A stretch of 64,000 nucleotides of DNA, taken from contig JACPNG010000009.1 of NCBI GenBank assembly GCA_016185605.1, positions 53,838 through 117,837 on the forward strand, written 5' to 3'. The stretch is from Candidatus Woesearchaeota archaeon. GTDB taxonomy: Archaea; Nanobdellota; Nanobdellia; SCGC-AAA011-G17; JACPNG01. Below the pieces are notes generated by a model that searched no databases, was not told the DNA's origin, and worked only from the letters and a program-made list of their open reading frames with translations. Shown here in pieces: positions 1-64,000 of the stretch (positions are counted from its first letter, which is position 1; every line of letters begins with the position of its first letter). The position numbers and the translations under genes are program-made.

Positions 1-493
1 TCTTATCAATCCTTTTGAAGTTGTCATTATCACTACATTTTTTTCAGCTTTTTTTATCATTGTTTCTAAGTGCATATATAAGTTATGCCTTCCTCTTATG
101 GCTCCGCTTAAGTCGCTTGCATCAATAAATTCAATTCCCTGCTTATGCAGTAAATCCAATTCCTTTAATACTGGAGTGCCTTTTAGCGAATCTAATTTTT
201 TTAATCCATCATCTGCACTGTTTCTGACTAATTTCTTAGCCCTCTCAACAACCTCTTTTGGCTCTACTGCTATATATTTAATTGGCTTTCCAAGCTTCAT
301 CACTACAAAACCTTTTTTTTCCAATGACTCAAGAACATCATAAGCCCTTGATCTTGGAACATTCCCTATATCAGAAAGCTCTCCTGCTGTAGAAACACCA
401 CGAGAAAGAAGCGCTGTCCAGATTCTAACCTCATATAAGTTAAGGTCAAAAGAGCGCCTTAAATTGCTTAAAAATTCCTCCTTAACAATCATG
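1..493 (-). CDS. TrmB-family HTH transcriptional regulator; the reading frame runs off the window edge at the protein's C-terminus
   Basis: Manual minus-strand translation from the ATG at 493 gives MIVKEEFLSNLRRSFDLNLYEVRIWTALLSRGVSTAGELSDIGNVPRSRAYDVLESLEKKGFVV..., a typical TrmB wHTH N-terminus. It is missing from the ORF track because it is truncated by the window edge. Confidence 0.7.
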
Positions 494-647
494 TAAAATC
501 ATCTCCTTCCTCTTTTTAAAATATTGATAAGAATAACCACTTAAGATAAGATGTGGCTATTCACTTCTATCAAATGATACTATCTAACATAAAAAGCTTT
601 TACTTATATTTAAAGATTATTATCATTAAGTTGTATTTGAAATTATT

Positions 648-2399
648 TTATTTCCTTTGTTTGTTATATTCTTTTTTTATATCTTCTAATGAATAGATAT
701 CTTTTATTGATTTGTCTGGTCTTAATTGGATTACTCTTGGAAATCTCAACGCATATCCGCTGGAATAAGTTGGGCTTTTCTGAATTTCTGAATAGCCTAC
801 TTCAATAATTACTTCTGGCTTGACAATAACATTCTTTCCTTTTTCCTCTTTTATTAATGGCCTTAATAATCTAGTCATCTGATCAAAAGATACTCCTTCT
901 TCAGATTTTTCTTTTAATCCTGTTGAGACTTTTCCAACCTCTAATAACTCATCATTATGATTGCAAGCTACTGTATAGCTAGTAAGCCACTTTGACCTCT
1001 TGCCTTCGCCCCATTCTGCCTTTACAATTACCAAGTCAAATGTATCTGCTTTTGGTTTTATTTTAACTCCATAACCAACCCTTGAGCCGGGCTTGTATAT
1101 TCCTTCCAAATTTTTAGCCATTACTCCTTCTTCTCCTTGTGCTAAAGATTCCCTGAAGAATTTTTCAGCCTCATTTTTATCTTCTGTAATAAGCTGGTTG
1201 GCCAGAACTAATTTTAATTTTTCTTGCTTTGTTATTTTCTCCAGGATTTTTCTTCTTTCCCTAAAAGTTTCATTCAATAGATTTGCTCCATTATAATAAA
1301 TTATATCAAATATATTTAATTCAACTGGGAATTTTTTTGACATCTCTTTTATGTCATATTTTCTTTTAATCCTTTGAGAGATGCTTTGAAACGGCAGATA
1401 TTTATTTGTTTTTGGATTATAGCCGACAGCCTCGGAATCTATGATAAAATTGTCTGCTTTAATGTATTTTTTAACATATTCGACAACCTCTGGAAACTGC
1501 CTTGTGACATCCTCTAATCTTCTTGTGAATAACTTTATATTTCCATTCTTATCCCTGCTGACTTGCAACCTTACACCATCATATTTATATTCAAATGCGC
1601 ATGGCTTTCCGACAATCTTAAAGGCATCTTCTATATTCTCTGCCTTCTGGTATAACATAACATTAATTGGGTTTCCAGGAGTTAATTTCTCTTTTGCCAG
1701 CTCATCAATTCCTTTGGATTTTATTATCAACGCCACCTTAGAATAATCATTTGTCAAGTCATAAGCCCTCTGGACTTTCTCAATATAAAAATTGTATTTT
1801 TCCCTGTCTACTATGAAATTATTTTCTTTTTCATCATAATCAAAATTTATTTCCTTGTCAAAGAACGCCCAGACAATAGCATCCCTAACTATTCCTTCTG
1901 CTATTCCTACCCTTAATATTCCAAGAACATTCTTGACAATAAATTTTGCCTCTATGGGCTTTGCTGAGGTAAGCAATTCAGAAACTAACTGGACTTTTTT
2001 GTTTACTGTTCCCTTGCCTTCCAATTCAGCAAGTTTTCTTAGATTTTCCATTACTTTTTTTACAGTTAGTGTATTTCTTGTTAATGTCCTTTGTTTGTTC
2101 TTTTCTATTAGTATAAACGCAACATTTCCAAGGTCTCCCTCTTTGCTCCATAATTTTTCCACTTCATTTGCTGAATCTCCTGTTACAGAACTTAAAACTT
2201 TTATAATTAATTTTGAACTCATTCCAATCTCTCTTTGATCCCATTGGGGAAATATTCTTCCCTGAACTAAGTATATAATATATTCTATGTCATCTTTTTG
2301 TGTTTTTTTAAGGAGATTAGACAGAATGTGAGTTTTTTCCAATCTCTTGGATGTCTTTTCCAATTTCTCAAATACCTCAACCAAATCAATATAATCCAT
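648..2399 (-). CDS. lig: ATP-dependent DNA ligase
   Basis: 583 aa. Adenylation motif I KYDGVR sits inside EYKYDGVRLQVS. Length and architecture match archaeal/eukaryotic ATP-dependent ligases. Confidence 0.92.
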   Translation of the reverse strand: MDYIDLVEVFEKLEKTSKRLEKTHILSNLLKKTQKDDIEYIIYLVQGRIFPQWDQREIGMSSKLIIKVLSSVTGDSANEVEKLWSKEGDLGNVAFILIEKNKQRTLTRNTLTVKKVMENLRKLAELEGKGTVNKKVQLVSELLTSAKPIEAKFIVKNVLGILRVGIAEGIVRDAIVWAFFDKEINFDYDEKENNFIVDREKYNFYIEKVQRAYDLTNDYSKVALIIKSKGIDELAKEKLTPGNPINVMLYQKAENIEDAFKIVGKPCAFEYKYDGVRLQVSRDKNGNIKLFTRRLEDVTRQFPEVVEYVKKYIKADNFIIDSEAVGYNPKTNKYLPFQSISQRIKRKYDIKEMSKKFPVELNIFDIIYYNGANLLNETFRERRKILEKITKQEKLKLVLANQLITEDKNEAEKFFRESLAQGEEGVMAKNLEGIYKPGSRVGYGVKIKPKADTFDLVIVKAEWGEGKRSKWLTSYTVACNHNDELLEVGKVSTGLKEKSEEGVSFDQMTRLLRPLIKEEKGKNVIVKPEVIIEVGYSEIQKSPTYSSGYALRFPRVIQLRPDKSIKDIYSLEDIKKEYNKQRK

Positions 2400-2471
2400 G
2401 ATATGATTGGTTATTGGAAATTTATAAAGATAATTAAGAAAATTTATATATAAACTAATTTTAGGAATAGG

Positions 2472-3116
2472 ATGGAATTAAAGGATGCAATAATAACAAG
2501 AAGAAGCTATACGAAATATTTAGACAAAAAAGTGGATCTTAAGCTAATAGCTGATATTCTAAATACAGCAATTTATGCCCCTTCTTCTGGGAACATGCAG
2601 AATTGGTATATTGTTTTGGTTGACGATGATGATAAAAGGGAAAAAATAGCAAATGCCTCTCTAAAACAACTCTGGATGCTCCAAGCCCCAATACATATTG
2701 TCATTTGCGACAAGAAGCAGGACATGAAGAGAATGTATGGAAAAAAAGCAGATGAATTTGGATTACAAAATTGTGCTGCATTGGCCCAGAATATTTTATT
2801 ATTAGCAACAGAGGCTGGATTAGCTTCATGCTGGGTTGGAAGCTTTGACAAAGAGGCTGTAAGCAGGGTTATCGGGGCATCCCCAAATGAAGAGCCTCAG
2901 ATAATAATCACTCTAGGCTATAGCAATGATAATCCTAAATCTACTAGGCATGAACTGGATAAGGTTTGCTGCTTTAATAATTGCGGGGCTAGAATAAAGG
3001 GTTTTGATTTGTTTCCATTGGAAAAATATACAACTAAAATGGAAAAAAAGATGAAAAAAGAGAGCAAAAGTTTATTTGAGAGGATAAAAAAATTATTCAG
3101 AAGAAGTGAAAATTAA
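2472..3116 (+). CDS. nitroreductase-family oxidoreductase
   Basis: 214 aa. The N-terminal ITRRSYTKY...SSGNMQNWYIVLVDD stretch is typical of the NADH nitroreductase/FMN reductase fold. The C-terminal Lys-rich tail is extra. Confidence 0.7.
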   Translation: MELKDAIITRRSYTKYLDKKVDLKLIADILNTAIYAPSSGNMQNWYIVLVDDDDKREKIANASLKQLWMLQAPIHIVICDKKQDMKRMYGKKADEFGLQNCAALAQNILLLATEAGLASCWVGSFDKEAVSRVIGASPNEEPQIIITLGYSNDNPKSTRHELDKVCCFNNCGARIKGFDLFPLEKYTTKMEKKMKKESKSLFERIKKLFRRSEN

Positions 3117-3196
3117 TATAATTATTTTTTCTTAGATTTTATTTTTCTATAAATTAATCTATAGATAAATTTTCAAAAAATAATAAAAAAGAAAAA

Positions 3197-3219
3197 AGCT
3201 GGTACATTGTACCAGCAAG
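3197..3219. terminator. perfect hairpin gctggtac-att-gtaccagc between convergent genes, with flanking A/T runs
   Basis: The 8-bp inverted repeat is seen directly at about 3198-3218, in the 140-nt gap between the nitroreductase stop and the ftsZ stop. Confidence 0.25.
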
Positions 3220-3257
3220 AGTAAAGAAGGGCTTCTCTTTGGGGGGTCTGCCCTTAA

Positions 3258-4328
3258 TTATCTAACTAAGTCAATTCCCAGTTCCCTGCTCAAGTGCATT
3301 GCTTGCGAACTTGGCTTTTTGTGGTCAACTCTTCCGAGTATATAGGGACTGTTGACTCCAGTTATGATTGTCATAACTCTGAACTTGCCTTTCATGTCTT
3401 CACTTATTCTGGCTCCCCAGATTACATTAGCATCTTCATCTAATGCTTCAGTTACCATCTCGCCAGCTTTAGCTACCTCATCTAAGGTTAAGTCTGATCC
3501 ACCAGAAACATGGATTAATGCTCCTGTTGCTCCCTCATAGCTAACATCCAACAAAGGATTTGTCAAGGCTCTTCTTACAGCCTCTTCTACCCTTCTTTCG
3601 CTGTTGGCTTCTCCAATTCCTATAACAGATACATCTCCATTGCTCATAATAGCTTTTACATCTGCATAGTCTAGGTTAACCAAGCTTGGAACAGCTATTG
3701 TTTCTACTATACCTTTAATCATTGTTGCTACTAATTCATTGGCTACTGCAAAAGCCTGTTCAATTGGCAAGTTTCCAGCTATCTGTACTAATCTATTATT
3801 GTCTATTACAATAACAGTGTCTGAGACATTTCTCAGCTGTTGCAATCCAAATTCAGCTTTATCTATTCTAGCTCTCTCAATATCAAAAGGCATTGTTACT
3901 GTGCCAATAACAATTGCACCCATCTCCTTAGCTAGTTGTGCAACTACTGGTGCTGATCCAGTTCCTGTTCCTCCACCCATTCCAGCACATACAAAAACCA
4001 TATCAGTATCTTTTAGGGCCTCTCTTATCTCATGAATTTGCTCCTTTGCAGCTTCTCTTCCTTTTTCAGGATATCCGCCGCATCCTAAACCTCTTGTCAA
4101 ATCCCTTCCAATAAGGACTTTTCTATCTGCATTTACAATATCTAGATGCTGCTTATCTGTATTCATAGCAACTACCTCTGCCCCTTGTATTCCTTTCTTA
4201 AATAGCCAGTTGGCCATATTAGTGCCACCGCCACCACATCCTACAACCTTTATATTTGCTTGTCCCATAACATATTCTGTTTTATTCTCTTTGCTTGCCT
4301 GGATTGCGTTTTGCACAATGAATTCCAT
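3258..4328 (-). CDS. ftsZ: cell division GTPase FtsZ
   Basis: 356 aa. Carries the tubulin/FtsZ signature GGGTGTGSAPVVA. An SD-like aagggggt lies 6 nt upstream of the ATG. Confidence 0.93.
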   Translation of the reverse strand: MEFIVQNAIQASKENKTEYVMGQANIKVVGCGGGGTNMANWLFKKGIQGAEVVAMNTDKQHLDIVNADRKVLIGRDLTRGLGCGGYPEKGREAAKEQIHEIREALKDTDMVFVCAGMGGGTGTGSAPVVAQLAKEMGAIVIGTVTMPFDIERARIDKAEFGLQQLRNVSDTVIVIDNNRLVQIAGNLPIEQAFAVANELVATMIKGIVETIAVPSLVNLDYADVKAIMSNGDVSVIGIGEANSERRVEEAVRRALTNPLLDVSYEGATGALIHVSGGSDLTLDEVAKAGEMVTEALDEDANVIWGARISEDMKGKFRVMTIITGVNSPYILGRVDHKKPSSQAMHLSRELGIDLVR

Positions 4329-4361
4329 TTTTTTACCCCCTTATTATATATTTTAGCACAA

Positions 4362-4376
4362 TAAACTTTATATATC
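4362..4376 (-). promoter_or_regulatory. candidate archaeal TATA box for ftsZ
   Basis: The minus strand reads atatataaag about 40 nt upstream of the ftsZ ATG, which would place the transcription start near the SD. Confidence 0.25.
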
Positions 4377-4656
4377 TAGTTTGATTTGTACCTTTTAGAA
4401 AAAGTTATTATTTGCCCAAATAATATACTCAGAATACATAAAACTAAATAGGTTTGATTAATACCTACAAACAATCAATGCCCAATGGTTTTAATGCCCA
4501 ATTAAAACCTTAATTTGATTTGTTGGTTTTCTTTTATATTATAATTTTAACAATATAATAAATTGATATATAAAGTTTTATCACTCTTAATATATATATT
4601 ATAGTATATAATCCTATTTTAGCAATATTTTAAAAATCCAAATAATTCTATATCTC

Positions 4657-4995
4657 ATGGAAAATTCAAAGAAAACCACCATAAGAATATGCACCAGGCC
4701 ATGCGATGTTCTACTGGCTAGATTAATTAGATTGAGGCATATATTCATAATTGACGAATACAATAATATATATGAATTTTCCAGAAATATAAAAGGAACA
4801 AAAGAACTGACTAAATGGTATCTAGAAAATAATCCCGATAAGATAAATGTAAAAAAAATCAACGTGAACAGAAAATTGTTTTACAGGGTAGTAAGAATAC
4901 AGAGAAGAATCATAAAAAGAAAGGAGTATGATATAATGAATTATAACTGCCATACCTATGTAAACTCAATATTAATTAATTTAAATAAGTTCTAA
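4657..4995 (+). CDS. hypothetical protein with a possible LRAT/NlpC-P60-like His...Cys motif (NYNCHTYV)
   Basis: 112-aa ORF in an AT-rich region. A His (RLRHIF) is followed about 70 aa later by YNCHTYV, loosely reminiscent of the LRAT NCEHF motif. This is weak. Confidence 0.3.
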   Translation: MENSKKTTIRICTRPCDVLLARLIRLRHIFIIDEYNNIYEFSRNIKGTKELTKWYLENNPDKINVKKINVNRKLFYRVVRIQRRIIKRKEYDIMNYNCHTYVNSILINLNKF

Positions 4996-5036
4996 ACAAT
5001 AATAAAATTTAAAATATAATCTTTCTTAGATTTTGC

Positions 5037-5462
5037 ATGGATTTAAATAGCTATGTTGATATTATAGTTATAGACTACAAAAAACTATTGATAAGATTTC
5101 TTATTTTTATCCATATACTTTTTTTTATCAGCTGGATAGGATTATTCTTCATTCCAAGATCTATATGGCCAGACAGGATATTCTATCATTTTTGGTATGT
5201 TGCTGGAGTTATTGGGCTAAATTTAGTCTGGGGCGGATTCTTAAGATTAAAACACAAGAATGGAAATCTATTTGTATGCCCGCTAACAACTATGACTCAA
5301 TATCTCAGGGGATACAATATTAGTGATAAGATGAATAATAAATATCTATTTGTAGGCGAGGTATTATCAAAGTTTAATATAAAATACTCGAAAAGCATTA
5401 TGGTAGTTGGCGGAACTTTGAGTTTGTTGATAATTAGCCTTCAATATTTTATGATTTACTGA
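5037..5462 (+). CDS. hypothetical small membrane protein (3-4 TM)
   Basis: 141 aa with hydrophobic helices. No recognisable motif. Confidence 0.4.
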   Translation: MDLNSYVDIIVIDYKKLLIRFLIFIHILFFISWIGLFFIPRSIWPDRIFYHFWYVAGVIGLNLVWGGFLRLKHKNGNLFVCPLTTMTQYLRGYNISDKMNNKYLFVGEVLSKFNIKYSKSIMVVGGTLSLLIISLQYFMIY

Positions 5463-5497
5463 ATAAGTTTTTATATTAGTGTTATTTAATCTTCTCT

Positions 5498-6778
5498 ATG
5501 AAAGTTGGCGATTTAATAAAAATTAAAACTTCTAATGCAGAATATGAGGGAGATCTAATGCCAAGCCTTAACAAAGATATTATAACCTTGAAATTAAAAA
5601 ACGGCTATAACATCGGAATAGAAAAAAGCAGAATAAAAAATATTAAGATTTTAAAGAAACACAAAGAACTAAAAATCCGAAAAGAAAAAGTAAAATTCAA
5701 TAAAAATCTTCCTACTATTTCTATAATACATACTGGAGGAACTATAGCTTCTGAAGTAGACTATAAAACTGGCGGTGTAGTAGCTAGATTTACTTCAGAA
5801 GAATTACTATCAATGTTTCCAGAGTTAAATGAGATTGCCAATATCAATAGTGTTTTCTTGTCAAACATGTTCTCAGAGGATATGAGATTCAAGCATTACT
5901 CATTAATAGCCAATGCTGTAGTCAAAGAGATAAAAAAAGGAGTCAAGGGGGTTATAATCGGTCATGGAACAGACACAATGCATTATACCTCTGCAGCATT
6001 ATCATTCATGCTTGAAAATTTACCTATTCCAGTTATTCTAGTTGGAGCGCAAAGATCTTCAGACAGACCAAGTTCAGACGCTGCTATAAATCTAATATGC
6101 GCAGCTGAATTTATTGCCAAAACTGATTTTACAGGAGTTGGAATATGCATGCACGAGTCGATTAACGATGACAACTGTATTATTCTACCGGCATGTAAAA
6201 CAAGAAAATTCCACACAAGCAGAAGAGATGCATTCAAGCCAGTTAATTCAAATATAATAGCAAGAATAAATTATAAAACAAAGTCAATGGAATTCTTGTA
6301 TAAATATGAAAAGAATAAAGGTCCTGTTAAATTATTAGATAAGATGGAAGAAAAAGTTGGTATAGTAAAAGTCCATCCAAATTTCATGCCAGAGCAGTTT
6401 GAATTTTTCAGAAAAAATAAATATAAAGGATTAATAATAGAAGGAACTGGATTGGGACAAGCTCCAGTTGGAACTCTTAATCCTCTATCAAAAATAAACT
6501 CTAAGAATTTGAAAGCCATTAAAGACTTGATTAAATCTGGCTGTGTTGTTGTGATGACTTCCCAATGCATCTTTGGAAGGGTGCAGATGCATGTTTACAG
6601 CAATGCAATTGATTTGGTTAATTCTGGAGTAATTCCTGGAGAAGATATGCTAAGTGAGGTTGCTTTCATTAAGCTTTCTTGGCTGTTGGGAAATTTTAGA
6701 AATAAAGCAAATGATTTAATTAGAGAAAATTTAAGAGGAGAGATTAACAACAGATTAATGCCATATCATTTCTTATGA
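5498..6778 (+). CDS. gatD: Glu-tRNA(Gln) amidotransferase subunit D (asparaginase-like)
   Basis: 426 aa. Asparaginase-type motifs HTGGTIAS and GHGTDTM are present. Archaeal GatD length. The N-terminal approximately 80 aa domain is typical of GatD. Confidence 0.88.
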   Translation: MKVGDLIKIKTSNAEYEGDLMPSLNKDIITLKLKNGYNIGIEKSRIKNIKILKKHKELKIRKEKVKFNKNLPTISIIHTGGTIASEVDYKTGGVVARFTSEELLSMFPELNEIANINSVFLSNMFSEDMRFKHYSLIANAVVKEIKKGVKGVIIGHGTDTMHYTSAALSFMLENLPIPVILVGAQRSSDRPSSDAAINLICAAEFIAKTDFTGVGICMHESINDDNCIILPACKTRKFHTSRRDAFKPVNSNIIARINYKTKSMEFLYKYEKNKGPVKLLDKMEEKVGIVKVHPNFMPEQFEFFRKNKYKGLIIEGTGLGQAPVGTLNPLSKINSKNLKAIKDLIKSGCVVVMTSQCIFGRVQMHVYSNAIDLVNSGVIPGEDMLSEVAFIKLSWLLGNFRNKANDLIRENLRGEINNRLMPYHFL

Positions 6779-6855
6779 ATGTTTGTTTAAGACATTGAAA
6801 AAAAATGGAAAGTATATATTCCTTTTAATGCAGCTGATTTAGAGAGGTATAAAGA

Positions 6856-7514
6856 ATGATTGATTTAAACAAGCAAAATGAATTGTTTAAAATATTTGGC
6901 GAGAAACTAAAGAAAAAAACAGAATGTTATGTTATTGGGGGCTCTGCTATGATCTATTATGGAATGAAAGATTCAACTAAATATATTGATCTTGTTTTTG
7001 AAAAAGAAAAAGACAGAGAATATATTGTGAAATTACTAAATGATCTGGGCTACAGAGAAAGAAAACAAGTGTTTTGTATTTCAAAAAGAAAAACACTCCA
7101 ATCCTTTTGCAAAGGGAAGATATAAGATTTGATCTGTTTTTTTATAAAATTATCAGCACAGTTCTTAGCGAAGGCATGAAAGACAGAATAAGATCTGTTT
7201 ATGAATATTCAAATTTTATTATTAAAGTTTTATCTCCAGAAGACTTAATTATTACAAAATGCGCAACTGAAAGGGCAGGTGATAGGGTTGATGCTGCTGA
7301 AATTATAAAGAAAACTGAAATTGACTGGAATATATTAATTAATGAAAGCATCTACCAATCAAAGGCAACACCATATTTATTTCCTGTATTTTTATTTGAT
7401 TTCTTATATGAATTAAAAGAAGATTTAAATGCTGATATCCCCAAAGAGGTTATAAATAAGATTAGAAAAATCGCAGAAGAGATGTTAGTTGAAAGAGTAA
7501 AGAAAAAGAAATAG
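6856..7514 (+). pseudogene. nucleotidyltransferase-fold protein (minimal NTase motif GGSA...DID) split by a 1-nt frameshift in an A5 run near 7083-7087
   Basis: ORF 6856-7125 (frame 1) and ORF 7074-7514 (frame 3) overlap by about 80 nt. Inserting one A in tcaaaaagaaaaacact joins them as ...RKQVFCISKRKNTPILLQREDIRFDLFF.... The N-terminal part has the G[GS]x(9-13)DxD-like NTase signature YVIGGSAMIYYGMKDSTKYIDLVF. Confidence 0.5.
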
Positions 7515-7640
7515 TGCACAGGATAAGAAAAGTCACTATGTTTAATACAGTTGTGTTGGAGAGATGAATAATTATATACTAAGAATAAATAGCTATTAAA
7601 TATAATAATCTTTATAAAATTAATACCTAATATAAATCAA

Positions 7641-8909
7641 ATGATGTTTAGAACAAAGTTAATACTAATATACTCTATTCTTTTTTTTGTCATAGGATCC
7701 ATTTTTGGTTATGGTTTAGCAAACTATTGGCCTTATATCAAATTAAGCAATACAACAAAAGCAGGAGACAATGAAATAGTTTTAGCCACCGGTCATTTTG
7801 TACAGGAAATAAATAAAGAAACAGGGAAAAAAGAGTATGTTGGCAAAGATGCGCAGATTATAATCATAGATGTTGCAAAGGGAACTAAAGAGATAATAAA
7901 CAATAATATTTCCAATGTAGAACATAAGGCAGCTATTGGAGATGTTGATAATGACGGGTTGAATGAGATTGTTGGAGGTGGTGGGGGCGGTGGAAACCCT
8001 GATTATAATGCAAGTCTAATTGTATATAGACTAATGAACAATAATTGGGTTGAAGAATTAATATGGATGCCTCAAGATGTAAGAGTAAGGGATGTTGAGA
8101 TAGGAGATGTTGATAATGATGATAAAAATGATATTGTTGCTATCACTCATGAAAAAGGTGTTATGGGAATACTTTCCTTTAAGAATAACGAATGGATTAA
8201 AAGGGAATTAATGGATAAATTTTCTGAGATAACTTATGTCCATGAGGTTGAGATAGGGGATGTTGATAACGATAGGTTGAATGAAATTTTCACTACTCCA
8301 ACTGATCCCAATGTTGAACTTGGTGAAAAACAACCAGGTATTATTTCTATGTTCAAATGGGATGGTCTTAAATTTAATAGATTCCAAGTAGATCATTTTG
8401 ATGATGCACATTCCAAAGAAATTGTTATTGGCGATGTTGATAATGACAACCAATTGGAGTTAATTGCAGCTGTTGATGGCCTTAATAATCCAAGAACATA
8501 TCTAAAAATTAAGAAATATGAATGGATTGATAATCAGTTAAAAGGAGAAATAATCTGGGAATTTGATAATGAACTTAAATCAAGAACAATGGCTGTTGGA
8601 GACATTGATAATAATGGAGAGAATGAACTACTAATAGGAACAAGCTCTTCAGGATTAGTATACTTATATTTTAAAGACAATAAATGGTTTAAGGGATTTA
8701 TAGATGAAGATTTACCAAATATACATTCTGTAGCTATCGGAGATGTAGACAAGGACGGATTGAATGAGGTAATCGGAGCTTCTGATGATTTAAGCATAGT
8801 AAACATGTATAAATTAAAGGATAATGAATGGAAAAAAACTAATCTTATACAACTTCCAGAAGATTATTGGATATGGGCTATAGACATAGGAAATGTAGAT
8901 AATGATTAG
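7641..8909 (+). CDS. membrane-anchored FG-GAP repeat protein (7-bladed beta-propeller)
   Basis: 422 aa. N-terminal TM/signal anchor. Seven repeats of the Ca-binding FG-GAP core [AE]IGDVDNDGLNE[IV], e.g. AIGDVDNDGLNEIVGG and EIGDVDNDDKNDIVAI. Confidence 0.8.
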   Translation: MMFRTKLILIYSILFFVIGSIFGYGLANYWPYIKLSNTTKAGDNEIVLATGHFVQEINKETGKKEYVGKDAQIIIIDVAKGTKEIINNNISNVEHKAAIGDVDNDGLNEIVGGGGGGGNPDYNASLIVYRLMNNNWVEELIWMPQDVRVRDVEIGDVDNDDKNDIVAITHEKGVMGILSFKNNEWIKRELMDKFSEITYVHEVEIGDVDNDRLNEIFTTPTDPNVELGEKQPGIISMFKWDGLKFNRFQVDHFDDAHSKEIVIGDVDNDNQLELIAAVDGLNNPRTYLKIKKYEWIDNQLKGEIIWEFDNELKSRTMAVGDIDNNGENELLIGTSSSGLVYLYFKDNKWFKGFIDEDLPNIHSVAIGDVDKDGLNEVIGASDDLSIVNMYKLKDNEWKKTNLIQLPEDYWIWAIDIGNVDND

Positions 8910-8954
8910 TTTTATTAATATATATAATTCTAATATATTCATTATAAAATAGTC

Positions 8955-8968
8955 TTATTTATATAAAG
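8955..8968 (+). promoter_or_regulatory. candidate TATA box (tttatataaag) about 25 nt upstream of the GT2 gene ATG; a leaderless transcript is likely
   Basis: The sequence cttatttatataaagtc is centred about 25 nt before the ATG at 8987. Confidence 0.3.
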
Positions 8969-8986
8969 TCTATAAGTATTAGATTT

Positions 8987-10105
8987 ATGCTAGTTTCTGT
9001 TGTATTACCGTGCAGAAATGAAGAAGAGACAATAGGAAGATGTATTAAAACAATTAAAGAAGTTTTTAAGAGGGATAAAATTGAGGGAGAGATTATTGTT
9101 TCTGATTCTTCTACAGATAAGAGTTATGAAATAGCAAAATCTCTTGGTGTTAGAGTCATTAAGCATAATAAGATTGGGTATGGTAATGCGTACATAGAAG
9201 CATTTAAACATACAAAAGGAAAGTATGTTGTAATGGGGGATTCTGATGAGACTTATAATTTTTATGATATTCCTAAATTTCTAAAAGAATTGAGAAATTA
9301 CGATTTAGTTATTGGAGATAGATTCAATGGATTGATTCATAAGAATGCCATGGACCCTTTACATAGATATTTGGGAAATCCATTGTTAGGATATACTTTA
9401 AGGCATTTTTTCAAAATAAATGTTCAAGATCCCCATTCTGGTTTTAGAGCGATAAAGAAAGAAAAACTAGATAGATTAAATCTAAAAGCTAATGGAATGG
9501 AGTTTGCATCAGAAATGATAATTAAAGCCCATAAAAATGGATTAAAGATTAAAGAAATTCCGATAAACTACTATCCAAGAAAAGGTCGTAGCAAATTAAA
9601 CCCTTTTAGGGATGGCTGGAGACATTTAAGATTGATGTTGTTGTACAGCCCAGATTATTTGTTTTTAGTTCCAGGATTATTATTATTTTTATTTGGTTCT
9701 ATATTTACCTCTGCTTTATTATTTGGACCCATAAATCTTTTTGGAATAATATTAGACATACACCCAATGATTTTAAGCAGTTTATTGACTATCTTAGGAT
9801 ACCAAATTATCTTATTGGGGTTGTATGCAAAAACATATGCTGTAATTCATCTAAAAGAAAAAGATGAATTAGTTAATCTAATTAATAAGTATATAAATCT
9901 AGAAAGAGGAAGTTTGGTTGGTTTATTGATCATATCGATTGGAGTTATTATGGGAATAAAAATATTCTATATTTGGAGCAGAACCAATTTTGGGGCTTTA
10001 GATCAAATAAGGCCCGCCATATTCATATTAACTTTAATTGTTATAGGAATACAAACAATATTCTCATCATTTTTATTAAGTATACTAGGATTAGAACAAG
10101 AATGA
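8987..10105 (+). CDS. GT2 polyprenol-phosphate glycosyltransferase (DPM1/AglD-like) with C-terminal TM segments
   Basis: 372 aa. N-terminal GT-A motifs VSVVLPCRNEEETIG and DSDETY (DxD). Four predicted C-terminal TM helices. Confidence 0.85.
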   Translation: MLVSVVLPCRNEEETIGRCIKTIKEVFKRDKIEGEIIVSDSSTDKSYEIAKSLGVRVIKHNKIGYGNAYIEAFKHTKGKYVVMGDSDETYNFYDIPKFLKELRNYDLVIGDRFNGLIHKNAMDPLHRYLGNPLLGYTLRHFFKINVQDPHSGFRAIKKEKLDRLNLKANGMEFASEMIIKAHKNGLKIKEIPINYYPRKGRSKLNPFRDGWRHLRLMLLYSPDYLFLVPGLLLFLFGSIFTSALLFGPINLFGIILDIHPMILSSLLTILGYQIILLGLYAKTYAVIHLKEKDELVNLINKYINLERGSLVGLLIISIGVIMGIKIFYIWSRTNFGALDQIRPAIFILTLIVIGIQTIFSSFLLSILGLEQE

Positions 10106-11172
10106 AAATAGCAATTGTTTATGATGCAATATATCCTTATGTAAAGGGTGGAGGGGAGAAAAGGATTTATGAGTTAAGCAAGATATTAAGTAAAAAACAT
10201 GAAATTCATTTATTTGGAATGAAGTATTGGAACGGCAATAATGTAATTAAGAGAGATAATGTTTATTTGCATGGTGTTTTTAACTCAATTAGCCTTTATA
10301 ATAAAAAGGGTAATAGGTCTTTATTACAACCTTTTCGCTTTAGCTTCTACTTATTTAAAGAATTGATGAAATACGATTTTGATCTAGTGGATTGTCAAAA
10401 TTTTCCATATATACCCTGTTTTATTTGTAAACTCTATTCAAAAATAAAAAATAAACCATTTATTATAACTTGGTTAGAAATTTGGAATGATAACTGGAAC
10501 AAGTATGGATTGTTTGGTTATATTGGAAAATTTATAGAAAGGATAAGCTTTAGGCTAACAAAAAATAATATAGTTTTATCTGATAATATGACAAAAATCA
10601 TAAAGGAATCTATAGTCATTCCTGCAGGAGTAGACCTAAAGAAAATAAATAAAATAAAGAAGAGAAAAGATAAATTTGATATTTTATTTGTAGGAAGATT
10701 AATCAAAGAAAAGAATGTTGATTTTATCATAAGATCTGTTGATAGAAATATTAAAGTAGGCATAATTGGGGATGGCCCAGAGAGAGAGAATTTGATTAAT
10801 CTTGTTAAAAAGCTTAATCTAAGAAATATAAAATTTTTCGGTTTTTTAGATGAAGATGAAGAAGTTTACTCTTATATGAAATCCTCTAAGATATTAGTTT
10901 TACCCTCAATAAGGGAAGGTTTTGGTATTGTTATTTTAGAAGCATTGGCTTGTGGCTGCAAAGTCATAGCAACAAACCATAAAAATAACAATGCCAAATA
11001 TTTGGCAGATAAAAACTTTATCTCTGAGACTAATATAAAAAGTTTAAGAAACAAGATTAAATATGGCTTAAAAAACAAGTACAACAATAATATTAATTTA
11101 GAAGATTTTGATATAAATAAGATATCAAAAGAATTAGAAAATTATTATCAAAGGTGTATAAATGAAATATAA
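10102..11172 (+). CDS. GT4 (group 1) glycosyltransferase
   Basis: The real start is MKIAIVYDAIYPYVKGGGEKR at 10102, overlapping the upstream stop by 4 nt; the track's earlier 9973 start is spurious. C-terminal GT4 motif REGFGIVILEALACGCKVIAT. Confidence 0.85.
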   Translation: MKIAIVYDAIYPYVKGGGEKRIYELSKILSKKHEIHLFGMKYWNGNNVIKRDNVYLHGVFNSISLYNKKGNRSLLQPFRFSFYLFKELMKYDFDLVDCQNFPYIPCFICKLYSKIKNKPFIITWLEIWNDNWNKYGLFGYIGKFIERISFRLTKNNIVLSDNMTKIIKESIVIPAGVDLKKINKIKKRKDKFDILFVGRLIKEKNVDFIIRSVDRNIKVGIIGDGPERENLINLVKKLNLRNIKFFGFLDEDEEVYSYMKSSKILVLPSIREGFGIVILEALACGCKVIATNHKNNNAKYLADKNFISETNIKSLRNKIKYGLKNKYNNNINLEDFDINKISKELENYYQRCINEI

Positions 11173-12610
11173 GCTGATTTTTATTGGTTTATTTATATTG
11201 ATATTAGCAATAAGTTACTATTGGTCTATTAAATCATGCTCTTATTGCTTTCAGAGTTATATCTCTCAAGAATATCTTTTTGAGGATAAAGATATTAATT
11301 TCAGTTCTGAATATATAGATAATACTATAAACATTGTTAAACATGGAACAAATAATATAATTGGCAGATTCGTAGGTAATATATTAATATTTGATTATCT
11401 AAATCTAGTATTTTGGATTTTTATAGCTACATTTACTACTTATTTGTTTTACAATAAAATATTCAATTTAGAAACTGGAACTTTTGCAGCCTTTATTTTT
11501 TTAACAAACCCAACATTAAATGTCATTGTTCACACAATAGTCTATTACTTTATTTCACTATTTTTAATCTATAAATTTTTAACAACTAAAAAGCTTTCAT
11601 TTTTATTTGGATTTTTATTAGTCTTATTAATATCATTTAACGTAGATGTTTCTCCCAGTTTTGTTATTTTAATTAGTTCTTTCTTTTTAGTATTATTTTA
11701 TTATATAATTAATTACATAAGTACTAGATATATCAGTAAAGAAGCTATATTATCTTTTTGTTTTTTTATCATAATTTTCATAATAATAATAACATTTGAG
11801 AGAAATTTTGTACTAGATTTATTAAGTAGGATCCCCTTAATTTTTGATAAATTGATTTTTTATCTCTCATCTTATCCAAAAACAGCATATTTCTATTTAT
11901 ATATTGTAAGCAGAGTTATTTTAATTGTCATACCTATATTTTATGTTTACAATATAATAAAAAATAAATTACAATTAACAAAAAAAGAAACTTTCATTTT
12001 TTCTTATTTTCTAACGGTCTTTCCATTACTAATCTTATTCATTTTATTTGATATCTCTGCAAGAATATTTGATTACTATGCTCCTTTATTAGCTGCAATT
12101 AGTTTCAGAGAGAGCAAAATATTTTTAAAAAAAGAGATAAGAGATAAAATAATAGTTTCAGTAGTAATATTTTTTACTTTGTTTTCTATATTCTTACATC
12201 ATATACCGCCTAGAAGCCTAGAAATATATGATAATGACTTATTGGATGGTTTAAACAATCTTCCCAAAGATTCGATTGTTTATACAGATGTATTTGTTGC
12301 CAATATTCTAATAACAAAATTAGATCATTTAAGTATAGTTGGTCCAGACTTTAATAAAGGGAATGAGTATAATAAAGTATACTATGAAAAGGACGTTAAT
12401 TATATAAAAAAACTATTTATCGATAAAAATGTTGAGTATTTTATAATCTCAAGACAATCATTAATTAGGGGATTAGATATATTAAATGCTCCGCATATAT
12501 TAAAACCGATAACCATTATAGAATATGATAACATGGAATTTTTAGATAAATATTATTCAAATGACGAGGTTTATATCTGGAGGATAGATGAAAATAGCAG
12601 TATTTCATGA
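11162..12610 (+). CDS. polytopic membrane protein (about 10 TM) with a soluble C-terminal domain; possible glycan polymerase or flippase-like
   Basis: 482 aa, Phe/Ile-rich helices, no catalytic motif recognised. Its position between GT genes suggests a role in glycan assembly. Confidence 0.55.
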
Positions 12611-13670
12611 CTATTTGGATTGTATAGGTGGAGGAGAGAAAGTAGCATTGATGATAGCTAGAATTCTAAAAGCCGATTTTATAACTACAGATGTTGATAA
12701 GGATGTTATTAATAAACTTGGATTCAATGATATTAAAATAATTTCTTTAGGCAATACAATTAAAATCCCCCCTTTAAAACAAATTTCAGCTTCTTATAAA
12801 TTTGCCAGAGCTGATTTTAGTAAAAAGTATGACTTATTTATTCTAAGTACGGGATGGAGTGTTTTTGCTGCCAAAAAACACAGACCTAATATTTATTATT
12901 GCCATAGCCCAGTCAGACCATTTTTTGATTTATATGAATTATTTAAGGAAAGAGAAAATTTAATTAAAAAACCAATATTCATTTTATGGGTTTATTTGCA
13001 TAGACATTTTCTTAAAAAGAGCATCATACATGTAAACAAATTTCTTTGCAATTCATTGAATACACAAAAAAGAATTAAAAAATACTATGGCAGAGAAGCG
13101 ATTATAGTTTACCCTTATGTTGATTGTTCTAAATATAAATATAAGAAGAATGGAGATTTTTGGTTGAGCGTCAATAGATTTTATCCTGAAAAAAGAATAG
13201 AACTACAAATTGAGGCATTTAGCAAGCTACCCAAAGAAAAATTAGTTATTGTTGGGGGATATGCTAGGGGAGATCATGCATTAAGATATATGAAAAAATT
13301 TAAGGATCTTCCAACTAATATAAGAATAATGGGTCAAATAAGTGAGAAAGAACTAATTAATCTATATGAAAATTGTAAAGCATATATAACAACAGCTTTA
13401 GATGAAGATTTTGGTATTACTCCATTGGAAGCCATGGCTGCCGGAAAACCAGTAGTTGCAGTAAATGAAGGAGGTTATAAAGAAACTGTTATTAATAATA
13501 AGACTGGAAAATTAGTTGATGCTAATATCAATGAAATAGTAAAAGCTATTAAAGAAATATCAAAAAATCCGAAAAAATATAGAAAAAATTGTGAGATACG
13601 GGCTAGAGAATTTGATCTGTTAATATTTAAACAAAAATTTGAAAAAACTATTTTAAATATTAAAAACTAA
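12588..13670 (+). CDS. GT4 (group 1) glycosyltransferase
   Basis: 360 aa. The N-terminus [19 protein letters not shown] parallels the 10102 paralog. Motif [19 protein letters not shown]. Confidence 0.85.
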
Positions 13671-14362
13671 AAATAATATTTTATTGTTTTACCTAGAATA
13701 TCTTTTAGATGAAAAAATCCTGTTTTGAATGTACTTACTTTTGAAGTTCCAGCTTTTCGTGCTTTATAATGTATAGGTATCTCTTTTATCCTTAATTTAT
13801 ATTTTCTGGCTGCAAATATCATATCTAACGCCGGCCATCCTCTTTCTGTTAATTTATCTTCTATAGTATTGCATTTAAATGCTCTTGTTCCACAGAAAAC
13901 GTCTGTAAAATATTTCCTAAGTATCATTGAAGTTAACAACGAAAATATTTTATTTCCGATCTTATTAAAAAATGGCATTGCTCCTTTTTCCATAGGATAA
14001 ATAAATCTAGATGTATTGACAAATTCTGCTTCATTATTAAATATTGGTGATACCACTATTTCTAATTCTGAAGGATCAACTGTGTAATCTGCGTCTAAGG
14101 TTACGATAACATTGCCTTTAGCTATTTCTAATCCTTTTAATATAGCTCCCCCTTGTCCAAGTTTATTATTGAAATGAAGGACTTTTAGATTTTTTATTTC
14201 CTTAGATAGTTCCATAGCTAGATTAGCAGTATTATCTATACCATCATCTATTACAATAATTTCTGTTTTCCATTTAAATTTTGGAAATTTTTTTATACAT
14301 GTTACTATATTTTCCTCTTCATTATATGCCGGAATTATTATGGATAATAAATTATGGTTCAT
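13667..14362 (-). CDS. GT2 glycosyltransferase (dolichyl-phosphate sugar synthase-like)
   Basis: 231 aa. Motifs [14 protein letters not shown] and LDADYTVDP. Confidence 0.85.
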
Positions 14363-14712
14363 TTGTATATATCTGGGTTTTTCAGATTAAACTCTTCTGA
14401 TAAGAGAACTATCAATTCTACATATGTCAGATATTTTAAGATATGAAATTCGTATGGTTCAATAATAAAGCAAGATCCTTTTTTAAATAAATAATTATAT
14501 TCTTTATTTGTTTTTAAGTTTTTTATATATAATTCTAATTTGCCTTTGACTATAAAATGAAGTTCTGAAGTATGTTTGTGATAATGATTGCCCCTTACAG
14601 AGCCTTTTTTAGTTATACTATAATTTAATTGTTTCCATGTGAAATTTTTTGCAATTTCTTTTAAAATTCCTCTTTTATCTAAAATTATTATTTTTTGTTT
14701 GATTATCTTCAT
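14359..14712 (-). CDS. cupin-fold sugar 3,4-ketoisomerase (FdtA/QdtA/WxcM-C-like)
   Basis: 117 aa. LDKRGILKEI...SVRGNHYHKHTSELHFIVKGKLELYI matches the FdtA pattern (DSRGSL...RGFHAHKKLEQ..., GS-rich). Overlaps the upstream GT2 by 4 nt. Confidence 0.6.
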   Translation of the reverse strand: MKIIKQKIIILDKRGILKEIAKNFTWKQLNYSITKKGSVRGNHYHKHTSELHFIVKGKLELYIKNLKTNKEYNYLFKKGSCFIIEPYEFHILKYLTYVELIVLLSEEFNLKNPDIYK

Positions 14713-14730
14713 TTTTTAAATTATATTTCA

Positions 14731-15582
14731 TTAAACTTTAGTATTATTTAAACTATTTTTATACATATCTTCTAAAGCTGTCTTCAAATTTGGCCAGTTT
14801 AAATTAAGTAAACCTCTTATTTTAGAGTTATCTAATGAAGAATCTATGGGACTTAAAAAAGATTTAGGCGCCATTTTCCCTACAATTAAATTTCTATCAT
14901 AGCCAAAGATTTTTGCAATAAGTTTAGAAAATTCAAATCTGCTTACCTTTTCATTACCACACACATGAAATAGTCCAGTAAGATTTAATCTTATCATGGC
15001 TTCAAGATAATTACAAAAATAAGGCAAGTATGTCGGTGTATTATAAATATTAGTAAATGCTTCTACTTTTTTTCCTTGAGATAATTGCGAAATTACATAA
15101 TTCATAAAGCCTTTTTCATTTGTATCAAATAAACCGCTAGTACGAATAATACAATGTTTTTTTAGATTAAATGATTTTTCTCCTTTTAGTTTTGTAATGC
15201 CATATATGGTTGATGGATTTGGTGTATCGGTCTCTTTAAAATTTCCTTTAAAACCATCAAAAACAAAATCTGAAGATATATAATATGTCAAAGCAGACGG
15301 AAAATATTTTGTAATAAGCTCTGATGAATGAAAATTAACTAATGATATTTCCGGATTTTCTTCGCAAAATTTCGCTTTTTTTCCTGCAGCATGTAAAATA
15401 TAGTCTGGATTACAACTTTTAGCAAATTTTGAAACTTGTTCTTCATCAGTTAAATCAATTATTAAATGACCCTTTATTTTATTCTTATATGATAATTTAA
15501 TAAGTTTATATTTAGATGAGAAGTGTTTTACTAAAACAGATCCTAGATATCCTGAGGCACCAGTTATTAACATTTTTTTCAT
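14731..15582 (-). CDS. NAD(P)-dependent sugar nucleotide reductase/epimerase (RmlD-like)
   Basis: 283 aa. Rossmann fold LITGASGYLGSVL. YISSDFVFDG resembles the RmlD STDYVFDG substrate-binding motif. Confidence 0.7.
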   Translation of the reverse strand: MKKMLITGASGYLGSVLVKHFSSKYKLIKLSYKNKIKGHLIIDLTDEEQVSKFAKSCNPDYILHAAGKKAKFCEENPEISLVNFHSSELITKYFPSALTYYISSDFVFDGFKGNFKETDTPNPSTIYGITKLKGEKSFNLKKHCIIRTSGLFDTNEKGFMNYVISQLSQGKKVEAFTNIYNTPTYLPYFCNYLEAMIRLNLTGLFHVCGNEKVSRFEFSKLIAKIFGYDRNLIVGKMAPKSFLSPIDSSLDNSKIRGLLNLNWPNLKTALEDMYKNSLNNTKV

Positions 15583-15583
15583 A

Positions 15584-17437
15584 TTAACTGCCTAAAACCA
15601 CATTACAGTAATCTTTTGATTCGTTAAAGTAATCAATTCTTTGATTTTTATATTCTAATAAGCCCTTACAACATAAAGATGAATATTCTTTATATTTTTT
15701 GCAATCCTTAATTCCAAATTTTATATCTCCTTTAATTTCTCCAATAACATATCCCAACCATATATAACAGTATTTATTATATTTTTTATCCAATTTTTCA
15801 CAAACTAATCCACCTTGTTCTGGATAATAGCCGTTATACCAACCAGTAAACCAACCAACACCACGATAACAATAAGGTCTATATTCTTCCTCAAGTGAAT
15901 TACAATCTTTGTCAATTAGAGATTTGTTATTTTCAAAACGGTATCTTATAGAAGTAACATAGCCAATGCCAAGATAACAATTATTTCTATGTGTTTCATT
16001 TATTTTACTACATGAATTTTTAAGAGTATTAAAATTGTAATATCCTATTGCATCAGTAACGCCAATACCAACCCAATTATAACAATCATCCCTATATTCT
16101 TCTTTTAGTTTACCACAACTCTCAAAAGCTTTGTCTGGCTGAAGTTTATTTTTCGCACCCAATACGAAACCCAAAACATTATAACATAAAGGTTTCGGAT
16201 TAGATTCTTTTTCAAAACTAAGATTAGATGAGATTAAACCAAAATTTGATATTAAGCCAATTATTATTAAAAAAGAAAATAAAAAAATAAATACCATTTT
16301 ATTTGATTTATATATTTCTAAAAGTGAGATGGCCATACAAATAAAGATAAATGGGAATAACGGCATTAAATATCTATATTGCCCTGAATAAATAGCACCA
16401 TCAAAACTAAAATTGCTCACTATATAAATTAGAAAAAAGAATATAACTACAAATAAAATAAATAACTGTTTTATATTATTAGATGGAATAATATCATAAT
16501 TAAATGGAATATTTATTAAATATCTATAATTCTTATATAGAAGATAAATAATTAAGAATAAGAATATAATATAATAAGAATAATTTAATATTTCTCTTTG
16601 AAATATTATCTCTCTGAAATTAAACGAGTTCGGAATGTCATACAATAAAAGATTTGTAAATTTATTAGTAATCTCCTGGACTTTATCTAAACTAAGATAA
16701 TTGCTATTAAATCCATATTTTATTTGATTTATGCCTATAAAATCATTTTGAATATTATAATAGAAAAATGGGGTTAAGCCTAAAATAAGAAAGAATATAA
16801 AAATAAAAAATTCTTTTTTTAAGAAAAACAATTGATCTTTAGTAAACCAGAGTAATAAACATGGAGGAAGAATAAATAAGAAAATATTTGAAAAGAATAT
16901 ACCAAATCCGCTAAAAGATCCAGCTAGAATAAGACTAATTTTCTTATCAGAATAAAAAAAATCTAGAAAGAAAAATAAAGATATAATTATAAATAAAGTT
17001 ATATGGATATGTCCGTGTCCTACTAAAAAACTTCTTACAGTATAAGAAGATGGGGAAAGGATAAATAAGATAGATGCATAAAAAGCAGCCTTATTATCAA
17101 AGAATTTCTCAACTAAAAGGTATATTGCTATTAACATACCCAAAGATAATATTATACCAACAAGAAGTAAAGAAAAAGTAGTTTTACCAAATATCAAAAA
17201 TAAAAACGCAGCTATAAATGGTGTAATTAATGTATTGCCATAATAAGCCTGATGTTGATAGTCTATGTATGGCTGTTTTAGTCCATCTCTTATCTCATTG
17301 GCTACAGTTCCTATATAACATACATCTATTGGATCCGCTAAGTCTATAGATGTGTAAGCTATTATTAATCTAGATAATAAAAAAACGATTATTAAAAAAA
17401 CTAAAGTTTTTTTATTTCTATTTATAGGAAATAACAT
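15584..17437 (-). CDS. polytopic membrane protein (GT-C-like N-terminal domain) with five C-terminal extracytoplasmic Cys-rich repeats
   Basis: 617 aa, about 12 TM helices. Then repeats of the form C-x8/9-C-[YW]-x-G-[VI]-G-[YW], e.g. ESCGKLKEEYRDDCYNWVGIGV, NSCSKINETHRNNCYLGIGYV, KDCNSLEEEYRPYCYRGVGWF, LVCEKLDKKYNKYCYIWLGYV. Confidence 0.6.
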   Translation of the reverse strand: MLFPINRNKKTLVFLIIVFLLSRLIIAYTSIDLADPIDVCYIGTVANEIRDGLKQPYIDYQHQAYYGNTLITPFIAAFLFLIFGKTTFSLLLVGIILSLGMLIAIYLLVEKFFDNKAAFYASILFILSPSSYTVRSFLVGHGHIHITLFIIISLFFFLDFFYSDKKISLILAGSFSGFGIFFSNIFLFILPPCLLLWFTKDQLFFLKKEFFIFIFFLILGLTPFFYYNIQNDFIGINQIKYGFNSNYLSLDKVQEITNKFTNLLLYDIPNSFNFREIIFQREILNYSYYIIFLFLIIYLLYKNYRYLINIPFNYDIIPSNNIKQLFILFVVIFFFLIYIVSNFSFDGAIYSGQYRYLMPLFPFIFICMAISLLEIYKSNKMVFIFLFSFLIIIGLISNFGLISSNLSFEKESNPKPLCYNVLGFVLGAKNKLQPDKAFESCGKLKEEYRDDCYNWVGIGVTDAIGYYNFNTLKNSCSKINETHRNNCYLGIGYVTSIRYRFENNKSLIDKDCNSLEEEYRPYCYRGVGWFTGWYNGYYPEQGGLVCEKLDKKYNKYCYIWLGYVIGEIKGDIKFGIKDCKKYKEYSSLCCKGLLEYKNQRIDYFNESKDYCNVVLGS

Positions 17438-17525
17438 TTAAAATCTATTATGAGAACATATTTAAATTTTTATATATTATGAAATTGATGTAATACAAAA
17501 TGACAAAAAATATTTTTTTCAGAAG

Positions 17526-18161
17526 ATGTTAATAAACGATTTAGGAATAATAATAAAAGAGTTATGGATAACTCATCCGACAGATCGATACTCCACTTTT
17601 CTAGCAAAATTTATTTCAAAATATAAATTTAAAAATGTTTTAGAGATAGGAACAGGAACCGGAATAGTGTCGATATGTTTGGCTAAAAATGGTAGTAAAG
17701 TCACAGCAACAGATATAGATAAGAAAATAATAGATTTAGCGCAAGAAAACGCCAAATTAAACAATGTTAAAATTAAGCTTATAGTATCAGATTTATACGA
17801 AAATGTTAAAGGAAGATATGATTGTATTGTATTTAGCATTCCTTATATTTTATCAAAAAAGAGATATAACTATATAAATTTTTTGTACGATAAATTTATG
17901 CCAGAAGTTATAGAATCCAGATTGACTTATATGATAGATAATAGTATTATTGGCAGATTAATTTCTAGAGACAGGTGGAATAAATTAAAATATCTTTTAA
18001 AATCTAGCAAAGATTACCTAAATAAAAATAGATTTATATATTTAGTAGTTTTTAAAAGTGATATTAAGATTATTAAAAGATTTGACAATATAGCTTATAG
18101 TATAATAGAGTTTCCATTTGTTACATCTCAATGTATAGTTAAAATATCATATAAAAATTAA
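17526..18161 (+). CDS. class I SAM-dependent methyltransferase (small MTS/HemK-like domain)
   Basis: 211 aa. SAM-binding motif VLEIGTGTGIVSICLA. A degenerate motif IV (FSIPY). Confidence 0.7.
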   Translation: MLINDLGIIIKELWITHPTDRYSTFLAKFISKYKFKNVLEIGTGTGIVSICLAKNGSKVTATDIDKKIIDLAQENAKLNNVKIKLIVSDLYENVKGRYDCIVFSIPYILSKKRYNYINFLYDKFMPEVIESRLTYMIDNSIIGRLISRDRWNKLKYLLKSSKDYLNKNRFIYLVVFKSDIKIIKRFDNIAYSIIEFPFVTSQCIVKISYKN

Positions 18162-18234
18162 ATTACTTATATATTTTGGTGTATAAATAATAAAAAACCT
18201 AAAAACATAAAAAGTAAATTTATTATAGGTTTTA

Positions 18235-20898
18235 ATGACTTTAAATAAATACTTTAAAAAGTATAAAGTTCCAATAATTATATTCTCTTTAATTGCTATA
18301 ATTTTTACTTTACCATTATTCCAAAAGTTTGAAAATATAGGAATTGTTGATTGGGATTTGTGGTTATTTTATAATGAAGCAGCTAGAAAAAGTATTTTAG
18401 AATATCATCAAATACCATTTTGGAATCCTTATTATTGTGGTGGAAATATATTATTGGCTCATCCGGAATTTCCATTATTCTCATTACAATTCCTATTTGT
18501 TTTAATATTTGGTACTATCCTTGGAATAAAATTGTCTATTCTTTTTTTCTTCTTTCTTGGACTAATCTCAATGTATATCTTAACCCAATATCTAAGATTT
18601 TCAAAATTAGCTTCTTATGCCTCTTCATTTATTTATATGTTAAGCGCACCTTTTTCTATAAGGATTGGTGCTGGACAATTTAGCTATTTAGCTATGGCTT
18701 TTTATCCATTGGCCTTTCTTTTTTTCATTAAAGGACTAAAGAATTTTAAATATATTCCCCTATCTGTAATATTTCTTGTTCTAGCCTTTTTCTCTGGAGC
18801 TATATATGAATTATCTTTTTTTATTCTTTTTTTAACTATTTACGCTATAATAAAAAGCATAACTGAAAGAAGAATAAAACCTTTAATAGTCTTAATTATT
18901 ATTATCTTATTTGCTTTTTTAGTTGCATCAATAAAATTAATTCCCCTCTTAGATTTTGTCATTGATAATCCAAGAACTACCGAATTTGCCCTCGGAGAAT
19001 CTACTAAATTAAATGAATTTTTTGACTATATTTTCAAATCTACAAGATTAAGCAAATATTATATCGGTGGCGGGACTCCAAATGATCCGATATGGTGGGA
19101 AGGGGACATAGCGATAGGTATACTTGGAATTTTATTAGTAATTATTGGTGGAATCTTTTCTCTTAAAAATAAAAAAGAATTTGCTATTACAACAATAATA
19201 TTTATTTTGATATTTCTTGGAAGTACTTTATCTATTAGTTTATGGAAAATATTACATTTTTTCCCACCATTTAATTCATTTTTTGTAATTGGAAGATTGG
19301 GCATGATATTAACTTTCTCATTTGCACTTCTCGCTGGATTTGGTTTTTCAGAATTACAAAAAAAGCTTGATAGGAGCAAATCTATATTCTATTTATTTAT
19401 CTTTCTAATTCTACTTCTATTAAGCTCTTTATTTTATATGAATTTAGGAATTATTAATGACTCTATTAGAATTCAGATACCAAAAATAGACAAAAGCGAT
19501 AACTTTTACCAAACAATTGATATAATAAAATATGATGGACCTCTATCTAGCAACCATTATCTTACAATTAAACAAAATAAAGGAGACCTAACATGCTTTG
19601 AGGAGATTAGATCTCTAACTTCTGTTTCTGCTATCCCAAAAGAATATAATGATTATAAAGGAGAAGCTTATCTAAACGAAGAAGGTAAAGCAGAAATAAC
19701 TTACTTCTCTCCCAATAGGATAATTATCAAAACCGAAAGCAATAAAGAAAATTTATTAATTTTAAATCAAAACTTTGAAAAAAATTGGAAAGTTAAATCT
19801 GGAGGTGTTGAAAACTATAATGGACTGTTATCCACAAAGATACCTAAAGGAAATTCAACTATAACATTCTACTATCTTCCACAAAGTTTTATTATTGGAT
19901 CAATTATGTCACTTATTTCTATTATCTTAATTTTTATTTTTACTAAAATGAATAATAAAAATGCAATTATGATTATTTCAATTATATTAGTGTTGTCCAT
20001 ATTGTTATATCTATATATCTCAAAAGAGAATATAGAAATTCCCAGCATTTATAATAAACTAAATGAAGATAAAGAGTATTATTCTATTATAGAAATACCG
20101 TTTACAAGTCCTTTATTCCATGCTATAAGGTATTATGATGTGCAACAAAATAAAGAAGTGATATGGCACCATCCAAGTCAAAAAATATCTTATAAAATTT
20201 ATTTGTTAAAAAAGATATTTTTTGCTGATGATAAAAACGATGAGAAAGTTGTGAGTGACATAATAATTCAAGATCCACAAAAAATCGGAATTTCAGTGCT
20301 TAATTATTATAATATTAAAAAAGTTTTATTGCATAAAAAATGGTATGGTTCACATTTAGATTGGAAGATATTCTCTACACCACCATCCCCTTATAATTAT
20401 AGCAATTACAAAGATTGGTACGGTAATGAACTTTATAACATAACTAAAAATTTCTTAGATAAGGAATTTATAAAAATTTATGAAGATGATGAAATTATCG
20501 CTTATGACGTTCCTAAAGAAAAAGAAAAACAACATTTTATTATAATTGATAAAGGATGGTATTGGCTGGAATTAGATGATAAAGGAAAAAAATTTGGTTG
20601 GATTGAAGATAAAGCTTCAATAAAGATAATGTCTTCCAAAAAAATGAGTGTAAATCTAAGCTTTGACACATTTAACTTTTATGAACCAAAAACATTGGAG
20701 ATTTATCAAAATAAAAAGTTTATAGAAGATTATAAGATAGTAGGAAATAGTAATATAAATGTTAGATTAATGTTAAATGAGGGAGAAAACTATATAGAAT
20801 TCAAGACTAGAGAAAAATGTAGAAAACCCTCAAAAGTATCTGAAAGTGAGGACAAAAGATGCTTGAGTTTGGCATTAATGGATCTAGGCTTGGAATAA
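18235..20898 (+). CDS. large polytopic membrane protein (887 aa) with extracytoplasmic C-terminal domains; a YfhO/GT-C-like glycan transferase is possible
   Basis: At least 12 TM helices in the N-terminal 400 aa, an extra TM around aa 560, then a soluble C-terminal region. It has WWEGD rather than the STT3 WWDYG motif, so it is not called AglB. Confidence 0.65.
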   Translation: MTLNKYFKKYKVPIIIFSLIAIIFTLPLFQKFENIGIVDWDLWLFYNEAARKSILEYHQIPFWNPYYCGGNILLAHPEFPLFSLQFLFVLIFGTILGIKLSILFFFFLGLISMYILTQYLRFSKLASYASSFIYMLSAPFSIRIGAGQFSYLAMAFYPLAFLFFIKGLKNFKYIPLSVIFLVLAFFSGAIYELSFFILFLTIYAIIKSITERRIKPLIVLIIIILFAFLVASIKLIPLLDFVIDNPRTTEFALGESTKLNEFFDYIFKSTRLSKYYIGGGTPNDPIWWEGDIAIGILGILLVIIGGIFSLKNKKEFAITTIIFILIFLGSTLSISLWKILHFFPPFNSFFVIGRLGMILTFSFALLAGFGFSELQKKLDRSKSIFYLFIFLILLLLSSLFYMNLGIINDSIRIQIPKIDKSDNFYQTIDIIKYDGPLSSNHYLTIKQNKGDLTCFEEIRSLTSVSAIPKEYNDYKGEAYLNEEGKAEITYFSPNRIIIKTESNKENLLILNQNFEKNWKVKSGGVENYNGLLSTKIPKGNSTITFYYLPQSFIIGSIMSLISIILIFIFTKMNNKNAIMIISIILVLSILLYLYISKENIEIPSIYNKLNEDKEYYSIIEIPFTSPLFHAIRYYDVQQNKEVIWHHPSQKISYKIYLLKKIFFADDKNDEKVVSDIIIQDPQKIGISVLNYYNIKKVLLHKKWYGSHLDWKIFSTPPSPYNYSNYKDWYGNELYNITKNFLDKEFIKIYEDDEIIAYDVPKEKEKQHFIIIDKGWYWLELDDKGKKFGWIEDKASIKIMSSKKMSVNLSFDTFNFYEPKTLEIYQNKKFIEDYKIVGNSNINVRLMLNEGENYIEFKTREKCRKPSKVSESEDKRCLSLALMDLGLE

Positions 20899-20977
20899 TT
20901 TGATGCCATAGATTTAAATATATCTTCCATTATAAAACTTAAAAGAATCGCATGATAGATGACGAAAGTGATAAAAA

Positions 20978-22105
20978 TTGAGGTTTAGAAAGATATTATT
21001 ATTAGTAATGACAATTTTTCTATTTTTTTTAATAGGCGAATTAATAACTAGAGCTTTTCTATACTTTGATAAAGAGAATTTAGAATATATACATATTGAA
21101 AAATATGATGAAATTAATAAATATCCAGACAAAGAAGTTTCTTTAATTGAAATTATAAAACTTAGCAAAAATAGAAAAATTATATATGAGCTAAGGCCTA
21201 ATGTTACTGGAGTTTATACTAAAAAAAATGTTAAAATAAACTCCAGAGGATTAAGAGACTACGAATACACTTTAGAAAAGCCAAGCAATACTTTCAGGAT
21301 TGTTGGAATTGGAGACTCTATAATGTTTGGATTAGGCATTGATTTAGAAGATACATTTCTAAAAGTTTTGGAAAGAAAGCTTAATGAAAATTCAAACTCT
21401 ATTAAGTATGAGGTAGTTAATTTTGCAGTTCCAGGTTATAACACAGTTATGGAGGTTGAGACATTGAAAGAAAAAGCTATAAAATATAATCCAGATTTAG
21501 TTATATTAAGTTTTAGTAGTAATGATATGCATCTTCCCAATTTTATAAAAAATAAAATAAAATTTAGATTGGATAAATCTTACTTTTACGATTTTATTCT
21601 TCAGAGAATATCACATTTAAGGCAAAAAGAAGATTTAAAAGCGAGACTTATTGGCTCCCCATTTAGAGTTGATGAAAATGGCTCTTTCTACGAATATGAA
21701 AGTGAACTTTTAAATGTTCCTCCAGAGTATAAAGATTTGGTTGGATGGGATAGCATAAAAAGAGCACTTAAAGATTTAAATGATTTTACATCTAAAAAAG
21801 ATATAAAAGTTATTGTTCTTTTAGATTACAGCGACAATGAAATTATTGAACCATATATAAGGAATAATGATTATTATGGCTATTCAGAAAAAGTAACGTA
21901 TAATCAAGAAGTTAAAAAACATGCAAAGGGGTATAAATTTTATTGGTTGGATCCTTTTTTTGGATTCTCCGAGTATATGAATAAAAATAATGCTACATTT
22001 TCTGATTTGATAGTATCAGAAATAGATCACCCGAATGAGAGATTTAATCAAATTATAGGAAACCAATTATTCAATTTTTTAGTAGAAAATAATCTTGTTG
22101 GTTAA
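20978..22105 (+). CDS. membrane-anchored SGNH/GDSL hydrolase (candidate glycan O-acyl esterase or transferase)
   Basis: 375 aa. N-terminal TM. Block I is IVGIGDSIMFGLG (GDS nucleophile). The C-terminus has the DHPNERFNQI His block. Confidence 0.75.
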   Translation: MRFRKILLLVMTIFLFFLIGELITRAFLYFDKENLEYIHIEKYDEINKYPDKEVSLIEIIKLSKNRKIIYELRPNVTGVYTKKNVKINSRGLRDYEYTLEKPSNTFRIVGIGDSIMFGLGIDLEDTFLKVLERKLNENSNSIKYEVVNFAVPGYNTVMEVETLKEKAIKYNPDLVILSFSSNDMHLPNFIKNKIKFRLDKSYFYDFILQRISHLRQKEDLKARLIGSPFRVDENGSFYEYESELLNVPPEYKDLVGWDSIKRALKDLNDFTSKKDIKVIVLLDYSDNEIIEPYIRNNDYYGYSEKVTYNQEVKKHAKGYKFYWLDPFFGFSEYMNKNNATFSDLIVSEIDHPNERFNQIIGNQLFNFLVENNLVG

Positions 22106-22190
22106 TATCATATATCGAAAGAAAAAATTTATTAGAAAGATATCAATGAATCAACATTAATTATTTAAACTATTGATATTAATTTAGTTT

Positions 22191-22952
22191 ATGTTCACCA
22201 AACAGGAGATTAATCTAATAAAAGAGTTAACACTAAATGAGCTTAAACTTAAATATAGAAATTCTTTTCTTGGTTTTTCATGGTCTTTTTTAAAGCCATT
22301 ATCTATGTTAATGATACTATACCTAGTTTTTAAGGTTTTTATTAAAATAGATGTCAATAATTATGCTTTGGTTTTGTTATTAGGAATATTAATATGGAAT
22401 TTCTTTGCAGAAAGTACATCTTTTGGTTTAAGTTCTATAAATTCAAAAGCCAGTATAGTTAAAAAGATTAATTTCAAATATGAGATATTGATTATAAGTA
22501 ACTGTTTAACTTCTTTTTTATCTTTTTTATTAAATTTTTTGGTCTTTATTATAATCCTACTATTTGCCAAAGGCATGCCATCATTATTAAGTATTTATAT
22601 TATAATTCCAATAATAGAGATATTCCTAATATCTTTAGGCTTATCTTTTATTCTGTCAATTCTTTTTATAAGATATAAAGACATAATACATATTTGGGAT
22701 ATTTTTTTACAAATAGGTTTTTGGATAAGTCCAATAGCCTATCCAATAGACCTTATTCCTTTAGAGTATAAAAAAGCTTATATGTTAAATCCATTAGCTA
22801 ATATTATAACTGCCTCAAGAGATGTAATATTAAATAATAGACCCCCTTCATTAAGTTTGATATTTACAAGTTTGATAACAACATTAGTCATTTTGGTATT
22901 TGGTTATTTGATTTATAGATATAATCATAAGAATATAGGGGAGTATTTATGA
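22191..22952 (+). CDS. ABC-2 type polysaccharide exporter permease (Wzm/TagG-like)
   Basis: 253 aa, 6 TM helices, ABC-2 family organisation. Overlaps the downstream ATPase by 4 nt. Confidence 0.8.
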   Translation: MFTKQEINLIKELTLNELKLKYRNSFLGFSWSFLKPLSMLMILYLVFKVFIKIDVNNYALVLLLGILIWNFFAESTSFGLSSINSKASIVKKINFKYEILIISNCLTSFLSFLLNFLVFIIILLFAKGMPSLLSIYIIIPIIEIFLISLGLSFILSILFIRYKDIIHIWDIFLQIGFWISPIAYPIDLIPLEYKKAYMLNPLANIITASRDVILNNRPPSLSLIFTSLITTLVILVFGYLIYRYNHKNIGEYL

Positions 22953-24187
22953 TAGAAGTAAAAAATTTGAGTAAATCATTTAGAATACAAAATGAAAAAA
23001 CGGATACTTTATTTGACGTAATAAAAAATATAAGAATGTCAAAAAACTATACCAATATCTGGGCTCTAAAAAATATAAACTTTAATGTGAAAAGGGGCGA
23101 ATTTATAGGAATAATAGGAGAGAATGGCTCTGGAAAAACAACTTTATTAAAAATAATAGCCAAAGTATTAAATCCTACAAAGGGTTATGTAAAAACAGAA
23201 GGCAGAATAGTACCGTTTTTAGAGCTTGGTCTAGGTTTCCATGATGAGTTAACCGGCAGAGAAAATGTTTACTTATATAGCCAAATAATGGGTTTAGACA
23301 AAAAAGAAGTAAACGAAAAAATAGAAGATATAATAAGATTCTCAGGAATAAAAAATTTCATTGATGCTAAATTAAATACTTATTCTTCTGGAATGAAAGT
23401 AAGATTAGCATTTTCTACAGCTATCCAAACTAATCCAGATATAATTTTAGTAGACGAGGTTTTAGCTGTAGGAGATATGAAATTCCAACAAAAATGTTTT
23501 GATATCTTCAGAAAATTTAAAGAAGATAAAAAAACTGTTTTATATGTGTCTCATGATATGAGTTCCATAAAAAAATTTTGTGATAGAGTTATACTATTAA
23601 ATAAAGGGAGACAAATAATAATAGATGAGCCAGAATATGTAACTGATAAATATTTCTATAGTATGATAAGAGATAATGAAAAAAATAGAATAGAATTTAG
23701 AACGGAAGCCAATAAGCCTGACTTTAGACGCATTGAAGATTTGAAAAAAACAGTTAATATTAGGTGGGGCACAAAAGAGATTGAGATTACTAAAGTAGAA
23801 CTATTTAATAAATTTAATAAAAAGAGCAATATGTTTGTTAGTGGCGATCCTTTAAAAATAAGGATACATTATAAAAAGAATGAAGAAATTAAAAACCCCG
23901 TATTTGGCATAGGAATTTTTTATGAAAACGGAAAACATTGCTTTGGCACAAATACACAAGTAGAAAAATATAAGATAAACAAAATTAATGAAAGAGGATA
24001 CATTGATTTTTTTATAAGAAAGATTATTATGTGGGAAGGAAATTTTTATTTGAATGTTATGGTACACGACGATAAACACTATCACTATGATTGGCATAAT
24101 AAAACATATATGTTTAAAGTAGTAAAACTTAATAATTATGATCAAGGTCTATTTAATTTAAATTGCAAATGGAAGATTTCAAAATAA
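22949..24187 (+). CDS. ABC exporter ATP-binding protein (Wzt/TagH-like) with a C-terminal glycan-binding extension
   Basis: 412 aa. Walker A GENGSGKTT. Signature YSSGMKVRLAF, the TagH/Wzt-type variant. A roughly 170-aa C-terminal extension follows, as in Wzt substrate-recognition domains. Confidence 0.88.
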   Translation: MIEVKNLSKSFRIQNEKTDTLFDVIKNIRMSKNYTNIWALKNINFNVKRGEFIGIIGENGSGKTTLLKIIAKVLNPTKGYVKTEGRIVPFLELGLGFHDELTGRENVYLYSQIMGLDKKEVNEKIEDIIRFSGIKNFIDAKLNTYSSGMKVRLAFSTAIQTNPDIILVDEVLAVGDMKFQQKCFDIFRKFKEDKKTVLYVSHDMSSIKKFCDRVILLNKGRQIIIDEPEYVTDKYFYSMIRDNEKNRIEFRTEANKPDFRRIEDLKKTVNIRWGTKEIEITKVELFNKFNKKSNMFVSGDPLKIRIHYKKNEEIKNPVFGIGIFYENGKHCFGTNTQVEKYKINKINERGYIDFFIRKIIMWEGNFYLNVMVHDDKHYHYDWHNKTYMFKVVKLNNYDQGLFNLNCKWKISK

Positions 24188-25122
24188 GAGGTCCATATTG
24201 GTTAGTCTATTTTCCAACAGACTCATGTAATTATAAGTGTAAACATTGCTATTTAGAAAATATTCCGGAAAAAGATGAAATGGATTATGAAGAAGTGATG
24301 AGGATATTTTCTAATTCTAGTCTATTAAAAAATACAAGAATTGGGATTTCTGGCGGAGAGCCATTTACAAAAAGGGACATAGTAGATATATTAACTGGCT
24401 TATCTAAAATGGGATATAAATTAGAGATTACAACAAACGGGGCATTTCCAGAAAAGATAGGGGATTTTCTGATGAATTCAAATACAACCAAAGTTGACAT
24501 TGCGATTTCTATAGATGGTTTAAAGGACATTAATGATGAGATAAGAACTAAAGGGGGATTTAATAAAGCAATTGAAAGTATTAAAATTATAAAAGATATT
24601 GGAGTAAATCTATTACAAGTCAATACAGTAATTCAAAAATTAAATATTAACCAGTTAGAAGAGATAAAACAATATTTTTCTTCATTTGTAGACCATCATT
24701 TCTTTATACCATTATTAAGTACAAGAAATAATAGAGTTGATTATACAGACAAAGAAATTGAAAAGATCTTAGAATATATGCATTATAAATTTGACATTAA
24801 ATATTTAATAACAAAGGGGGAATTTAGGATTAAAGATTGTCATTCAGGCCAAACAACTTGTTTTATAGATCCTACTGGAAAAGTGTTTACATGCATGACT
24901 GGGCAAAGATATTTTTTTCCAAGAAAAAATTATTTCATGGGAGATTTAAGAAAAATTAATTATAGTTTTGACGATTTATGGATATCTAAGCAGGCAGAAA
25001 TTGCCAGAAAAGATGTTAAAAAATGCGAGGGATGCTATAATGCCTGTGAAGTTCATAGAGAAAAATCCTGGCATGGATTAGATGATAATATAGATTGGGA
25101 GATTATTTCAAAAAAATGGTAG
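24163..25122 (+). CDS. radical SAM protein (SPASM/twitch-like C-terminus)
   Basis: 319 aa. CNYKCKHCY (CX3CX2C) near the N-terminus. C-terminal Cys cluster CEGCYNACEV. Confidence 0.8.
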   Translation: MQMEDFKIRGPYWLVYFPTDSCNYKCKHCYLENIPEKDEMDYEEVMRIFSNSSLLKNTRIGISGGEPFTKRDIVDILTGLSKMGYKLEITTNGAFPEKIGDFLMNSNTTKVDIAISIDGLKDINDEIRTKGGFNKAIESIKIIKDIGVNLLQVNTVIQKLNINQLEEIKQYFSSFVDHHFFIPLLSTRNNRVDYTDKEIEKILEYMHYKFDIKYLITKGEFRIKDCHSGQTTCFIDPTGKVFTCMTGQRYFFPRKNYFMGDLRKINYSFDDLWISKQAEIARKDVKKCEGCYNACEVHREKSWHGLDDNIDWEIISKKW

Positions 25123-25661
25123 ATTTATTTAAAGTAAATAACGTTAATATAAATTTTAAAGAAATAGAGTTAGAGATAAACAAAAGAGTAAATGAGGGGG
25201 GAAAAAGATTTGATGATTATGATAATGATATACAAGATTTTGAAATTGAAAAAATAGAAGTTTCTGATAATTTAGTTAACCATTGTAATATAAAAATTCC
25301 TAGAGAGATAACTTCCCATAGACCGGTTATAGGCAATACGCTAATAAAAATAAGGCAGATACTAGATGATGAGATAAGAAGGTCTTTAGATCCTATGGTA
25401 AATAGACAGATAGAAATCAATATGAATATAGTTAATAGGTTAAATAAAATAGAAAGAATAACAGAAGAGAATGAGATAAGAACTAAGGGATTAAATAAAA
25501 CACTAGATAGAGTAGAAAGAATAACAGAAGAGAATGAGATAAGAACTAAAAGGCTAGAAAAAGTATTTGATGAGATAATTAATCAAACAAACTCTAATAT
25601 AAAAGAGATTTTTAAACTAAATCGAAAGTTAAAGGAAAAAAAATGGAAATTAGCCAGATAA
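25095..25661 (+). CDS. hypothetical coiled-coil protein with an internal 20-aa tandem duplication
   Basis: 188 aa, charged and helical. Contains IERITEENEIRTKGLNKTLD / VERITEENEIRTKRLEKVFD. Confidence 0.5.
   Translation: MGDYFKKMVDLFKVNNVNINFKEIELEINKRVNEGGKRFDDYDNDIQDFEIEKIEVSDNLVNHCNIKIPREITSHRPVIGNTLIKIRQILDDEIRRSLDPMVNRQIEINMNIVNRLNKIERITEENEIRTKGLNKTLDRVERITEENEIRTKRLEKVFDEIINQTNSNIKEIFKLNRKLKEKKWKLAR
25451..25546 (+). repeat. two 36-nt exact copies (agaaagaataacagaagagaatgagataagaactaa) spaced 60 nt apart inside a coding sequence
   Basis: Seen directly at 25451-25486 and 25511-25546. Confidence 0.8.
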
Positions 25662-27706
25662 CAGCGTCTATAACTAGAGATGGAGATTCGATAAGCAATT
25701 ATTTATTAGAGATAAGAAATCTTTTAATTGAACAGGGATTTGAATCTTACATCTATGTTGAAAATAAAGACTTCTTCTCCTATTTTATAAAAGATTATAG
25801 GGATTGTAAACCAAAAAAAGACGATATAATAATATTACATGCCACGATTGGTAGTAATATAACAACTTTTTTCAAGAATTTAAGATGTAAAAAGATAATG
25901 ATATATCATAATCATACTCCGGCAGAGTTTTTTAGAGATATAAATAATGAAAACTTTAGATTGCTTAATAGTTATAATGAAGATCTTAAATCACTAATTA
26001 ATCATGTGGATTATGTTATAAGTGACTCTGAATTTAATAAACAAGATTTGGAGAAAATAGGCTTTAAAGACATAAAAGTCAGTCCAATATTCATTAATTT
26101 TAACAGATTCAATGATATGAATAATTATATTTTTAATAAGTTCAATGATAATTATATTAATATAATTCATGTTGGTAGGATAATACCCAATAAAAAAATA
26201 GAGGACATTATAAAGATATTTTATTATTATAAAAATTTTATAAATTCTAAATCTAGATTATTCTTAATTGGAAGTATTTCCAGTGATGCTAAAAGATACT
26301 ATAATGCATTAACAAAATATATAAATAAACTGAATTTAAAGGATGTTTATTTTTTAGGCAATATTAACAATAAAGATTTAACAGCGTACTACAAACTGTC
26401 AAATATATTTTTACATATGAGCGAACATGAGGGCATGGGTTTACCGTTAATAGAAGCGATGTATTTTAATATACCAATAATAGCTTTTAATTCCACCGCT
26501 ATACCCTATACATTAGGCGATTCAGGAATATTAATAAATTATAAATATCATAAAAAAATAGCTGAATTAGTTAATATTATATTAAATAATATGGGGCTTA
26601 AAGATAAGATAATAAAGATTCAAAGAGATAGATTAAAATTCTTTGATACTGAAAATTTAAAAGAACAATTTTTGCAACATATAATAAATGTAAAGAATTT
26701 AGATTTGCCTTATGATAATAATATAATAGATTATTCAGAAAATTCTAAAGATAATAAATTAAACATAGTTAATAAGTTTGGAGATATTATAAAAAACTTA
26801 AGAAAAAAAGATGAAAATAAAACAAATTATGATAGTTATAATTTTATATTTAATCATCCGGAGTCTATAACAGAAATAAAAATTCTTTATATACAACCTA
26901 AAGGCGTTGGCGATATTATAATGTCTACTCCAATATTAAGGGCTTTAAAAAAGAGATATCCTTATGCACTTATAGATTTTGTAGCTGATAAATACTGTAA
27001 AGATGTAATAATAAATAATCCAAATATTAGAAATGTTTATTCTTTTGATAAACTTCCTAATTTACAAGAATATATACTGGTGCTTAGGCCATATCTAAAA
27101 ACACAGTATATGTTAAATTGGCAAGATACTGGAATACATATAGTTGATTTATATGCTTCTTTATGTGGAGTTAAGTTAGATAGTTACAAAACTGAGATAT
27201 CTCCACTACAAGTAGATTTACAAGAATATGGTATAGATGAAAAAGAAGATTATATTTGTTTACATACACAAAGTTCACTAAAGTATAAAGATTGGTCTTA
27301 TTTTAAAGAGTTGATAAAGAAATTAAAAGATGAATTTAATATTGTAGTAATAGATGAACAACAACATAATTATAAATATACAATACAATTGCCACAAAAT
27401 ATAAAATTAAGAGAAAAAGCCTATATTATTAGTAAAAGCAAAATGTTAATAGGTATAGACTCTATGGGAATACATATGGCCTGTGCATTTGACATTCCGA
27501 CAATTGCTTTATATGGAAATACTCTTCCAGAATTATGTAAACCTTTATCTAATAAAAATCTTATAACAATAGAACCTAAAAAAAGATGTATAGAGGGTTG
27601 GCATCATTTTTGTAAAGAAGATAATTATTGCATAAATAGTATAAGTGTAGATAATGTATTAGAAAAAGTAGATTTTATTTTAAAAAAGAATCAATTAGTA
27701 GCGTAA
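25643..27706 (+). CDS. bifunctional glycosyltransferase: N-terminal GT4 domain fused to a C-terminal GT9 (heptosyltransferase-family) domain
   Basis: 687 aa. GT4 motif EGMGLPLIEAMYFNIPIIAF at about aa 260-280. GT9-like start IKILYIQPKGVGDIIMSTPILRALKKRYPYALIDFV at about aa 410, which matches the LSSLGD(V/I)...P...AL motif of WaaC/WaaF. Confidence 0.78.
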   Translation: MEISQITASITRDGDSISNYLLEIRNLLIEQGFESYIYVENKDFFSYFIKDYRDCKPKKDDIIILHATIGSNITTFFKNLRCKKIMIYHNHTPAEFFRDINNENFRLLNSYNEDLKSLINHVDYVISDSEFNKQDLEKIGFKDIKVSPIFINFNRFNDMNNYIFNKFNDNYINIIHVGRIIPNKKIEDIIKIFYYYKNFINSKSRLFLIGSISSDAKRYYNALTKYINKLNLKDVYFLGNINNKDLTAYYKLSNIFLHMSEHEGMGLPLIEAMYFNIPIIAFNSTAIPYTLGDSGILINYKYHKKIAELVNIILNNMGLKDKIIKIQRDRLKFFDTENLKEQFLQHIINVKNLDLPYDNNIIDYSENSKDNKLNIVNKFGDIIKNLRKKDENKTNYDSYNFIFNHPESITEIKILYIQPKGVGDIIMSTPILRALKKRYPYALIDFVADKYCKDVIINNPNIRNVYSFDKLPNLQEYILVLRPYLKTQYMLNWQDTGIHIVDLYASLCGVKLDSYKTEISPLQVDLQEYGIDEKEDYICLHTQSSLKYKDWSYFKELIKKLKDEFNIVVIDEQQHNYKYTIQLPQNIKLREKAYIISKSKMLIGIDSMGIHMACAFDIPTIALYGNTLPELCKPLSNKNLITIEPKKRCIEGWHHFCKEDNYCINSISVDNVLEKVDFILKKNQLVA

Positions 27707-28190
27707 CGCTCTAAGATCCTTTCAATTATTCTTGTAGTAGAAAATCCTTTTTCTACTTCGAATGTTTTATACTTGCCTCCTAATCCTTCTATAAGTTCTC
27801 TCTCATCTTTCATTCTTTTCTCATCATAAGTTCCGCCTTTTATATGTATATCTGGCTTTATTCTCCTTAAGTAATCAAGAGGGTCATCTCCATAAAAAAT
27901 TACAACATAATCAACATATCTTAAATAAGTTAGAACTTTAGCCTTCTCTTGTTGTTCAATAATAGGTCTTTTTTCTCCCCCTTATTTCGCCTAATAGAAT
28001 CATCACTATTAACTAAAACAATCAGAATATCTCCTTCACTTTTAGCCTTTGAAAGAAGATTTACATGTGCTGAGTGTAATATGTCAAAACTTCCGTTAGT
28101 AGTAACAACTATTTTTTGTTCTAATTTTAAATTTCTAGAAATTTGCTCCATTTCTTCAATTGTTTTAATTCTATCTTGTATAGCTTCCAT
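27692..28190 (-). pseudogene. HldE-domain-II/RibL-like cytidylyltransferase-fold nucleotidyltransferase with a 1-nt frameshift at an A6 run (about 27966-27972)
   Basis: The N-terminal part (86-aa ORF) has the HxGH motif [13 protein letters not shown]. Adding one A in gagaaaaaagacc restores ...[54 protein letters not shown]...STTRIIERILERYATN, which aligns with the E. coli HldE C-terminal domain. Confidence 0.6.
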
Positions 28191-28965
28191 ACTCTTTTCT
28201 TTCTATTACCTCATCTGTATAATAATCATTTAATTGAATATTCCAACTTACTTTTGATTCTATAAATGCAATATCACTAATCTTTAAAGGTTCTGAAAAT
28301 AAAATTCCATTTCTTATATCTTGGTTTACTTCTTTAAGAAATTCTATATAATTTTTGAAATTTTTATTTAATTCTATAAGATTATAGAATCTCATAAAAG
28401 TAGTGTGTATAGTTTTTGGAATATCCGGTTTTCCATCTCTTTTATCAAAATAAAAATTCTCATTTGAGAGTAGCCCTTGAGATATTTGACTACGTATATT
28501 AAAAATCTCCCCTTCATTATCTAATGGTTCATAAGTCATAATTCCCAGAGGAGATAGCACTCTTACTTTTAATGAGAATGAACTAAAATTAATTGATCTA
28601 AAAACTTCTAAATATTCTTTATAATATTGAAATTTATTCTTATCTGGTTTATAATAAAAACCATCTTTTAAACTACTATTTCTAATAATTACACATAAAG
28701 AGATATGTGTCTTATCATTTCCATAAATGAATTGGCTAGGTAGAATTTTTCTGAGTTCATAAATTAAAACATTAAAATCTTTTTGTAAACTATGTGTTCT
28801 AAATAATGGAATCCCAGCAACGATACTAATCCCAAACGGGGTTACTTTGTGATCTATAGATTTAGCAATATCTGGTGTAAATCTCCATAAGCGTCTCTCT
28901 TCCTCACTAATTCTTTTTCTATAATCAGATACTAAATTTGAATGTATTAATCTTTCCAAACTCAT
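28171..28965 (-). CDS. hypothetical protein with two H-phi-[ST]-phi motifs (2H phosphoesterase-like; low confidence)
   Basis: 264 aa. HISL at about aa 87 and HTTF at about aa 187, spaced about 100 aa apart as in LigT/CPDase 2H enzymes. Overlaps the upstream nucleotidyltransferase pseudogene by 20 nt, so it is probably in the same operon. Confidence 0.4.
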
Positions 28966-29038
28966 CTTAATTAAGGTATATATTTATCTATCATTAAATT
29001 TAAATAGTTAATAAGAAAAAATATTTAAAAGCTTATCG

Positions 29039-29449
29039 GTGGATTTTATGGAGGATATACTAAATAAGGTATTAAGTAATGATGAAATAGCTAAAAAATC
29101 TAGAGGATTAAAAAAACAAGGGAAAATCATAGTAATGGCTAATGGAAGTTTTGACCTTCTTCATATAGGTCATATAGATCTTTTAAGGCAAGCAAAAAGA
29201 AAAGGTGATATTCTTATTATTGCCATAAATAGTGATTTATCTATAAGAACTTATAAAGGGAATGATAGACCAATTATACCTGAAAAAGAGAGGGCACTTA
29301 TGCTAGCCTCTCTATTCTTTGTTGATCATGTTACTATATTTAATGAAAGTAAAGCATTAAATATTATAGAAAAGATTAAACCTGATATTTTAGTCAAGGG
29401 GATAAGGCCTGATCCAGAAAGATTAGAAGAAGAAAAAAGAATTAGTTAA
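29039..29449 (+). CDS. HldE-domain-II-like sugar-phosphate nucleotidyltransferase, copy 2; its C-terminal tail is cut off by a frame change at an A6 run
   Basis: 136 aa. MANGSFDLLHIGHIDLL (HxGH), INSDLSIRTYKGNDRPIIPEKER, DILVKGIRPDPE. Strongly similar to E. coli HldE-II (VNSDASTKRLKGDSRPV...LLVKGGDYKPEE). The missing conserved tail LFGGKIEYVKESISRSTSDIIEDIRG is encoded in the next frame right after the stop. Confidence 0.7.
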   Translation: MDFMEDILNKVLSNDEIAKKSRGLKKQGKIIVMANGSFDLLHIGHIDLLRQAKRKGDILIIAINSDLSIRTYKGNDRPIIPEKERALMLASLFFVDHVTIFNESKALNIIEKIKPDILVKGIRPDPERLEEEKRIS

Positions 29450-29960
29450 TTTATTTGGAGGCAAAATAGAATATGTCAAAGAATCTATTAGTAGATCTAC
29501 TAGTGATATAATCGAAGATATTAGGGGACAAAAATCTCGTTCTGAAGATGATAGGATTTATGATAAAATGCCAGAGGTGTCAATAAAAATATTAAGTAAT
29601 GATGAAATAGCTAAAAAATCTAGAGGATTAAAAAAACAAGGGAAAAAAGTTATAATGGTAAACGGCGTATTTGATATGCTCCATATAGGGCATATTGGTT
29701 TTTTGAGAAAAGCAAAAGAAAAAGGGGATGTTTTATTTGTGGCTGTTAATAGCAATCAATCTGTTAAATCTTACAAAGGGGAGAATAAACCAATTATACC
29801 TGAAAAAGAGAGGGTACTTATGCTAGCCTCTCTATTCTTTGTTGATCATGTTACTATATTTAATGAAAGTAAAGCATTAAATATTATAGAAAAGATTAAA
29901 CCTGATATTTTAGTCAAGGGGATAAGGCCTGATCCAGAAAGATTAGAAGAAGAAAATGTA
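29039..29960 (+). repeat. tandem segmental duplication of a nucleotidyltransferase gene (blocks about 29068-29125/29590-29647 and about 29271-29440/29801-29960 are near-identical)
   Basis: Direct comparison of the two gene copies shows long identical runs, including about 170 nt encoding PIIPEKER(A/V)LMLASLFFVDHVTIFNESKALNIIEKIKPDILVKGIRPDPERLEEE. Confidence 0.8.
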
Positions 29961-30032
29961 ACAACATCTAGTGGACAAATTATAGATAAAATAAGGGGTG
30001 TCAGTAGTGAGGGTATTAATAATAGTCAATGA
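29568..30032 (+). CDS. HldE-domain-II-like sugar-phosphate nucleotidyltransferase, copy 3 (recent tandem duplicate of copy 2)
   Basis: 154 aa. MVNGVFDMLHIGHIGFL. The stretch PIIPEKER...RLEEE is identical at nucleotide level to copy 2. Confidence 0.75.
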   Translation: MPEVSIKILSNDEIAKKSRGLKKQGKKVIMVNGVFDMLHIGHIGFLRKAKEKGDVLFVAVNSNQSVKSYKGENKPIIPEKERVLMLASLFFVDHVTIFNESKALNIIEKIKPDILVKGIRPDPERLEEENVTTSSGQIIDKIRGVSSEGINNSQ

Positions 30033-31410
30033 TTTTATCATAGAACCTTTAGGTTTAATGTCAATAATTGCAGTCCTTAAAAAGGAGAGTCATAAAGTTG
30101 AACTTCTAAAAATAAACTCCAGAAGAAAAGAATTTGGTTCTGCTAGAAATGATGAGGAGATATTTAATTTTTTGGAGAAATTTTCACCAGATTTGATATT
30201 GTATAGTACTACAACAGGCATGCATAAATTATATCTGAATATAAATAAAAAACTGAAAGAGAGATTTAATTTCATATCAGTTTTTGGCGGAATGCATGTT
30301 TCTTTCTTTCCAGACTTTATTAATGAAGAAAGTGTTGATATTATATGTATTGGTGAAGGAGAAGAAGCAATAAGTGAGTTAGTTAATAATCTGGAAAGTG
30401 GCGAAGAAATAATAAACATAAGAAATTTATGGATTAAAAAGGGCCATCAATTATATAAAAATAATTTAAGACCATTAATGGAAGATTTGGATAGTCTACC
30501 GTTTCCTGACAGAGAAATAGTCTATAGGTATGGACTCCATAAAAGAAATCCAATAAAAAACTTCATAACAACAAGGGGTTGCCCATATAAATGTTCTTAT
30601 TGTTTTAATGACGGCTTTTATAAGCTTTATAACCTAAATGGTAACAGAAGAGTTAGATCGAGAGGCGTAAATAATATAATAAGCGAAATTAATGAAGTAA
30701 AAAATAAATATAAATTAAAGTTAGTTTATTTTCAAGATGATATTATCACATTAAATGAGAACTTCAAAGAGTTAATGGAAGAATATAGAAGAGAAATTAA
30801 CATCCCTTTCCATGCACATATAAGACCAGATTTAGTTAATGATTATACAATTAAATTATTAAAAAAGGGTGGTTGTCTTAGTGTTACAATGTCTGCCGAA
30901 ACAGCCAATGACAATACAAGAAATAATATGATTAATAGAAACATGTCTAAACAGAGTATATATCTGGCTGCTAAGCTACTCCATAAATATGATATAAAAT
31001 TCAGAATAGAAAATATGTTGGGATTGCCTAATGAAACTTTAAAAGATGCATTTGATACATTAGAAATGAACATAAAATGTAAACCAACAATTGGTTGGGC
31101 ATCGATATTTCAACCATATCCTGGAACAGAATTATTTAATTATACTAGAGATAATAACTTGTTTAACGGGGAGGTTGATACTTTTAACAATTCTTTTTTT
31201 GATAACAGTGTTTTGGATATAAAAAACAAAAAAGAAGTAGAGAATCTTCAAAAACTATTTTCTATAACTGTCTCTTTTCCCTTCTTAAAGCCCATAACTA
31301 AACAGCTCATAAAACTGCCGAAAAACAATTTATTCAATTTTGTGCATGACGGATGGAAAAGTTACTGTTTTGATAATAAATTATATAAAGTAAATGGTTT
31401 TAAGAGTTAA
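29998..31410 (+). CDS. B12-binding-domain radical SAM protein (class B)
   Basis: 470 aa. The N-terminal Rossmann-like domain RVLIIVNDFIIEPLGLMSIIAVLKK is typical of the cobalamin-binding domain. CX3CX2C in TTRGCPYKCSYCFN. Confidence 0.8.
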   Translation: MSVVRVLIIVNDFIIEPLGLMSIIAVLKKESHKVELLKINSRRKEFGSARNDEEIFNFLEKFSPDLILYSTTTGMHKLYLNINKKLKERFNFISVFGGMHVSFFPDFINEESVDIICIGEGEEAISELVNNLESGEEIINIRNLWIKKGHQLYKNNLRPLMEDLDSLPFPDREIVYRYGLHKRNPIKNFITTRGCPYKCSYCFNDGFYKLYNLNGNRRVRSRGVNNIISEINEVKNKYKLKLVYFQDDIITLNENFKELMEEYRREINIPFHAHIRPDLVNDYTIKLLKKGGCLSVTMSAETANDNTRNNMINRNMSKQSIYLAAKLLHKYDIKFRIENMLGLPNETLKDAFDTLEMNIKCKPTIGWASIFQPYPGTELFNYTRDNNLFNGEVDTFNNSFFDNSVLDIKNKKEVENLQKLFSITVSFPFLKPITKQLIKLPKNNLFNFVHDGWKSYCFDNKLYKVNGFKS

Positions 31411-31413
31411 AAC

Positions 31414-32910
31414 ATGTATAATTATCTAAAAAACAAAATTTTCCCATCATTTCTATTTATATTAATCATAATCTCTCTTCTATTAGTTGGCAACTCATTA
31501 ACTGAATTTTTTACCAAAGGCGATTATGCTAAATTAGAAGAGGAAAAATATATCATATTAAATGAAGATTACAAGTGTATTGATTGTAATGTTATAATAA
31601 TTGGAATTGACACGCTAAGGGCGGATCATTTAGGCTATAATGGGTATTATAGAAATACTTCCCCGAATATAGATGAATTTTCTAATGAAGGTGTAGTTTT
31701 TAAAAATACGTTTTCTCAGGCACCCTCCACATTGCCTTCTTTTGCAACAATCTTTACTTCATTATATCCAATAATGCATAAAGCACAAATTGAAAATGGG
31801 CCTGTTGCGCTAAGTAATGAATCTAAAACTATAGCTGAAATATTAAAAGAAAACGGATATTATAATATAGCATACACTGGTGGCGGTCAAGTGGCTAAAG
31901 AATTTGGTTTAGGTCAAGGATTTAATATTTATGAAGGCAATGTATGTTATAATTATATAACTGCCCCATTAATTAAAAAAGGTGTAATTGCTGACCTTAA
32001 ATGTCTAGAAGATAGCATTGAAATCGTGATGCATAATATCAATTTAAATAAAGACAGAAAATTCTTTTTATTTTTCCATAATTATGTTACACATTATCCC
32101 CATGTTTTATCAACTAATAAATATTCTATATTTACAGATTACAATAATATAAGAGAAGAATATTCTAACATAATAACCGATCCTTTAGTAGTAAAGAATA
32201 AATTAGTGGAAGATATAAATAATGGCAAAATTAAGATGAATAATGAATTAAAAGATTATATTATTGGAAGATACGATGATACAATATATTACATGGATGA
32301 TTGGATAGGATATTTATTGGAAGAAATAAAAAAATCAGATATCATGGATAATACAATAATCATATTTCTAGGAGATCATGGCGAAGAATTTACAGAACAT
32401 GGGATGATTGGATTACATAGCCACACCCTTTATGATGAACTTTTGCATGTGCCTCTGATAATAAAATATCCAAAATCTAAACCAAAAGTTATAGATCAAC
32501 AAGTAAGATTAATTGATGTTATGCCAACAATACTAGATATATTAAATATAAGCATAAAAGAAGAATTACAGGGAGAGACACTAATACCCATAATTCAAGG
32601 TAAAGATAAGAAACTGCCAGTATTTAGCTCACTAGAGTATACGAGTGAAGGTCAACCATTAAAGATATCAATTAGAAAAGACAGCTTTAAACTGATCTAT
32701 GATCTAAAATATAAAAGAACAGAACTTTTTGATCTTTCTAAAGATAAAAATGAACTTAATAATGTAGCAAGTAAGCACAAAGCTAAAGCTAACGAGTTAA
32801 AAAAGGAATTATTGGAATGGTATGAAAACAACAAAAATTATAATATGGAGAAAGAAAAAATACATGACGCTACATTATTGGAATTGAAATCTTTAGGTTA
32901 TATAAATTAA
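31414..32910 (+). CDS. membrane-anchored sulfatase/alkaline-phosphatase-superfamily enzyme with Thr at the nucleophile position (a phosphotransferase such as LtaS/EptA is more likely than a sulfatase)
   Basis: 498 aa. N-terminal TM. Metal-binding start IIIGIDTLRADHLGYNGY. The nucleophile segment aligns as STLPSFATIFTSLYP against canonical C[ST]PSRxxxLTGR, with Thr in place of Cys/Ser and no Arg. Confidence 0.75.
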   Translation: MYNYLKNKIFPSFLFILIIISLLLVGNSLTEFFTKGDYAKLEEEKYIILNEDYKCIDCNVIIIGIDTLRADHLGYNGYYRNTSPNIDEFSNEGVVFKNTFSQAPSTLPSFATIFTSLYPIMHKAQIENGPVALSNESKTIAEILKENGYYNIAYTGGGQVAKEFGLGQGFNIYEGNVCYNYITAPLIKKGVIADLKCLEDSIEIVMHNINLNKDRKFFLFFHNYVTHYPHVLSTNKYSIFTDYNNIREEYSNIITDPLVVKNKLVEDINNGKIKMNNELKDYIIGRYDDTIYYMDDWIGYLLEEIKKSDIMDNTIIIFLGDHGEEFTEHGMIGLHSHTLYDELLHVPLIIKYPKSKPKVIDQQVRLIDVMPTILDILNISIKEELQGETLIPIIQGKDKKLPVFSSLEYTSEGQPLKISIRKDSFKLIYDLKYKRTELFDLSKDKNELNNVASKHKAKANELKKELLEWYENNKNYNMEKEKIHDATLLELKSLGYIN

Positions 32911-32997
32911 GATTTAGGAAAGGTTATTAATATAATGAATGATAGGCTATAATATTTTTTAAATTAAAATTTATTTTTAAAATATAAGAAGTGGTAA

Positions 32998-34362
32998 ATG
33001 GTCTCTATAATTGAAATTAAAAATAACTCAAGAAAAAGAAGAATTAAGATAATATTATTAATAATAGCTGTATTATTCTTTTTTAGTCCTTTTTTTATTA
33101 CATACTCAAATGAGATAAATAAACTTTTTTTTACTTTACCATATATACATCCTGGAGATGAACCACACTATTTAGCTATGACTAGTAGTATTATAAAGGA
33201 TTTTGATTTAGAAGTAAAAAATAATTATGAAAATGCTGTAGCTGGCAAAGGAGATACTGGTTTTAAATACAGATATGAAAGAATCAGTCGTCATGCAATT
33301 TTGGTAGATGGAAAAACCAATATTAGATATAATCTAGATGATATTTATAACCTAAGTGGTTCTGGATTCTCGCTAAACGGAGAATCCCCCACTATACGTG
33401 ATGATCTAGAAAATACTGATACTGCTAATTTAAAAGAACGACCTACACGTTATATAGGACTGCCTTTTTTTAGCTCTATTTTTTTATGGCCTTTTAGAAA
33501 TTCTTTAAATTTAGATTCTATTGCAATTTTATTGAGTGCTATTGTTTCTCTTATTGGCTTCTACTTTTTATATTTAGTATTAATTCATTTTAAAAATAAT
33601 GAAAATAAAGTGTTATTCATAACAATTATCTTTATTTTCACAACACAACTATGGTTTTACTCAAAAACATTTTATCCTGACCCCTATATAGCTTCTTTTT
33701 TAATTATTTCTTACTATTTTTTTATTGTTAAAAATAAAGTTGCTATCTCCGGCATTCTATTGGGCTTAGCATTCCTCATGAAATATAATATGATTATTTT
33801 CCCAGCTATATTTGCATTATACCTATTAAAAAATAAAAGGTTTAAAAAGTTTTTTCTTTTTAGTTTAACCATTGGGATTTTTGCATTTCTTCTTTTAATT
33901 TACAATTTTATAATGTGGGGGAATTTATTATTCTCTCATCTTCATTTTATGTACGGAAATATTATTTCTGGGATTTTAGGACTGCTCTTTTCATTAGATC
34001 ATGGTTTAATTATATTTACACCTCTCCTTATATTCTCATTTTTTGGCTTTTATCAATTCTATAAACAAAAAAAAGATGAAGCTATATTTACTTTCATACT
34101 TTTTTTTACATATCTATTGATAATGTCTGCATTTTTAGAATGGCATGGGGGCTTTTCTTATGCTACAAGACACTTAATTCCAATAATGCCTTTATTATCT
34201 ATCCCTCTTCTGTTTTGGTATGATTCAAATAGAAGTAAAAGCTTGAAAATGATATTTTTTATATTAGTTATTATATCTTTTATTTTTAGTTTATATTCAG
34301 TTTTTGCTGATCAAAGTTATGTTTTAGACAAACCGCCCTTATTTCCATATATAAAATTTTAG
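32998..34362 (+). CDS. GT-C-fold membrane glycosyltransferase (PMT/ArnT-like; DE motif GDEPHY in the first extracytoplasmic loop)
   Basis: 454 aa, about 11 TM helices. HPGDEPHYLAMT resembles the PMT DE(V)HF / ArnT DEARY loop-1 motif. Confidence 0.5.
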   Translation: MVSIIEIKNNSRKRRIKIILLIIAVLFFFSPFFITYSNEINKLFFTLPYIHPGDEPHYLAMTSSIIKDFDLEVKNNYENAVAGKGDTGFKYRYERISRHAILVDGKTNIRYNLDDIYNLSGSGFSLNGESPTIRDDLENTDTANLKERPTRYIGLPFFSSIFLWPFRNSLNLDSIAILLSAIVSLIGFYFLYLVLIHFKNNENKVLFITIIFIFTTQLWFYSKTFYPDPYIASFLIISYYFFIVKNKVAISGILLGLAFLMKYNMIIFPAIFALYLLKNKRFKKFFLFSLTIGIFAFLLLIYNFIMWGNLLFSHLHFMYGNIISGILGLLFSLDHGLIIFTPLLIFSFFGFYQFYKQKKDEAIFTFILFFTYLLIMSAFLEWHGGFSYATRHLIPIMPLLSIPLLFWYDSNRSKSLKMIFFILVIISFIFSLYSVFADQSYVLDKPPLFPYIKF

Positions 34363-34373
34363 CCACAAAACAT

Positions 34374-35063
34374 ATGAAATTATCAATAATTATACCAGTT
34401 TATAACGAGGAAAATACTATTGGTGAAATAATAAAGAGAGTAAAAGAAGTAAAATTTCCAATAAAGAGAGAAATTATTATTATTAATGATGGTAGTAATG
34501 ATAATACTTCTAATATACTTAAAAAAATTAGAGGAATAAATGTTATAGAATATAATAACAATATGGGAAAGGGCTTTGCTATAAAGCAGGGTATTAATAA
34601 TATTAGAGGAGATATAATAGTAATTCAAGATGCTGATCTAGAATATGATCCAAATGAAATACCCTCGTTATTAGAGCCGATAATAAAAAATGAAACGAAC
34701 ATAGTATATGGATCTAGAATGCTTAGAAAGAATAAGATATCATATTTTCATTTTTATTTAGGCAGTAAAATTTTGACATTCTTAACAAAATTATTATATG
34801 GTGTTTTAATAACTGATGTGGAAACTTGTTATAAATTATTTAAGGCGGATATAATTAAGAAAATAGATATAAAGGCCATGGGTTTTGATTTTGAATCAGA
34901 AGTAACTGCAAAACTATTAAATATGAAAGAAAAGATCATCGAACTGCCTATAAGCTATACCCCAAGAAGAATTAATGATGGGAAAAAAATAAGATTAAAA
35001 GATGGTGTGATTGCTTTGGGAGTGTTAATAAAATATAGAATAGATTACTATAACAAAAAATGA
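34374..35063 (+). CDS. GT2 glycosyltransferase (DPM1/GtrB-like polyprenol-phosphate sugar synthase)
   Basis: 229 aa. LSIIIPVYNEENTIGEII and DADLEYDP. Confidence 0.85.
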   Translation: MKLSIIIPVYNEENTIGEIIKRVKEVKFPIKREIIIINDGSNDNTSNILKKIRGINVIEYNNNMGKGFAIKQGINNIRGDIIVIQDADLEYDPNEIPSLLEPIIKNETNIVYGSRMLRKNKISYFHFYLGSKILTFLTKLLYGVLITDVETCYKLFKADIIKKIDIKAMGFDFESEVTAKLLNMKEKIIELPISYTPRRINDGKKIRLKDGVIALGVLIKYRIDYYNKK

Positions 35064-36430
35064 TAAAGAATTTAGATTCAATGAAAATTAGAATATGTTT
35101 AATTAATGTTACTAATAAAGATAAAATGGTTATGAATAAAGACCTTAATGGTGGATTCGGAACATGTGATGATTATGGGAATAGCATAACATCTAAAATA
35201 ATAAGGTTTATAAAAAGCAGAACAATAAAGCTCCCGATAATAAGTTACGCGTTTCTGCAGGCAATATTTAAACAACAAGGACATGAAGTTGAGTATTATG
35301 AAGATAACTTTCCGGATAAATCTAAAAATTTTGATTTGATTCTTATATATGGTACAATAGTTGATTTTAAAAATGAAAATATGGTGTGTATAAAACTAAA
35401 ACAAATGTTTCCTACTGCAAAGATTGGAATATTTGGACCTTTTCCATCAGTTATGCCAGAATTATTTAAAAGTGGGGATTTTGTTATAGTCGGAGAGGCA
35501 GAAGCATATTTTATGAATGATTTTAAACATTTAGATAATTTAAGAGGATATGTAAAAGTTTCATCTCAAACTAATATGGAATCCTTACCAAGTCCTTGTT
35601 ATGACGGCTTTCCGATAAATAAATATTCATATTATCCAGCCATTAGAAAAAAACCACTTCTTACTCTTCAAGCAAGTAAAGGATGTCCATATAGCTGCAG
35701 ATATTATTGTGTATATGGAAATTATCAAGGAGTTAAAATAAGACAAAGATCTCCAAGAAGAGTAGTGGAGGATATGATATATCTTAAGAAGAATTACAAT
35801 GTTAAAGGAATACAATTTAGAGATCCTACATTTGGGTTTAATAGAAATTTCATTCAGGAATTTTGCAATGAATTAAAGCATAAGAACTTAAATATAGACT
35901 GGGGGATGGAAACTAGATTGGACCTATTAAATAAAAATAATATTAAAATGATGTATGATGTCGGACTTAGAAATATAAATGTCGGGATAGAAACTATCAA
36001 TTTATATGTAGCTAAAAAAAACAGAAGAAAGTTGATAGAAACAAATCATCAAGAGGAGATAATAAAATATTGTAAGAGATTAGGTATAAATATATCAGCT
36101 TTTTTTATTATAGGATATGAAGGTGATACAAAGGAGACAATAGAAAACACAATCAAATATGCAATAAAAATCAATGCTCCATTGGCTAGATTCTCAGTAG
36201 CTACGCCATATCCTAGCACTGAATATTATGAACTTCTTGAAAAAGAAGGAAGATTATTAATAAAAGACTTTGAAAGATATAATCAGTTTACATTAGTGTA
36301 TAAGCATAAAAACTTAAATGAAGACGAAATTAGAAATTTATTAGAAAAATCCTATAGGGATTATTATTTTAGAATGTCTTACATTTTATCTCTAATAATG
36401 CGGAAAGTAAGGATGGCATCGGTTTTTTAA
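35060..36430 (+). CDS. B12-binding-domain radical SAM protein with a non-canonical CX3CX3C cluster motif
   Basis: 456 aa. Reads QASKGCPYSCRYYCVYG, i.e. gga tgt cca tat agc tgc aga tat tat tgt, in place of the usual CX3CX2C. Confidence 0.72.
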   Translation: MIKNLDSMKIRICLINVTNKDKMVMNKDLNGGFGTCDDYGNSITSKIIRFIKSRTIKLPIISYAFLQAIFKQQGHEVEYYEDNFPDKSKNFDLILIYGTIVDFKNENMVCIKLKQMFPTAKIGIFGPFPSVMPELFKSGDFVIVGEAEAYFMNDFKHLDNLRGYVKVSSQTNMESLPSPCYDGFPINKYSYYPAIRKKPLLTLQASKGCPYSCRYYCVYGNYQGVKIRQRSPRRVVEDMIYLKKNYNVKGIQFRDPTFGFNRNFIQEFCNELKHKNLNIDWGMETRLDLLNKNNIKMMYDVGLRNINVGIETINLYVAKKNRRKLIETNHQEEIIKYCKRLGINISAFFIIGYEGDTKETIENTIKYAIKINAPLARFSVATPYPSTEYYELLEKEGRLLIKDFERYNQFTLVYKHKNLNEDEIRNLLEKSYRDYYFRMSYILSLIMRKVRMASVF

Positions 36431-36480
36431 TTTTATATAACAATTATATTTAAATATATTTAATCACTCCAATTCGAGAT

Positions 36481-37482
36481 ATGATTAACATAAAAGAGTT
36501 TATATCCATAATAATTCCAGCTTATAATTCAAAAGACACAATAGAAAAATGTCTTACTTTTATATTCAAATCTAAATATAAGAATTTCGAAGTTATTGTC
36601 GTAGATGATTGCTCAACCGATAATTTATATTTAACAGCTAAAAAATTCCCATGTAAACTAATAAGATTAAAAGAAAGATTTGGACCTGCCAAAGCCAGAA
36701 ATGTCGGAGCTAGTAAGGCTAAAGGCAACATTTTAGTTTTTCTTGACTCAGATTGTATTGTCGGTGAAAATTGGTTAAATAGTATAGTTAGAAATTTCAA
36801 AGAATACAACATTGGAGCTACTGCAGCCCAATATAATGATTCAATAAGTAAAAGTTTTATAGCTAAATTTGCTTTTTATGAACTTCTCTTTAGAGAAAGA
36901 AAATTTGATAAATTCGTAAATACAATTCCTTCCTGTAATTTTGCTTGTAAAAAAGAAATTTTCGAAGAAATTAATGGGTTCTCTGAAGATTTTAGGGGTG
37001 CATCAGAAGATTTAGAGTTTTCTTATAGATTAGGAAAAATAACTAAAATATTATGGGATCCTTCTATAAGCGTAACTCATCATTCCAGAAATAAAATGAA
37101 TGAATATATCAAACAACAGTTTATTAGTAGTAGAGATGATGTTCCATTATTTATAAGACAACCAAACTTATTATTAGAAGACACATTTGAAGATAAAACT
37201 AACTATTTAGAAGTAATATCCCTGGGATTATTTCTTACATTTGTATTCTTATCTTTTTTTATGTTGATAAACCAGTATATCATATTAATGCCATTAATTT
37301 TTACATTCATATTAAATATAAATTTTATGAATTTTATAAGAATTAAAGAAAATATTATTTTTTCCATTAAATCTATATTTTTAGTCTATCTAAGAGACTT
37401 CGTATGGTTTATGGGGGCTTTAGTTGGTCTATTTAATGGAATGAGGGAATTGTTTAGTATAAAAAATGTTAAAGTACACTAA
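36481..37482 (+). CDS. GT2 glycosyltransferase with a C-terminal membrane segment
   Basis: 333 aa. [36 protein letters not shown] helices at the C-terminus. Confidence 0.8.
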   Translation: MINIKEFISIIIPAYNSKDTIEKCLTFIFKSKYKNFEVIVVDDCSTDNLYLTAKKFPCKLIRLKERFGPAKARNVGASKAKGNILVFLDSDCIVGENWLNSIVRNFKEYNIGATAAQYNDSISKSFIAKFAFYELLFRERKFDKFVNTIPSCNFACKKEIFEEINGFSEDFRGASEDLEFSYRLGKITKILWDPSISVTHHSRNKMNEYIKQQFISSRDDVPLFIRQPNLLLEDTFEDKTNYLEVISLGLFLTFVFLSFFMLINQYIILMPLIFTFILNINFMNFIRIKENIIFSIKSIFLVYLRDFVWFMGALVGLFNGMRELFSIKNVKVH

Positions 37483-38533
37483 GAGCTTAATATTTAAAAA
37501 TAATGAATGTCCTATATATTTAACATACTTTGTAACATCTAAATGTAATTTAAAATGCCAACATTGTTTCTATTGGGATTCCCTAAACAAAATAAACAAC
37601 GAGCTAAGTCTTGAAGAGATAGAAAGATTTTCTAAGAGCATTAAAAATTTATTGGTTTTATCCCTAACTGGTGGAGAACCATTTTTAAGAAGTGATTTAG
37701 ATAGAATAGTTAAGATATTATATAACAATTCTAAACCTAAGATAATTTCAATAGTTAGTAATGGGTATTTTACGGAAAGATGTTTAGAGATCACTAAAAG
37801 TATATTAGACAACTGTAGGAATATTTCACTTATAATAGAACTATCAATAGATGGTCTTGAGGAAAATCATAATCTAATAAGAATGAATAATGACTCATTT
37901 AAAAATGTTTTACAGACATTTTATAAACTTAAAAAACTGAAGAGAAAACACCCAAATCTTAATATTGGCATAATCACTACATTTAATAGTTTTAATCAGT
38001 ATAGAATGTTAGAGATAATGGGTTTTGTAAAAAAAGAGTTAAATCCTGATTCTTTTACATTATCTTTAACTAGAGGCAATCCGAAAAACATAGAAAGTAA
38101 GAGAATAGATATAGAACAATATAAGAAAGTAACAAGAATAAAGAATAAAATATTTAAAAATGGCTATAATAATTTTTACTTATCGAGTTTAAGGAATGCT
38201 AATGAAAAAGTTATAGAAGATGTCGTATATAACACTATAAAATATAACAAATTTCAAACAGAATGTTATGCTTCTTCTTTAAACGCAGTCATGTCTCCAG
38301 AAGGAGATATTTTAGGATGTGAAACTTTAAATAATAAAATAGGAAATATAAGAGATTTTGATTACGATTTCAAAAAACTATGGGCTATTGAGAAAAGAAT
38401 AAACATGTCTAAATCAATAATAAATAATAAATGCTTCTGTACTCATGAGTGCAATATTTCTGTTAATACCTTATTTAATATAAAACATTATCCAAAATTA
38501 ACCTTAAAATTAGTTGATGGTATAATAAAATGA
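37466..38533 (+). CDS. radical SAM protein with a SPASM-like C-terminal Cys cluster (anSME-like N-terminus)
   Basis: 355 aa. YLTYFVTSKCNLKCQHCFYW resembles the N-terminus of anaerobic sulfatase maturase and related SPASM enzymes. C-terminal cluster CFCTHECNISV. Confidence 0.75.
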   Translation: MLKYTKSLIFKNNECPIYLTYFVTSKCNLKCQHCFYWDSLNKINNELSLEEIERFSKSIKNLLVLSLTGGEPFLRSDLDRIVKILYNNSKPKIISIVSNGYFTERCLEITKSILDNCRNISLIIELSIDGLEENHNLIRMNNDSFKNVLQTFYKLKKLKRKHPNLNIGIITTFNSFNQYRMLEIMGFVKKELNPDSFTLSLTRGNPKNIESKRIDIEQYKKVTRIKNKIFKNGYNNFYLSSLRNANEKVIEDVVYNTIKYNKFQTECYASSLNAVMSPEGDILGCETLNNKIGNIRDFDYDFKKLWAIEKRINMSKSIINNKCFCTHECNISVNTLFNIKHYPKLTLKLVDGIIK

Positions 38534-39879
38534 AGATTTTAGTTATAGATGCAAGTTTTATAACATTAAATAATAAGTTTAAGTATGGAGATATAGTTCC
38601 ACAATTGCAGATTGGATATATCATATCTATACTAGAAGAGAATAATTATGAGAATTATTTCTTAGACTGTAAATTAATAAATGATATGGATAACTCGTTA
38701 GAAGATTACTCCAATATAGCCCCCAATATTGTTATAATATCATTTAATACATATGACTATAAATTTGCATTTAAATTAGCCAATTTCTTTAAGGACAATA
38801 ATATCATAATTGCAATAGGTCCACATCCTTCTGTATCGCCTAGCACTGTAGTTTATGAAAATTCTCCATTTGATTTTGTTTTAAGAGGAGAATGTGAGTA
38901 TGATATAATAAATTTAATAAAAAACTTAGATAATATGGAAGAATTAAAAAAGATAAAAAGTTTATATTTTAATGATAAGAAAGACTCAGAAATCTCCCTT
39001 ATAAATCAATTTGATGAATTACCATATCCAAAATACCATTCATATGACGGACAGTATTATCAGATATTACCAGTTCCATTTTTTAAAAAAGCAAAATGGG
39101 GATTTTTAAGCTCTAGTAGGGGGTGCCCTAATTTATGTACATTTTGTTCTCCTGTTCACAGGACATCTTATGGTTATAAATATAGAATTAGATCGAGTAG
39201 GGGGGTAGTAGATGAAATGGAATATTTAGTCTCAATAGGAAAAAATGTCATTGAAATTGTTGATGATAATTTCACAGTATCAAAGAAACAAGTATTTGAG
39301 ATATGTGATGAAATAAAAAAAAGAAACTTAAAAATCAAATGGACTGTTCAAGCAAAAGCAGATACACTTAATAGAGATATAATTTTTAAGATGAAAGATG
39401 CCGGATGTTTTTGTATAAGAATGGGTATAGAAACTGGATCAAATAAGTTGATTAATAATATAAAAAAATATAACGGAGACTGGAAAAATCTCGTTATTGA
39501 TGTTTTCAAGTGGGGGAAAGAAGCTAATATTATTATGAATTCTTATGTCATACTCGGCTTACCAAATGAAACCAAGGAAGATAGAGAAGAAACTGTAAAT
39601 TTACTTAAGGAAGCTAAGCCAGATTTCGTACAAGTTCATTACTTTAAACCATATCCGGGATCTAGTTTATATGAAAATATTAGTAATAAGGAGGATTTTA
39701 ATGAGTATTTATATCATTATAATTGTAGTTCTGAAGAATTCGAAGAAATAAAAAATAAGATACATAAGATAGTCTACTTTAATCCTAGATCAATAACTAA
39801 GCATCTATCTTTATTCAGTGGTTTCTATATTAAAAATCCTAAGATTTTATTAAGATTAATAAACTTCCTATTTAATTAA
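38530..39879 (+). CDS. B12-binding-domain radical SAM protein (class B)
   Basis: 449 aa. Rossmann-like N-terminus. SSSRGCPNLCTFCS carries CX3CX2C. Confidence 0.8.
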   Translation: MKILVIDASFITLNNKFKYGDIVPQLQIGYIISILEENNYENYFLDCKLINDMDNSLEDYSNIAPNIVIISFNTYDYKFAFKLANFFKDNNIIIAIGPHPSVSPSTVVYENSPFDFVLRGECEYDIINLIKNLDNMEELKKIKSLYFNDKKDSEISLINQFDELPYPKYHSYDGQYYQILPVPFFKKAKWGFLSSSRGCPNLCTFCSPVHRTSYGYKYRIRSSRGVVDEMEYLVSIGKNVIEIVDDNFTVSKKQVFEICDEIKKRNLKIKWTVQAKADTLNRDIIFKMKDAGCFCIRMGIETGSNKLINNIKKYNGDWKNLVIDVFKWGKEANIIMNSYVILGLPNETKEDREETVNLLKEAKPDFVQVHYFKPYPGSSLYENISNKEDFNEYLYHYNCSSEEFEEIKNKIHKIVYFNPRSITKHLSLFSGFYIKNPKILLRLINFLFN

Positions 39880-39880
39880 A

Positions 39881-41032
39881 ATGTTTAGAATTATCCCTAG
39901 GCAGAGTGTATCTCATTTAAAGGGACAGTTAAAGATAATGCTAAAAGAAAAAATTTCTGTGGAAAGATTTGAGAACAAATTAGCAAGTTATATTAATATA
40001 AACAATGTTGTGGCTGTTGGATCTGCTACACTGGCTTTTTATCTAATTTTAAAAAACATAAAGAAAACAAATAAGGATGAAGTTATACTATCCAGATATA
40101 ATTACTATGATTTGGCAAATGTTATTGATTATTGTGGAATGAAACCGGTTTTCATAGAAGTAGATGAGAGTTTACAGATGAATATTAGTGAAATTAAAAA
40201 TAAAATATCAAAAAATACTAGAGCTATATTAGTTACTCATTTATTCGGATTTCATTCCGATATTAAAAGTATTTTAAAAACAGCCAAAAAAAACAATATT
40301 TATGTAGTAGAAGACGGCACTCATGCCTTGGGCTCTAGTATAAATAATAAGAAAATTGGTTCTTTCGGTGATTTTGGCATGTTCAGTTTTAATAGATGGA
40401 AAATTATGGATTGTTTTGGTGGTGGGGTTATAGTATCTAATAATGATGCAATTATGAAGAATATAAGAAATGAAATCAGTAAGTACAAATATCCTAATAA
40501 AAATGAGATTCTTAGAAGAATTATTTTCAATTATGTATCTTGGATTTTAACTTTTAAATTAATCTTTAGTCTATTTATATTTCCTATTGTGTATCTTTTC
40601 AATTTGTTTAATAAAGATACTTTATTTGATTTAACTAAAGATGATTTATCAATTAAATTTTCTAATAATAAAAAGTTAAGATTCTCAGAATTACAAGCCA
40701 CTATTGGTTATAAAATGATTGATAATTTAGATTTTATAAATAAAGAAAGGGAAAATAAATACAGGAAACTAATCGCTGAAATCAAAAATAGAAATGTTAA
40801 GACTATTGAGATTAATGGTTTACAACCGATATTCTTTCCTATTATTGTAAAAAACAAGAAATTTGCTTACGATTATTTATTGAAAAACGGCATAGATACA
40901 ATAAGTAAATATTATGGATATAATTTAGATAAAAATAAAAATGTAGAGGATAACTTAATATTAATACCTGTTCATATAAATGTGAATAACTCTGATATTG
41001 ATTATATAGCTGATTGTATAAATAAAATTTAG
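39881..41032 (+). CDS. DegT/DnrJ/EryC1/StrS-family PLP-dependent sugar aminotransferase (or dehydratase)
   Basis: 383 aa. VEDGTHALGS parallels EDCAQAHG. FSFNRWKIMD is the SFxxxK PLP-lysine motif. Confidence 0.8.
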   Translation: MFRIIPRQSVSHLKGQLKIMLKEKISVERFENKLASYININNVVAVGSATLAFYLILKNIKKTNKDEVILSRYNYYDLANVIDYCGMKPVFIEVDESLQMNISEIKNKISKNTRAILVTHLFGFHSDIKSILKTAKKNNIYVVEDGTHALGSSINNKKIGSFGDFGMFSFNRWKIMDCFGGGVIVSNNDAIMKNIRNEISKYKYPNKNEILRRIIFNYVSWILTFKLIFSLFIFPIVYLFNLFNKDTLFDLTKDDLSIKFSNNKKLRFSELQATIGYKMIDNLDFINKERENKYRKLIAEIKNRNVKTIEINGLQPIFFPIIVKNKKFAYDYLLKNGIDTISKYYGYNLDKNKNVEDNLILIPVHINVNNSDIDYIADCINKI

Positions 41033-41148
41033 AATAGGGTATATATGAAAGGTGATATAGAACTACTCTGTCCAAATATCATTAGAATACTAACTAATAA
41101 AAGCATAATCAGTATAGGAAGTAACCACCATTTTTTATTCTCTTTCAT
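41029..41148 (-). CDS. conserved small membrane protein (39 aa: MKENKKWWLLPILIMLLLVSILMIFGQSSSISPFIYTLF)
   Basis: Found by manual minus-strand translation; it is absent from the ORF track. To my recollection, a KKWWL...PFIYTLF-type small protein is a recurrent neighbour of NodU/CmcH carbamoyltransferase genes. Confidence 0.45.
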   Translation of the reverse strand: MKENKKWWLLPILIMLLLVSILMIFGQSSSISPFIYTLF

Positions 41149-41205
41149 AAAACCCCATGAGTCTCTTAAAAGATAAAATCTAGTCATATCATTCTAATAA
41201 ATCAA

Positions 41206-42882
41206 TCATTTATTAATCTTTTCAATCAAAAAATTATCCATAACCAAAACATCTATTCCTGTATTAATAAAACAATTGTATGCATTTTTTGGACTACAAA
41301 CAATAGGTTCTCCTCTAACATTAAATGAGGTATTAATTAATATTGGAATTTTACTTATTTTTTTAAATTCTTTTATCAAATTATAAAATTTAGGATTATA
41401 TCTCTCTTCAATGGTTTGTAGTCTAGCTGTATTATCAAAATGAGTTACAGCTGGGATTTTTTTACTTTTAACATCACAAACTAAGGTCATAAATGGGTCA
41501 TATTGCTTAATATTAAAATAATGATGGACCTCTTCTTTTAGAGCAGTAGGAGCAAAAGGTCTAAAATCTTCCCTATGTTTAACCTTATTATTTAATCTAT
41601 ATTTCATGTCTTTATTGGTCGGATTTGCTAATATGCTTCTATTTCCTAACGCTCTTGGACCAAACTCCATTCTTCCTTGAAACCACCCAATTATTCTATT
41701 GTTGTTTATTAGCCTAGCAACTCTTTTTAGTAGTTCTTTTTCTTCTAGTTCTTCAAATTTTATATTATTATTTATTAAGAAATCCCTTATCTCTGTATTA
41801 GAAAAACTAGGACCTAAATAAACATGTTCTATGGTCTTTCTTTTGTTTTTTAGTATAACATTATAAATATAATAAGCAACGCCTAAAGCTCCCCCGGAGT
41901 CTCCAGCAGCTGGTTGTATAAATATTTCTTTAAACTTAGTTCTTTTTAATATTTCAGTGTTAGCAACACAATTTAATGCTATACCGCCACCAATACAAAG
42001 TTTATCTAATTTAGTTTGTTCATAAACATAATCTGATATCTTAATTATAATATCTTCTAATAATTTTTGAAGGGATGCTGCTAAGTCTTTATGTTTTTGT
42101 TCTATTTTTGATTCTGGAATCCTAGATTTCCAAAATTCTTTTTCCAATTTCTCGTTAAACATCTTCAATTTATAAGAATAAGCAAAATAATCCCGATTAA
42201 GTCTATAACTGCCATCTTCATTTATATCTATTAATTTCTTTAATCTATTATAATATATCGGCTTGCCATAAGAAGCTAATCCCATTATCTTATATTCATC
42301 ATTATTAACTTTAAAACCTAAAAAAGATGTAATTGTAGAATAAAACAATCCTAAAGAATCTGGAAAATTAATTTCTTTCAATAATTTAATTTCATTATTT
42401 TTGCCATAACCATAACTTGTAGTTGTCCATTCACCAACTGCATCTAATGTTAAAATTGCCGCTTCTTTAAATGGAGATACTAAAAAAGTGGATGCTGCAT
42501 GACTCATATGATGTTTTATAAAGATAATTTTCCCATTATACTTTAGTTTCTTTCTTATTAAAGTAGGAATTCTTAATTTTTCAGTTAACCAAGAAGGCAT
42601 GGCTTTGCAAAAGCTCCAATATGATTTTGGAAATGTATCAATATAAGTTGAAATTAATCTATCAAACTTTAATATCGGCTTTTCATAAAATCCAATGTAT
42701 TCTATATCATTTATGTCAATTTTTGCCTCTTCTAAACAATATTTTATTGAATTAATTGGAAAAGAGTTATCATGCTTTTTTCTAGTAAATCTCTCTTCTT
42801 CTACTGCAGCTATTATATCATTATTTTTGATCAAGCATGCAGCTGCATCATGATAAAAACAAGATATTCCCAGTATATACAT
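41206..42882 (-). CDS. NodU/CmcH-family carbamoyltransferase
   Basis: 558 aa. MYILGISCFYHDAAACLIKNNDIIAAVEEERFTRKKHD matches the family's N-terminal consensus. Confidence 0.9.
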   Translation of the reverse strand: MYILGISCFYHDAAACLIKNNDIIAAVEEERFTRKKHDNSFPINSIKYCLEEAKIDINDIEYIGFYEKPILKFDRLISTYIDTFPKSYWSFCKAMPSWLTEKLRIPTLIRKKLKYNGKIIFIKHHMSHAASTFLVSPFKEAAILTLDAVGEWTTTSYGYGKNNEIKLLKEINFPDSLGLFYSTITSFLGFKVNNDEYKIMGLASYGKPIYYNRLKKLIDINEDGSYRLNRDYFAYSYKLKMFNEKLEKEFWKSRIPESKIEQKHKDLAASLQKLLEDIIIKISDYVYEQTKLDKLCIGGGIALNCVANTEILKRTKFKEIFIQPAAGDSGGALGVAYYIYNVILKNKRKTIEHVYLGPSFSNTEIRDFLINNNIKFEELEEKELLKRVARLINNNRIIGWFQGRMEFGPRALGNRSILANPTNKDMKYRLNNKVKHREDFRPFAPTALKEEVHHYFNIKQYDPFMTLVCDVKSKKIPAVTHFDNTARLQTIEERYNPKFYNLIKEFKKISKIPILINTSFNVRGEPIVCSPKNAYNCFINTGIDVLVMDNFLIEKINK

Positions 42883-42883
42883 T

Positions 42884-43111
42884 TTAAAACATTTTATAAT
42901 GACTTTTATTTTCCCTGTATTCTCTCCAATAAGTACATTTATTGTTTGAATCTAGAAATTTTTTATTAGATATTTTAGCAAATAAACTTACTATTCCTAT
43001 GCCTATAAAATAAACAAAAGTCAATAGTATTATATTTATAATAAACTGGATAAATAAACTTATTCTCTTAAATAAATCTAATAAACTTTTGAAAATATTT
43101 CTCATCATCAT
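42884..43111 (-). CDS. small single-TM protein directly upstream of the carbamoyltransferase (possible SxtJ-like partner)
   Basis: 75 aa with one hydrophobic helix FIINIILLTFVYFIGIGIVSLFA. There is a 1-nt gap to the carbamoyltransferase start. Confidence 0.4.
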   Translation of the reverse strand: MMMRNIFKSLLDLFKRISLFIQFIINIILLTFVYFIGIGIVSLFAKISNKKFLDSNNKCTYWREYRENKSHYKMF

Positions 43112-43113
43112 TT

Positions 43114-44538
43114 CTAAGGTAGCTTATAAATATAAGTTTTATCATTATATACTTTGGTATAACCACAATCTAATTTCGTTTGAGATAATATAAAATCTAT
43201 ATCATATCTTTTAATTATATTTGTCTTTTCATCACAGTCTACTTCATAAAATCTTCTAACCATATCTATATTTCCACTCAATAAATTACCTTTTGTATGT
43301 GCAATAACAAGATTCTTGCTTATTGGATAAATAGCACTAGATTGAGGTAATGGTGACATAATTACCTTACTCTTAAATTGTGATAATAATTTTATCGCTT
43401 CATAATCTTTATCTTCAACAACATGATATAAACCAGAATCCTTATCTAAGTTGTAGTAATTAAAAAATGTGAAATAAAAAACAATTAATAGTATGATTGG
43501 AATTAACCAAACTAATTTACCTTTTAAAACACCCAATAGGGAGTATAAACCAATAGAAGATAAAGGAACTAACCCAATCATAGCATAATAAAGTACTCTC
43601 TGATAAGGGAATAAAATACTAAATCCAAAATTATGAAATAAAAATATTAAAGATAAAGTAATAAATGAGATTATAAGAAAAATTCTTGAGTTTTTATTCT
43701 TAATACTTGGATAGATTCCGATAAATGCTAATAATGTTGGAATTATTCCATAGAATGACGGTAAAAAATATTGTTTTTCAACATATCCCCAACCTTCTTC
43801 TATTATTAGCCAATCTAATAAAAGATTAAAGATTTCCGAATTTTCCCTAATTAGGATAAATAATAATATAATGATTGATGTTGGAATTATCATCAAAAAT
43901 ATGGATAATGGTCTAAAATTTTCAATCTCTTTATGATGTAATAATAAATAGATAAAACTAACAATTAATAATAAAATTAATGATATTGCATGTACAAATA
44001 AAAGTAGAATCAACGGGATAACGCTATAAAAAAAATATTTTATTTTATTCTCCTCAAAGTATTTTAAGAAAAATAAAAAATAAAGGAATATAATGGGAAT
44101 TGCTAAGGTTAATGGCAGAAAGAACCATAACCCCTGTATGTTTATATTACTTTTTAAAGATGAAAAAAATAATATTGAAAATAATCCAATATAGAAATTA
44201 CTTGTTATTTGATGAACTAATAAAAATAAGATAAAAGCTGCAAGAGTTGCAAAAATAGCCGGAAGAAATTTATAACCCATAATTGGATCAATAAATCTGA
44301 ATAAAAAAGACAAAAATACAGTAAATCCCGGCTCAAGGTTTGGCTGAAATGGTTTATCTACTAAATTCGGGTTTCTTTGCAATTCTTTTGTTTCTGAAAA
44401 ATAAACAGCTTTAGAAATATGTTGCCATTCATCCACATGTAAAGGATATTTATAATCAGAATGCGGGCTATAAACCAAGATAAAAATTAATATTAAAGCT
44501 ATTATTAATAAAGTATATTCATATTTCTTAAATTTCAT
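43114..44538 (-). CDS. polytopic membrane protein (possible GT-C-like; VDEWQH in the first loop)
   Basis: 474 aa, about 12 TM helices. DEWQH loosely resembles GT-C DE-type motifs. It is first in the minus-strand operon with the carbamoyltransferase. Confidence 0.55.
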   Translation of the reverse strand: MKFKKYEYTLLIIALILIFILVYSPHSDYKYPLHVDEWQHISKAVYFSETKELQRNPNLVDKPFQPNLEPGFTVFLSFLFRFIDPIMGYKFLPAIFATLAAFILFLLVHQITSNFYIGLFSILFFSSLKSNINIQGLWFFLPLTLAIPIIFLYFLFFLKYFEENKIKYFFYSVIPLILLLFVHAISLILLLIVSFIYLLLHHKEIENFRPLSIFLMIIPTSIIILLFILIRENSEIFNLLLDWLIIEEGWGYVEKQYFLPSFYGIIPTLLAFIGIYPSIKNKNSRIFLIISFITLSLIFLFHNFGFSILFPYQRVLYYAMIGLVPLSSIGLYSLLGVLKGKLVWLIPIILLIVFYFTFFNYYNLDKDSGLYHVVEDKDYEAIKLLSQFKSKVIMSPLPQSSAIYPISKNLVIAHTKGNLLSGNIDMVRRFYEVDCDEKTNIIKRYDIDFILSQTKLDCGYTKVYNDKTYIYKLP

Positions 44539-44541
44539 ATT

Positions 44542-45252
44542 TTAATCTTCTTCTAAGCTCTTTAGTTTATTAATTAAGACTCCAAGTTCGTTTATGGTTT
44601 TTTTAATAAAATTGTTTAATTCAGTTTCTTTTAAATTTTTAAATTTTAAATCAACATTTCTAAATGCCAATTTAAATATTTTCTTGATATCTTCTTGTTG
44701 AATAGTTTGTATTACTTCTTCAATAAGCTGAATTACATTCTCTTTTTTTTTAAAAAGCGCTATATCTACTTTTCTTATTAAATATGATATATCATATAAA
44801 TCCTTGAATTCTTTTCTATTAACAAACGTTAGTGCTTTAGTGATAAAAATTCTTTCTGTAGGATAAAGATTAAGTTGCCCAACTTTAATTAAATTTTTGG
44901 GTAACTCTACAAAATCAATATCTATCTTACTATAAATTATTTTATGTGTTTTCAATTCTAATTTTATATGGTATCTATTAGTAGATGCAAAAGCAGATTT
45001 TGTTATCTTAAAATCTTTTACTATTTGTTTCCGTTTTAATCGTTCTAAGATTGCAGTAAGGTAATTTTGTATTTCCTTATACTTTTTAATTAGATGTTTA
45101 TCTGCATCAAAATCAAGATCTTCTGATTCTCTATGACTATTTAGATAATAGATTGATAATGCTGTTCCGCCTTTTAATACTAAATCAAATGGATTATCTT
45201 TTTCTACTTCCAGAAGAAATTCTCTTATTATATTTAATATTCTAGACGCCAT
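44542..45252 (-). CDS. AbiEii/DUF1814-like nucleotidyltransferase (type IV toxin-antitoxin toxin-like)
   Basis: 236 aa. LVLKGGTALSIYYLNSHRESEDLDFDAD matches the AbiEii NTase signature (hGGTAL...RxSxDLDh). Confidence 0.65.
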   Translation of the reverse strand: MASRILNIIREFLLEVEKDNPFDLVLKGGTALSIYYLNSHRESEDLDFDADKHLIKKYKEIQNYLTAILERLKRKQIVKDFKITKSAFASTNRYHIKLELKTHKIIYSKIDIDFVELPKNLIKVGQLNLYPTERIFITKALTFVNRKEFKDLYDISYLIRKVDIALFKKKENVIQLIEEVIQTIQQEDIKKIFKLAFRNVDLKFKNLKETELNNFIKKTINELGVLINKLKSLEED

Positions 45253-45844
45253 ATTTTGAATAATCTATTTTTTGTTTTGGTAAGATATTTTTAAACTTAT
45301 CAATATTTTTTACAAACATATTTTTGTATCTTGCAAGCATCTGTATCCATACATTTTCTGTGTATTTATTCTTAGTAAAGGCTATATCTTTAATGATCTG
45401 CTCATTGGTTGCATATTTTAAGCCTGATTCTTTATCTATGACTATTTTACTGCTCTTTATTGACTTTATTCTTATGAACTTAATGGTTTTGTCATTTAAA
45501 GTAACAGTCCCTTCTACTTTTGTGTTTATTATTTCAACTATCTTAGGCTTAAAATACCAACCATATCCATTATGTTTTAAGGCTTCTAAACCAGTTATAT
45601 AATAAGAGCCAATTATGTCTAGCAATATCAAATAGTTATCTTTTAGTTGTTCTATGCTCATAAAACTTTGTAGTAATGTAATTTTCTTCTTCATTTTCCC
45701 CCTTAGATATCTCTTTTCATTTTCTGTTAATTTTTTGCCATTGTCAAGCTTTTTGATTACATTAAATTGTACAGGTTTAAATAGAGTTGGAACTATCAAA
45801 TCTTCTTCTTCTACTATCCAATGTATTATTCTTTGGTTTATCAT
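45242..45844 (-). CDS. putative cognate AbiEi-like antitoxin/regulator (200 aa), overlapping the toxin start by 11 nt
   Basis: Its position and 11-nt overlap with the AbiEii-like gene fit a bicistronic toxin-antitoxin layout. No strong motif is recognised in the sequence itself. Confidence 0.35.
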   Translation of the reverse strand: MINQRIIHWIVEEEDLIVPTLFKPVQFNVIKKLDNGKKLTENEKRYLRGKMKKKITLLQSFMSIEQLKDNYLILLDIIGSYYITGLEALKHNGYGWYFKPKIVEIINTKVEGTVTLNDKTIKFIRIKSIKSSKIVIDKESGLKYATNEQIIKDIAFTKNKYTENVWIQMLARYKNMFVKNIDKFKNILPKQKIDYSKYGV

Positions 45845-46033
45845 AGGATATAAAAATATCCTTATATATTTAAATGTTTCTAGGGAAGATTAATCAAAAG
45901 TTATAAGTTTTGGTCATATTACATATAAATCAAGTATAAATTACATTTATTATAAGTATTATAACTCAATATAGTCACCTTTATAAACAATTTATACATA
46001 CATAATGAGTATAATTTATATTAATACTTAAGA

Positions 46034-46579
46034 ATGAGAAAAAAAGAGACAAAACATAATAGCTCTTATTATTCAGATTTACAAAAAGATAGAAATCTAG
46101 AGATTCTTAAATTAGCCATAAACGAGTTAAAGGAGAAGTATAATTTAAATTATAGTGAGATTCTTAGTTTAATTAAGGAAGAGCCTAAAGAATTAGAAAT
46201 TCCAATTTCTGCATTCTCTAATAAAAAATTAAGCACTTTAGAAATTATATGCAAATATCTAAAGGAAATCAGAAATCTCAAATATCATGATATTGCTATT
46301 TTAATAAGAAGAGATGACAGGACTATATGGACTACTTATCAAAACTCCCTTAAGAAATTTTCAGATCCTTTAGTAATAGAAAAATCTGAAATTTTTATTC
46401 CCGTCTCAGTTTTTGCTAATAGAAATTTCTCTTCATTAGAGGCTTTAATTGTTTTCCTAAAAGAAGTTTCCAAATTACGATATAATGAGATTGCCAAATT
46501 GCTGAAGAAAGATCAACGTAATATCTGGACCGTTTACAACAGAGCAATCAAAAAAAGAGGTGTAAATGAGAAAGGTTGA
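46034..46579 (+). CDS. DNA-binding protein with two tandem sigma-70 region-4-like (LuxR/ECF-r4-type) HTH domains
   Basis: 181 aa. Repeat 1 is IPISAFSNKKLSTLEIICKYLKEIRNLKYHDIAILIRRDDRTIWTTYQNSLKK. Repeat 2 is IPVSVFANRNFSSLEALIVFLKEVSKLRYNEIAKLLKKDQRNIWTVYNRAIKK. The pattern L..LE....FL.E...L.Y.EIA.LL.K...NIWT.Y.RAIKK parallels sigma r4 (e.g. RpoE LSYEEIAAIMDCPVGTVRSRIFRAREAI). The 3' end overlaps the next gene by 14 nt. Confidence 0.6.
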   Translation: MRKKETKHNSSYYSDLQKDRNLEILKLAINELKEKYNLNYSEILSLIKEEPKELEIPISAFSNKKLSTLEIICKYLKEIRNLKYHDIAILIRRDDRTIWTTYQNSLKKFSDPLVIEKSEIFIPVSVFANRNFSSLEALIVFLKEVSKLRYNEIAKLLKKDQRNIWTVYNRAIKKRGVNEKG

Positions 46580-49550
46580 GCTAGAAATAACTAGCTACAG
46601 AAAGAGAATAGAGAATCTAAATAGTAAGATTCAGCTATCTCAATCTAAGAAGAGAGAGATTATTGAATATGTAAAGAGATTGACATTGCTACATCATAAA
46701 TCTAAGATTAGCAATGAGCAGTATAACATAGAGCTATACAGATTCTTAAAAGGAAGTTCTTATGACGAATGGATTAGATATTATGATTCTTATATTAATG
46801 AATGCCATAAAGAAATATCTAATTATAGTAGAGAGATTAATAGATACAAGACAAAAGAGATAATATCAAATAAAGTCATTAATACAGTTTCAAGCCCGTA
46901 CTTCATAATTTTTGCTTTATTAACTATAACATTTGGATTCTTCTTGTTTACAGGAACAACTCCATTTGAACCAACTGGACTAGTCATAGGAAATGTGACA
47001 TTTAATCAAACAAATATTGAATATTTAATCGGAAATAATTTGTCAGATGTAAATGTTACATTAGAATTGAAGAGGAATGATTTAATTCCAGCTGGGTCTA
47101 ATGTAACTGTTATGATTATAAATGAAAATTCATTAATATTAAACATTTCATCAATGAACCTAACAGACTTTATATTGAATTCAACTATTCCATTATGTAC
47201 AAATGGAACTATAGATGTATTGAATGATGTAGATAATGTATATAATTGGGAGGGTGAAACTGCCTATGGTTATGCCCACAATGATACACAATCTGGAGAT
47301 CTAAGTTTCTCATTATGTAATGATGGAGACCCTAATTCCAATATCTATGATGTAAATTTAAGAGAGTTCTTTGAAGGAGGAGATCCAACAGTTCCAAGTG
47401 AGATTGGAATTTATAATATATCTATGAATATCACAAATCAGAGTGATCCCGGAGAAGAACAGGTTGTATTTACAACACAATTATTTGTAGTTGGAAATCC
47501 AGCACCAATATTTGATGAAGTAAGCAACTTTACATTGAATGAAGACTTTGCAACAGCGATAGAATTAAACTTAAGCGATAATGTAACTGATGCAATAGAA
47601 TTAGATAGAGATATAAATTATACTATAACATTAACAGATTCTAGTGTTATAACAGCAGAGTTTGATCTTATTAATGGAACTGGGAATCTAACATTTAGAA
47701 GTGTTGCTAATGTTACAGGAGAAACAAATGTAAATGTAACTGTATATGATTTGAATGGAACTGGGGTAACAAATAGTACCCTATTTACAGTAACAATTAA
47801 TGCAGTAAATGATCCTCCTGGATTAGCTACTATAGCTGACTTTAGTTTGAATGAGGACTTTACAATATTTGAATTGAATATTAGTGAGAATCTAACTGAT
47901 ATAGATGATCCACATAGAGATATTAATTATACTTCAACAAGTTCAGATACGTCTGTAATAACAGTACAAATTGAGAATGGAACTGGAAACTTGACATTCT
48001 TCTCTGTAGCTAATGCTACCGGAAGTTCAACAATCAATATAACAGCATATGATAATAATGGTAGTGTTACAGATGGATTAAATGACAGTAAAGAATTTGT
48101 TATAACAGTAAATGCTGTAAATGACAATCCTTTATTCAATGATATAGGAAACTTCTCAATAACAGAAGACTCTCAACTGCAAGAACTAAACATTTCATTA
48201 AATATTTCAGATGTTGATGATCCTCACAGGGATTTGAATTACACAATATTTGAGAATAATTCTTTATTCTCTATATTGGCAGTAGAGAACGGAACAGGAA
48301 ACTTCACTTATCAACCATCTGGAAATGTAACAGGAACAACTACAATTAATATAACAGTAATAGATTCAAATGGAACTGGATTAATAGAATCAGATACATT
48401 TGACTTGACAATAAATGCCGTTAATGACAAGCCATTATTTGATGCTATAGCAGACATTGACTTGGATGCAAACTTCGCAACATTTGAAATTAATCTAAGC
48501 GATAATGTAACTGATGTGGAAGATCCAGACTCGCAGCTTAATTATACTATTGAAAATAATAATTCAGCCGCATTAACAACAGAATTTGATTTGATTAATG
48601 GAACTGGGAATTTGACAATAAGAGCAGTTCAAGATGTACAAAATACTAATGCAACCATTAACATAACATTATATGACCAAAATGGAGAAGCAGGATATGA
48701 AATAGAAAGCGATGAATTTATTATAACAATAGGGTCAATAACGAATGTGGCTCCAGAAATAACATTCTTATCTGAAAACGTCAATTCAACATTCGATCCA
48801 TTAGAAGGAGACATTAGAAATATAGAGTTTAGTGTTATAATAAATGATTCTGATGGAGATGCTGACATAGGAAATGTTACAGCTAACTTTACGCAAGGGA
48901 CTATTCTAAGAGAGAATATAACAATGTGTGTTCCAGAAGAGACAGGAACAGACACATTTAGCGTCAATTTCTCATGCACTATAGGATTGCAATACTTTGA
49001 CCTTAATGGAGATTATATAATAAACATAGAAGCGAATGATTCACAGGGAGTGACTGCTATTAACAATACTATTACATTGACATATAATCTATTGACTGCA
49101 ATGAATTTAAGTGTAAATGCATTGACATTATCAACTGCAAATCCAGACGACCAAAATATAACAAACAGCACAGACACTAGTTTCTTGAACATAACAAATA
49201 CAGGAAACCAGCCTGGATTGAATATTAGTGTAAATGCATCTGATCTAGGAAATGAAACTACAATATTTACAATACCAGCAGAGAACTTTACATTTGGAAA
49301 TATTAGCATAGATTATACTGGGAGTTCATTCGCTGAATGTATGGATTCTACAATAGATGATCCATTGAATCAAACAACAAATCTTGTAAATGCCACTCTA
49401 ACTTCAGTTAATGGAATAATAGAAAGAGGGGCTGGAGAAACTAGTTCATTATACTTATGCCTAAGGCATGTTCCAGCTGGAATTCCAGGAGTAGCATATA
49501 GCACCTCATTGGGCGGGTCTTGGAGCATACAAGTAGCTCTTGAACCATAA
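46566..49550 (+). CDS. giant type-II membrane surface adhesin: cytoplasmic N-terminal helical domain, one TM, four cadherin-like repeats (...NAVNDxP), and a C-terminal domain shared with the 49659 ORF
   Basis: 994 aa. N-terminal 110 aa charged coiled-coil. TM segment YFIIFALLTITFGFFLF. About four 105-aa repeats each end in INAVNDPP, VNAVNDNP, INAVNDKP or a final GSITNVAP. Extreme N-x-S/T density. Confidence 0.8.
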   Translation: MRKVELEITSYRKRIENLNSKIQLSQSKKREIIEYVKRLTLLHHKSKISNEQYNIELYRFLKGSSYDEWIRYYDSYINECHKEISNYSREINRYKTKEIISNKVINTVSSPYFIIFALLTITFGFFLFTGTTPFEPTGLVIGNVTFNQTNIEYLIGNNLSDVNVTLELKRNDLIPAGSNVTVMIINENSLILNISSMNLTDFILNSTIPLCTNGTIDVLNDVDNVYNWEGETAYGYAHNDTQSGDLSFSLCNDGDPNSNIYDVNLREFFEGGDPTVPSEIGIYNISMNITNQSDPGEEQVVFTTQLFVVGNPAPIFDEVSNFTLNEDFATAIELNLSDNVTDAIELDRDINYTITLTDSSVITAEFDLINGTGNLTFRSVANVTGETNVNVTVYDLNGTGVTNSTLFTVTINAVNDPPGLATIADFSLNEDFTIFELNISENLTDIDDPHRDINYTSTSSDTSVITVQIENGTGNLTFFSVANATGSSTINITAYDNNGSVTDGLNDSKEFVITVNAVNDNPLFNDIGNFSITEDSQLQELNISLNISDVDDPHRDLNYTIFENNSLFSILAVENGTGNFTYQPSGNVTGTTTINITVIDSNGTGLIESDTFDLTINAVNDKPLFDAIADIDLDANFATFEINLSDNVTDVEDPDSQLNYTIENNNSAALTTEFDLINGTGNLTIRAVQDVQNTNATINITLYDQNGEAGYEIESDEFIITIGSITNVAPEITFLSENVNSTFDPLEGDIRNIEFSVIINDSDGDADIGNVTANFTQGTILRENITMCVPEETGTDTFSVNFSCTIGLQYFDLNGDYIINIEANDSQGVTAINNTITLTYNLLTAMNLSVNALTLSTANPDDQNITNSTDTSFLNITNTGNQPGLNISVNASDLGNETTIFTIPAENFTFGNISIDYTGSSFAECMDSTIDDPLNQTTNLVNATLTSVNGIIERGAGETSSLYLCLRHVPAGIPGVAYSTSLGGSWSIQVALEP

Positions 49551-49630
49551 ATAATTAAATAAAATAGAGAATAAACGATAATAAAGTTTATATATAAATA
49601 ATCAATTATAAATGGGATAAAATACAATAA

Positions 49631-49641
49631 GTTTATATATT
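49631..49641 (+). promoter_or_regulatory. candidate TATA box (gtttatatatt) about 23 nt upstream of the ATG at 49659
   Basis: aagtttatatattaaaaag sits directly upstream of the start codon. Leaderless spacing. Confidence 0.3.
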
Positions 49642-49658
49642 AAAAAGAGATAGCAAAA

Positions 49659-50633
49659 ATGATGAATATACAAAAAGGGGATTTTCTATTTATATTTATC
49701 ATAATGGGTGTTTTAATTTTCCTTCCTTTAGCATCTGCTGGATTCTCAGATTGGTTTTCAGGATTAATGGACATAACTGGCTGGCCTGTTGGAGATGTGA
49801 CAACTGTTTCAATAGCATTATCCAATGCTGCTCCAAATGTTAGCGAGGTATCTGCAAATGTAAATTCCTCATTTGATCCTATTGAGGGCGGTTTAAGAGA
49901 GGTTGAATTTACAGTTATAGTGAATGACACAAATGGGGATGCTGATATACAAAATGCTTCAGCCAACTTTACCCAAGGAACTACAGAAAGAGTTAATGGT
50001 ACTTGTGAAAGAGGAGATGTTGGAACAGATAGCGCCAGCGCTAATTTTTCATGTACTATTTCTCTGCAATATTTTAATCCTAATGGAGATTATATAATAA
50101 GGGTTGAGGCAAATGATTCATCTGGACTAGGAGATATAAATAATACTTTAACATTAACATATAATCTATTAACAGCAATGAACTTGTCAGTAAATGCATT
50201 GACATTGGCAGCAGCAGATCCTGACGAATATAATATTACAAATAATTCAGCCACTGACTTCTTGAATATTGAAAATACAGGAAATCAGGCTGGATTGAAT
50301 TTAAGCGTGAATGCATCTGATTTAGGAACAACAAATGCCCAAGCAGGTGCAAATGATTTTATTCCAGCTGAGAACTTTACATTTGCTAACATAAGCATTG
50401 ATTATGACGGGGTGTCAAAAGCAGAATGCATGGATTCTACTTTAGATGGAAATCAAACTACTAATTTGGTTAATGCTACTCTAACAGCTGTTACTGGAAT
50501 AATTGATAGGGGAGCAGCCCAATCAAGTTCATTATATCTATGTTTAGTTCATGTTCCAGCTGGTATTGGGGCATATACTTATGACACAACAAGAGGAGGA
50601 TCATGGAGTGTATTGGTAGCTTCTGAGCCATAA
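49659..50633 (+). CDS. secreted or anchored surface protein, standalone paralog of the C-terminal approximately 290 aa of the 994-aa adhesin
   Basis: 324 aa. N-terminal signal/TM. ...NFTQGT...NFSCTI(S/G)LQYF(N/D)(P/L)NGDYII...EANDS... and LTLTYNLLTAMNLSVNALTL are shared almost verbatim with adhesin residues about 700-994. Confidence 0.75.
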   Translation: MMNIQKGDFLFIFIIMGVLIFLPLASAGFSDWFSGLMDITGWPVGDVTTVSIALSNAAPNVSEVSANVNSSFDPIEGGLREVEFTVIVNDTNGDADIQNASANFTQGTTERVNGTCERGDVGTDSASANFSCTISLQYFNPNGDYIIRVEANDSSGLGDINNTLTLTYNLLTAMNLSVNALTLAAADPDEYNITNNSATDFLNIENTGNQAGLNLSVNASDLGTTNAQAGANDFIPAENFTFANISIDYDGVSKAECMDSTLDGNQTTNLVNATLTAVTGIIDRGAAQSSSLYLCLVHVPAGIGAYTYDTTRGGSWSVLVASEP

Positions 50634-50640
50634 ATAAATA

Positions 50641-51252
50641 ATGGAGAATAAAATGAAGATAATAAAAAAACTGAATATTTTTGTTTTAATAGCTGTATTA
50701 TTGAGCATTAATGTAATTGCATTTGGGGTTTCAACCTCTTATTGGCCTGGGAAGCCATTAGTTTTGGAGCCAGGAGAATCAATGGATGTTTATTTCACAT
50801 TGCAAAATGGAGCTGGCGCTACAGAAGATGTAATAGCAAATGTTGATTTAACTAATGGAAAAGACATTACTCAAATAATAGATGGAAGCAATAGTTATTT
50901 AGTAAAAGCTGGAGGAGAATCTAGAGTAAATTTAAGGGTTCAGATTCCAGATAATGCTAATGTAGGAGATACATATACTGTTGGAATATCAGTTACAGCC
51001 CTGCCAAGCGGAAGGGGGGGTCCAGTTACAATTGGAAGTTCTGTAGATGCCACATTCCCTGTATTGATACAACCTCATGAGCCAGTTCCAACAGCTCCTA
51101 CTGGAGAGGCTGTCAAAGGAATTAAGGGAAGCTATAATATTTATTCTGTTGTGGGATTATTATTGATAATAGCAATAGTAATATTTATATTCTACGAACT
51201 CCATAATAAAAAAAGTGGAACAGAAAAAGGAAAAGGCAAAAAAAGAGATTAA
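50641..51252 (+). CDS. small cell-surface protein with an N-terminal signal/anchor and a C-terminal TM plus basic tail
   Basis: 203 aa. N-terminal IFVLIAVLLSINVIAFG. C-terminal VVGLLLIIAIVIFIFYELHNKKSGTEKGKGKKRD. Confidence 0.6.
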   Translation: MENKMKIIKKLNIFVLIAVLLSINVIAFGVSTSYWPGKPLVLEPGESMDVYFTLQNGAGATEDVIANVDLTNGKDITQIIDGSNSYLVKAGGESRVNLRVQIPDNANVGDTYTVGISVTALPSGRGGPVTIGSSVDATFPVLIQPHEPVPTAPTGEAVKGIKGSYNIYSVVGLLLIIAIVIFIFYELHNKKSGTEKGKGKKRD

Positions 51253-54097
51253 AGAAGTTTTAGTTATAATAATAGTTGTATTGCTATTTTTTCTTTTTAT
51301 AACAAATTACGCAAAGATATTTGAGATAAGTTCAGCTACTATAATTGATGCTGCCACAATATTTGAGATTTTTGCTGTTTCAGACACAACAACTATAGCA
51401 ATTAGTATTCAAACTCCTGTTCCTAATATTACCACTACTCCTATAACTACTGCAACAGAAGATGTATTATATGAATATGATGTTAATGCAACAGGCCATA
51501 ATTTAATCTTCTCAGTAAACAGCAGCGGGCTTTTCACAATTAATTCTGAAAGTGGATTAATTTCATTTACCCCAAGAAATGGACAAAACGGAACACACTC
51601 TATAAATATAAGCGCTTTTGATAATAACAGAAGTATTGACAGCCAAAATTATAGTCTAGTAATAAGTTCAGTAAATGACGCTCCTATTCTAAATACTGTT
51701 GGAGATTTAACTGGCGAAACAGGAAGCTCAAATACATACACAGTAACAGCAACAGACGAGGAGAATGATACATTAACATTCAGCATTCCTAGCAAGGATA
51801 ATGACTTATCTATGACTATAAACAGCAATACTGGGGTTATAACAATCCCTTCTGGCAACACTGCTGGAAATTACTCTGCAACAATAAGGGTTAGCGATGG
51901 CAATAGCAACGATGATGAAGATATAATGGTTAATATAGTAACAACAAATACAGCTCCGGAAATATTGGCTTTCGCTAACAGCATCTCAAATAATTTAGTT
52001 CCAATAATAAGGGAAGATCAAAATATCTCATACAATATAACATATAATGATGATAATGGTAATAACACAGTAAGCATAATATGGAAGCAAAAAAATGGAA
52101 GTTTGAGTTTTGATGATATAAGCAATGGGGAAAATTTTACTTTCTTTGGTGCTGTGGGAAGCACAGAAGGAACCTATCAAATAAAAGCAACTATTTCAGA
52201 CGGATTAACAAGCGTAGATTCAAATATCTCAAATTTAACAGTCACAAAAGTCAAAGATAGCGATGGAGATGGGGTTTTTGACTATACGGATAATTGCAAG
52301 TTTATAAAAAATGCCAACCAGGCAGACAGTAATAGTAACGGCATTGGTGATGTATGCGAGGATGATTTGGACGGAGACGGAGTAGATGATAGTGATGATT
52401 TCATAGATGGTTTTGCCAGTTCAATAAATGCAGTAGACAGCAGCGGAAGCAATATTACAGTAAACTTCACAATCAATAATGATGATAATATTAACCAAAG
52501 TTTTAATGGAGTAAAAACAGTGGCTATAACCTCAACAACTATCGATTCATCTACTGGAAGCACAATTATCGAGCCAATTGTTGAATTTGACCATAATTTT
52601 AACAGCGCAAATAAGCTTGATCTTTCTAATATGAGCATTAAAGAAGAGACAAAAGTCATTAATGGAGAATCCTCTTCTGTTGTTGTTGTTTCTGGGATAT
52701 CTCTTGGGAGCGGAAACACAAAAACAGCATATTTAGAAGTACTATTAGATGGAAATGGTGTTTGCATAAGGGATGAAGAGATTACAAATATAGATGAATT
52801 AAGCACAGACTGCAGCAAGGCTAATGAGAAAAGCATTGGATGTGATGGTAGCACTCAAAACGGATTTACATGCGAGAAAAATACTACATTCAATAAGTAT
52901 AAGATTACTGGATTAAGTTTCAGCGGCATTGGCGAAGAGGAATGCACTGAATCTTGGAGTTGTACCTCATATTCAGCTTGTTCTAATGGACAGCAAACAA
53001 GAACTTGTACAGATTCAAACAATTGCGGCACAACAAATAATAAGCCAGCTGAAAGCCAGTCTTGTGGTGGTAGTGGTGAATCACAAGCTGGCGGAGGAGG
53101 CGGAGGTGGAGGAACTACAGGAAGGGCAGTTGAAAGTAAGATAAAAGAAGGTGTAAGAGTCTTATTAATAGACAATAAACTAATTAATGTCCAGGTTAAA
53201 AAAGGAGACTCATTCAAAAAAACAATAAAGATAAAGAATATAGCAAGTTCTTCTGTAGAGGTTAATCTAGAGCAACAAGATGAATTAAAGGGAATAATAT
53301 CATTCCCAGAGCCAAGGTTTACTCTGGCTTCATTAGAGGAAAGAGAAATAGAAATCCTATTTAATTCCGGAGCTGGAATAGTTCCTGGGGTTTATGTTGG
53401 TGAAATATATGCTGTTTATCAAGATATAAGGGAAAAAATACAGGCTGTAATCGAAATTGAATCTTTAAGGACATTATTTGATGTTACTCTGGATATTCCA
53501 TTAGACTATAAAAAAGTGCTGCCTGGAAAAGAGTTTAGATTGCAAGCTACAATATTTGATTTATCTGGATTGAGATCAGATGTCAATGTTGAGTTTTTCA
53601 TTAGAAACTCAAAAGGCAATACAATATTAAGAGAAAGCCAGATTGTTAGGGTGCAAAATCAAGCTACATTTACCAAGAGCTTTTTGATTCCAGAGGATAT
53701 TCCATTGGGAGAATATATTGTGGGGGCAATTGTCAAGTATAAAGACTCAGTTGGAACTTCCACAAAAAGATTTGATGTAGTTGGTGAAAAAGGATTAATA
53801 GAAATAAGCATACCAAATACTGTTTATTATATTGGTTCTGGGATATTGATGATTTTAATAGCATTATTTGGATTGTATTTATTGCAACAAAGAAGACTAA
53901 AAAGTATAGAAAAATCCCAATCTATTAGGTTGAAGGAATTAGAAAAGAAAACTCCAGAGACTGAAATGGAAAAGACAGATCATAATAAGAAATTAGAAAA
54001 TGAATTAAGCTTGTTGGAAAAGAGCTATAAAGCAGGCTATATCACTAAATCAATATATGAGAAAAGCAAATCCAAGATTGAGAAATTAATGAAATAA
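51215..54097 (+). CDS. large surface protein: N-terminal TM, cadherin-like domain (SVNDAPILNTVGD), thrombospondin type-3-like Ca-binding repeats, Cys-rich module, Gly8 linker, a second TM and a cytoplasmic coiled-coil tail
   Basis: 960 aa. The TSP3-like segment DSDGDGVFDYTDNCKFIKNANQADSNSNGIGDVCEDDLDGDGVDDSDD fits DxDxDGxxDxxDNCPxxxNxxQxDxDxDGxGDxC. Also SQAGGGGGGGGTTGR. C-terminal TM GSGILMILIALFGLYLL followed by a Lys/Glu-rich tail. Confidence 0.8.
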   Translation: MEQKKEKAKKEIKEVLVIIIVVLLFFLFITNYAKIFEISSATIIDAATIFEIFAVSDTTTIAISIQTPVPNITTTPITTATEDVLYEYDVNATGHNLIFSVNSSGLFTINSESGLISFTPRNGQNGTHSINISAFDNNRSIDSQNYSLVISSVNDAPILNTVGDLTGETGSSNTYTVTATDEENDTLTFSIPSKDNDLSMTINSNTGVITIPSGNTAGNYSATIRVSDGNSNDDEDIMVNIVTTNTAPEILAFANSISNNLVPIIREDQNISYNITYNDDNGNNTVSIIWKQKNGSLSFDDISNGENFTFFGAVGSTEGTYQIKATISDGLTSVDSNISNLTVTKVKDSDGDGVFDYTDNCKFIKNANQADSNSNGIGDVCEDDLDGDGVDDSDDFIDGFASSINAVDSSGSNITVNFTINNDDNINQSFNGVKTVAITSTTIDSSTGSTIIEPIVEFDHNFNSANKLDLSNMSIKEETKVINGESSSVVVVSGISLGSGNTKTAYLEVLLDGNGVCIRDEEITNIDELSTDCSKANEKSIGCDGSTQNGFTCEKNTTFNKYKITGLSFSGIGEEECTESWSCTSYSACSNGQQTRTCTDSNNCGTTNNKPAESQSCGGSGESQAGGGGGGGGTTGRAVESKIKEGVRVLLIDNKLINVQVKKGDSFKKTIKIKNIASSSVEVNLEQQDELKGIISFPEPRFTLASLEEREIEILFNSGAGIVPGVYVGEIYAVYQDIREKIQAVIEIESLRTLFDVTLDIPLDYKKVLPGKEFRLQATIFDLSGLRSDVNVEFFIRNSKGNTILRESQIVRVQNQATFTKSFLIPEDIPLGEYIVGAIVKYKDSVGTSTKRFDVVGEKGLIEISIPNTVYYIGSGILMILIALFGLYLLQQRRLKSIEKSQSIRLKELEKKTPETEMEKTDHNKKLENELSLLEKSYKAGYITKSIYEKSKSKIEKLMK

Positions 54098-54107
54098 TTA
54101 TATATAT

Positions 54108-54128
54108 TTATTGTTAACCTATTGTTAA
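54108..54128 (+). promoter_or_regulatory. direct repeat TATTGTTAA-N3-TATTGTTAA immediately upstream of a TATA-like box and the wHTH gene (candidate operator)
   Basis: ttattgttaacctattgttaataatatatataaataat precedes the ATG at 54163 by about 25-55 nt. The two 9-mers are 12 nt apart centre to centre, about one helical turn. Confidence 0.3.
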
Positions 54129-54162
54129 TAATATATATAAATAATAAGAAATTAAAGAATAT

Positions 54163-54441
54163 ATGGATTGGGAATTATTATCTTTTATCAAGAGATCTGT
54201 TCAAAGAACTAGAATATTAGAAGCTATAGACCAGCCAATTACCCCTTCTGAATTAGCTAAAAAAACTAATTTGGCTCCTTCCCATATAAGCAGAACAATA
54301 AAAGAATTCTCTGAAAAAGGGTTATTGGAATGTAAAACCCCCAATCATAATCACGGCAGGATATATTTTCTGACAGATAAAGGCAAAGAAATTACTGAGA
54401 TAATTAAAGGTGGGGAGTTAGCTGATGAATATTCTAAATAG
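54163..54441 (+). CDS. small winged-helix transcriptional regulator (ArsR/MarR-like)
   Basis: 92 aa. PITPSELAKKTNLAPSHISRTIKEFSEKGLLEC is a typical wHTH recognition helix plus wing. Confidence 0.7.
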   Translation: MDWELLSFIKRSVQRTRILEAIDQPITPSELAKKTNLAPSHISRTIKEFSEKGLLECKTPNHNHGRIYFLTDKGKEITEIIKGGELADEYSK

Positions 54442-54486
54442 ATATAATGTATATTTATTATAAATATATTGTTAATTAAATGTAAA

Positions 54487-54580
54487 ATTAGAATCACGGC
54501 AGGATTTATTTTCTGACAGATAAAGGCAAAGAGATTATTAGCTGTTATAATGGGGGAGAAATAGCAGAGAAATATTCTTA
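54487..54580 (+). pseudogene. degenerate duplicate of the 3' end of the wHTH gene
   Basis: gaatcacggcaggatttattttctgacagataaaggcaaagagatt matches 54352-54400 (cacggcaggatatattttctgacagataaaggcaaagaaatt) with 2-3 mismatches. It then reads ...GGEIAEKYS* against the gene's ...GGELADEYSK*. Confidence 0.5.
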
Positions 54581-54682
54581 GATCCTTAATATAGAAATAT
54601 ACTTTAAAACTAAATCTAAAATTTGGTATAGATATAAATTTAAAATAAGAAATAATTTAAATTAAATCTTACTAATTTCTAT

Positions 54683-56635
54683 ATGAATAAATTAGCTAAA
54701 GAAAAAAGTAGTTATCTAAGAAACGCTTCTAAAGATCCTATTAATTGGTATGCATGGAATGAAGAGGTTTTTAGAGAAGCTAAAAAACAAGATAAGCCTA
54801 TCTTATTAAGTATAGGTGGGGTTTGGTGCCATTGGTGCCATGTAATGAAGCATGAGAGTTTTGAAGACAAAGAAATAGCTGAAATAATAAATAAAGAATT
54901 CATAGCTATAAAAGTTGATAGGGATGAAAAGCCTGATATAGATAAAATGTATCAGACATTTGTAAGTAATTTAACAGGACAAGGAGGATGGCCATTAACT
55001 GTTTTTCTAACTCCAGATAAAAAGCCTTTTTTTGGCGGAACCTATTTTCCTAAAGAGCCAAAATATGGAATGCCTAGTTTTAAATTATTATTAATTCAAA
55101 TATCTGAATCCTATAAAAAAGACAAAGCTAATTTAAATAAAAATGCTGAAAATGTTGTTAAAGCAATAAATGAATCCTTAAAATTTCAGCCTATAAAAGA
55201 AGATTTAAACTTAGAAATAATAGAAAATGCCTTAATTAATATAAAAAACAACTTTGATCCAGTAAATGGTGGATTTGGTTTTAGACCAAAATTCTTTAGC
55301 ATAGAGATTCTAGATTTATTATTTAGTTTATACTATGAATCAAAAGATAAAGAAATATGGAATATTATAGACTTAAGCCTTAGAAAAATGGCTCGGGGAG
55401 GAATTTATGATCAATTACAAGGAGGATTTCATAGATATTCTACAGATGAATCTTGGTTAATATCTCATTTTGAAAAGATGCTTTATGATAATGCTCCTTT
55501 ATTAAGTTTATATATTAAAGCATATCAAATCTCAAAGGATGAATTTTTTAAAAAAATAGCATTAGAATTAATTAATTTTTTAATAAAAGAAATGTATGAT
55601 AAAGGATTTTATACTAGTATAGATGCAGATACGGATAATGAAGAAGGTAAATATTATACTTGGACTAAACAAGAAATTGATAAAATACTAGGAGAAGATT
55701 CCAAAATGTTTTGTTTATATTATGGAATAGAGGATTATGGAAATTTTGAGCATGGAAAAAATGTTCTTTATGTTAAAAACGAAATAGAAGATATAGCTGA
55801 TGTACTAAAAATAGATGTTGATAAAGTAAAAGATGTATTAAAAAAGGCAAAAGAGAAAATACTTGAAGAAAGGCAAAAGAGAAAGAAGCCATTTGTTGAT
55901 AAAAATAAATTCACAAACTGGAATTGCATGGCTGCTTCTTCTTTTATTTTAGCCTATAATGTTTTTCAAGATAAAAGGTATTTAGACATAGCTATTACAA
56001 TAGTAAATGAAGTGTTAAAAAACTATAGAGATAAACTATATCATTATTATGATGTAGAAGGAACTTTAGATGACTATGTTTTTATGATAAGGGCTTTAAT
56101 TGACTTACATCAAACTACTTTTGATAAAAAATATTTAGATAAAGCAATTGAAATTAACAATAAATTAATAGATTTATTTTGGGGGGATGGTTTTTATTAT
56201 ACAGAAAAGGAAAAAGAAGTTTTATTTAATGAAAAGCCTTTTGTTGATTTAAGTGCTCCAGCTGGAAATTCTATAGCTATTGAAAATCTACTAAGACTAT
56301 ATTACTTAACAGAGAATAATAAATATAAGGAAAAAGCTGAAATAACATTAAAAATATTTTATGATAAAATACAAAAAGAACTTATGTATTCAGCTAGTTA
56401 TTTAAATTCCTTAATTTTCTTTATTAAAGGGCCCATTGAAATTGTTGTTTTTGGAGACTTTATTAATGAAATAAATAAAAGATTTATTCCTAGAAAAATA
56501 ATTTATAAAGAAGGAATGAAACTAAGAATATTAAAAGGTAAAAATAAGATTGGAGAAAAAACAATTTATATATGCAATAATAATACTTGTTCTAGTCCAA
56601 TTACAAAAGAAGAAGAGCTAGATAAATATGTCTAG
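54683..56635 (+). CDS. thioredoxin-domain protein of the DUF255/YyaL family (thioredoxin N-terminal domain plus six-hairpin glycosidase-like domain)
   Basis: 650 aa. PILLSIGGVWCHWCHVMKHESF carries the family's CHWCHVM motif. Confidence 0.88.
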   Translation: MNKLAKEKSSYLRNASKDPINWYAWNEEVFREAKKQDKPILLSIGGVWCHWCHVMKHESFEDKEIAEIINKEFIAIKVDRDEKPDIDKMYQTFVSNLTGQGGWPLTVFLTPDKKPFFGGTYFPKEPKYGMPSFKLLLIQISESYKKDKANLNKNAENVVKAINESLKFQPIKEDLNLEIIENALINIKNNFDPVNGGFGFRPKFFSIEILDLLFSLYYESKDKEIWNIIDLSLRKMARGGIYDQLQGGFHRYSTDESWLISHFEKMLYDNAPLLSLYIKAYQISKDEFFKKIALELINFLIKEMYDKGFYTSIDADTDNEEGKYYTWTKQEIDKILGEDSKMFCLYYGIEDYGNFEHGKNVLYVKNEIEDIADVLKIDVDKVKDVLKKAKEKILEERQKRKKPFVDKNKFTNWNCMAASSFILAYNVFQDKRYLDIAITIVNEVLKNYRDKLYHYYDVEGTLDDYVFMIRALIDLHQTTFDKKYLDKAIEINNKLIDLFWGDGFYYTEKEKEVLFNEKPFVDLSAPAGNSIAIENLLRLYYLTENNKYKEKAEITLKIFYDKIQKELMYSASYLNSLIFFIKGPIEIVVFGDFINEINKRFIPRKIIYKEGMKLRILKGKNKIGEKTIYICNNNTCSSPITKEEELDKYV

Positions 56636-57263
56636 AATAATAAAAATAATTTCATTATTAAAGAAAGAATATCCTAATTCTAAAACTTCCCTTAGCTTTA
56701 GAAGTCCTTTAGAATCACTAGTTGCGACTATTCTTAGCACACAATGCACAGATAAAAGGGTTAATATTGTAACCAAAGATTTATTCAATAAATATAGAAC
56801 AGCTGAGGATTATGCCAATTCTAGATTAGAAGAGCTACAAAATGACATTAAATCCATTAATTTTTACAGGAATAAAGCTAAAGCACTAAAGGAAACTGGA
56901 AGAATTCTTACAATGGAGTTTAATGGAAAGGTTCCAAATAAGATGGATGATCTGCTAAAACTAAGAGGGGTATCAAGAAAAACAGCCAATGCTGTTCTGG
57001 GAAATGTTTTTGGAATATATGAAGGATATGTTGTTGATACCCATAACATAAGATTATCTAATAGATTGGGATTGACAAAAAATAAGGATCCTAAAAAAAT
57101 AGAACAAGATTTAATGAAAATAGTTCCAAAAAATGAATGGTTAAATCTAAGCCATTTGTTTATTGACCACGGAAGAAAGGTTTGCAAAGCCCCTACACCA
57201 ATTTGCAGCCAGTGTGTTCTTAACAGATTGTGCCCTAAAATAGGAGTAACGAAGAAGAAATAA
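56628..57263 (+). CDS. nth: endonuclease III (HhH-GPD DNA glycosylase with a 4Fe-4S cluster)
   Basis: 211 aa. HhH LKLRGVSRKTANAVL. Catalytic D in VVDTH. C-terminal CX6CX2CX5C (CKAPTPICSQCVLNRLC). Confidence 0.9.
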   Translation: MSRIIKIISLLKKEYPNSKTSLSFRSPLESLVATILSTQCTDKRVNIVTKDLFNKYRTAEDYANSRLEELQNDIKSINFYRNKAKALKETGRILTMEFNGKVPNKMDDLLKLRGVSRKTANAVLGNVFGIYEGYVVDTHNIRLSNRLGLTKNKDPKKIEQDLMKIVPKNEWLNLSHLFIDHGRKVCKAPTPICSQCVLNRLCPKIGVTKKK

Positions 57264-57309
57264 TTACAATTACAAAATATCATTAAATAGCAATATTTAA
57301 ATATATGTA

Positions 57310-58179
57310 ATGGTAATAATATTTATGAGAATAATCAAAAGAAAGAAAGGGAAAAAAGAATATTTCTATCTGCAACATTCTTTTAGAAAGAATAAAGAGG
57401 TTATAACAAGAGAAATCTACCTTGGAAAAGCCATTCCAAAAGATATTGAAGGATTAAAAGAAAAGCTAGCAGAGGAAGAGAAAAACTCCATTTATGAAAA
57501 ACTTGAAAAAATAAAAAAAGATTTTCAAAGAGAATGGTCAAGATATCCGGAAAGCATAAAAGAAAAGGAAAAAGAAGAAATAGCAATTGCATTTACATAT
57601 AATACAAATGCCATAGAGGGCTCTAAAATAACATTGGAAGAAACTAGGGGCATAATAAAAGATAATATATCTCCATCTAAATCATTGAGGGATGTAAAAG
57701 AAACAGAAGCGCATTATAATTTATTTTTAAAGATGTTAAGCAAGAAGAATAAAATAACCAATAAACTAATTTTAGAATGGCATAAAGAATTATTCAAAGA
57801 AACCAAAGAAGAAATAGCCGGAAAATACAGGGATTATCTAGTAAGGGTTGGGGATTATACAGCCCCTAATTGGCAGGATGTAAGAAAGCTTATGAGAAAG
57901 TTTGTTAATTTAGTCAATAACTCTAAAATTAACCCTGTTGAATTGGCAGGAAGGGCTCACTATATATTTGAGTCTATACATCCGTTTGGTGATGGAAATG
58001 GTAGAATTGGAAGATTAGTCATGAATCATATTTTGTGGCATAGTGGATATCCTATGTTGATTATAGAACGTAGAAAAAGAAGCCCTTACTATAAGGCATT
58101 TAAAAGAGGAGAAGAAGGATTTGTTAATTATTTTATAAGAAGATATTTGTCTGCCCATAAGAATAGATTAAAAAATTAA
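57310..58179 (+). CDS. fic: Fic-family protein (class II, with an intramolecular inhibitory helix)
   Basis: 289 aa. Fic motif HPFGDGNGRIGR. An upstream TNAIEG fits the [ST]xxxE[GN] inhibitory motif. Confidence 0.85.
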   Translation: MVIIFMRIIKRKKGKKEYFYLQHSFRKNKEVITREIYLGKAIPKDIEGLKEKLAEEEKNSIYEKLEKIKKDFQREWSRYPESIKEKEKEEIAIAFTYNTNAIEGSKITLEETRGIIKDNISPSKSLRDVKETEAHYNLFLKMLSKKNKITNKLILEWHKELFKETKEEIAGKYRDYLVRVGDYTAPNWQDVRKLMRKFVNLVNNSKINPVELAGRAHYIFESIHPFGDGNGRIGRLVMNHILWHSGYPMLIIERRKRSPYYKAFKRGEEGFVNYFIRRYLSAHKNRLKN

Positions 58180-58943
58180 GCTTCTGCTTCAGAAGCTGAT
58201 TCACTGCTGCCCCACTTTTCATAGCCATGCTCTTCCAGTTCATGCACTAATTCTTTCCCTCCAGACTGGACAATTTTTCCGTCTACTAATACATAAACTC
58301 TGTCCGGAATAACATAATCTAATATCCTCTGATAGTGAGTTATTATTAGAATAGACATATCTTTTGTTTTTATTGCATTAACTCCATTAGCAACAACCTT
58401 TAAAGAATCTATATCTAACCCGCTGTCTGTTTCATCTAAAATAGCCATCTTAGGTTCTAAAACGGCAAATTGTAAAATCTCTGCTCTTTTCTTTTCTCCT
58501 CCTGAGAATCCCTCATTAAGATAACGATTCATAAATGATTTATCCATTTTTAACAGTTCTAATTTTTCAATCAATAATTTTCTAAAGTCCATAACGCTAA
58601 TTGGAGCTTCTCTTTTTGAATTTAGAGCAGTCCTCAAAAAATTAGAAACAGAAACCCCTGGAATCTCCTGAGGATACTGAAATGATAGGAATAATCCTTT
58701 TTTAGCTCTCTCATTAGGCTCCATCTCTGTAATATCTTCCCCATTATAAATTATTTTTCCTTTTGTTATTTCATACTTTGGATGCCCCATTAACACATAA
58801 GATAATGTTGATTTTCCAGAGCCATTCGGACCCATGAAAGCGACTATCTCCCCATCTTTAACTTCTAGATTAACTCCTTTAAGTATTTCTTTCCCCTCTA
58901 CATTAACGTGTAAATCCTTAACTTCTAGCATTTTGACCCCCAT
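58176..58943 (-). CDS. sufC: Fe-S cluster assembly ATPase SufC
   Basis: 255 aa. Walker A GPNGSGKST. Nearly collinear with E. coli SufC (MLEVKDLHV...FSGGEKKR...THYQRILDY). Confidence 0.9.
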   Translation of the reverse strand: MGVKMLEVKDLHVNVEGKEILKGVNLEVKDGEIVAFMGPNGSGKSTLSYVLMGHPKYEITKGKIIYNGEDITEMEPNERAKKGLFLSFQYPQEIPGVSVSNFLRTALNSKREAPISVMDFRKLLIEKLELLKMDKSFMNRYLNEGFSGGEKKRAEILQFAVLEPKMAILDETDSGLDIDSLKVVANGVNAIKTKDMSILIITHYQRILDYVIPDRVYVLVDGKIVQSGGKELVHELEEHGYEKWGSSESASEAEA

Positions 58944-59319
58944 TAAAAGAATTTATCCCATTTCTTAATGAAACTAACGGACAAGTAATACATTTCATCC
59001 TTGCCGGTCCAACTTCAATTCCAACTAATTTCATCATATCTTCCCTTGTCAAATTATTTAATTCATCCAAGGACTTATTTTTTATATTATCTGTCAGCAA
59101 AGAGGCTGAAGCAACACATATAGCGCATCCTTTGCCTATGAATTTTACATCCTCTATCTTATTGCTATTAACCTTGGCTTGAATTTCTACCTCATCCCCG
59201 CAGCTTGGATTAAAGCATCTTTCTTTGAAATCAGCATTCTCCAAGATGCCAAAATTTAACGGATTTTTATACAAATCCAATATGTGCTCCATATACATCC
59301 CTTCATTTAAACTATTCAT
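58918..59319 (-). CDS. sufU: SUF-system Fe-S scaffold/sulfur acceptor SufU (IscU/NifU-like)
   Basis: 133 aa with three conserved Cys: NPSCGD, GKGCAIC, MKCITC. Confidence 0.8.
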   Translation of the reverse strand: MNSLNEGMYMEHILDLYKNPLNFGILENADFKERCFNPSCGDEVEIQAKVNSNKIEDVKFIGKGCAICVASASLLTDNIKNKSLDELNNLTREDMMKLVGIEVGPARMKCITCPLVSLRNGINSFNGGQNARS

Positions 59320-60542
59320 TTGAATACTCCCTTGACTTTTTCCAATGTTTCAGCTAAATAATCAATCTCTTCCTTTGTATTGTAAAAATAAAAGCTTGCC
59401 CTTGTTGATCCAGTCAATCCCATTAATTTCATGGTCGGCATTACACAATGATGGCCCCCTCTAACAGCAATCCCATAATCATCCAATAACGAAGTAGTGT
59501 CATGAGGATGAATATTAATTAAATTAAACGAGATTAAAGAACCTCTTTTTTCAGGATTTAATGGGCCGTAAATCTCAAGATTTTTTATTTCTGATAATCT
59601 CTTTAATGCATATCCTGTTAATTCATTGGAATAATTTTTTATGTTTTCCATTCCTATTTTATTTAAGTAATCAATACTAGCTCCAAAACCAATTGCACCA
59701 GCAACATTGGGGGTTCCAGCCTCGAACTTCCATGGCAATTCATTGAATTTAGTATCATCAAATCTTACTTCCAAGATCATATCTCCCCCATAGTTAAACG
59801 GCTCCATCTCTTCTAATAATTCCTTTTTTCCATACAACGCTCCAATCCCCATTGGACCCAGCATCTTATGGGATGAAAATGCCAAAAAATCACAATCAAT
59901 ATTCTTGACATCTATTGGCATATGGGGAACAGACTGCGCTCCATCCAGAACAAATAACGAATTATTTTCATGCGCTATTTTTCCAATTTCTTTAACTGGG
60001 TTTATTGTTCCCAGAAAATTTGAGGTGTGAACGCAAGAAACTATTTTTGTTTTTTTACTTAGTTTAATATCATCTAAATCTAAAGTTCCGTCATTTTTTA
60101 TTTTTATATAATTAAGCTTAAATCCAAAGCTCTTTGCTATTTGCTGCCATGGAACCAAATTAGAATGATGCTCCATCTGGGTTATTAAGATTTCATCTCC
60201 TTTTTTCAGCTTAGATGATAGTGAATATGCCAATAAGTTTATTGATTCTGTTGTTCCTTTTGTGAATATTAACTCCTGAAAATCAGCATTGATGAAATCA
60301 GCAACCTTCTCATGGGATTCCTCAAATTTTACTGTTGCCTCTTCGCTTAGCTTATGCAATCCCCTATGGACATTTGAATTATAATTTGTGTAATAATCTG
60401 TTATTGCATCTATTACTTGCATAGGCTTCTGGGTTGTTGCGGAATTATCCAGGTAAACTAATTGCTTATTATTTATCTTTCTGGACAAAATCGGAAAATC
60501 TTCTCTTAATCTCTCAATTTTATTTTTTGTTATATTTATCAT
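59316..60542 (-). CDS. sufS: cysteine desulfurase SufS (class II)
   Basis: 408 aa. PLP-Lys SSHKMLGP. Active-site RGGHHCVMP. Confidence 0.9.
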   Translation of the reverse strand: MINITKNKIERLREDFPILSRKINNKQLVYLDNSATTQKPMQVIDAITDYYTNYNSNVHRGLHKLSEEATVKFEESHEKVADFINADFQELIFTKGTTESINLLAYSLSSKLKKGDEILITQMEHHSNLVPWQQIAKSFGFKLNYIKIKNDGTLDLDDIKLSKKTKIVSCVHTSNFLGTINPVKEIGKIAHENNSLFVLDGAQSVPHMPIDVKNIDCDFLAFSSHKMLGPMGIGALYGKKELLEEMEPFNYGGDMILEVRFDDTKFNELPWKFEAGTPNVAGAIGFGASIDYLNKIGMENIKNYSNELTGYALKRLSEIKNLEIYGPLNPEKRGSLISFNLINIHPHDTTSLLDDYGIAVRGGHHCVMPTMKLMGLTGSTRASFYFYNTKEEIDYLAETLEKVKGVFK

Positions 60543-61729
60543 ATTGGCTTTGCTCCTATTAAATTCCTTAATTCATTTCTTATATTTTCATTTCCTATTT
60601 TGCAGATAAAAGAGTCAAAAAATCCATCTACAATTAATCTTTTGGCATCTTTCTCTTCCAAGCCACGAGACTTTAAATAAAATAATTTCTCATTATCTAT
60701 CTGAGAAACTGTTGCTCCATGGGTGCATCTTACATTGTGATTGTTAATTTCTAAATTCGGAATAGGATCAACTTCAGCTTCTTTGCTCAATAATAATGTG
60801 TCTTCCTTTTGATATCCGTTTGAGCCATTGGCATTTGACTCTATTCTTACCAAGCCGCGGCATATTGCCTTTGATTTATTGTTTAACGCTCCCTTTGTCA
60901 GCATATCACTTGTTGTGTTGGGAGCATTATGGATTGTATTAAAACAAAGGTCGAAATTCTGCTTATTGGCTCCGAAAAATAAGCTATAGTTATTTGACAC
61001 AGATCCTTGGCCGTTTAATAAGCTTGTGACATCTGACAATGTAAATGAGCTTCCAAGATAACAGTCTATCCAGTCAAAATTGCAGTCTCTTGACACATTT
61101 GATTTTCTTGTAACTAGATTAACTGTTTCTTCGCTCAGATTTTGTATTGTTGAAAAATTAACCTTGGAATTGTCATCGACAAATATCTCTATTATTTCAG
61201 AGTAGAATAATTTTCCCTTATTATTCTTAGTCTGGATTATATTGGCTTTGACATTCTTTTCAGCTACAATTAAAACAGTGTCAAATTGCGTGTTTGTTTC
61301 CAGATTAAGATTTAAATGAACAGAATCATTAATTTCAATGTTTTTCGGAATATAAACAAAAATTCCCCTTCCGAAAATAGCCTTGTGCAATAATGTGAAT
61401 TTATTATTTTTTATTGAGGTCATGAAATATTTTTTTATTAAACTGCTATAATTATTATTTTGCAACGCCTCCTGAAAGGGCAATACAATTATATTGTCAT
61501 TTTCCAGTTTAACTGAATTTGTTACTTGATTTAGGGCATTAACATCATTGAAATTTATCCTGCTTGTGTCTGTAACAACAGACATGCTGTATTTTAATTC
61601 AGGCATTTTTGTTTTGTTAAACTCATCTAATGCTTTTAATCTAATGTCAAGAAGCCATCTAGGTTCATTCAAGTTTCTAGATAAATCTCTTACAATCTCT
61701 TCCTTGATTATTTGCGTCATAAATCTCAC
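60539..61729 (-). CDS. sufD: Fe-S cluster assembly protein SufD
   Basis: 396 aa, SufBD-family beta-helix. Lies between sufB and sufS. Confidence 0.82.
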   Translation of the reverse strand: MRFMTQIIKEEIVRDLSRNLNEPRWLLDIRLKALDEFNKTKMPELKYSMSVVTDTSRINFNDVNALNQVTNSVKLENDNIIVLPFQEALQNNNYSSLIKKYFMTSIKNNKFTLLHKAIFGRGIFVYIPKNIEINDSVHLNLNLETNTQFDTVLIVAEKNVKANIIQTKNNKGKLFYSEIIEIFVDDNSKVNFSTIQNLSEETVNLVTRKSNVSRDCNFDWIDCYLGSSFTLSDVTSLLNGQGSVSNNYSLFFGANKQNFDLCFNTIHNAPNTTSDMLTKGALNNKSKAICRGLVRIESNANGSNGYQKEDTLLLSKEAEVDPIPNLEINNHNVRCTHGATVSQIDNEKLFYLKSRGLEEKDAKRLIVDGFFDSFICKIGNENIRNELRNLIGAKPI

Positions 61730-61754
61730 TAATCCTTACCACCATCTTTATAAT

Positions 61755-63173
61755 TTAACCCAAAGAACCTTCCAATTCCAATTCAATTAATCTGTTAAAC
61801 TCAATAGCATATTCTAATGGCAGTTGTTTTGATACTGGTTCCATAAATCCCCTAACAATCATCTTTGTTGCTTCCTCTTCAGATAATCCTCTACTCATTA
61901 GATAGAATATCTGATCCTGGCCTATTTTTCCAACTGTAGCTTCATGAGCAATGTCAACATTCTCATTTTCTTTTACTTCCATTGTCGGAAATGTATTTGA
62001 TTTTGATTTATTGTCCATCATTAATGCATCACATTGGACTTTTGATTTTACATTCTTTGCTCCCTTTACAACTTTCAATAATCCTCTATAAGATGTTACT
62101 CCGCCATCTTTGGATATTGATTTTGAAACTACTGTAGAGCTTGTATTAGATGCTAAATGAATGACTTTCATTCCAGTATCTTGGTTTTGGCCTTCTCCTG
62201 CATAAGCTATTCCAATGGCTTCGCATCTTGCTCCTTGTTCCATTAAAACACTGCTCGGATAGAGCATTGTTACATGAGACCCAGTATTTCCGTTTATCCA
62301 TTCTATTGTTCCATTTCCATAAACAATAGCTCTTTTTGTATTTAAGTTAAAAGTCTGTTTGCTCCATGATTCCATTGAGGTGTATCTTGCTCTGGCATTT
62401 TTTTTAACATATATTTCAACGCAACCAGCATGTAAATTAAACGCATCTCTATATAATGGATTGCTGCAACCTTCGATATATTGAACTTCAGCTCCCTCAT
62501 CAACAATGATTAATGTATGTTCAAACTGGCCCCCTTTCTTAGCATTCATCCTAAAGTAAGCTTGTAATGGAACATTAACTTTTACATTCTTTGGAACATA
62601 AATGAATGTTCCTCCAGACCATACAGCAGCATGAAGCATAGCAAATTTATGATCATTTATCGGAACACACCTTGTCATAAAATATTCTTTTACTAAATCT
62701 GGATATTTCTTTAGAGCTTCATCCATGTCCTCAAATATAACTCCTTTCTTAGCCCACTCCTCTTTTAAGTTATGATAAGCTGTTATGCTTTCATATTGAG
62801 AACCAGCTCCTGCTAAAGAATTCTTTTCAGCCTCTGGAATTCCCAATCTTTCAAATGTTCTTCTTATATCTTCAGGAACATCCTCCCATTTGGTAGCATG
62901 GGATTTTTCATCTGGATTAATATAATAAGTTATCTCATCTAAATTTAAAGAGGATAAATCGGGACCCCAGCCTGGCATTTTTGTTTCTGAAAAGAATTTT
63001 AATCCTTGTAACCTTTTTTTTAGCATCCACTCCGGCTCATTCTTTGAAGATGAGATTTTTTTTACAACTTCTTCGTTAATTCCCGGCAGAGTTTTATCTA
63101 CAAACCTTTCTTCATTAGCATGATCAAATATTTCTCTTGTAATCTCAATTGCTTCTGCCATTTCCACCACCAC
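61755..63173 (-). CDS. sufB: Fe-S cluster assembly protein SufB
   Basis: 472 aa. Conserved SufB core. Confidence 0.92.
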   Translation of the reverse strand: MVVEMAEAIEITREIFDHANEERFVDKTLPGINEEVVKKISSSKNEPEWMLKKRLQGLKFFSETKMPGWGPDLSSLNLDEITYYINPDEKSHATKWEDVPEDIRRTFERLGIPEAEKNSLAGAGSQYESITAYHNLKEEWAKKGVIFEDMDEALKKYPDLVKEYFMTRCVPINDHKFAMLHAAVWSGGTFIYVPKNVKVNVPLQAYFRMNAKKGGQFEHTLIIVDEGAEVQYIEGCSNPLYRDAFNLHAGCVEIYVKKNARARYTSMESWSKQTFNLNTKRAIVYGNGTIEWINGNTGSHVTMLYPSSVLMEQGARCEAIGIAYAGEGQNQDTGMKVIHLASNTSSTVVSKSISKDGGVTSYRGLLKVVKGAKNVKSKVQCDALMMDNKSKSNTFPTMEVKENENVDIAHEATVGKIGQDQIFYLMSRGLSEEEATKMIVRGFMEPVSKQLPLEYAIEFNRLIELELEGSLG

Positions 63174-63185
63174 CTCACAAAAAAA

Positions 63186-63746
63186 TTAACTAAATGAACT
63201 TCCACACCCGCATGTTGATTTTGCATTAGGATTAGTTATCTTAAATCCAGATTCATGCAATCCATCCAGGTAATCTATATTTAATCCACTTAACATCTCC
63301 AAATGTTCATTGTCAACAAACACCTTTAATCCGTCATATTCTATTACCTTGTCATTTTCCCTTTGCTCGTCAAAAGTTAGGTCATATGAAAATCCAGAGC
63401 AGCCTCCAGAAACTATTCCTACTCTTAATCCTTGTTCCTTTGTCCCTTCTTGTGATATTAATTCCTTTACTTTCTTAACAGCTTTTTCAGTCAATTTTAT
63501 GTCTTCTACTTCATTAATAGATTCATTTAAAGCAGCTTCATTTACCCTTTCAAGCATCTCCTCAAATACCTCTTTAGGCATTCCATGTCCCATAGAACCT
63601 TGCTCTATTGTTTCCATTGTGTTTACATGACAGCCAACGCAATGCAGTCCATACTCTGTCAATGTTCCTATGACTTGAGGATATTTTTCTACAATTTCTC
63701 CTACAGTCATATCCTTTGTAATAACATATTGTTTTGTTTCTTGCAT
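63186..63746 (-). CDS. DUF1858-IscA/SufA fusion protein (A-type Fe-S carrier)
   Basis: 186 aa. N-terminal DUF1858-like region (HCVGCH). C-terminal HesB/IscA signature GCSGFSY...CGCGSSFS. Confidence 0.75.
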   Translation of the reverse strand: MQETKQYVITKDMTVGEIVEKYPQVIGTLTEYGLHCVGCHVNTMETIEQGSMGHGMPKEVFEEMLERVNEAALNESINEVEDIKLTEKAVKKVKELISQEGTKEQGLRVGIVSGGCSGFSYDLTFDEQRENDKVIEYDGLKVFVDNEHLEMLSGLNIDYLDGLHESGFKITNPNAKSTCGCGSSFS

Positions 63747-63755
63747 TTTTACCCC

Positions 63756-64000
63756 CTAACTCATTAATTTTGGATCGCAAGCCTCGCATAAATCGCAATT
63801 TTCAGGAAGCTTGACGAATTTCCTATGAATATCGCATATTAACTGCTCCTTTCTTATTAATAGTATAATATTCTGGACTTCTCTTATTAAATCATTTTGG
63901 TTCTTTATTTTTTTGGAAGATTCTTTTACTGCTGATTCGATTTTTTTATTGAATTCTATTGTATTAGCCCTTTTATTATTAATATACTGGGAGACTGTTG
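63756..64000 (-). CDS. partial CDS (C-terminus only, N-terminus lost at the window edge): protein ending in a C-x3-H...C-x2-C-x2-C zinc-ribbon-like motif; possible regulator upstream of the suf operon
   Basis: Manual minus-strand translation gives ...NQNDLIREVQNIILLIRKEQLICDIHRKFVKLPENCDLCEACDPKLMS*. The track's 63574-63798 minus-strand ORF is in a different frame and is likely spurious. Confidence 0.4.
   Translation of the reverse strand, partial: TVSQYINNKRANTIEFNKKIESAVKESSKKIKNQNDLIREVQNIILLIRKEQLICDIHRKFVKLPENCDLCEACDPKLMS

Follow-up and report, generated by a model that had tools for sequence, protein, structure and literature searches.

Five radical SAM enzymes with probable sugar-tailoring roles, encoded in a mosaic DPANN surface-glycan island

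What do five radical SAM enzymes act on when their genes are interleaved with glycosyltransferase genes in an archaeal genome? The window considered here, i.e. the whole 64,000-nucleotide stretch of a Candidatus Woesearchaeota contig that was analysed, contained a surface-glycan island of ~34 kb with a low GC content (0.24-0.28, compared to 0.29-0.35 in its flanks), and this island was home to all five radical SAM ORFs described in an earlier note (24163, 29998, 35060, 37466 and 38530; Table 1). Based on Pfam and NCBIfam annotations, it also encoded Wzm/Wzt, GT2, GT4, GT9 and GT-C enzymes, a DegT aminotransferase and a carbamoyltransferase, in line with the GT2, GT-C and related neighbours that the note had reported, and no peptide precursor was seen. 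Large surface proteins were encoded at 46566-54097 of the window.

None of the five enzymes reached the cut-off of any curated NCBIfam family, including the non-glycan ones (BchE, HpnJ, ladderane lipid, Tes and RiPP maturases), and across many unrelated genomes they travelled together with glycan-biosynthesis genes. Therefore, radical chemistry on glycan sugars, as previously suggested, is the best reading. Overall, with a probability of about 0.6, the five genes encode sugar-tailoring enzymes of five distinct, horizontally mobile families, one cassette each, within a mosaic DPANN surface-glycan island; we infer their chemistry from the gene content and associations reported below. The core cassette was common to the Woesearchaeota loci L049 and L052, but the genes following it were not. 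The mosaic junction was marked by a tandem duplicated, truncated HldC gene, with copies sharing 78% protein identity and 84% nucleotide identity over 300 nt.

Table 1. Position of the radical SAM genes and neighbouring genes in the window (TM, transmembrane).
Feature	Position	Strand	Evidence
Small GT2	13667-14362	-	Pfam/NCBIfam matches; glycan-decoration gene of same island
Cupin	14359-14712	-	Pfam/NCBIfam matches; glycan-decoration gene of same island
RmlD-like reductase	14731-15582	-	Pfam/NCBIfam matches; glycan-decoration gene of same island
GT-C/PMT_2	15584-17437	-	Pfam/NCBIfam matches; glycan-decoration gene of same island
Methyltransferase	17526-18161	+	Pfam/NCBIfam matches; glycan-decoration gene of same island
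YfhO-like 12-TM protein	18235-20898	+	Pfam/NCBIfam matches; glycan-decoration gene of same island
Wzm, ABC-2 permease	22191-22952	+	Pfam ABC2_membrane 54 bits
Wzt, ATPase with Wzt_C carbohydrate-binding domain	22949-24187	+	ABC_tran 84 bits, Wzt_C 105.5 bits
Radical SAM enzyme, SPASM/twitch-type C-terminal Cys cluster (ORF 24163)	24169-25122	+	Radical_SAM 66.9 bits
Conserved small coiled-coil protein (25095)	25095-25661	+	Between SPASM enzyme and GT4-GT9 glycosyltransferase
Fused GT4 and GT9 (heptosyltransferase-like) glycosyltransferase	25643-27706	+	Glycos_transf_1 86 bits, Glyco_transf_9 44 bits
HldC/RfaE-domain-II-like sugar-1-phosphate nucleotidyltransferase pair	29039-29449 (truncated copy), 29568-30032	+	CTP_transf_like
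B12-binding-domain radical SAM enzyme, heptose-linked family (ORF 29998)	29998-31410	+	Canonical Cx3Cx2C
Membrane-anchored sulfatase-fold protein (31414)	31414-32910	+	Sulfatase 171 bits; one N-terminal TM segment
GT-C-type (PMT_2) polytopic membrane glycosyltransferase (32998)	32998-34362	+	PMT_2 27.5 bits (cut-off 26.1)
Small soluble GT2, polyprenyl-phosphate sugar synthase-like (34374)	34374-35063	+	Glycos_transf_2 119 bits
AprD4-like radical SAM enzyme (ORF 35060)	35060-36430	+	Cx3Cx3C motif (C209, C213, C217), degenerate Rossmann N-domain
GT2 with three C-terminal TM segments, GtrB/ArnC-like architecture (36481)	36481-37482	+	Glycos_transf_2 113 bits
Radical SAM enzyme (ORF 37466)	37466-38533	+	Truncated SPASM/twitch-like Cys cluster (C267, C285, C322, C324, C328)
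Radical SAM enzyme, divergent Rossmann/B12-like N-domain (ORF 38530)	38530-39879	+	Canonical Cx3Cx2C
DegT/DnrJ/EryC1-family PLP sugar aminotransferase, partner of 38530	39881-41032	+	PF01041 177 bits
NodU/CmcH-type carbamoyltransferase	41206-42882	-	Carbam_trans_N 314 bits, Carbam_trans_C 241 bits
9-TM membrane protein, unknown family	43114-44538	-	51%-identical orthologue beside DegT in L049

ORFs 29998, 35060 and 38530 had been described as three paralogues, each with a cobalamin-type N-terminal domain and a radical SAM core. The Rossmann-like architecture was found in all three, but a secure B12-binding match only in 29998 (62.1 bits; Pfam cut-off of 32.1 bits), the scores of 35060 (22.6 bits) and 38530 (21.3 bits) being under the cut-off; Radical_SAM scores were 75.9, 57.7 and 71.3 bits, respectively. 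Paralogy applies at the superfamily level only: pairwise identities were 24-29% and the proteins fell in three separate sequence clusters. The three thus represent different families, and a distinct set of conserved neighbours goes with each. The canonical Cx3Cx2C motif was present in 29998 and 38530, and 35060 possessed CPYSCRYYC, i.e. Cx3Cx3C.

It is unlikely that all three are cobalamin-dependent class-B methylases (GenK/Fom3/TsrM type) placing C-methyl branches on glycan sugars, a reading that starts from the note. Besides the two-domain architecture and the strong B12-binding match of 29998, this reading draws on the precomputed PF02310 matches of 38530 relatives at about 40% identity, on the presence of QCMT, TsrM, CysS and TokK among the top fold matches of 38530 and 35060, on class-I methyltransferases beside 29998 relatives, and on the precedent of sugar C-methylation by GenK, GenD1 and MoeK5 (PMC12931638). 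However, no methylase family cut-off was reached by any of the three, and the partners of 35060 (SDR) and 38530 (aminotransferase) fit keto-sugar chemistry better. In addition, 35060 combined its AprD4-type motif with a degenerate, sub-threshold B12 domain and a fold for which AprD4, itself binding no cobalamin (PMC12931638), was clearly the best match. C-methylation is plausible for 29998 only.

The GTG start of 29998 was backed by the N-termini of its homologues. Six loci, including the window, possessed a 29998 relative of at least 46% identity. Heptose genes accompanied the relative in every one of them: all six had a GT9 gene, four had an HldC-like gene directly upstream, two encoded GmhA, a PfkB kinase and a HAD phosphatase, and in three a class-I methyltransferase was located downstream of, or fused to, the relative. 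This heptose link was lost among relatives of 28-41% identity (HldC-like gene in 0 of 45 loci), and genes for GmhA, the kinase and GmhB were missing from the window. The best NCBIfam match of the HldC-like pair was rfaE_dom_II (132 bits; cut-off of 181.5), compared to 39-43 bits for glycerol-3-phosphate cytidylyltransferase, and the GT4-GT9 fusion matched heptosyltransferase II/III/I models at 59-76 bits, under their cut-offs. Wzm and Wzt, found in the same order in L049 and L052, are the exporter of an ABC-transporter-dependent glycan. The core cassette (cassette A), in the order YfhO-like protein, Wzm/Wzt, SPASM enzyme 24163, coiled-coil protein, GT4-GT9 enzyme, HldC-like nucleotidyltransferase(s) and 29998, may build and export a heptose-containing polymer. 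Within it, 29998 would modify (NDP-)heptose or a heptosyl residue, with C-methylation as the most likely candidate reaction.

For 35060, the evidence pointed to a different reaction. The motif CPxSCxxYC was invariant across 16 diverse homologues, and AprD4 (6fd2) was the sole match in a PDB sequence search (100.8 bits, E = 7e-28, with the cluster motif aligned). In a fold comparison with the AF2 model (pLDDT 88), AprD4 also ranked first (E = 1.4e-27, TM 0.81), with QCMT following about ten orders of E-value behind (E = 2.7e-17). By curated criteria, 35060 is not a member of the AprD4 family (119 bits; cut-off of 500), the HpnJ model scoring higher (169.6 bits). Among 39 independent loci with a 35060 relative, 25 had an SDR adjacent to, overlapping or possibly fused to it, and in most of these the two genes shared a conserved overlap of 28 nt. 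A protein predicted to span the membrane at least 7 times was encoded within 3 kb in 27 of the 39, and 17 had a small GT2 nearby. Motif conservation in this genome scan is partly circular, as Cx3Cx3C was one of its two seed patterns; the A2 alignment is independent. The downstream SDR recalls the pairing of the diol dehydratase AprD4 with its NADPH reductase AprD3 (PMC5461906). Because the family is usually SDR-coupled in this way, the evidence points to diol dehydration and deoxygenation rather than methylation, and 35060 is a predicted sugar 1,2-diol dehydratase with the cobalamin-independent AprD4 as model. Its [4Fe-4S] cluster, bound by Cx3Cx3C, would cleave SAM as in AprD4, the 5'-deoxyadenosyl radical would abstract a hydrogen next to a vicinal diol, and loss of water would yield a keto-deoxy sugar, whose ketone would, for most relatives, be reduced to a deoxy sugar by the translationally coupled SDR. 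The SDR on which the comparison with AprD4/AprD3 depends was missing from the window; the RmlD-like reductase at 14731, the sole SDR there, was rejected for this role (only 22.8 bits on the partner-SDR HMM).

A very improbable alternative is that 35060 and 38530 are HpnJ-like ring-contraction enzymes that turn an amino sugar carried on a lipid into a head group of the cyclitol (carbasugar) type. Such a reaction would resemble bacteriohopanetetrol cyclitol ether formation, with archaeal calditol as a further likeness. HpnJ was the best NCBIfam model for both proteins (159.5 bits for 38530), genuine HpnJ was 27-29% identical to them, and in the hpnIJK locus, too, genes for a GT2 and a radical SAM enzyme occur together with one for an LPG_synthase_TM membrane protein; an LPG_synthase_TM gene was likewise found in L050 and L051. 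However, the scores were far under the cut-off (577.6 bits), hpnI, hpnK and hopanoid genes were absent, the SDR and DegT partners are foreign to the HpnJ system, and the cluster motif of HpnJ is the canonical Cx3Cx2C, that of 35060 being the Cx3Cx3C also present in AprD4. Moreover, both families were spread over CPR bacteria and DPANN archaea, in which hopanoids are not known.

Returning to sugar tailoring by 35060, cassette B (the sulfatase-fold protein, GT-C 32998, GT2 34374 and 35060) resembles a three-component decoration system, in which GT2 34374 would load a sugar onto polyprenyl phosphate and GT-C 32998 would attach this sugar to the glycan on the extracellular side. The best NCBIfam matches of the GT2 were AglJ (125 bits), ArnC (72 bits), Dol-P-hexose transferase (65 bits) and PpgS (63 bits), all under cut-offs, and its orthologues (40-56% identity) were found in 11 loci with a 35060 homologue. 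The GT-C enzyme had about 7 TM segments, and its homologues (26-28% identity) adjoined 35060 orthologues in L002-L004. Three-component systems offer a precedent for tailoring donors on polyprenyl-P in the cytoplasm, namely by an SDR epimerase and by DprE1/E2 (PMC11127046). A flippase that could serve the proposed three-component cassettes was not found. Tailoring may occur on nucleotide sugars rather than lipid-linked sugars, because DegT-family enzymes normally act on NDP-sugars.

In the sulfatase-fold protein 31414, aligned to solved sulfatases (C/S-x-P-x-R), Thr replaced the formylglycine Ser/Cys, as noticed earlier, and Phe replaced Arg. Because 31414 lacks these residues of the maturation motif, the SPASM/twitch enzymes are not maturases of this neighbour, in agreement with the note, which considered such a role unlikely. 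The protein is probably an extracellular phospho- or sulfo-ester transferase or hydrolase, and sulfatase-fold membrane proteins also adjoined 35060 homologues in L017 and L025.

Concerning these two SPASM/twitch enzymes, a truncated C-terminal Cys pattern (C...G..C, then CxCx3C) was common to 37466, 24163 and the relatives of 24163, but the SPASM label given to both was matched in Pfam only by 24163 (26.4 bits; cut-off of 21.5) and not by 37466 (Radical_SAM 61.8 bits, Fer4_12 25.7 bits). The two were 26% identical. The probable start codon of ORF 24163 is the ATG at 24169. Its orthologues in L049 and L052 (66-69% identity) occupied the same order, Wzm-Wzt-radical SAM enzyme-coiled-coil protein-GT4/GT9. 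The coiled-coil protein 25095 had a repetitive, coiled-coil-like sequence with no Pfam family and no TM segment, and its homologues (31-35% identity) held the same position in both loci.

It is quite unlikely that the radical SAM enzymes, especially these two, act on proteins, peptides or membrane lipids instead of sugars and that their glycosyltransferase context is incidental. Candidate targets would be the nearby S-layer/surface proteins, an archaeal lipid or the coiled-coil protein encoded next to 24163. Most SPASM/twitch enzymes mature peptides or proteins, and families of this kind gave the best NCBIfam matches (mycofactocin maturase for 24163, 80.9 bits with a cut-off of 265); 37466 scored 42.9 bits on the anSME model, with a cut-off of 349. 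Weak PDB matches of 37466 included SkfB, viperin and the tetraether lipid synthase Tes; 25095 directly follows 24163, and large surface proteins are encoded in the window. However, the NCBIfam matches were all generic to the radical SAM core and under curated cut-offs, 24163 was syntenic with Wzm/Wzt and the GT4-GT9 enzyme in three loci, 37466-like genes came after GT2 genes, and the island held no lipid-synthesis genes. Sugar-acting members of the class also exist, such as BtrN and the cytosylglucuronate decarboxylase BlsE (weak match).

For 38530, assignment as a class-B methylase was not supported: the gene has an aminotransferase as its partner, and fold comparison failed to separate AprD4 (E = 1e-21, TM 0.75) from the methylase QCMT (E = 9e-20, TM 0.64). 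A DegT gene was located directly downstream of the 38530 relative in all four loci (window, L049, L050 and L051), accompanied in L050 and L051 by a GT2, a second radical SAM enzyme and PMT_2. The aminotransferase matched LegC-like (134 bits), PseC (126 bits) and ArnB (102 bits) models, all under cut-offs. Upstream, GT2 36481 had TM segments at about residues 241, 265 and 299, and L005 possessed, in the order of the window, a GT2 28% identical to it and then a radical SAM enzyme (32% identical). Cassette C, comprising this membrane-anchored GT2, 37466, 38530, the DegT aminotransferase, the carbamoyltransferase and the 9-TM protein, would make an amino sugar decoration, which may be deoxy or branched and carbamoylated, with one radical SAM enzyme supplying or processing the keto/amino intermediate of the transaminase. 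Carbamoyltransferases also recurred in L005, L015, L028 and L052.

All five radical SAM genes described in the earlier note were found where it had placed them, within a low-GC island extending from about 9 to 45 kb of the window (GC 0.24-0.28, compared to 0.29-0.35 in the flanks). Based on the Pfam and NCBIfam annotations, the island encoded GT2, GT4 and GT9 glycosyltransferases and three GT-C-like membrane proteins, as well as Wzm, Wzt with a Wzt_C domain, an RmlD-like reductase, two HldC-like nucleotidyltransferases, a DegT aminotransferase, a NodU-type carbamoyltransferase and a GDSL esterase. Flanking genes were archaeal housekeeping genes (ATP-dependent DNA ligase, GatD, FtsZ, SufB/S), and no tRNA genes or Rfam matches were found across the window. 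The low GC content of positions 9000-46000 would fit a variable island exchanged by horizontal transfer. The association of radical SAM and glycan genes is real and non-random, and there is strong support for the glycan context; none of the enzymes was placed in the non-glycan families that had been named as counter-evidence. The earlier note was partly right, namely in proposing radical chemistry on a glycan and in doubting that the SPASM enzymes mature a sulfatase, while its three B12-binding proteins need to be split, one of them being AprD4-like; all reactions are predictions.

Positions of the glycan island features and of neighbouring genes in the window (ORF numbers are start positions)
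Feature	Position	Strand	Description
FG-GAP repeat protein	7641-8909
GT2	8987		C-terminal TM segments like GtrB
Glycan island	9000-46000		lower GC than flanking housekeeping and surface-protein genes
GT2	13667		paired with GT-C-like protein 15584
RmlD-like reductase (RmlD_14731)	14731
GT-C-like protein	15584		PMT_2, 35.7 bits (cut-off 26.1)
YfhO-like protein	18235		26.2 bits (cut-off 28.5)
Radical SAM, SPASM type	24163		start probably at ATG 24169
264-aa ORF	28171-28965	-	flanked by the GT4-GT9 gene and the nucleotidyltransferase duplication, on the opposite strand
Tandem HldC-like duplication	29039-30032		78% protein and 84% nucleotide identity over 300 nt
Radical SAM, B12-binding	29998		GTG start, supported by homologue N-termini
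Sulfatase-like protein	31414-32910		one N-terminal TM segment
GT-C-like protein	32998		PMT_2, 27.5 bits (cut-off 26.1)
Small GT2	34374		paired with GT-C-like protein 32998
Radical SAM, AprD4-like	35060
GT2	36481		C-terminal TM segments like GtrB; paired with the 9-TM protein
Radical SAM, twitch/SPASM type	37466
Radical SAM, B12-like	38530
DegT aminotransferase	39881
AbiEii-type nucleotidyltransferase toxin and overlapping ORF	44542-45844	-	toxin 236 aa, overlapping ORF 200 aa; right-hand edge of the glycan island
Surface protein 1	within 46566-54097	+	994 aa, cadherin-like and Big_9 domains
Surface protein 2	within 46566-54097	+	960 aa, TSP3, He_PIG and Big_9 domains

The three proteins that had been taken for paralogous class-B methylases (29998, 35060 and 38530) do not form one paralogous set. 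Pairwise identities were 24-29% among them and 26% between 24163 and 37466; the enzymes belong to common superfamilies but are not recent paralogues. None of the five reached the cut-off of a curated NCBIfam family, and the HMM classification that had been proposed as a check therefore placed none of them: memberships in BchE, HpnJ, ladderane, PhpK, anSME, MoaA, NirJ and Tes were rejected, the best scores being 169.6 bits (35060) and 159.5 bits (38530) for HpnJ (cut-off 577.6) and 125.5 bits for BchE (29998; cut-off 481). The curated methylase families (HpnR, KedN5, PhpK, TsrM-type, QCMT and RiPP C-methyltransferases) gave 26-115 bits against cut-offs of 280-700. All three proteins had a Radical_SAM match, and the cobalamin-binding N-terminal domain ascribed to each gave an above-cut-off match in 29998 (62.1 bits on the Pfam B12-binding model, cut-off 32.1), whereas 35060 (22.6 bits) and 38530 (21.3 bits) scored below the cut-off. 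The cluster motifs were canonical Cx3Cx2C in 29998 (CPYKCSYC) and 38530 (CPNLCTFC), and Cx3Cx3C in 35060 (CPYSCRYYC).

With their putative B12-domain/radical SAM architecture, canonical motif and embedding in carbohydrate pathways, 29998 and 38530 resemble the class-B sugar methylases GenK, GenD1, Fms7 and MoeK5. However, the window enzymes were under every curated methylase cut-off, and these methylases belong to secondary-metabolite clusters, in contrast to the primary cell-envelope glycan context of the window (heptose genes, Wzm/Wzt, GT-C). Both proteins also fell outside (at ≥35% identity) a second B12-radical SAM family of about 466 aa that is a frequent companion of 35060 homologues. 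The analysis shows that the label "B12-binding radical SAM" in such loci covers three or more families that differ in function and in their partners, for which the gene pairs radical SAM and SDR, radical SAM and DegT, and radical SAM and heptose nucleotidyltransferase are offered.

Judged by sequence and structural model, ORF 35060 is an AprD4-like enzyme. Its sole sequence match in the PDB was AprD4 (6fd2; 100.8 bits, E = 7e-28), in which GCPYPCRFYC aligns to GCPYSCRYYC of 35060, both conforming to GCPYxCRxYC. The C-P-x-S-C-x-x-Y-C cluster (Cx3Cx3C; C209, C213 and C217 of 35060) was invariant in a 16-sequence alignment of the family, while the genome scan for homologues had used the cluster motif itself as one of two seeds. 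The Cx3Cx3C arrangement of AprD4 was reportedly recognised as non-canonical by Lv and colleagues in 2016. The AlphaFold model of 35060 (pLDDT 88) gave a full-length match to AprD4 (E = 1.4e-27, TM 0.81), about ten E-value orders ahead of QCMT, TsrM, OxsB, CysS and TokK (next fold match, E = 2.7e-17), and the two proteins share equal length, a two-domain fold and a Rossmann-like N-terminal domain whose B12 signature is degenerate. They were only about 18% identical in the structural alignment, and on the AprD4 NCBIfam model (NF033070) 35060 scored 119 bits, under the curated cut-off of 500 (38530, 70.6 bits; 29998, 66 bits). AprD4 catalyses 1,2-diol dehydration by radical SAM chemistry and has the NADPH reductase AprD3 as its partner (PMC5461906), in the C3' deoxygenation of paromamine during apramycin biosynthesis, and it does not bind cobalamin, though it retains a Rossmann-related domain (PMC12931638).

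The top-scoring curated model for 35060 and 38530 was instead HpnJ (TIGR03471), a B12-type radical SAM protein associated with hopanoids whose gene, like that of 35060, adjoins a GT2 (HpnI). Both scores were nevertheless below 30% of the cut-off, and HpnJ from a Mycetohabitans megaplasmid, retrieved by plasmid search and 27-29% identical to 35060 and 38530, has the canonical motif CRSRCTFC, which separates 35060 from HpnJ notwithstanding the higher HMM score. No hpn genes or hopanoid context were found in the window, and a Solidesulfovibrio match from the plasmid searches was uninformative.

The AprD4-like family of 35060 is widespread and well conserved between archaea and bacteria. Relatives at 50-65% identity occurred in Woesearchaeota, Pacearchaeota, Nanoarchaeota, CPR Falkowbacteria, Chitinophagaceae, Latescibacterota, Omnitrophota and Bacteriovoracaceae, and at 30-40% identity the family reached Prochlorococcus and marine alphaproteobacterial genomes. 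Unlike AprD4, which belongs to aminoglycoside clusters, its members lie in cell-surface glycan loci (DPANN, CPR, Bacteroidota, Latescibacterota and marine bacteria, extending to Prochlorococcus-like and SAR11-like genomes) and have a strongly conserved N-terminal MNKDLNGGFGT motif. This is part of the nearly invariant MNKDLNGGFGTxDDYG at residues 25-40 of 35060, where confidence in the model is lower (pLDDT 73-77).

A further likeness to AprD4/AprD3 is the NAD(P)-dependent reductase-type gene directly downstream in most relatives. The 35060-type gene had an SDR gene as its direct neighbour in 25 of 39 independent genome loci, mostly downstream, and in most cases the two genes shared a conserved 28-nt overlap. 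These SDRs form a single coherent family, scoring 358-399 bits on its own HMM. The overlap was identical (gap -27) in archaeal and bacterial loci alike (L002, L004, L005, L007, L008, L015, L017, L018, L021, L022 and L023), in most of which the SDR junction lies around position 11300. So unusual a conservation of the junction suggests translational coupling of the AprD4-like gene and the SDR. One 680-aa ORF (L034:1872-3914) is an apparent fusion of the two proteins; as its SDR Pfam match begins at profile position 69-83 and a frameshift in the MAG is equally likely, it was not used as evidence.

In contrast to AprD4/AprD3, the window has no reductase partner for 35060, the next gene being a GT2, and RmlD_14731 was rejected as the missing SDR (22.8 bits on the partner HMM). 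About one third of the related loci (e.g. L006, L012 and L025) likewise contained a GT2, a GT-C and the radical SAM gene only. A protein with at least seven TM segments was encoded within 3 kb of the 35060-type gene in 27 of the 39 loci and a small GT2 nearby in 17, which in 11 loci was 40-56% identical to GT2 34374. Sulfatase-fold membrane proteins also recurred beside 35060 homologues (L017, L025).

ORF 38530 has few close relatives (four at 66-79% identity and about seven at 37-40%), and a DegT/DnrJ/EryC1 aminotransferase gene directly followed the 38530-type gene in every context retrieved, i.e. the window, one other Woesearchaeota locus (L049) and two bacterial loci (L050 and L051). The bacterial loci encoded, in order, a membrane protein, the radical SAM enzyme, DegT, a GT2, a second SPASM/twitch-like radical SAM enzyme and a PMT_2 protein. 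As fold search did not discriminate between AprD4 (E = 1e-21, TM 0.75) and QCMT (E = 9e-20, TM 0.64), candidate reactions for 38530 are ketone supply for the transaminase, deamination as in DesII, and C-methylation. The pairing of 38530 with DegT is comparable to gentamicin biosynthesis, where GenD1 acts after a transaminase. Aminotransferase and radical SAM enzyme are likewise co-encoded, handling keto/amino sugar intermediates, in DesI/DesII (for DesII, PMC11434129) and BtrN/BtrS, where a PLP aminotransferase is paired with a radical SAM enzyme to form deoxy/amino sugars and aminocyclitols. By analogy, DesI/DesII-type logic is possible for 38530 and 37466 with DegT; DesII and BtrN are, however, from other radical SAM subfamilies, and no significant specific similarity was found.

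Among relatives of 29998 at ≥46% identity, a GT9 heptosyltransferase-type gene was present in all six contexts (window included), and an HldC-like nucleotidyltransferase gene lay directly upstream in four, overlapping 29998 in the window. The two nucleotidyltransferases of the window scored 132 bits on RfaE domain II compared to 39-43 bits on TagD. Two CPR-type loci (L054 and L135) had the full set of GmhA, PfkB kinase and HldC/HAD genes directly upstream of the 29998-type gene. A class-I methyltransferase gene was directly downstream in two loci, and in one relative (P0245) this enzyme was fused to the 29998-type protein. A metagenome scan, which returned only relatives at 28-41% identity, revealed no HldC-like gene in any of 45 long loci, confining the heptose link to the 29998 subfamily. 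The CPR-type and related metagenomic glycan loci L054, L135 and L136 each carried four or five B12-binding radical SAM genes, in addition to class-I methyltransferases and a complete pathway to heptose nucleotides. An analogous arrangement was found by plasmid search in the pathogen Lawsonia intracellularis (plasmid 1, NC_008012.1, positions 5984-15308), with genes for a GmhA-like SIS protein, a B12-type and a second radical SAM enzyme, five class-I methyltransferases, a GT2 and HAD-IIIA.

SPASM-type C-terminal Cys clusters had been ascribed to both 24163 and 37466. The five-Cys pattern C...G..C ... CxCx3C of 37466 was indeed common to 24163 and relatives, and 24163 matched Radical_SAM and SPASM (26.4 bits, cut-off 21.5); 37466 matched Radical_SAM and Fer4_12, with no Pfam SPASM match, and its relative in locus L005 scored 20.7 bits on SPASM. 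Orthologues of 24163 (66-69% identity) occurred in two other Woesearchaeota loci in a fixed order: Wzm and Wzt come first, then the radical SAM gene, a coiled-coil protein (about 160-190 aa), GT4-GT9 and HldC. The carbohydrate-binding Wzt_C domain and the small coiled-coil protein make a chain-terminating or end-modifying role around 24163 conceivable; this is a speculative analogy with WbdD-type terminators. The gene before 37466 encodes a membrane-anchored GT2, and a GT2 of this kind also precedes the L005 relative (32% identity). ORF 37466 scored 42.9 bits on the anSME model (TIGR03942; cut-off 349), and in an alignment with solved sulfatases the sulfatase-like protein 31414 had T-L-P-S-F in place of the S/C-x-P-x-R maturation motif, with Thr at the formylglycine position and Phe replacing the motif Arg. 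The SPASM enzymes thus cannot be its maturases, in agreement with the earlier note, which had also recognised the Thr. The 31414 protein was nearer to true S1 sulfatases than to LtaS or EptA.

Comparison with two other Woesearchaeota loci (L049 and L052) indicated a mosaic architecture. The three shared a core cassette with the Wzm/Wzt, 24163 and GT4-GT9 genes and then diverged, L052 continuing with 29998 and a carbamoyltransferase, and L049 with 38530, DegT and the 9-TM protein. The window combined both continuations and had an extra block spanning 31414 to 38533. The HldC-like gene is duplicated in tandem at the junction, the upstream copy being shortened to 136 aa; as L049 and L052 have a single copy there, the duplication is probably a recombination scar. 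The 264-aa ORF beside it had no Pfam match and no counterpart in L049 or L052. Locus L005 was a close variant of the two cassettes from 31414 to 35060 and from 36481 onwards, with the SDR retained, in the order GT2, PMT, 35060-type radical SAM, SDR, B12-radical SAM, GT2, GT2 and 37466-type radical SAM. As the cell surface is the host interface for these uncultured, host-dependent organisms, variable glycan islands that are assembled from cassettes and specify unusual sugars are biologically relevant.

The small or TM-anchored GT2 and GT-C pairs of the window (table) resemble three-component extracytoplasmic glycosylation systems. GT2 proteins 34374 and 13667 best matched AglJ, ArnC, Dol-P-hexose transferases and PpgS, below cut-offs, and the GT-C-like proteins 32998, 15584 and 18235 had 7-12 TM segments. 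DegT- and RmlD-type enzymes, both encoded in the island, usually act on NDP-sugars. In known three-component systems (GtrA/B/V, ArnC/ArnT, CsbB/YfhO and undP-Ribf with auxiliary epimerases), auxiliary cytoplasmic enzymes such as an SDR epimerase or DprE1/E2 remodel the polyprenyl-P-linked donor (PMC11127046). The window likewise has candidate polyprenyl-P-type GT2 genes with GT-C neighbours and an ABC-transporter-dependent backbone. Unlike these systems, its auxiliary enzymes would be radical SAM proteins, its host is an archaeon, and no flippase (GtrA, ArnE/F or MATE-type) was recognised among its annotated ORFs. The literature searched held no report of a radical SAM enzyme as auxiliary enzyme in three-component systems, nor was a prior description found of radical SAM enzymes with heptose, B12-binding radical SAM enzymes in polysaccharide clusters, radical SAM enzymes of Woesearchaeota or AprD4-like enzymes.

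A tentative reading, given about one chance in four, is that DPANN archaea, CPR and some free-living bacteria make deoxy, amino or branched surface-glycan sugars with a radical SAM toolkit (an AprD4-like dehydratase with or without SDR, a B12-like enzyme and its transaminase partner, and a B12 enzyme linked to heptose), maybe acting on polyprenyl-phosphate-linked monosaccharides in three-component cassettes. Such a route would run alongside the classical NDP-sugar 4,6-dehydratase pathways. AprD4-type radical dehydration would then be widespread in primary metabolism instead of an oddity of aminoglycoside biosynthesis. The 35060 family shares the unusual motif and fold of AprD4 and is usually SDR-coupled; if the prediction for it holds, radical sugar deoxygenation is a common reaction on envelope glycans.

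Just downstream of the island, the two very large predicted surface proteins are possible glycosylation targets. At its right-hand edge, a 200-aa ORF with no Pfam match overlaps the AbiEii-type gene and may encode the antitoxin.

Follow-up and report, generated by a model that had tools for sequence, protein, structure and literature searches.

A DPANN family of tandem region-4-like HTH proteins linked to surface-protein genes, and its candidate operator

What could a protein built like region 4 of a bacterial sigma factor be doing at the head of a surface-protein operon in an archaeon? Archaeal RNA polymerase works with TBP and TFB, and the host is archaeal: the window (the whole stretch of 64,000 nucleotides that was analyzed) encodes ATP-dependent DNA ligase, FtsZ and GatD, and the protein in question is 100% identical to HYX17_01980 from a Candidatus Woesearchaeota MAG. 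The initial annotation presented the region 4 (r4)-like helix-turn-helix (HTH) as a paradox and read it, together with the membrane protein encoded next to it, as an ECF sigma/anti-sigma-like pair. The paradox does not hold, since Tfx, HTH_10 and LuxR-type domains have already been catalogued in archaea (PMC5413776) and the protein has no sigma region 2.

The tandem HTH protein and its family

The HTH gene (46034..46579, on the + strand like all features given below), characterized by its open reading frame, Pfam and family searches, an AF2 model and Foldseek, encodes 181 aa with two HTH repeats that are 45% identical over 56 aa (E=8e-20). Repeat 1 (aa 53-108; 46190..46357; recognition helix RTIWTTYQNSLKK) is defined by the internal repeat and by helices 68-78, 84-91 and 95-108 of the AF2 model. 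Repeat 2 (aa 119-174; 46388..46555; recognition helix RNIWTVYNRAIKK) is defined by helices 134-145, 150-157 and 161-180, and by a match of aa 138-174 to the Pfam family Sigma70_r4_2. In the window protein this match covers repeat 2 only and stays below threshold (E=4e-4, 20.4 bits, gathering score 25.7); at the family level the assignment is recovered, with 29 of 30 homologues matching Sigma70_r4_2 at E<=0.01 (best 6e-12). The proposal of a tandem sigma-70 r4/LuxR-type HTH is supported in its r4 part; GerE (PF00196) is absent among the families matched by the 30 homologues at E<=0.01.

The AF2 model (pLDDT 86.7) superposes on region 4 of SigD with an rmsd of 0.8 A and on that of SigR with 1.6 A, over 50 columns each. 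ECF sigma region 4 domains head its list of Foldseek matches, with E-values above 0.01; neither the PDB sequence search nor Foldseek returned a statistically significant match. From its sequence and predicted structure, we classify the protein as r4-like at the superfamily level. Sigma70_r2 gave no match in it (Pfam and NCBIfam, E<=1), the ECF models align to it by their C-terminal ~40 positions only, far below the cut-offs, and its N-terminal half is a second r4-like repeat in place of sigma region 2.

The family comprises 2,253 clusters at 50% identity and has no dedicated Pfam or NCBIfam model; current annotations call its members hypothetical or, erroneously, sigma-24. We found 330 loci in GTDB species-representative genomes, and the organism-labelled database matches are all DPANN. 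A few of the fetched locus records carry the labels Methanosarcinales or Patescibacteria, which we attribute to mislabelling or mis-binning of the MAGs. Conservation within the family is highest in the recognition helices, R(T/N)IW(T)xY.

The membrane protein and its coupling to the HTH family

The HTH gene is the first of five in an operon encoding proteins of 181, 994, 324, 203 and 960 aa. The second gene (46566..49550; open reading frame, Pfam, NCBIfam, hydropathy) encodes a type-II membrane surface protein of 994 aa, and the stop/start overlap described earlier for the first two reading frames is real (14 nt). By sequence reading, a Shine-Dalgarno-like GAGGTG lies within the HTH gene (46556..46561), 4 nt before the ATG at 46566; together with the overlap it is consistent with translational coupling of the two genes.

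The architecture first read from the translation of the 994-aa protein, a helical N-terminus of ~110 aa, one transmembrane (TM) segment and a cadherin-like ectodomain, agrees with the AF2 model, hydropathy and Pfam. The N-terminus is no classical signal peptide: aa 1-108 (46566..46889) form a conserved helical hairpin ahead of the TM segment, predicted to be cytoplasmic (pLDDT 90.8; helices 3-44, 50-60 and 66-108), with homologues in 23 partner or fused proteins. The single TM helix (aa 111-131; 46896..46958; residues 113-131 by hydropathy, helix 111-129 by AF2) is followed by a juxtamembrane motif, ...FTGTTPFEPTGLV, recognized from its motif family. The ectodomain is rich in N-x-S/T and contains four ~100-aa repeats of the cadherin-like/Big_9/tandem-95 type (aa ~305-720; 47478..48725), with multiple stretches matched by Cadherin_4 (31.0 bits, cut-off 25.1) and by Big_9 (27.0 bits, cut-off 23.6); the NCBIfam model tand_rpt_95 reaches E=2.7e-13, yet stays below its cut-off. 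Domain content suggests the label "adhesin". The earlier epithet "giant" suits the relatives, which reach 5,919 aa, rather than the window protein, which at 994 aa is merely large.

Sequence comparison and a custom HMM define a C-terminal module (aa 724-991; 48735..49538), which is 66% identical to aa 53-324 of the 324-aa protein and is matched in 75 proteins of related loci. The 324-aa protein itself (49659..50633), secreted or anchored, consists of a signal/TM segment and this C-module, and its operon position is kept in relatives. It is followed by the 203-aa protein (50641..51252), with a TM segment at both ends and 40 homologues in the same operon position, and by the 960-aa surface protein (51215..54097; He_PIG, Big_9 and TSP3 by Pfam), with N- and C-terminal TM segments, a cytoplasmic tail and 43 homologues in related loci. 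The downstream genes of the operon are conserved in relatives.

Likeness of the 994-aa protein to anti-sigma factors, as suggested initially, extends to its single-pass type-II topology and its place directly downstream of the HTH gene, but not to the sequence or fold of the N-domain. The N-hairpin has no Pfam match in 22 family members, the HxxxCxxC motif is absent from residues 1-112, and the best 50 Foldseek matches in the PDB, EmrA, HlyD, YscO and other coiled coils, include no anti-sigma structure. Electrostatic complementarity between the HTH protein and the hairpin is not supported, both being strongly basic (pI 9.6; net charge +12 for the HTH protein and +8 for the hairpin).

The expectation that the pairing with type-II membrane proteins would recur in relatives was confirmed in a survey of 87 HTH-bearing genes, 33 of them fused and 49 stand-alone and evaluable. 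In 45 of the 49, the next gene encodes a membrane protein, mostly overlapping the HTH gene, while at 33 independent loci the HTH module forms the predicted cytoplasmic C-terminal tail of the surface protein itself, so that synteny or fusion is found in 78 of 82 evaluable cases. Fusions are present also in the database's own gene calls, for example P0150 (1,252 aa) and P0136 (5,919 aa). These fusions, at the 33 loci and in the database calls, constitute Rosetta-stone evidence of a functional link. In the cases listed, the junction runs from the C-module through 8-15 uncharged residues and 5-10 Lys/Arg into the HTH module, and such a hydrophobic/basic segment was found in only one unfused C-module. 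This hydrophobic part follows the final strand of the domain and, at 8-15 uncharged residues, is shorter than would be expected of a TM helix.

Among the partner proteins, the cytoplasmic N-tail, the TM segment and the juxtamembrane motif are conserved, and the ectodomains range from ~70 to >2,000 aa. The hairpin is present in nine of the 11 fused proteins whose reading frame stays inside the locus; it is missing from the fused P0136 and from 17 of the 45 partners, whose N-tails are short (10-35 aa) and basic. These genomic data support a functional link between the HTH family and surface-protein genes, whose pairing is conserved across DPANN. About a third of the relatives carry the HTH module fused, hence the regulator could act from the membrane or be controlled there.

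An operator-like motif and a proposed mechanism

The initial annotation did not include the promoter array. Around the TATA box of HTH operons we found a 17-bp pseudo-palindrome, TAC(A/T)TA-N5-TAAGTA, in phased arrays (~10.5 bp). The k-mer TAAGTAT occurs upstream of 35 of 52 HTH-bearing genes vs 26 of 183 control upstream regions (p=4e-13); the consensus is bipartite, and twelve bp before its invariant G the share of C reaches 72%. With one mismatch allowed, the motif is found in 42/52 HTH-gene promoters vs 18/183 controls (p=1e-22), and permuted patterns match a mean of 0.01 of the 52 promoters. Ten controls contain the exact motif, and each of them either shares the intergenic region of an HTH gene or precedes an N-hairpin adhesin gene. 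Of 85 exact sites, 67 fall within the 2.95% of 920 kb that lies upstream of HTH genes (p=2e-85); the loci were picked for the presence of an HTH gene, and therefore this specificity is measured against flanks of roughly 10 kb. Spacing between sites peaks at 20-22, 30-33, 41-42, 51-54 and 62-64 nt, and motif starts relative to the TATA box range from +11 to +16, with the peak at +13. One array (L071:425-702) adjoins no HTH gene.

In the window, three sites precede the HTH gene. Site 1 (TACATATAAATCAAGTA; 45920..45936; -114 from the ATG) differs by one mismatch from TACNTANNNNNTAAGTA; site 2 (TACATTTATTATAAGTA; 45942..45958; -92), found by the motif scan, begins 22 nt further on, on the family-wide peak of 20-22 nt. 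A TATA-box-like TTTATAAA (45979..45986; sequence reading) is conserved in the related locus L001. Site 3 (TACATACATAATGAGTA; 45995..46011; -39), also from the motif scan, lies downstream of the TATA box and ahead of the start codon, in a block that is likewise conserved in the L001 promoter. It starts 16 nt after the first TATA base, inside the family range of +11 to +16, and 53 nt, or about five helical turns, after the start of site 2. These are the only sites with at most one mismatch in the 64 kb, clustered within 92 bp; since a total of three is not above the shuffle expectation of 3.58, it is the clustering alone that is informative.

A phased promoter array suggests, before anything else, direct binding to DNA and autoregulation. 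We consider it reasonably probable, on the basis of the genomic patterns and the structural models, that the 181-aa protein is a dedicated, DPANN-specific regulator of its own five-gene surface-protein operon, acting probably by binding the motif. The protein would bind the 17-bp element with one HTH repeat on each 6-bp half-site, the half-sites being 11 bp apart. In archaea, repressors commonly prevent recruitment of the polymerase from a position after the TATA box and before the start codon; because the proximal site of the window lies there, negative autoregulation is the default reading, in which the protein is probably a repressor, site 3 would block recruitment and the helically phased upstream sites would provide cooperativity. 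Regulator and surface protein would be produced together, as the 994-aa gene begins within the end of the HTH gene. Control of the regulator at the membrane is possible, and the free HTH protein of the window might itself be tethered there. In the fused relatives, a tethered repressor could work only if promoter DNA came to the membrane or if proteolysis set the tail free.

Alternative explanations and known systems

The strongest alternative is trans-envelope signalling of the ECF sigma/anti-sigma kind, in which the 994-aa protein would use its cytoplasmic hairpin to keep the free HTH protein at the membrane until the ectodomain is altered, for example by host contact, glycosylation or proteolysis, and the HTH protein is let go to act on the promoter. 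Gene order and topology are those of sigma/anti-sigma pairs, a conserved N-tail, TM segment and juxtamembrane motif beside variable ectodomains is the typical pattern of a sensor family, and fused relatives carry the hairpin (nine of the 11 mentioned above) and the HTH tail, both predicted to be cytoplasmic, in one polypeptide. However, the N-domain, a hairpin of two helices, is of a generic kind without anti-sigma likeness in sequence or fold, both putative binding partners are strongly basic, and the hairpin is missing in P0136 and in 17 of 45 partners; as these 17 have only a short basic N-tail, hairpin binding is not the general basis of the coupling. We therefore regard this explanation as rather unlikely. 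It does not conflict with the operator finding and would place a further layer of control on top of autoregulation. The same low expectation applies to its extension into a contact-sensing circuit of episymbiotic DPANN archaea, in which the giant adhesin would control the availability of its own r4-type factor, by covalent tethering and possibly Notch-like cleavage in the fused forms and by non-covalent retention on the hairpin in split ones like that of the window, and host attachment would lead to transcriptional reprogramming via the TACWTA-N5-TAAGTA operators.

The association of protein and motif is a correlation, for which another factor or a special promoter element could account; the HTH module would then have a different target, for instance in anchoring DNA or the nucleoid where adhesion takes place. 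The array of L071, away from any HTH gene, would suit this idea, as would the fused forms, which keep the module permanently at the membrane. We nevertheless think it improbable, given that motif and HTH gene co-occur (42/52 promoters) in lineages between which the identity of the HTH proteins is only about 40-55%, that the 6-N5-6 geometry with half-sites 11 bp apart suits a pseudo-dimer of two HTHs, and that the near-invariant recognition helices parallel the invariance of the motif. Still less probable is a module that does not bind DNA and instead helps the surface protein translated alongside it, as an adaptor in the cytoplasm or as an export chaperone. An assembly factor could well be translationally coupled to such a protein or fused to its C-terminus, and sigma region 4 in bacteria makes protein contacts as well, but the recognition helices, which are conserved, basic and aromatic, a net charge of +12 and the dedicated promoter arrays all speak against it, and the N-tails of the partners are too variable for a conserved docking site. 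Chance juxtaposition of a generic HTH gene with a surface-protein gene, with fusions as artefacts of ORF calling, might be suggested by the below-threshold Pfam match of the window protein but is refuted by synteny or fusion in 78 of 82 cases, by the same fusions in independent database gene calls and by a family of 2,253 clusters at 50% identity.

The preferred reading, a surface-protein operon regulated by its own HTH protein, describes a regulator/operator/surface-protein system that we did not find in the literature searched. DPANN archaea live attached to other cells, and we know of very few DPANN transcription factors with a predicted target. The family links three properties: a DNA-binding fold, a candidate phased operator at surface-protein promoters and repeated covalent fusion with giant surface proteins. 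Should binding be confirmed, protein and motif would be one of the earliest assignments of a regulator to its operator in Woesearchaeota and Pacearchaeota, and would offer a handle on the control of adhesin expression. If the membrane link is regulatory, it would represent an archaeal route of trans-envelope signalling with a layout like that of sigma/anti-sigma pairs or tethered factors, yet unrelated to them.

Among archaeal proteins, Tfx, HTH_10/Bat and LuxR solos (PMC5413776) belong to the same broad HTH superfamily and are ordinary DNA-binding regulators; the DPANN family differs from them by its tandem duplication and by lacking Tfx_C, GAF and PAS domains.

The resemblance to ECF sigma/anti-sigma pairs such as SigE-RseA and SigW-RsiW lies in a small r4-type gene that directly precedes, and is translated together with, the gene of a single-pass type-II protein, in the helical cytoplasmic N-terminus and variable extracytoplasmic part of the partner, in an operon apparently autoregulated, and in region 4 as the best structural match of the HTH repeats. 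The differences are equally clear: two r4-like repeats replace sigma2 and sigma4 and there is no region 2, the archaeal host has no bacterial RNA polymerase to bind, the N-domain of the 994-aa protein is a long coiled-coil hairpin that many partners lack, and phased arrays of a 17-bp pseudo-palindrome, rather than a -35/-10 promoter, are the candidate target.

With the archaeal repressors MDR1, Phr, NrpR and the TrmB family, the system shares an operator just downstream of the TATA box, overlapping the expected transcription start, additional upstream sites and apparent control of its own operon; the window protein, in contrast, is an r4/LuxR-like tandem in one chain and not a winged-helix dimer, and its family is DPANN-restricted and tied or fused to surface-protein genes. 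Membrane-tethered one-component regulators (bacterial ToxR/CadC, archaeal ArnR and, as a concept, eukaryotic factors of the Notch/SREBP type) have no homology to the fused DPANN proteins, in which the HTH is C-terminal, behind a second short TM-like segment and poly-Lys, and the ectodomain is an adhesin-like array of 1,000-5,900 aa; the window regulator, moreover, is a separate protein. What the fused relatives have in common with them is the arrangement itself, a DNA-binding domain predicted to be cytoplasmic on a membrane protein whose large ectodomain faces outward.

The tandem HTH family

The 181-aa protein (46034..46579, + strand), which is 100% identical to the hypothetical protein HYX17_01980 from a Candidatus Woesearchaeota MAG, contains two HTH repeats that share 45% identity over 56 residues (E=8e-20). 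Of these two repeats only the second is matched by the Pfam model Sigma70_r4_2, below the threshold (E=4e-4, 20.4 bits vs 25.7), and the ECF-sigma models of NCBIfam align to the protein only by their last ~40 positions. At the level of the family, Sigma70_r4_2 was found at E<=0.01 in 29 of 30 aligned homologues (best E-value 6e-12), with HTH_23 as the next-ranked Pfam family, while GerE matched none of the 30 at the same cut-off. The two copies of a sigma-70 region 4 (r4)-like HTH proposed in the initial annotation are thus confirmed; as to the HMM searches it suggested, they speak for Sigma70_r4_2 across the family, but the match stays sub-threshold in the 181-aa protein itself and GerE is not supported. 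Judged by these profile matches, the r4-type assignment of the family is solid.

AF2, run on the family alignment, gave a confident model (pLDDT 86.7, pTM 0.69), in which each repeat comprises a short strand and a short helix followed by three longer helices. Foldseek searches of the PDB with this model and with that of the N-domain of the neighbouring membrane protein gave no E-value <=1e-3, and only the ranking of the matches and the rmsd over small domains were used as evidence. The list obtained for the HTH model consists mostly of sigma factors with non-significant E-values; the isolated r4 domains of SigD and SigR superpose closely over 50 columns each, at an rmsd of 0.8 A (TM 0.77) and 1.6 A, respectively. 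A sequence search of the PDB with the HTH family profile returned nothing significant. The third helices, R(T/N)IW(T)xY...KK, form the best-conserved columns of the family, the recognition helices being almost invariant, and the 181-aa protein is basic (pI 9.6, net charge +12).

An origin as the HTH of a mobile element was rejected, as the matches to HTH_23 and HTH_38 are weak and synteny argues against it, and a true sigma factor is ruled out by the absence of region 2. We conclude that the 181-aa protein is an r4-type tandem HTH protein and not a sigma factor. Its occurrence in an archaeon, which had been presented as a paradox, is not paradoxical, because r4, LuxR and Tfx-type HTH domains have already been catalogued in archaea (PMC5413776). 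Among the other products of the window are an ATP-dependent DNA ligase, FtsZ and GatD, and therefore the host is a DPANN archaeon.

The profile search of 1.84 billion representative sequences yielded 2,253 clusters at 50% identity, 1,330 of them at E<=1e-30, including proteins of 1,200-5,919 aa that end in the HTH module. All organism-labelled database matches come from Woesearchaeota, Nanoarchaeota or other DPANN. Among the GTDB species-representative genomes we found 330 HTH loci and examined 80 of them; a few of these 80 records bear Methanosarcinales or Patescibacteria labels, which we take to be mislabelled or mis-binned MAGs. The source databases name the family members hypothetical, or "sigma24 family" in one case.

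The membrane protein and its genomic surroundings

The gene of the 994-aa protein (46566..49550, + strand) overlaps the end of the HTH gene by 14 nt, as the initial annotation had noted, and its ATG is preceded at a distance of 4 nt by the Shine-Dalgarno-like GAGGTG (46556-46561), which lies within the 181-aa gene. It is followed on the same strand by genes for secreted or membrane proteins of 324, 203 and 960 aa. Hydropathy analysis identified a single TM segment (residues 113-131), and the AF2 model of residues 1-130 (pLDDT 90.8) contains helices 3-44, 50-60 and 66-108 and a TM helix 111-129; the N-terminus is, according to this model, a long antiparallel hairpin placed before a signal anchor. 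The ectodomain comprises four ~100-aa repeats, with Cadherin_4 and Big_9 both above their cut-offs. The helical N-terminus, one TM and cadherin-like ectodomain described from the sequence are thereby all recovered, and a cleaved classical signal peptide is ruled out, also in agreement with the earlier description, by the conserved folded 108-aa hairpin that precedes the TM. An anti-sigma nature of the N-domain is not supported: Pfam contains no family for the hairpin, and Foldseek pairs it with coiled-coil hairpins of a generic kind (EmrA, HlyD, YscO), with no anti-sigma factor among the top 50.

The 270-aa C-terminal module (C-module) of the 994-aa protein shares 66% identity with the body of the 324-aa protein. 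Word-indexed searches returned a single homologue for the N-domain and only 8 for the 324-aa protein. A metagenome scan with a narrower N-domain alignment detected 9 loci, too few for an estimate of reciprocal co-occurrence, with the HTH present in three clear relatives and absent from three weak matches. The predicted cytoplasmic tail that follows the C-terminal TM of the 960-aa protein (53830-54094, …LSLLEKSYKAGYITKSIYEKSKSKIEKL) seems similar to SHOCT-like motifs and to the stretch G-x-I-S-x-x-x-Y in the N-terminal hairpin of the adhesin.

The GC content of the surface-protein operon (46000-54000) is 0.29-0.34, compared to 0.24-0.26 in the flanking 10-46 kb. Just upstream of these surface proteins, which are heavily rich in N-x-S/T, runs a long series of glycosylation and envelope genes (~14700-42900), which includes membrane proteins (PMT_2, YfhO-like), a GT1+GT9 fusion glycosyltransferase and numerous further ORFs on the same strand. 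Divergent to the HTH operon, on the - strand at 44542-45844, are a gene for an AbiEii-family toxin (Pfam E=5.5e-22) and a 200-aa ORF that overlaps it from its upstream side; this ORF has no family match and is probably the antitoxin. Scans of the window for tRNAs and Rfam families were both empty, and no tandem DNA repeats were found in the operon.

Pairing and fusion with surface proteins in relatives

Using our own ORF calls and local HMMs, we classified 87 HTH-bearing genes. In 33 the HTH forms the C-terminal end of a giant surface protein, and in 45 a stand-alone HTH gene is followed by a membrane-protein gene on the same strand, usually with an overlap of 4-59 nt; the first TM of the downstream protein starts at or after residue 50 in 28 cases, the window included, and follows a short N-tail in 17. 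Among the other stand-alone genes, two precede a protein without a TM, two show another arrangement and five have no downstream data. Conserved pairing with membrane proteins, which the initial annotation had wished to see surveyed, is therefore evident among relatives. In the partner proteins, the cytoplasmic N-tail is basic or helical and 10-245 aa long, and it is followed by a single TM and an ectodomain of about 70 to >2,000 aa.

The fused proteins follow one layout: N-hairpin, TM, ectodomain, C-module (ending in ...GSWTI(K/R)I), 8-15 uncharged residues, 5-10 Lys/Arg and an HTH unit, which is a complete equivalent of the 181-aa protein and is sometimes doubled. Independent gene calls in the database (P0150, P0140, P0136) have the identical fused layout. 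The hydrophobic/poly-basic linker accompanies the fused HTH at every junction listed, while all but one of the unfused C-modules, both window proteins included, lack it and end directly after the last strand. This pattern would fit a short membrane crossing that leaves the HTH module in the cytoplasm, albeit it is short for a TM helix. Doubled units with four HTH repeats (database proteins P0007, P0150 and P0136; loci L037, L040 and L053) exist as free proteins of ~320-370 aa and also as the terminal part of giants that reach 5,919 aa. In three loci (L024, L065, L068) giant and HTH genes alternate with a spacing of 0 or -1 nt and resemble recent intermediates of a fission or fusion event linking the fused and split forms.

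The operon order also recurs: the gene for a giant is followed by those for a C-module protein (~310 aa), a protein of ~180 aa that has TMs at both ends and a protein of ~560-960 aa. These loci contain 40 homologues of the 203-aa and 43 of the 960-aa protein, and a search that takes the 324-aa family as its starting point arrives again at giants, one fused (L090) and one unfused (L091). Within each genome, the C-modules of the giant and of the ~310-aa protein encoded after it resemble each other far more than they do between genomes (window 48735-49538 / 49815-50630; also L013, L016, L017, L028, L046 and L077), up to identity over the last ~25 residues in L013 (66% in the window pair), a pattern that points to concerted evolution or co-assembly.

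In nearly all membrane proteins coupled to the HTH (first ~170 aa, loci L001-L080), a conserved motif, (K)P-S-(I/L)-T-G-(F/Y), is present just past the TM helix; in the window this motif lies at 46950-46990 (aa ~128-142 of the 994-aa protein). It could be a processing or sorting site, whose cleavage would separate the hairpin and TM from the ectodomain.

A candidate operator and its proposed regulator

Because the recognition helices are nearly invariant, we sought a shared DNA element. TAAGTAT is present in the 150-nt upstream regions of 35/52 HTH-bearing genes compared to 26/183 other genes taken from these loci (p=4e-13), and alignment of the sites revealed a bipartite pseudo-palindrome, TAC(A/T)TA-N5-TAAGTA, in which 72% of the sites have C at the position twelve bp before the invariant G. 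If up to one mismatch is allowed, this motif occurs in 42/52 target promoters and 18/183 controls (p=1e-22), and each of the ten controls with an exact match either shares the intergenic region of an HTH gene or precedes a gene for an N-hairpin adhesin; 200 permuted patterns matched 0.01 promoters on average. In 920 kb, 67 of 85 exact sites fall into the 2.95% of the sequence that precedes HTH-bearing genes by no more than 400 nt (p=2e-85), and most of the others adjoin HTH or hairpin genes missed by the gene caller. The motif is phased and fixed in its promoter position: the spacings of neighbouring sites have maxima at 20-22, 30-33, 41-42, 51-54 and 62-64 nt, i.e. at whole helical turns, and sites start at +11 to +16 and about -40 relative to the TATA box TTTAWAWA. 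The site downstream of the TATA box should cover the interval of the transcription start.

The TTTAWAWA box itself peaks at -30 from the start codon in the 183 control upstream regions (L001-L089), which suggests mostly leaderless transcripts, and lies at -35 to -45 in the HTH operons, with the operator-like site in between. At the end of one contig (L071:425-702), at least five palindromic operator-like sites 50-53 nt apart precede genes for a RIO kinase, a KH-domain protein and topoisomerase VI, with no HTH gene adjoining; this array reflects either a wider regulon or a true neighbour past the contig end.

The only matches with at most one mismatch in the 64 kb of the window are at 45920, 45942 and 45995, all on the + strand and spaced by 22 and 53 nt. 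They flank the TATA-box-like TTTATAAA at 45979, and the promoter of the closest relative (L001) keeps these site blocks. Three sites are no excess over the expectation from whole-window shuffles; the case for a candidate operator rests on their clustering and on the family-wide statistics. A scan of the window for sigma-70-type promoters, a model inapplicable to an archaeon, gave nothing above shuffles.

We propose that the tandem HTH putatively binds the motif with one repeat per half-site, the half-sites being 11 bp apart, and that occupation of the site that follows the TATA box would repress transcription. Such repression has a model in the archaeal repressors MDR1, Phr and the TrmB family. 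Translational coupling or fusion would then tie the dosage of the regulator to the production of the surface protein. The free 181-aa protein may also be held by the hairpin of the adhesin, in the manner of the signalling pair originally envisaged; the topology of the 994-aa protein, the fusions that bring HTH and hairpin into one cytoplasmic neighbourhood and the conservation of the cytoplasmic part beside variable ectodomains are in favour of such sequestration, but the hairpin shows no similarity to anti-sigma domains and is absent from many partner proteins, and both partners are basic.

Our literature search found no account of this HTH family or of adhesin-HTH fusions in DPANN. The main interest of the system is that it provides, for DPANN archaea, a concrete, testable candidate regulator-operator pair and a connection that may exist between cell surface and genome.

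In its layout the HTH/surface-protein pair is similar to ECF sigma/anti-sigma pairs, and the fused relatives resemble membrane-tethered transcription factors. However, the HTH protein has no region 2, which defines sigma factors, and the adhesin has no anti-sigma domain. The closest functional counterpart is an ordinary archaeal operator-binding autoregulator, from which the present family is set apart by its recurring physical link to giant surface proteins.

Follow-up and report, generated by a model that had tools for sequence, protein, structure and literature searches.

In Sulfolobus acidocaldarius, N-glycosylation amounts to one glycan per 30-40 residues, a density that has been called unmatched among Archaea (PMC4287180). 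For the DPANN archaeon Nanobdella aerobiophila, putative surface proteins with Ig-like folds and 13-49 predicted N-glycosylation sites have been described, and the same preprint states, in the part of it drawn on here, that the S-layer protein of DPANN archaea has not yet been determined (bioRxiv 10.1101/2023.10.27.564410). In this study we analysed a stretch of 64,000 nt, referred to below as the window, from a Candidatus Woesearchaeota MAG (GCA_016185605.1 JACPNG010000009.1:53838-117837; genome GC content ~26%). The host is a tiny groundwater archaeon. Five genes in the window, R, A, B, C and D in this order, are the core of a hitherto undescribed envelope cassette that is conserved in Woese-, Pace- and Nanoarchaeota (DPANN) and that probably builds an adhesive, sugar-coated outer cell surface. 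The NCBI gene calls agree with those used here (994, 324 and 181 aa for A, B and R), and each of the three is annotated as 'hypothetical protein' (HYX17_01980-01990). The features discussed below are the following.

7176-45844, no strand assigned: glycan-biosynthesis island, ~39 kb, context only (Pfam)
46034-46579, + strand: R181, cytoplasmic, two sigma-70-region-4/LuxR-like HTH units (Pfam, homology)
46566-49550, + strand: A994, the adhesin, made up of the next five features
46566-46898, + strand: A aa 1-111, basic N-terminal cytoplasmic domain (22 K+R against 14 D+E; 1 sequon)
46902-46952, + strand: A aa 113-129, sole TM helix of A, N-in anchor (Kyte-Doolittle mean 2.41 over 17 aa)
46956-47489, + strand: A aa 131-308, variable distal ectodomain (13 sequons, 7.3 per 100 aa, z 5.2)
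47490-48734, + strand: A aa 309-723, four cadherin-like/'tandem-95' repeats of ~101-109 aa each (Pfam)
48735-49547, + strand: A aa 724-994, X module (A-X), two Ig-like beta-sandwich domains, 19 sequons
49551-49658, + strand: AT-rich A-B spacer with TTTATATA-like boxes ~20-28 nt upstream of the B start codon
49659-50633, + strand: B324, made up of the next three features
49659-49739, + strand: B aa 1-27, Sec-type signal peptide (...PLASA, then G; hydrophobic N-terminus)
49740-49814, + strand: B aa 28-52, N-terminal extension (GFSDWFSGLMDITG...), conserved and missing from A-X
49815-50630, + strand: B aa 53-324, free-standing X module, 18 sequons (homology to A-X, AF2)
50641-51252, + strand: C203, signal peptide, Ig-like domain and C-terminal TM anchor (aa 167-183), sequon-free
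51215-54097, + strand: D960, N-terminal TM or signal segment, variable ectodomain, conserved C-terminal part (Pfam TSP_3, Big_9, He_PIG)
54163-54441, + strand: E92, small winged-helix regulator, downstream (Pfam HTH_45/HTH_24/MarR)

Like SlaA and the other AglB substrates of S. acidocaldarius, A and B are exported, Ig-rich envelope proteins with sequons only in their extracellular parts, and AglB/STT3 is present in the clade. However, they carry one predicted sequon per ~12 residues as against one glycan per 30-40 residues, and have no sequence or fold relation to SlaA/SlaB (PDB sequence search, Foldseek). The N. aerobiophila proteins are, by their description, alike in being hypothetical DPANN proteins with Ig-like folds, many sequons and N- or C-terminal TM anchors; however, with 15 sites over 1000 aa the candidate S-layer protein reaches 1.5 per 100 as against 7-8 per 100 here, and the part of that account drawn on here describes no X module, A/B paralogue pair or HTH-fused architecture (bioRxiv 10.1101/2023.10.27.564410).

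Sequons were counted as N-[^P]-[ST], and expectations were taken from 2000 residue shuffles that keep the composition. A contains 70 sequons against 23.0 +/- 4.1 after shuffling (z 11.5; 0/2000 shuffles reach 70), which is 8.0 per 100 aa of ectodomain and 8.8 per 100 aa of repeats, and B contains 18 against 6.1 expected (z 5.5). As expected of AglB-type N-glycoproteins, 69 of the 70 sequons in A lie C-terminal of its TM helix and every sequon in B lies C-terminal of the signal peptide. The other 51 ORFs of the window, used as background, have a sequon density of 0.65 per 100 aa, and 8.6% of their Asn residues belong to a sequon, compared with 57% in A and 53% in B, and the middle sequon residue is hydrophobic in 67% of A's sequons (background 39%). 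The preliminary description had pointed to ten sequons within about 100 aa of the adhesin, which is correct (positions 321-403), and had extended the high density to its neighbours; this holds for B and not for C, which has no sequon, or D, where 15.7 would be expected and 21 are present (z 1.5), all within the first 560 aa. The enrichment is family-wide: 89% of 162 family proteins have z>3 (median 5.0 sequons per 100 aa), and among 161 homologues nine alignment columns keep the sequon in >=50% of the sequences, and seven of these in 74-91%. In 32 cassettes the median densities per 100 aa are 4.7 for A, 5.5 for B, 0.0 for C and 2.9 for D, with the sequons of C depleted across the family (24 observed, 38 expected).

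It could be argued that the sequons of A are an artefact of composition and repetition and that B is a decaying duplicate, since the genome is AT-rich (~26% GC), A consists of 12% Asn and 20% Ser+Thr, and four internal repeats multiply any motif. This was refuted, as was the preliminary description's own caveat that N/S/T-rich composition might account for the density. Shuffles that keep the composition give 23 and not 70 sequons; the reversed and shifted control patterns ([ST]-x-N, N-[ST], N-x-x-[ST] and D-x-[ST]) are without enrichment; the parts of A outside the repeats are enriched by themselves, with z 5.2 for aa 131-308 and 5.8 for the X module, next to 9.0 for the repeats; and the repeats are just 40-55% identical in pairwise comparison, yet six sequon columns are common to all four. 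B is intact, exported by its signal peptide and conserved over ~1,700 cluster representatives. Because the sequon excess is real, family-wide and limited to predicted extracellular parts, and because STT3/AglB is common in the clade, dense N-glycosylation of A and B appears to be the best reading, although the conserved N-x-T triplets could in principle have a structural role instead of being glycan sites.

The cassette follows a ~39 kb island with genes for GT2 and GT4 glycosyltransferases, RmlD, a Wzm/Wzt ABC exporter, a PMT_2-type GT-C, radical SAM protein, sulfatase and carbamoyltransferase, the last gene of which encodes an AbiEii toxin. A functional link between this island and the sequon-dense proteins had been suggested from their adjacency and was not supported. 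In the close relatives L001 and L002 the cassette is located directly after FtsZ...GatD with no island between GatD and R, and the island is also missing beside the cassette in distant relatives; it is a strain-specific insertion, and neither a part nor a conserved companion of the cassette. No STT3 match (Pfam) was obtained among the cassette proteins and the 29 island ORFs scanned, a set outside which ORFs such as 34374-35063 to 39881-41032 fall. A search of all reading frames across the 64 kb of the window gave no WWDxG motif, and none of the best 120 STT3 matches carries the locus tag of this MAG. An STT3 ORF with a WWDYG motif is present in the Woesearchaeota locus L029, and among its 346 homologues many are named Woese- or Nanoarchaeota.

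The second claim made earlier, that the last ~290 aa of the adhesin recur in a secreted 324-aa protein, was confirmed by alignment: A aa 724-994 and B aa 53-324 are 66% identical (E 3e-105; ~70% at the DNA level), 17 of the 18 sequons of B coincide with a sequon of A-X, and an HMM of the B family matches A aa 716-994 with E 4e-129. In the AF2 model, the X module of B forms two beta-sandwiches (mean pLDDT 76.6), and the N-terminal extension, in which 'ITG' is nearly invariant among homologues, is disordered in the monomer (pLDDT ~40, model residues 1-27). The signal-peptide junction (V/A)SA-G is also kept in homologues. X and B gave no match in Pfam or NCBIfam, and B none in a PDB sequence search. 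The TTTATATA-like boxes upstream of the B start, read from the sequence, suggest that B, C and D may be under their own promoter.

Searches at E<=1e-3 placed 1729 cluster representatives in the X family. Of 41 genome loci, 32 have B as the next gene after A and 9 do not; in the 32 cassettes with B, C always comes next and D follows C in 29/32; the B-C gap is typically 1 nt (exactly so in 11/32) and C203 starts 7 nt past the end of B. By protein look-up, the order A(X)-B-C was found in the window and in eight further distinct loci. A-X and B are on average 64.5% identical within a genome, and up to 98%, but 37% between genomes, and in 23 of 32 genomes no sequence is closer than the partner from the same genome. 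Outside B and C, the DNA of L001 and L002 is ~98% identical; in L001, B matches A-X at 83.5% identity over its 3' half, and between close strains B changes faster than A-X. It seems that A-X and B are held alike by gene conversion; at a distance of ~100 nt, conversion can also arise neutrally, as a side effect of two genes being neighbours.

Of 37 long members of the family, 30 have directly behind X a short hydrophobic stretch ('TM2'), then a polybasic cluster and an HTH domain on the cytoplasmic side. TM2 has 8-17 uncharged residues, and the fused X-TM-R form occurs in ~38 of 80 genome loci. A994 stops exactly at the point from which the A proteins of its relatives extend into TM2 and the R domain; in the clade of the window, A is without TM2, so that its X module has no covalent tether at the membrane. 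Because X runs directly into TM2 and the R domain in most relatives, we read X as a membrane-proximal module and not as a distal tip, and B therefore as a partner and not a cap. Of the two roles suggested for B in the preliminary description, modular partner or capping domain, it is thus the former that agrees with the A-then-B synteny (32/41) and the concerted evolution.

The remainder of A resembles bacterial cadherin-like/'tandem-95' adhesins (Cadherin_4, Big_9, NF012211), with ~100-aa tandem units that end in VNDxP and a very acidic ectodomain (123 D+E against 14 K+R; DxD/VNDNP-type motifs are visible). Its repeats end in ...(I/V)NAVND(P/N/K)P or the variant SITNVAP, and one repeat exceeds the Pfam cut-off (Cadherin_4 31.0 bits, cut-off 25.1; Big_9 27.0 bits, cut-off 23.6), so that both the profile threshold and the tandem array of ~95-110-aa units with a boundary motif place A among these proteins. 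Unlike them, A is archaeal, has only four repeats with ~9 sequons each, remains under the NF012211 cut-off (three stretches matching NCBIfam tand_rpt_95, 49.7 bits, cut-off 90) and combines an N-terminal TM anchor with a C-terminal X module. The N-terminal domain is 44-46% identical to the N-termini in L001 and L002, and its motif ...EWI.YYD.YI.EC... is kept in more than 20 loci; the distal ectodomain (aa 131-308) is without a family match in Pfam or NCBIfam. C has a weak NPCBM_assoc/NEW3 match (Pfam). The variable ectodomain of D, with He_PIG/Big_9 Ig domains and thrombospondin type-3 repeats, holds all of its sequons, and its sequon-free C-terminal ~320 aa comprise Ig-like domains, a TM helix (aa 873-889) and a cytoplasmic coiled coil and are 70% identical to D of L001. 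E92, 67% identical to its L001 and L002 counterparts, is kept in close relatives only, and an unrelated membrane protein occupies its position in L005.

R181, whose gene runs 14 nt into that of A and which has no hydrophobic segment, is homologous to the C-terminal tails of the A proteins of L005 and L007 (E 1e-36 to 1e-40); most relatives carry this domain as the C-terminal end of A itself, behind X and the short TM segment. The window copy scores 20.4 bits against Pfam Sigma70_r4_2 (PF08281), which is under the cut-off of 25.7, and among the aligned family members 16/16 match PF08281 (best E 2.3e-11) and 13/16 match HTH_23. In the PDB, the top match is 8hnp, a transcription regulator from archaea (E 0.03). 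A regulatory role of R may be proposed on these grounds. The ancestral X-TM-R form is comparable with the ToxR/CadC regulators, in which one chain likewise links an extracytoplasmic portion through a membrane segment to a cytoplasmic domain of the DNA-binding type. However, the HTH units of R are tandem, sigma-70-region-4/LuxR-like and C-terminal, where those of ToxR/CadC are of the OmpR winged-helix type, and the ectodomain of X-TM-R is 400-4000 aa of adhesin, predicted to be glycosylated. In the window itself there is no such single chain, as R has a gene of its own and A goes no further than X.

On the sequon statistics, homology, architecture, synteny and concerted evolution computed here we base an explanation that, taken as a whole, we consider rather probable. 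AglB would N-glycosylate A and B at about one Asn per 12-18 residues. As most sequons read N-(hydrophobic)-T/S and many fall within predicted beta-strands of the X model, the Asn and Thr/Ser residues may face outward on these strands, in which case glycans would cover the beta-sandwiches. X would be the base module next to the membrane and B its paralogous partner; synteny and co-evolution suggest that A-X and B probably dock onto each other and/or onto the same anchored partner, C, the product of a gene that would be translationally coupled to B. From the base of this putative complex the repeats of A would project outward, and their predicted function is Ca-dependent adhesion, with gene conversion preserving the compatibility of A-X and B.

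Heavily N-glycosylated donor-strand filaments exist in archaea, such as the Sulfolobus 'threads' and the Pyrobaculum bundling pili, and the cassette shares with FimH/FimA that a large adhesin, A, ends in a module encoded alone by a small neighbour, B, with an extra N-terminal extension. B could accordingly be proposed as the polymerizing shaft subunit with its extension as the donor strand, A as the adhesin-bearing terminal or anchoring subunit, and C and D as assembly or anchor factors. Adhesive repeats plus X in A as against X alone with a conserved ~25-aa extension in B, the disorder of this extension in the monomer model (as often seen in donor strands), a possible own promoter for B and its faster evolution between close strains would all fit. 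We nevertheless judge this unlikely: no fold or sequence relation to FimH/FimA was found, the top Foldseek matches in the PDB are generic Ig-like domains only, with no pilin fold with an acceptor groove, no TasA and no thread subunit, and no incomplete Ig fold was demonstrated. The cassette is also without usher, chaperone or dedicated peptidase, and with X adjoining the membrane, followed by a TM segment in most relatives, A would be the base and not the tip.

An S-layer-like lattice following the logic of SlaA/SlaB, in which B is the abundant glycosylated canopy subunit and C the membrane stalk, and A and D insert adhesive or sensory proteins through X or Ig modules, would account for the tight coupling and near-universal presence of B and C in the cassette and for the glycan-rich B and glycan-poor C (by sequons), as expected of an outer and a buried protein. 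The concerted evolution of A-X with B would suit a fit to one lattice, and the DPANN candidates, as described in the part of the preprint drawn on here, are glycosylated Ig-fold proteins (bioRxiv 10.1101/2023.10.27.564410). However, B is small for an S-layer protein (~30 kDa), X abuts the membrane in A and leaves no room for a pseudoperiplasm, and neither the PDB sequence search nor the Foldseek matches revealed similarity to any S-layer protein, which makes a lattice distinctly improbable.

The envelope cassette described here might be a contact-sensing device of episymbiotic DPANN archaea, a proposal that we offer tentatively and hold to be doubtful. The glycan-coated giant adhesin would be wired to the tandem sigma-4-like DNA-binding-type domain, covalently in most lineages and through the split-off R protein in the window's clade, so that binding of the ectodomain to the host surface could be relayed to transcription. 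B, C and D would be indispensable to it as co-receptors or base subunits, and gene conversion would keep them matched to A. If true, the device would be an archaeal counterpart, on the scale of an adhesin, to one-component signalling of the ToxR type.

The surface proteins considered here are encoded by a gene cassette in an AT-rich window (approximately 24-35 % GC) whose proteins are identical to those of a groundwater MAG of Candidatus Woesearchaeota; the locus tags HYX17_01980-01990 of this MAG are all annotated as 'hypothetical protein'. The genes are named by a letter and the length of the protein in amino acids, and X denotes the module common to the C terminus of A994 and to B324.

Cassette genes (positions within the window)
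46034-46579, + strand: R181, helix-turn-helix (HTH) protein, overlapping the start of A994 by 14 nt
46566-49550, + strand: A994, gene call, ending in X
49659-50633, + strand: B324, gene call, free-standing X
50641-51252, + strand: C203, gene call
51215-54097, + strand: D960, gene call
54163-54441: E92, small winged-helix gene downstream of D960

In the preliminary description it had been proposed that A994 and its neighbours are extremely rich in sequons (N-[^P]-[ST], predicted N-glycosylation sites). Using 2000 residue shuffles as expectation, we show here that A994 contains 70 sequons against 23.0 +/- 4.1 (z, the excess over shuffles, 11.5), and as none of the 2000 shuffles reached 70, the density lies above that expected from its N/S/T composition. 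The ectodomain carries 8.0 and the repeats 8.8 sequons per 100 aa, against 0.65 in the remaining 51 ORFs of the window, and the earlier count of ten in a stretch of about 100 aa was correct. Among the neighbours, the proposal holds for B324 (18 against 6.1 expected, z 5.5) but neither for C203, which has none, nor for D960 (21 against 15.7, z 1.5; all within the first 560 aa). Both C203 (50641-51252) and the C-terminal 400 aa of D960 (52895-54097) are sequon-free though extracellular. The fraction of Asn residues placed in sequons is 57 % in A994 and 53 % in B324, compared with 8.6 % in the other 51 ORFs, and the control patterns (reversed motif, N-[ST], N-x-x-[ST] and D-x-[ST]) were all at or below expectation. 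The excess is positional rather than compositional. Nor can internal repeats explain it, since the three sections of the A994 ectodomain are each enriched (z 5.2, 9.0 and 5.8) and six sequon columns are common to all four repeats despite a mutual identity of only 40-55 %; an artefact of composition or repetition is ruled out by the shuffles, the comparison of repeats and the section-wise enrichment. The cytoplasmic head of 111 aa has a single sequon. The middle residue of A994 sequons is hydrophobic in 67 % of cases, versus 39 % in the background. The sequon density of A994 marks the top of the range in the X family, where nine alignment columns have a sequon in at least 50 % of homologues (n=161), seven of them in 74-91 %; in B324, N103, N113, N129, N161, N192 and N239 fall in conserved columns.

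A994 has a basic cytoplasmic head (aa 1-111) and, after one transmembrane (TM) helix (aa 113-129), an ectodomain that is extremely acidic (123 D+E versus 14 K+R) and contains four cadherin-like repeats, on which Pfam Cadherin_4 and Big_9 exceed their cut-offs and an NCBIfam 'tandem-95 repeat' match falls below it. Its C-terminal end is X, and the earlier observation that this domain recurs as a separate gene was borne out: A994 aa 724-994 align with B324 aa 53-324 at 66 % identity (E 3e-105), and 17 of the 18 sequons of B324 coincide with A sequons. B324 begins with a Sec-type signal peptide, after which a conserved extension of some 25 aa (GFSDWFSGLMDITG...) leads into X. The Ig-like domain of C203 is flanked by a signal peptide and a C-terminal TM anchor; D960 combines a variable ectodomain (He_PIG, Big_9 and thrombospondin type-3 repeats) with a conserved part of about 320 aa in which Ig-like domains occur together with a TM helix and a cytoplasmic coiled coil. 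Searches of Pfam, NCBIfam and PDB sequences returned no match to X, for which AlphaFold2, run on a 17-sequence alignment, predicted two beta-sandwich domains (mean pLDDT 76.6); Foldseek against the PDB and BFVD gave only generic Ig-like, E-set and FnIII matches with TM-scores of 0.2-0.3. Many X sequons lie within the predicted beta-strands. As the Asn at position i and the Thr or Ser at i+2 of a strand face the same side, we infer from the model that the glycans would sit on the outward faces of the domains. A short motif, (I/L)TG(F/K/R)A(T/V), follows the N-terminal hydrophobic helix of A, B and D in the window and in the homologous loci L014-L093; it reads FFSDFWGKITG(K/R)AT in B and is repeated in D as ITGExVTGEA. 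The motif may serve in processing, in sorting or as a strand donor.

Sites of the (I/L)TG(F/K/R)A(T/V) motif
46953-46990: A
49740-49814: B
approximately 51300-51400: D

The two X copies evolve in concert. Identity between the X of A (A-X) and B averages 64.5 % within a genome (range 39-98 %) and approximately 37 % between genomes, and in 23 of 32 genomes the nearest relative of a copy is its own-genome partner. Once that partner is excluded, A-type copies are nearest to A-type copies (27/32) and B-type to B-type (25/32), which indicates an old duplication on which repeated gene conversion has been superimposed. Recent duplication as the sole cause was rejected, because the pair is kept at approximately 30 % cross-lineage identity and because of these A-A and B-B preferences. 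A direct example of conversion is found in relative L001, where the 3' half of B is 83.5 % identical to A-X. In the window the copies are approximately 70 % identical in DNA with many synonymous differences, which speaks against very recent conversion. The DNA of L001 and L002 is approximately 98 % identical except in B and C (63-78 %; locus positions approximately 10000-11500), and protein identities are 73 % for B, 79 % for C, 96 % for A and 99 % for R. B and C form a hotspot of strain-level diversity between these two, and when close strains are compared, B has usually diverged more rapidly than A-X.

A word-indexed protein search, which missed long proteins, had given only 8-15 homologues of B; the notion of a tiny family was abandoned when 1.84 billion representatives were searched exhaustively with a profile and about 100 times more emerged: 1729 X matches at E<=1e-3, of which 477 reached E<=1e-30. 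In close relatives (L001-L004 and L013) the order R-A-B-C-D-E is preserved and follows FtsZ...GatD-MJ1316 immediately, and distant ones (L005, L007, L008, L009 and L011) have A(X)-B-C(-D) with no glycan genes nearby. A scan with the R alignment, one genome per species, gave 236 confirmed loci; the best 80 of these 236 were examined, and their labels are Woese-, Pace- or Nanoarchaeota apart from one Aenigmatarchaeota and a few Methanosarcinales or Bacillota. Complete XR-B-C-D cassettes or R genes occur on contigs labelled Bacillota bacterium (L046) and Methanosarcinales (L022, L033, L035, L041, L055 and L082), most likely mis-binned or mislabelled MAG contigs. Among the best 80 of the 236 loci, 41 A-type genes had 1.3 kb or more of sequence downstream: B directly follows A in 32, C then follows in 32/32 and D in 29/32, and in 11 cassettes the B-C gap is exactly 1 nt. 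Median sequon densities per 100 aa in these cassettes are 4.7 for A (z>3 in all), 5.5 for B (z>3 in 91 %), 2.9 for D (z>3 in 72 %) and 0.0 for C (z>3 in none). Pooled over 32 cassettes, C has 24 sequons against 38.4 expected, a count as low in only 4 of 1000 shuffles. The A-B spacer of the window contains five stop codons in the natural reading frame. It is AT-rich (49551-49658), with TTTATATA-like boxes approximately 20-28 nt ahead of the start codon of B, and B-C-D may have a promoter of its own, separate from R-A transcription.

R181 has two sigma-70-region-4/LuxR-like HTH units and is without a hydrophobic segment. The window copy scores 20.4 bits against PF08281, under the cut-off of 25.7, and aligned family members match PF08281 in 16/16 cases (best E 2.3e-11) and HTH_23 in 13/16; the best PDB match of R is an archaeal transcription regulator (E 0.03). 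Of 162 X-family proteins, 125 are free-standing (approximately 300-340 aa), while 30 are long (440-4368 aa) and continue from X through a short hydrophobic segment and a polybasic cluster into an R-type domain. In a further six long proteins X forms the extreme C terminus, as in A994, and one more long protein has a tail giving no R match. In L005 and L007, the tail of the A protein matches R181 (E 1e-36 to 1e-40).

Examples of R domains, separate or fused to A
46034-46579 (window): R181
4397-9979 (L005): A protein with R tail
1-714 (L007): A protein with R tail
loci L023-L093: further examples

In the fused proteins, the form seen in most relatives, the segment after X has only 8-17 uncharged residues. 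Since R181 lacks an export signal, the R domain must act in the cytoplasm; the segment after X would then cross the membrane, which places X, by inference, next to it. In the clade of the window (with L013, L014 and L017) R is separate and upstream of A, and A stops exactly at the end of X; here R has apparently split off and moved upstream. The 14-nt overlap of R and A is conserved in this clade. Outside the cassette, L015, L016, L018 and L020 (approximately 10000-15600) contain further free-standing R-like genes of 170-200 aa, frequently arranged as R, a D-like protein of about 300 aa, further genes and a second R, which suggests that the R-type HTH family has other membrane-protein partners.

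The sequon density had also been regarded as consistent with the adjacent glycan island; a functional link could not be upheld, as the cassettes of relatives occur without glycan genes nearby.

Glycan island and flanking features
5498-6778: GatD, upstream of the island
7176-45844: glycan island, approximately 39 kb between GatD and R
22191-24187, 15584-17437, 32998-34362 and 18235-20898: exporter, GT-C and YfhO-like genes
44542-45252: AbiEii toxin gene at the island end
45242-45844: 200-aa upstream partner of AbiEii

The island encodes GT2, GT4, RmlD, Wzm/Wzt, PMT_2-type GT-C, radical-SAM, sulfatase and carbamoyltransferase proteins. Its GC content (24-29 %) is below that of the cassette (29-34 %), and it is missing from the syntenic position in L001/L002. 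Being missing at the cassettes of close and distant relatives, it is a strain-specific neighbour and not a conserved partner, and from its sequence it looks like a strain-specific insertion. The 650-aa gene at 54683-56635, between E92 and the endonuclease III gene, is without counterpart there in L001/L002 and thus represents a second small indel relative to close relatives; our impression is that its product may be thioredoxin-like. No STT3 match was obtained among 29 island ORFs scanned and no WWDxG motif in the 64-kb window. Its products include an ABC exporter of the Wzm/Wzt type, which has a Wzt C-terminal domain, as well as two GT-C enzymes of the PMT_2 type and a YfhO-like membrane protein of 887 aa. 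This gene content suggests that the island serves an ABC-dependent pathway for glycans, either O-mannosylation or polysaccharide-like, and not the AglB step. Two adjacent small island genes (29048-29449 and 29568-30032) have a common N-terminal stretch (…ILSNDEIAKKSRGLKKQG) and are a tandem duplication.

A J Bacteriol paper of 2024 is said to describe N-linked glycosylation in Nanobdellati. AglB was not found in the window, and the HYX17 locus tag is absent among the best 120 STT3 matches listed. The Woesearchaeota locus L029 encodes an STT3 protein of 868 aa with a WWDYG motif, which has 346 homologues at E<=1e-20, many named Woese- or Nanoarchaeota. In a preprint, the cultivated DPANN archaeon N. 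aerobiophila is described as having aglBDE together with surface proteins of Ig fold that carry many predicted sites (bioRxiv 10.1101/2023.10.27.564410). The S-layer of S. acidocaldarius, with one glycan per 30-40 residues, has been called unmatched among Archaea (PMC4287180); the glycosylation density predicted here is approximately 2.5-3 times that value.

Taken as a whole, we consider it rather probable that the cassette encodes a glycan-coated envelope complex. A would be the adhesin and X its membrane-proximal base module; B would be a paralogous partner of X, held at the surface probably via A-X and/or the co-translated anchor C; and R would form the cytoplasmic end of the system, probably binding DNA. 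Of the two roles suggested earlier for B, that of a partner is supported by its position directly after A (32/41) and by concerted evolution, whereas that of a cap is disfavoured by the inferred membrane-proximal location of X. A donor-strand filament, in which the conserved extension of B would act as donor strand, seems to us unlikely; this extension is disordered in the full mature model, a result that counts neither for nor against such a strand. Slightly less likely still is an S-layer-like lattice of B and C, the latter sequon-free; according to the preprint mentioned, no S-layer protein has been determined for DPANN archaea (bioRxiv 10.1101/2023.10.27.564410).

Glycosylated Ig-fold surface proteins of DPANN archaea are already known as a kind. 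Pfam, NCBIfam, PDB and literature searches returned no description of the cassette or the X module, of an A/B paralogue pair under concerted evolution, of a sequon-free C or of a sigma-4-like HTH domain fused to a giant surface protein. Attachment to other cells is the way of life of DPANN archaea, yet the molecules that form their surface and mediate this contact are almost unknown. The present analysis defines a widespread unannotated module (approximately 1,700 cluster representatives for X) and a four- to five-gene cassette, with the R domain present in at least 236 species-level genomes. The 7-9 conserved sequon positions amount to a glycan map that can be put to the test, and a DNA-binding-type domain is physically tied to a giant surface protein. 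Glycoproteomics, cryo-ET and structural studies of the contact between DPANN archaea and their hosts thereby gain concrete targets.
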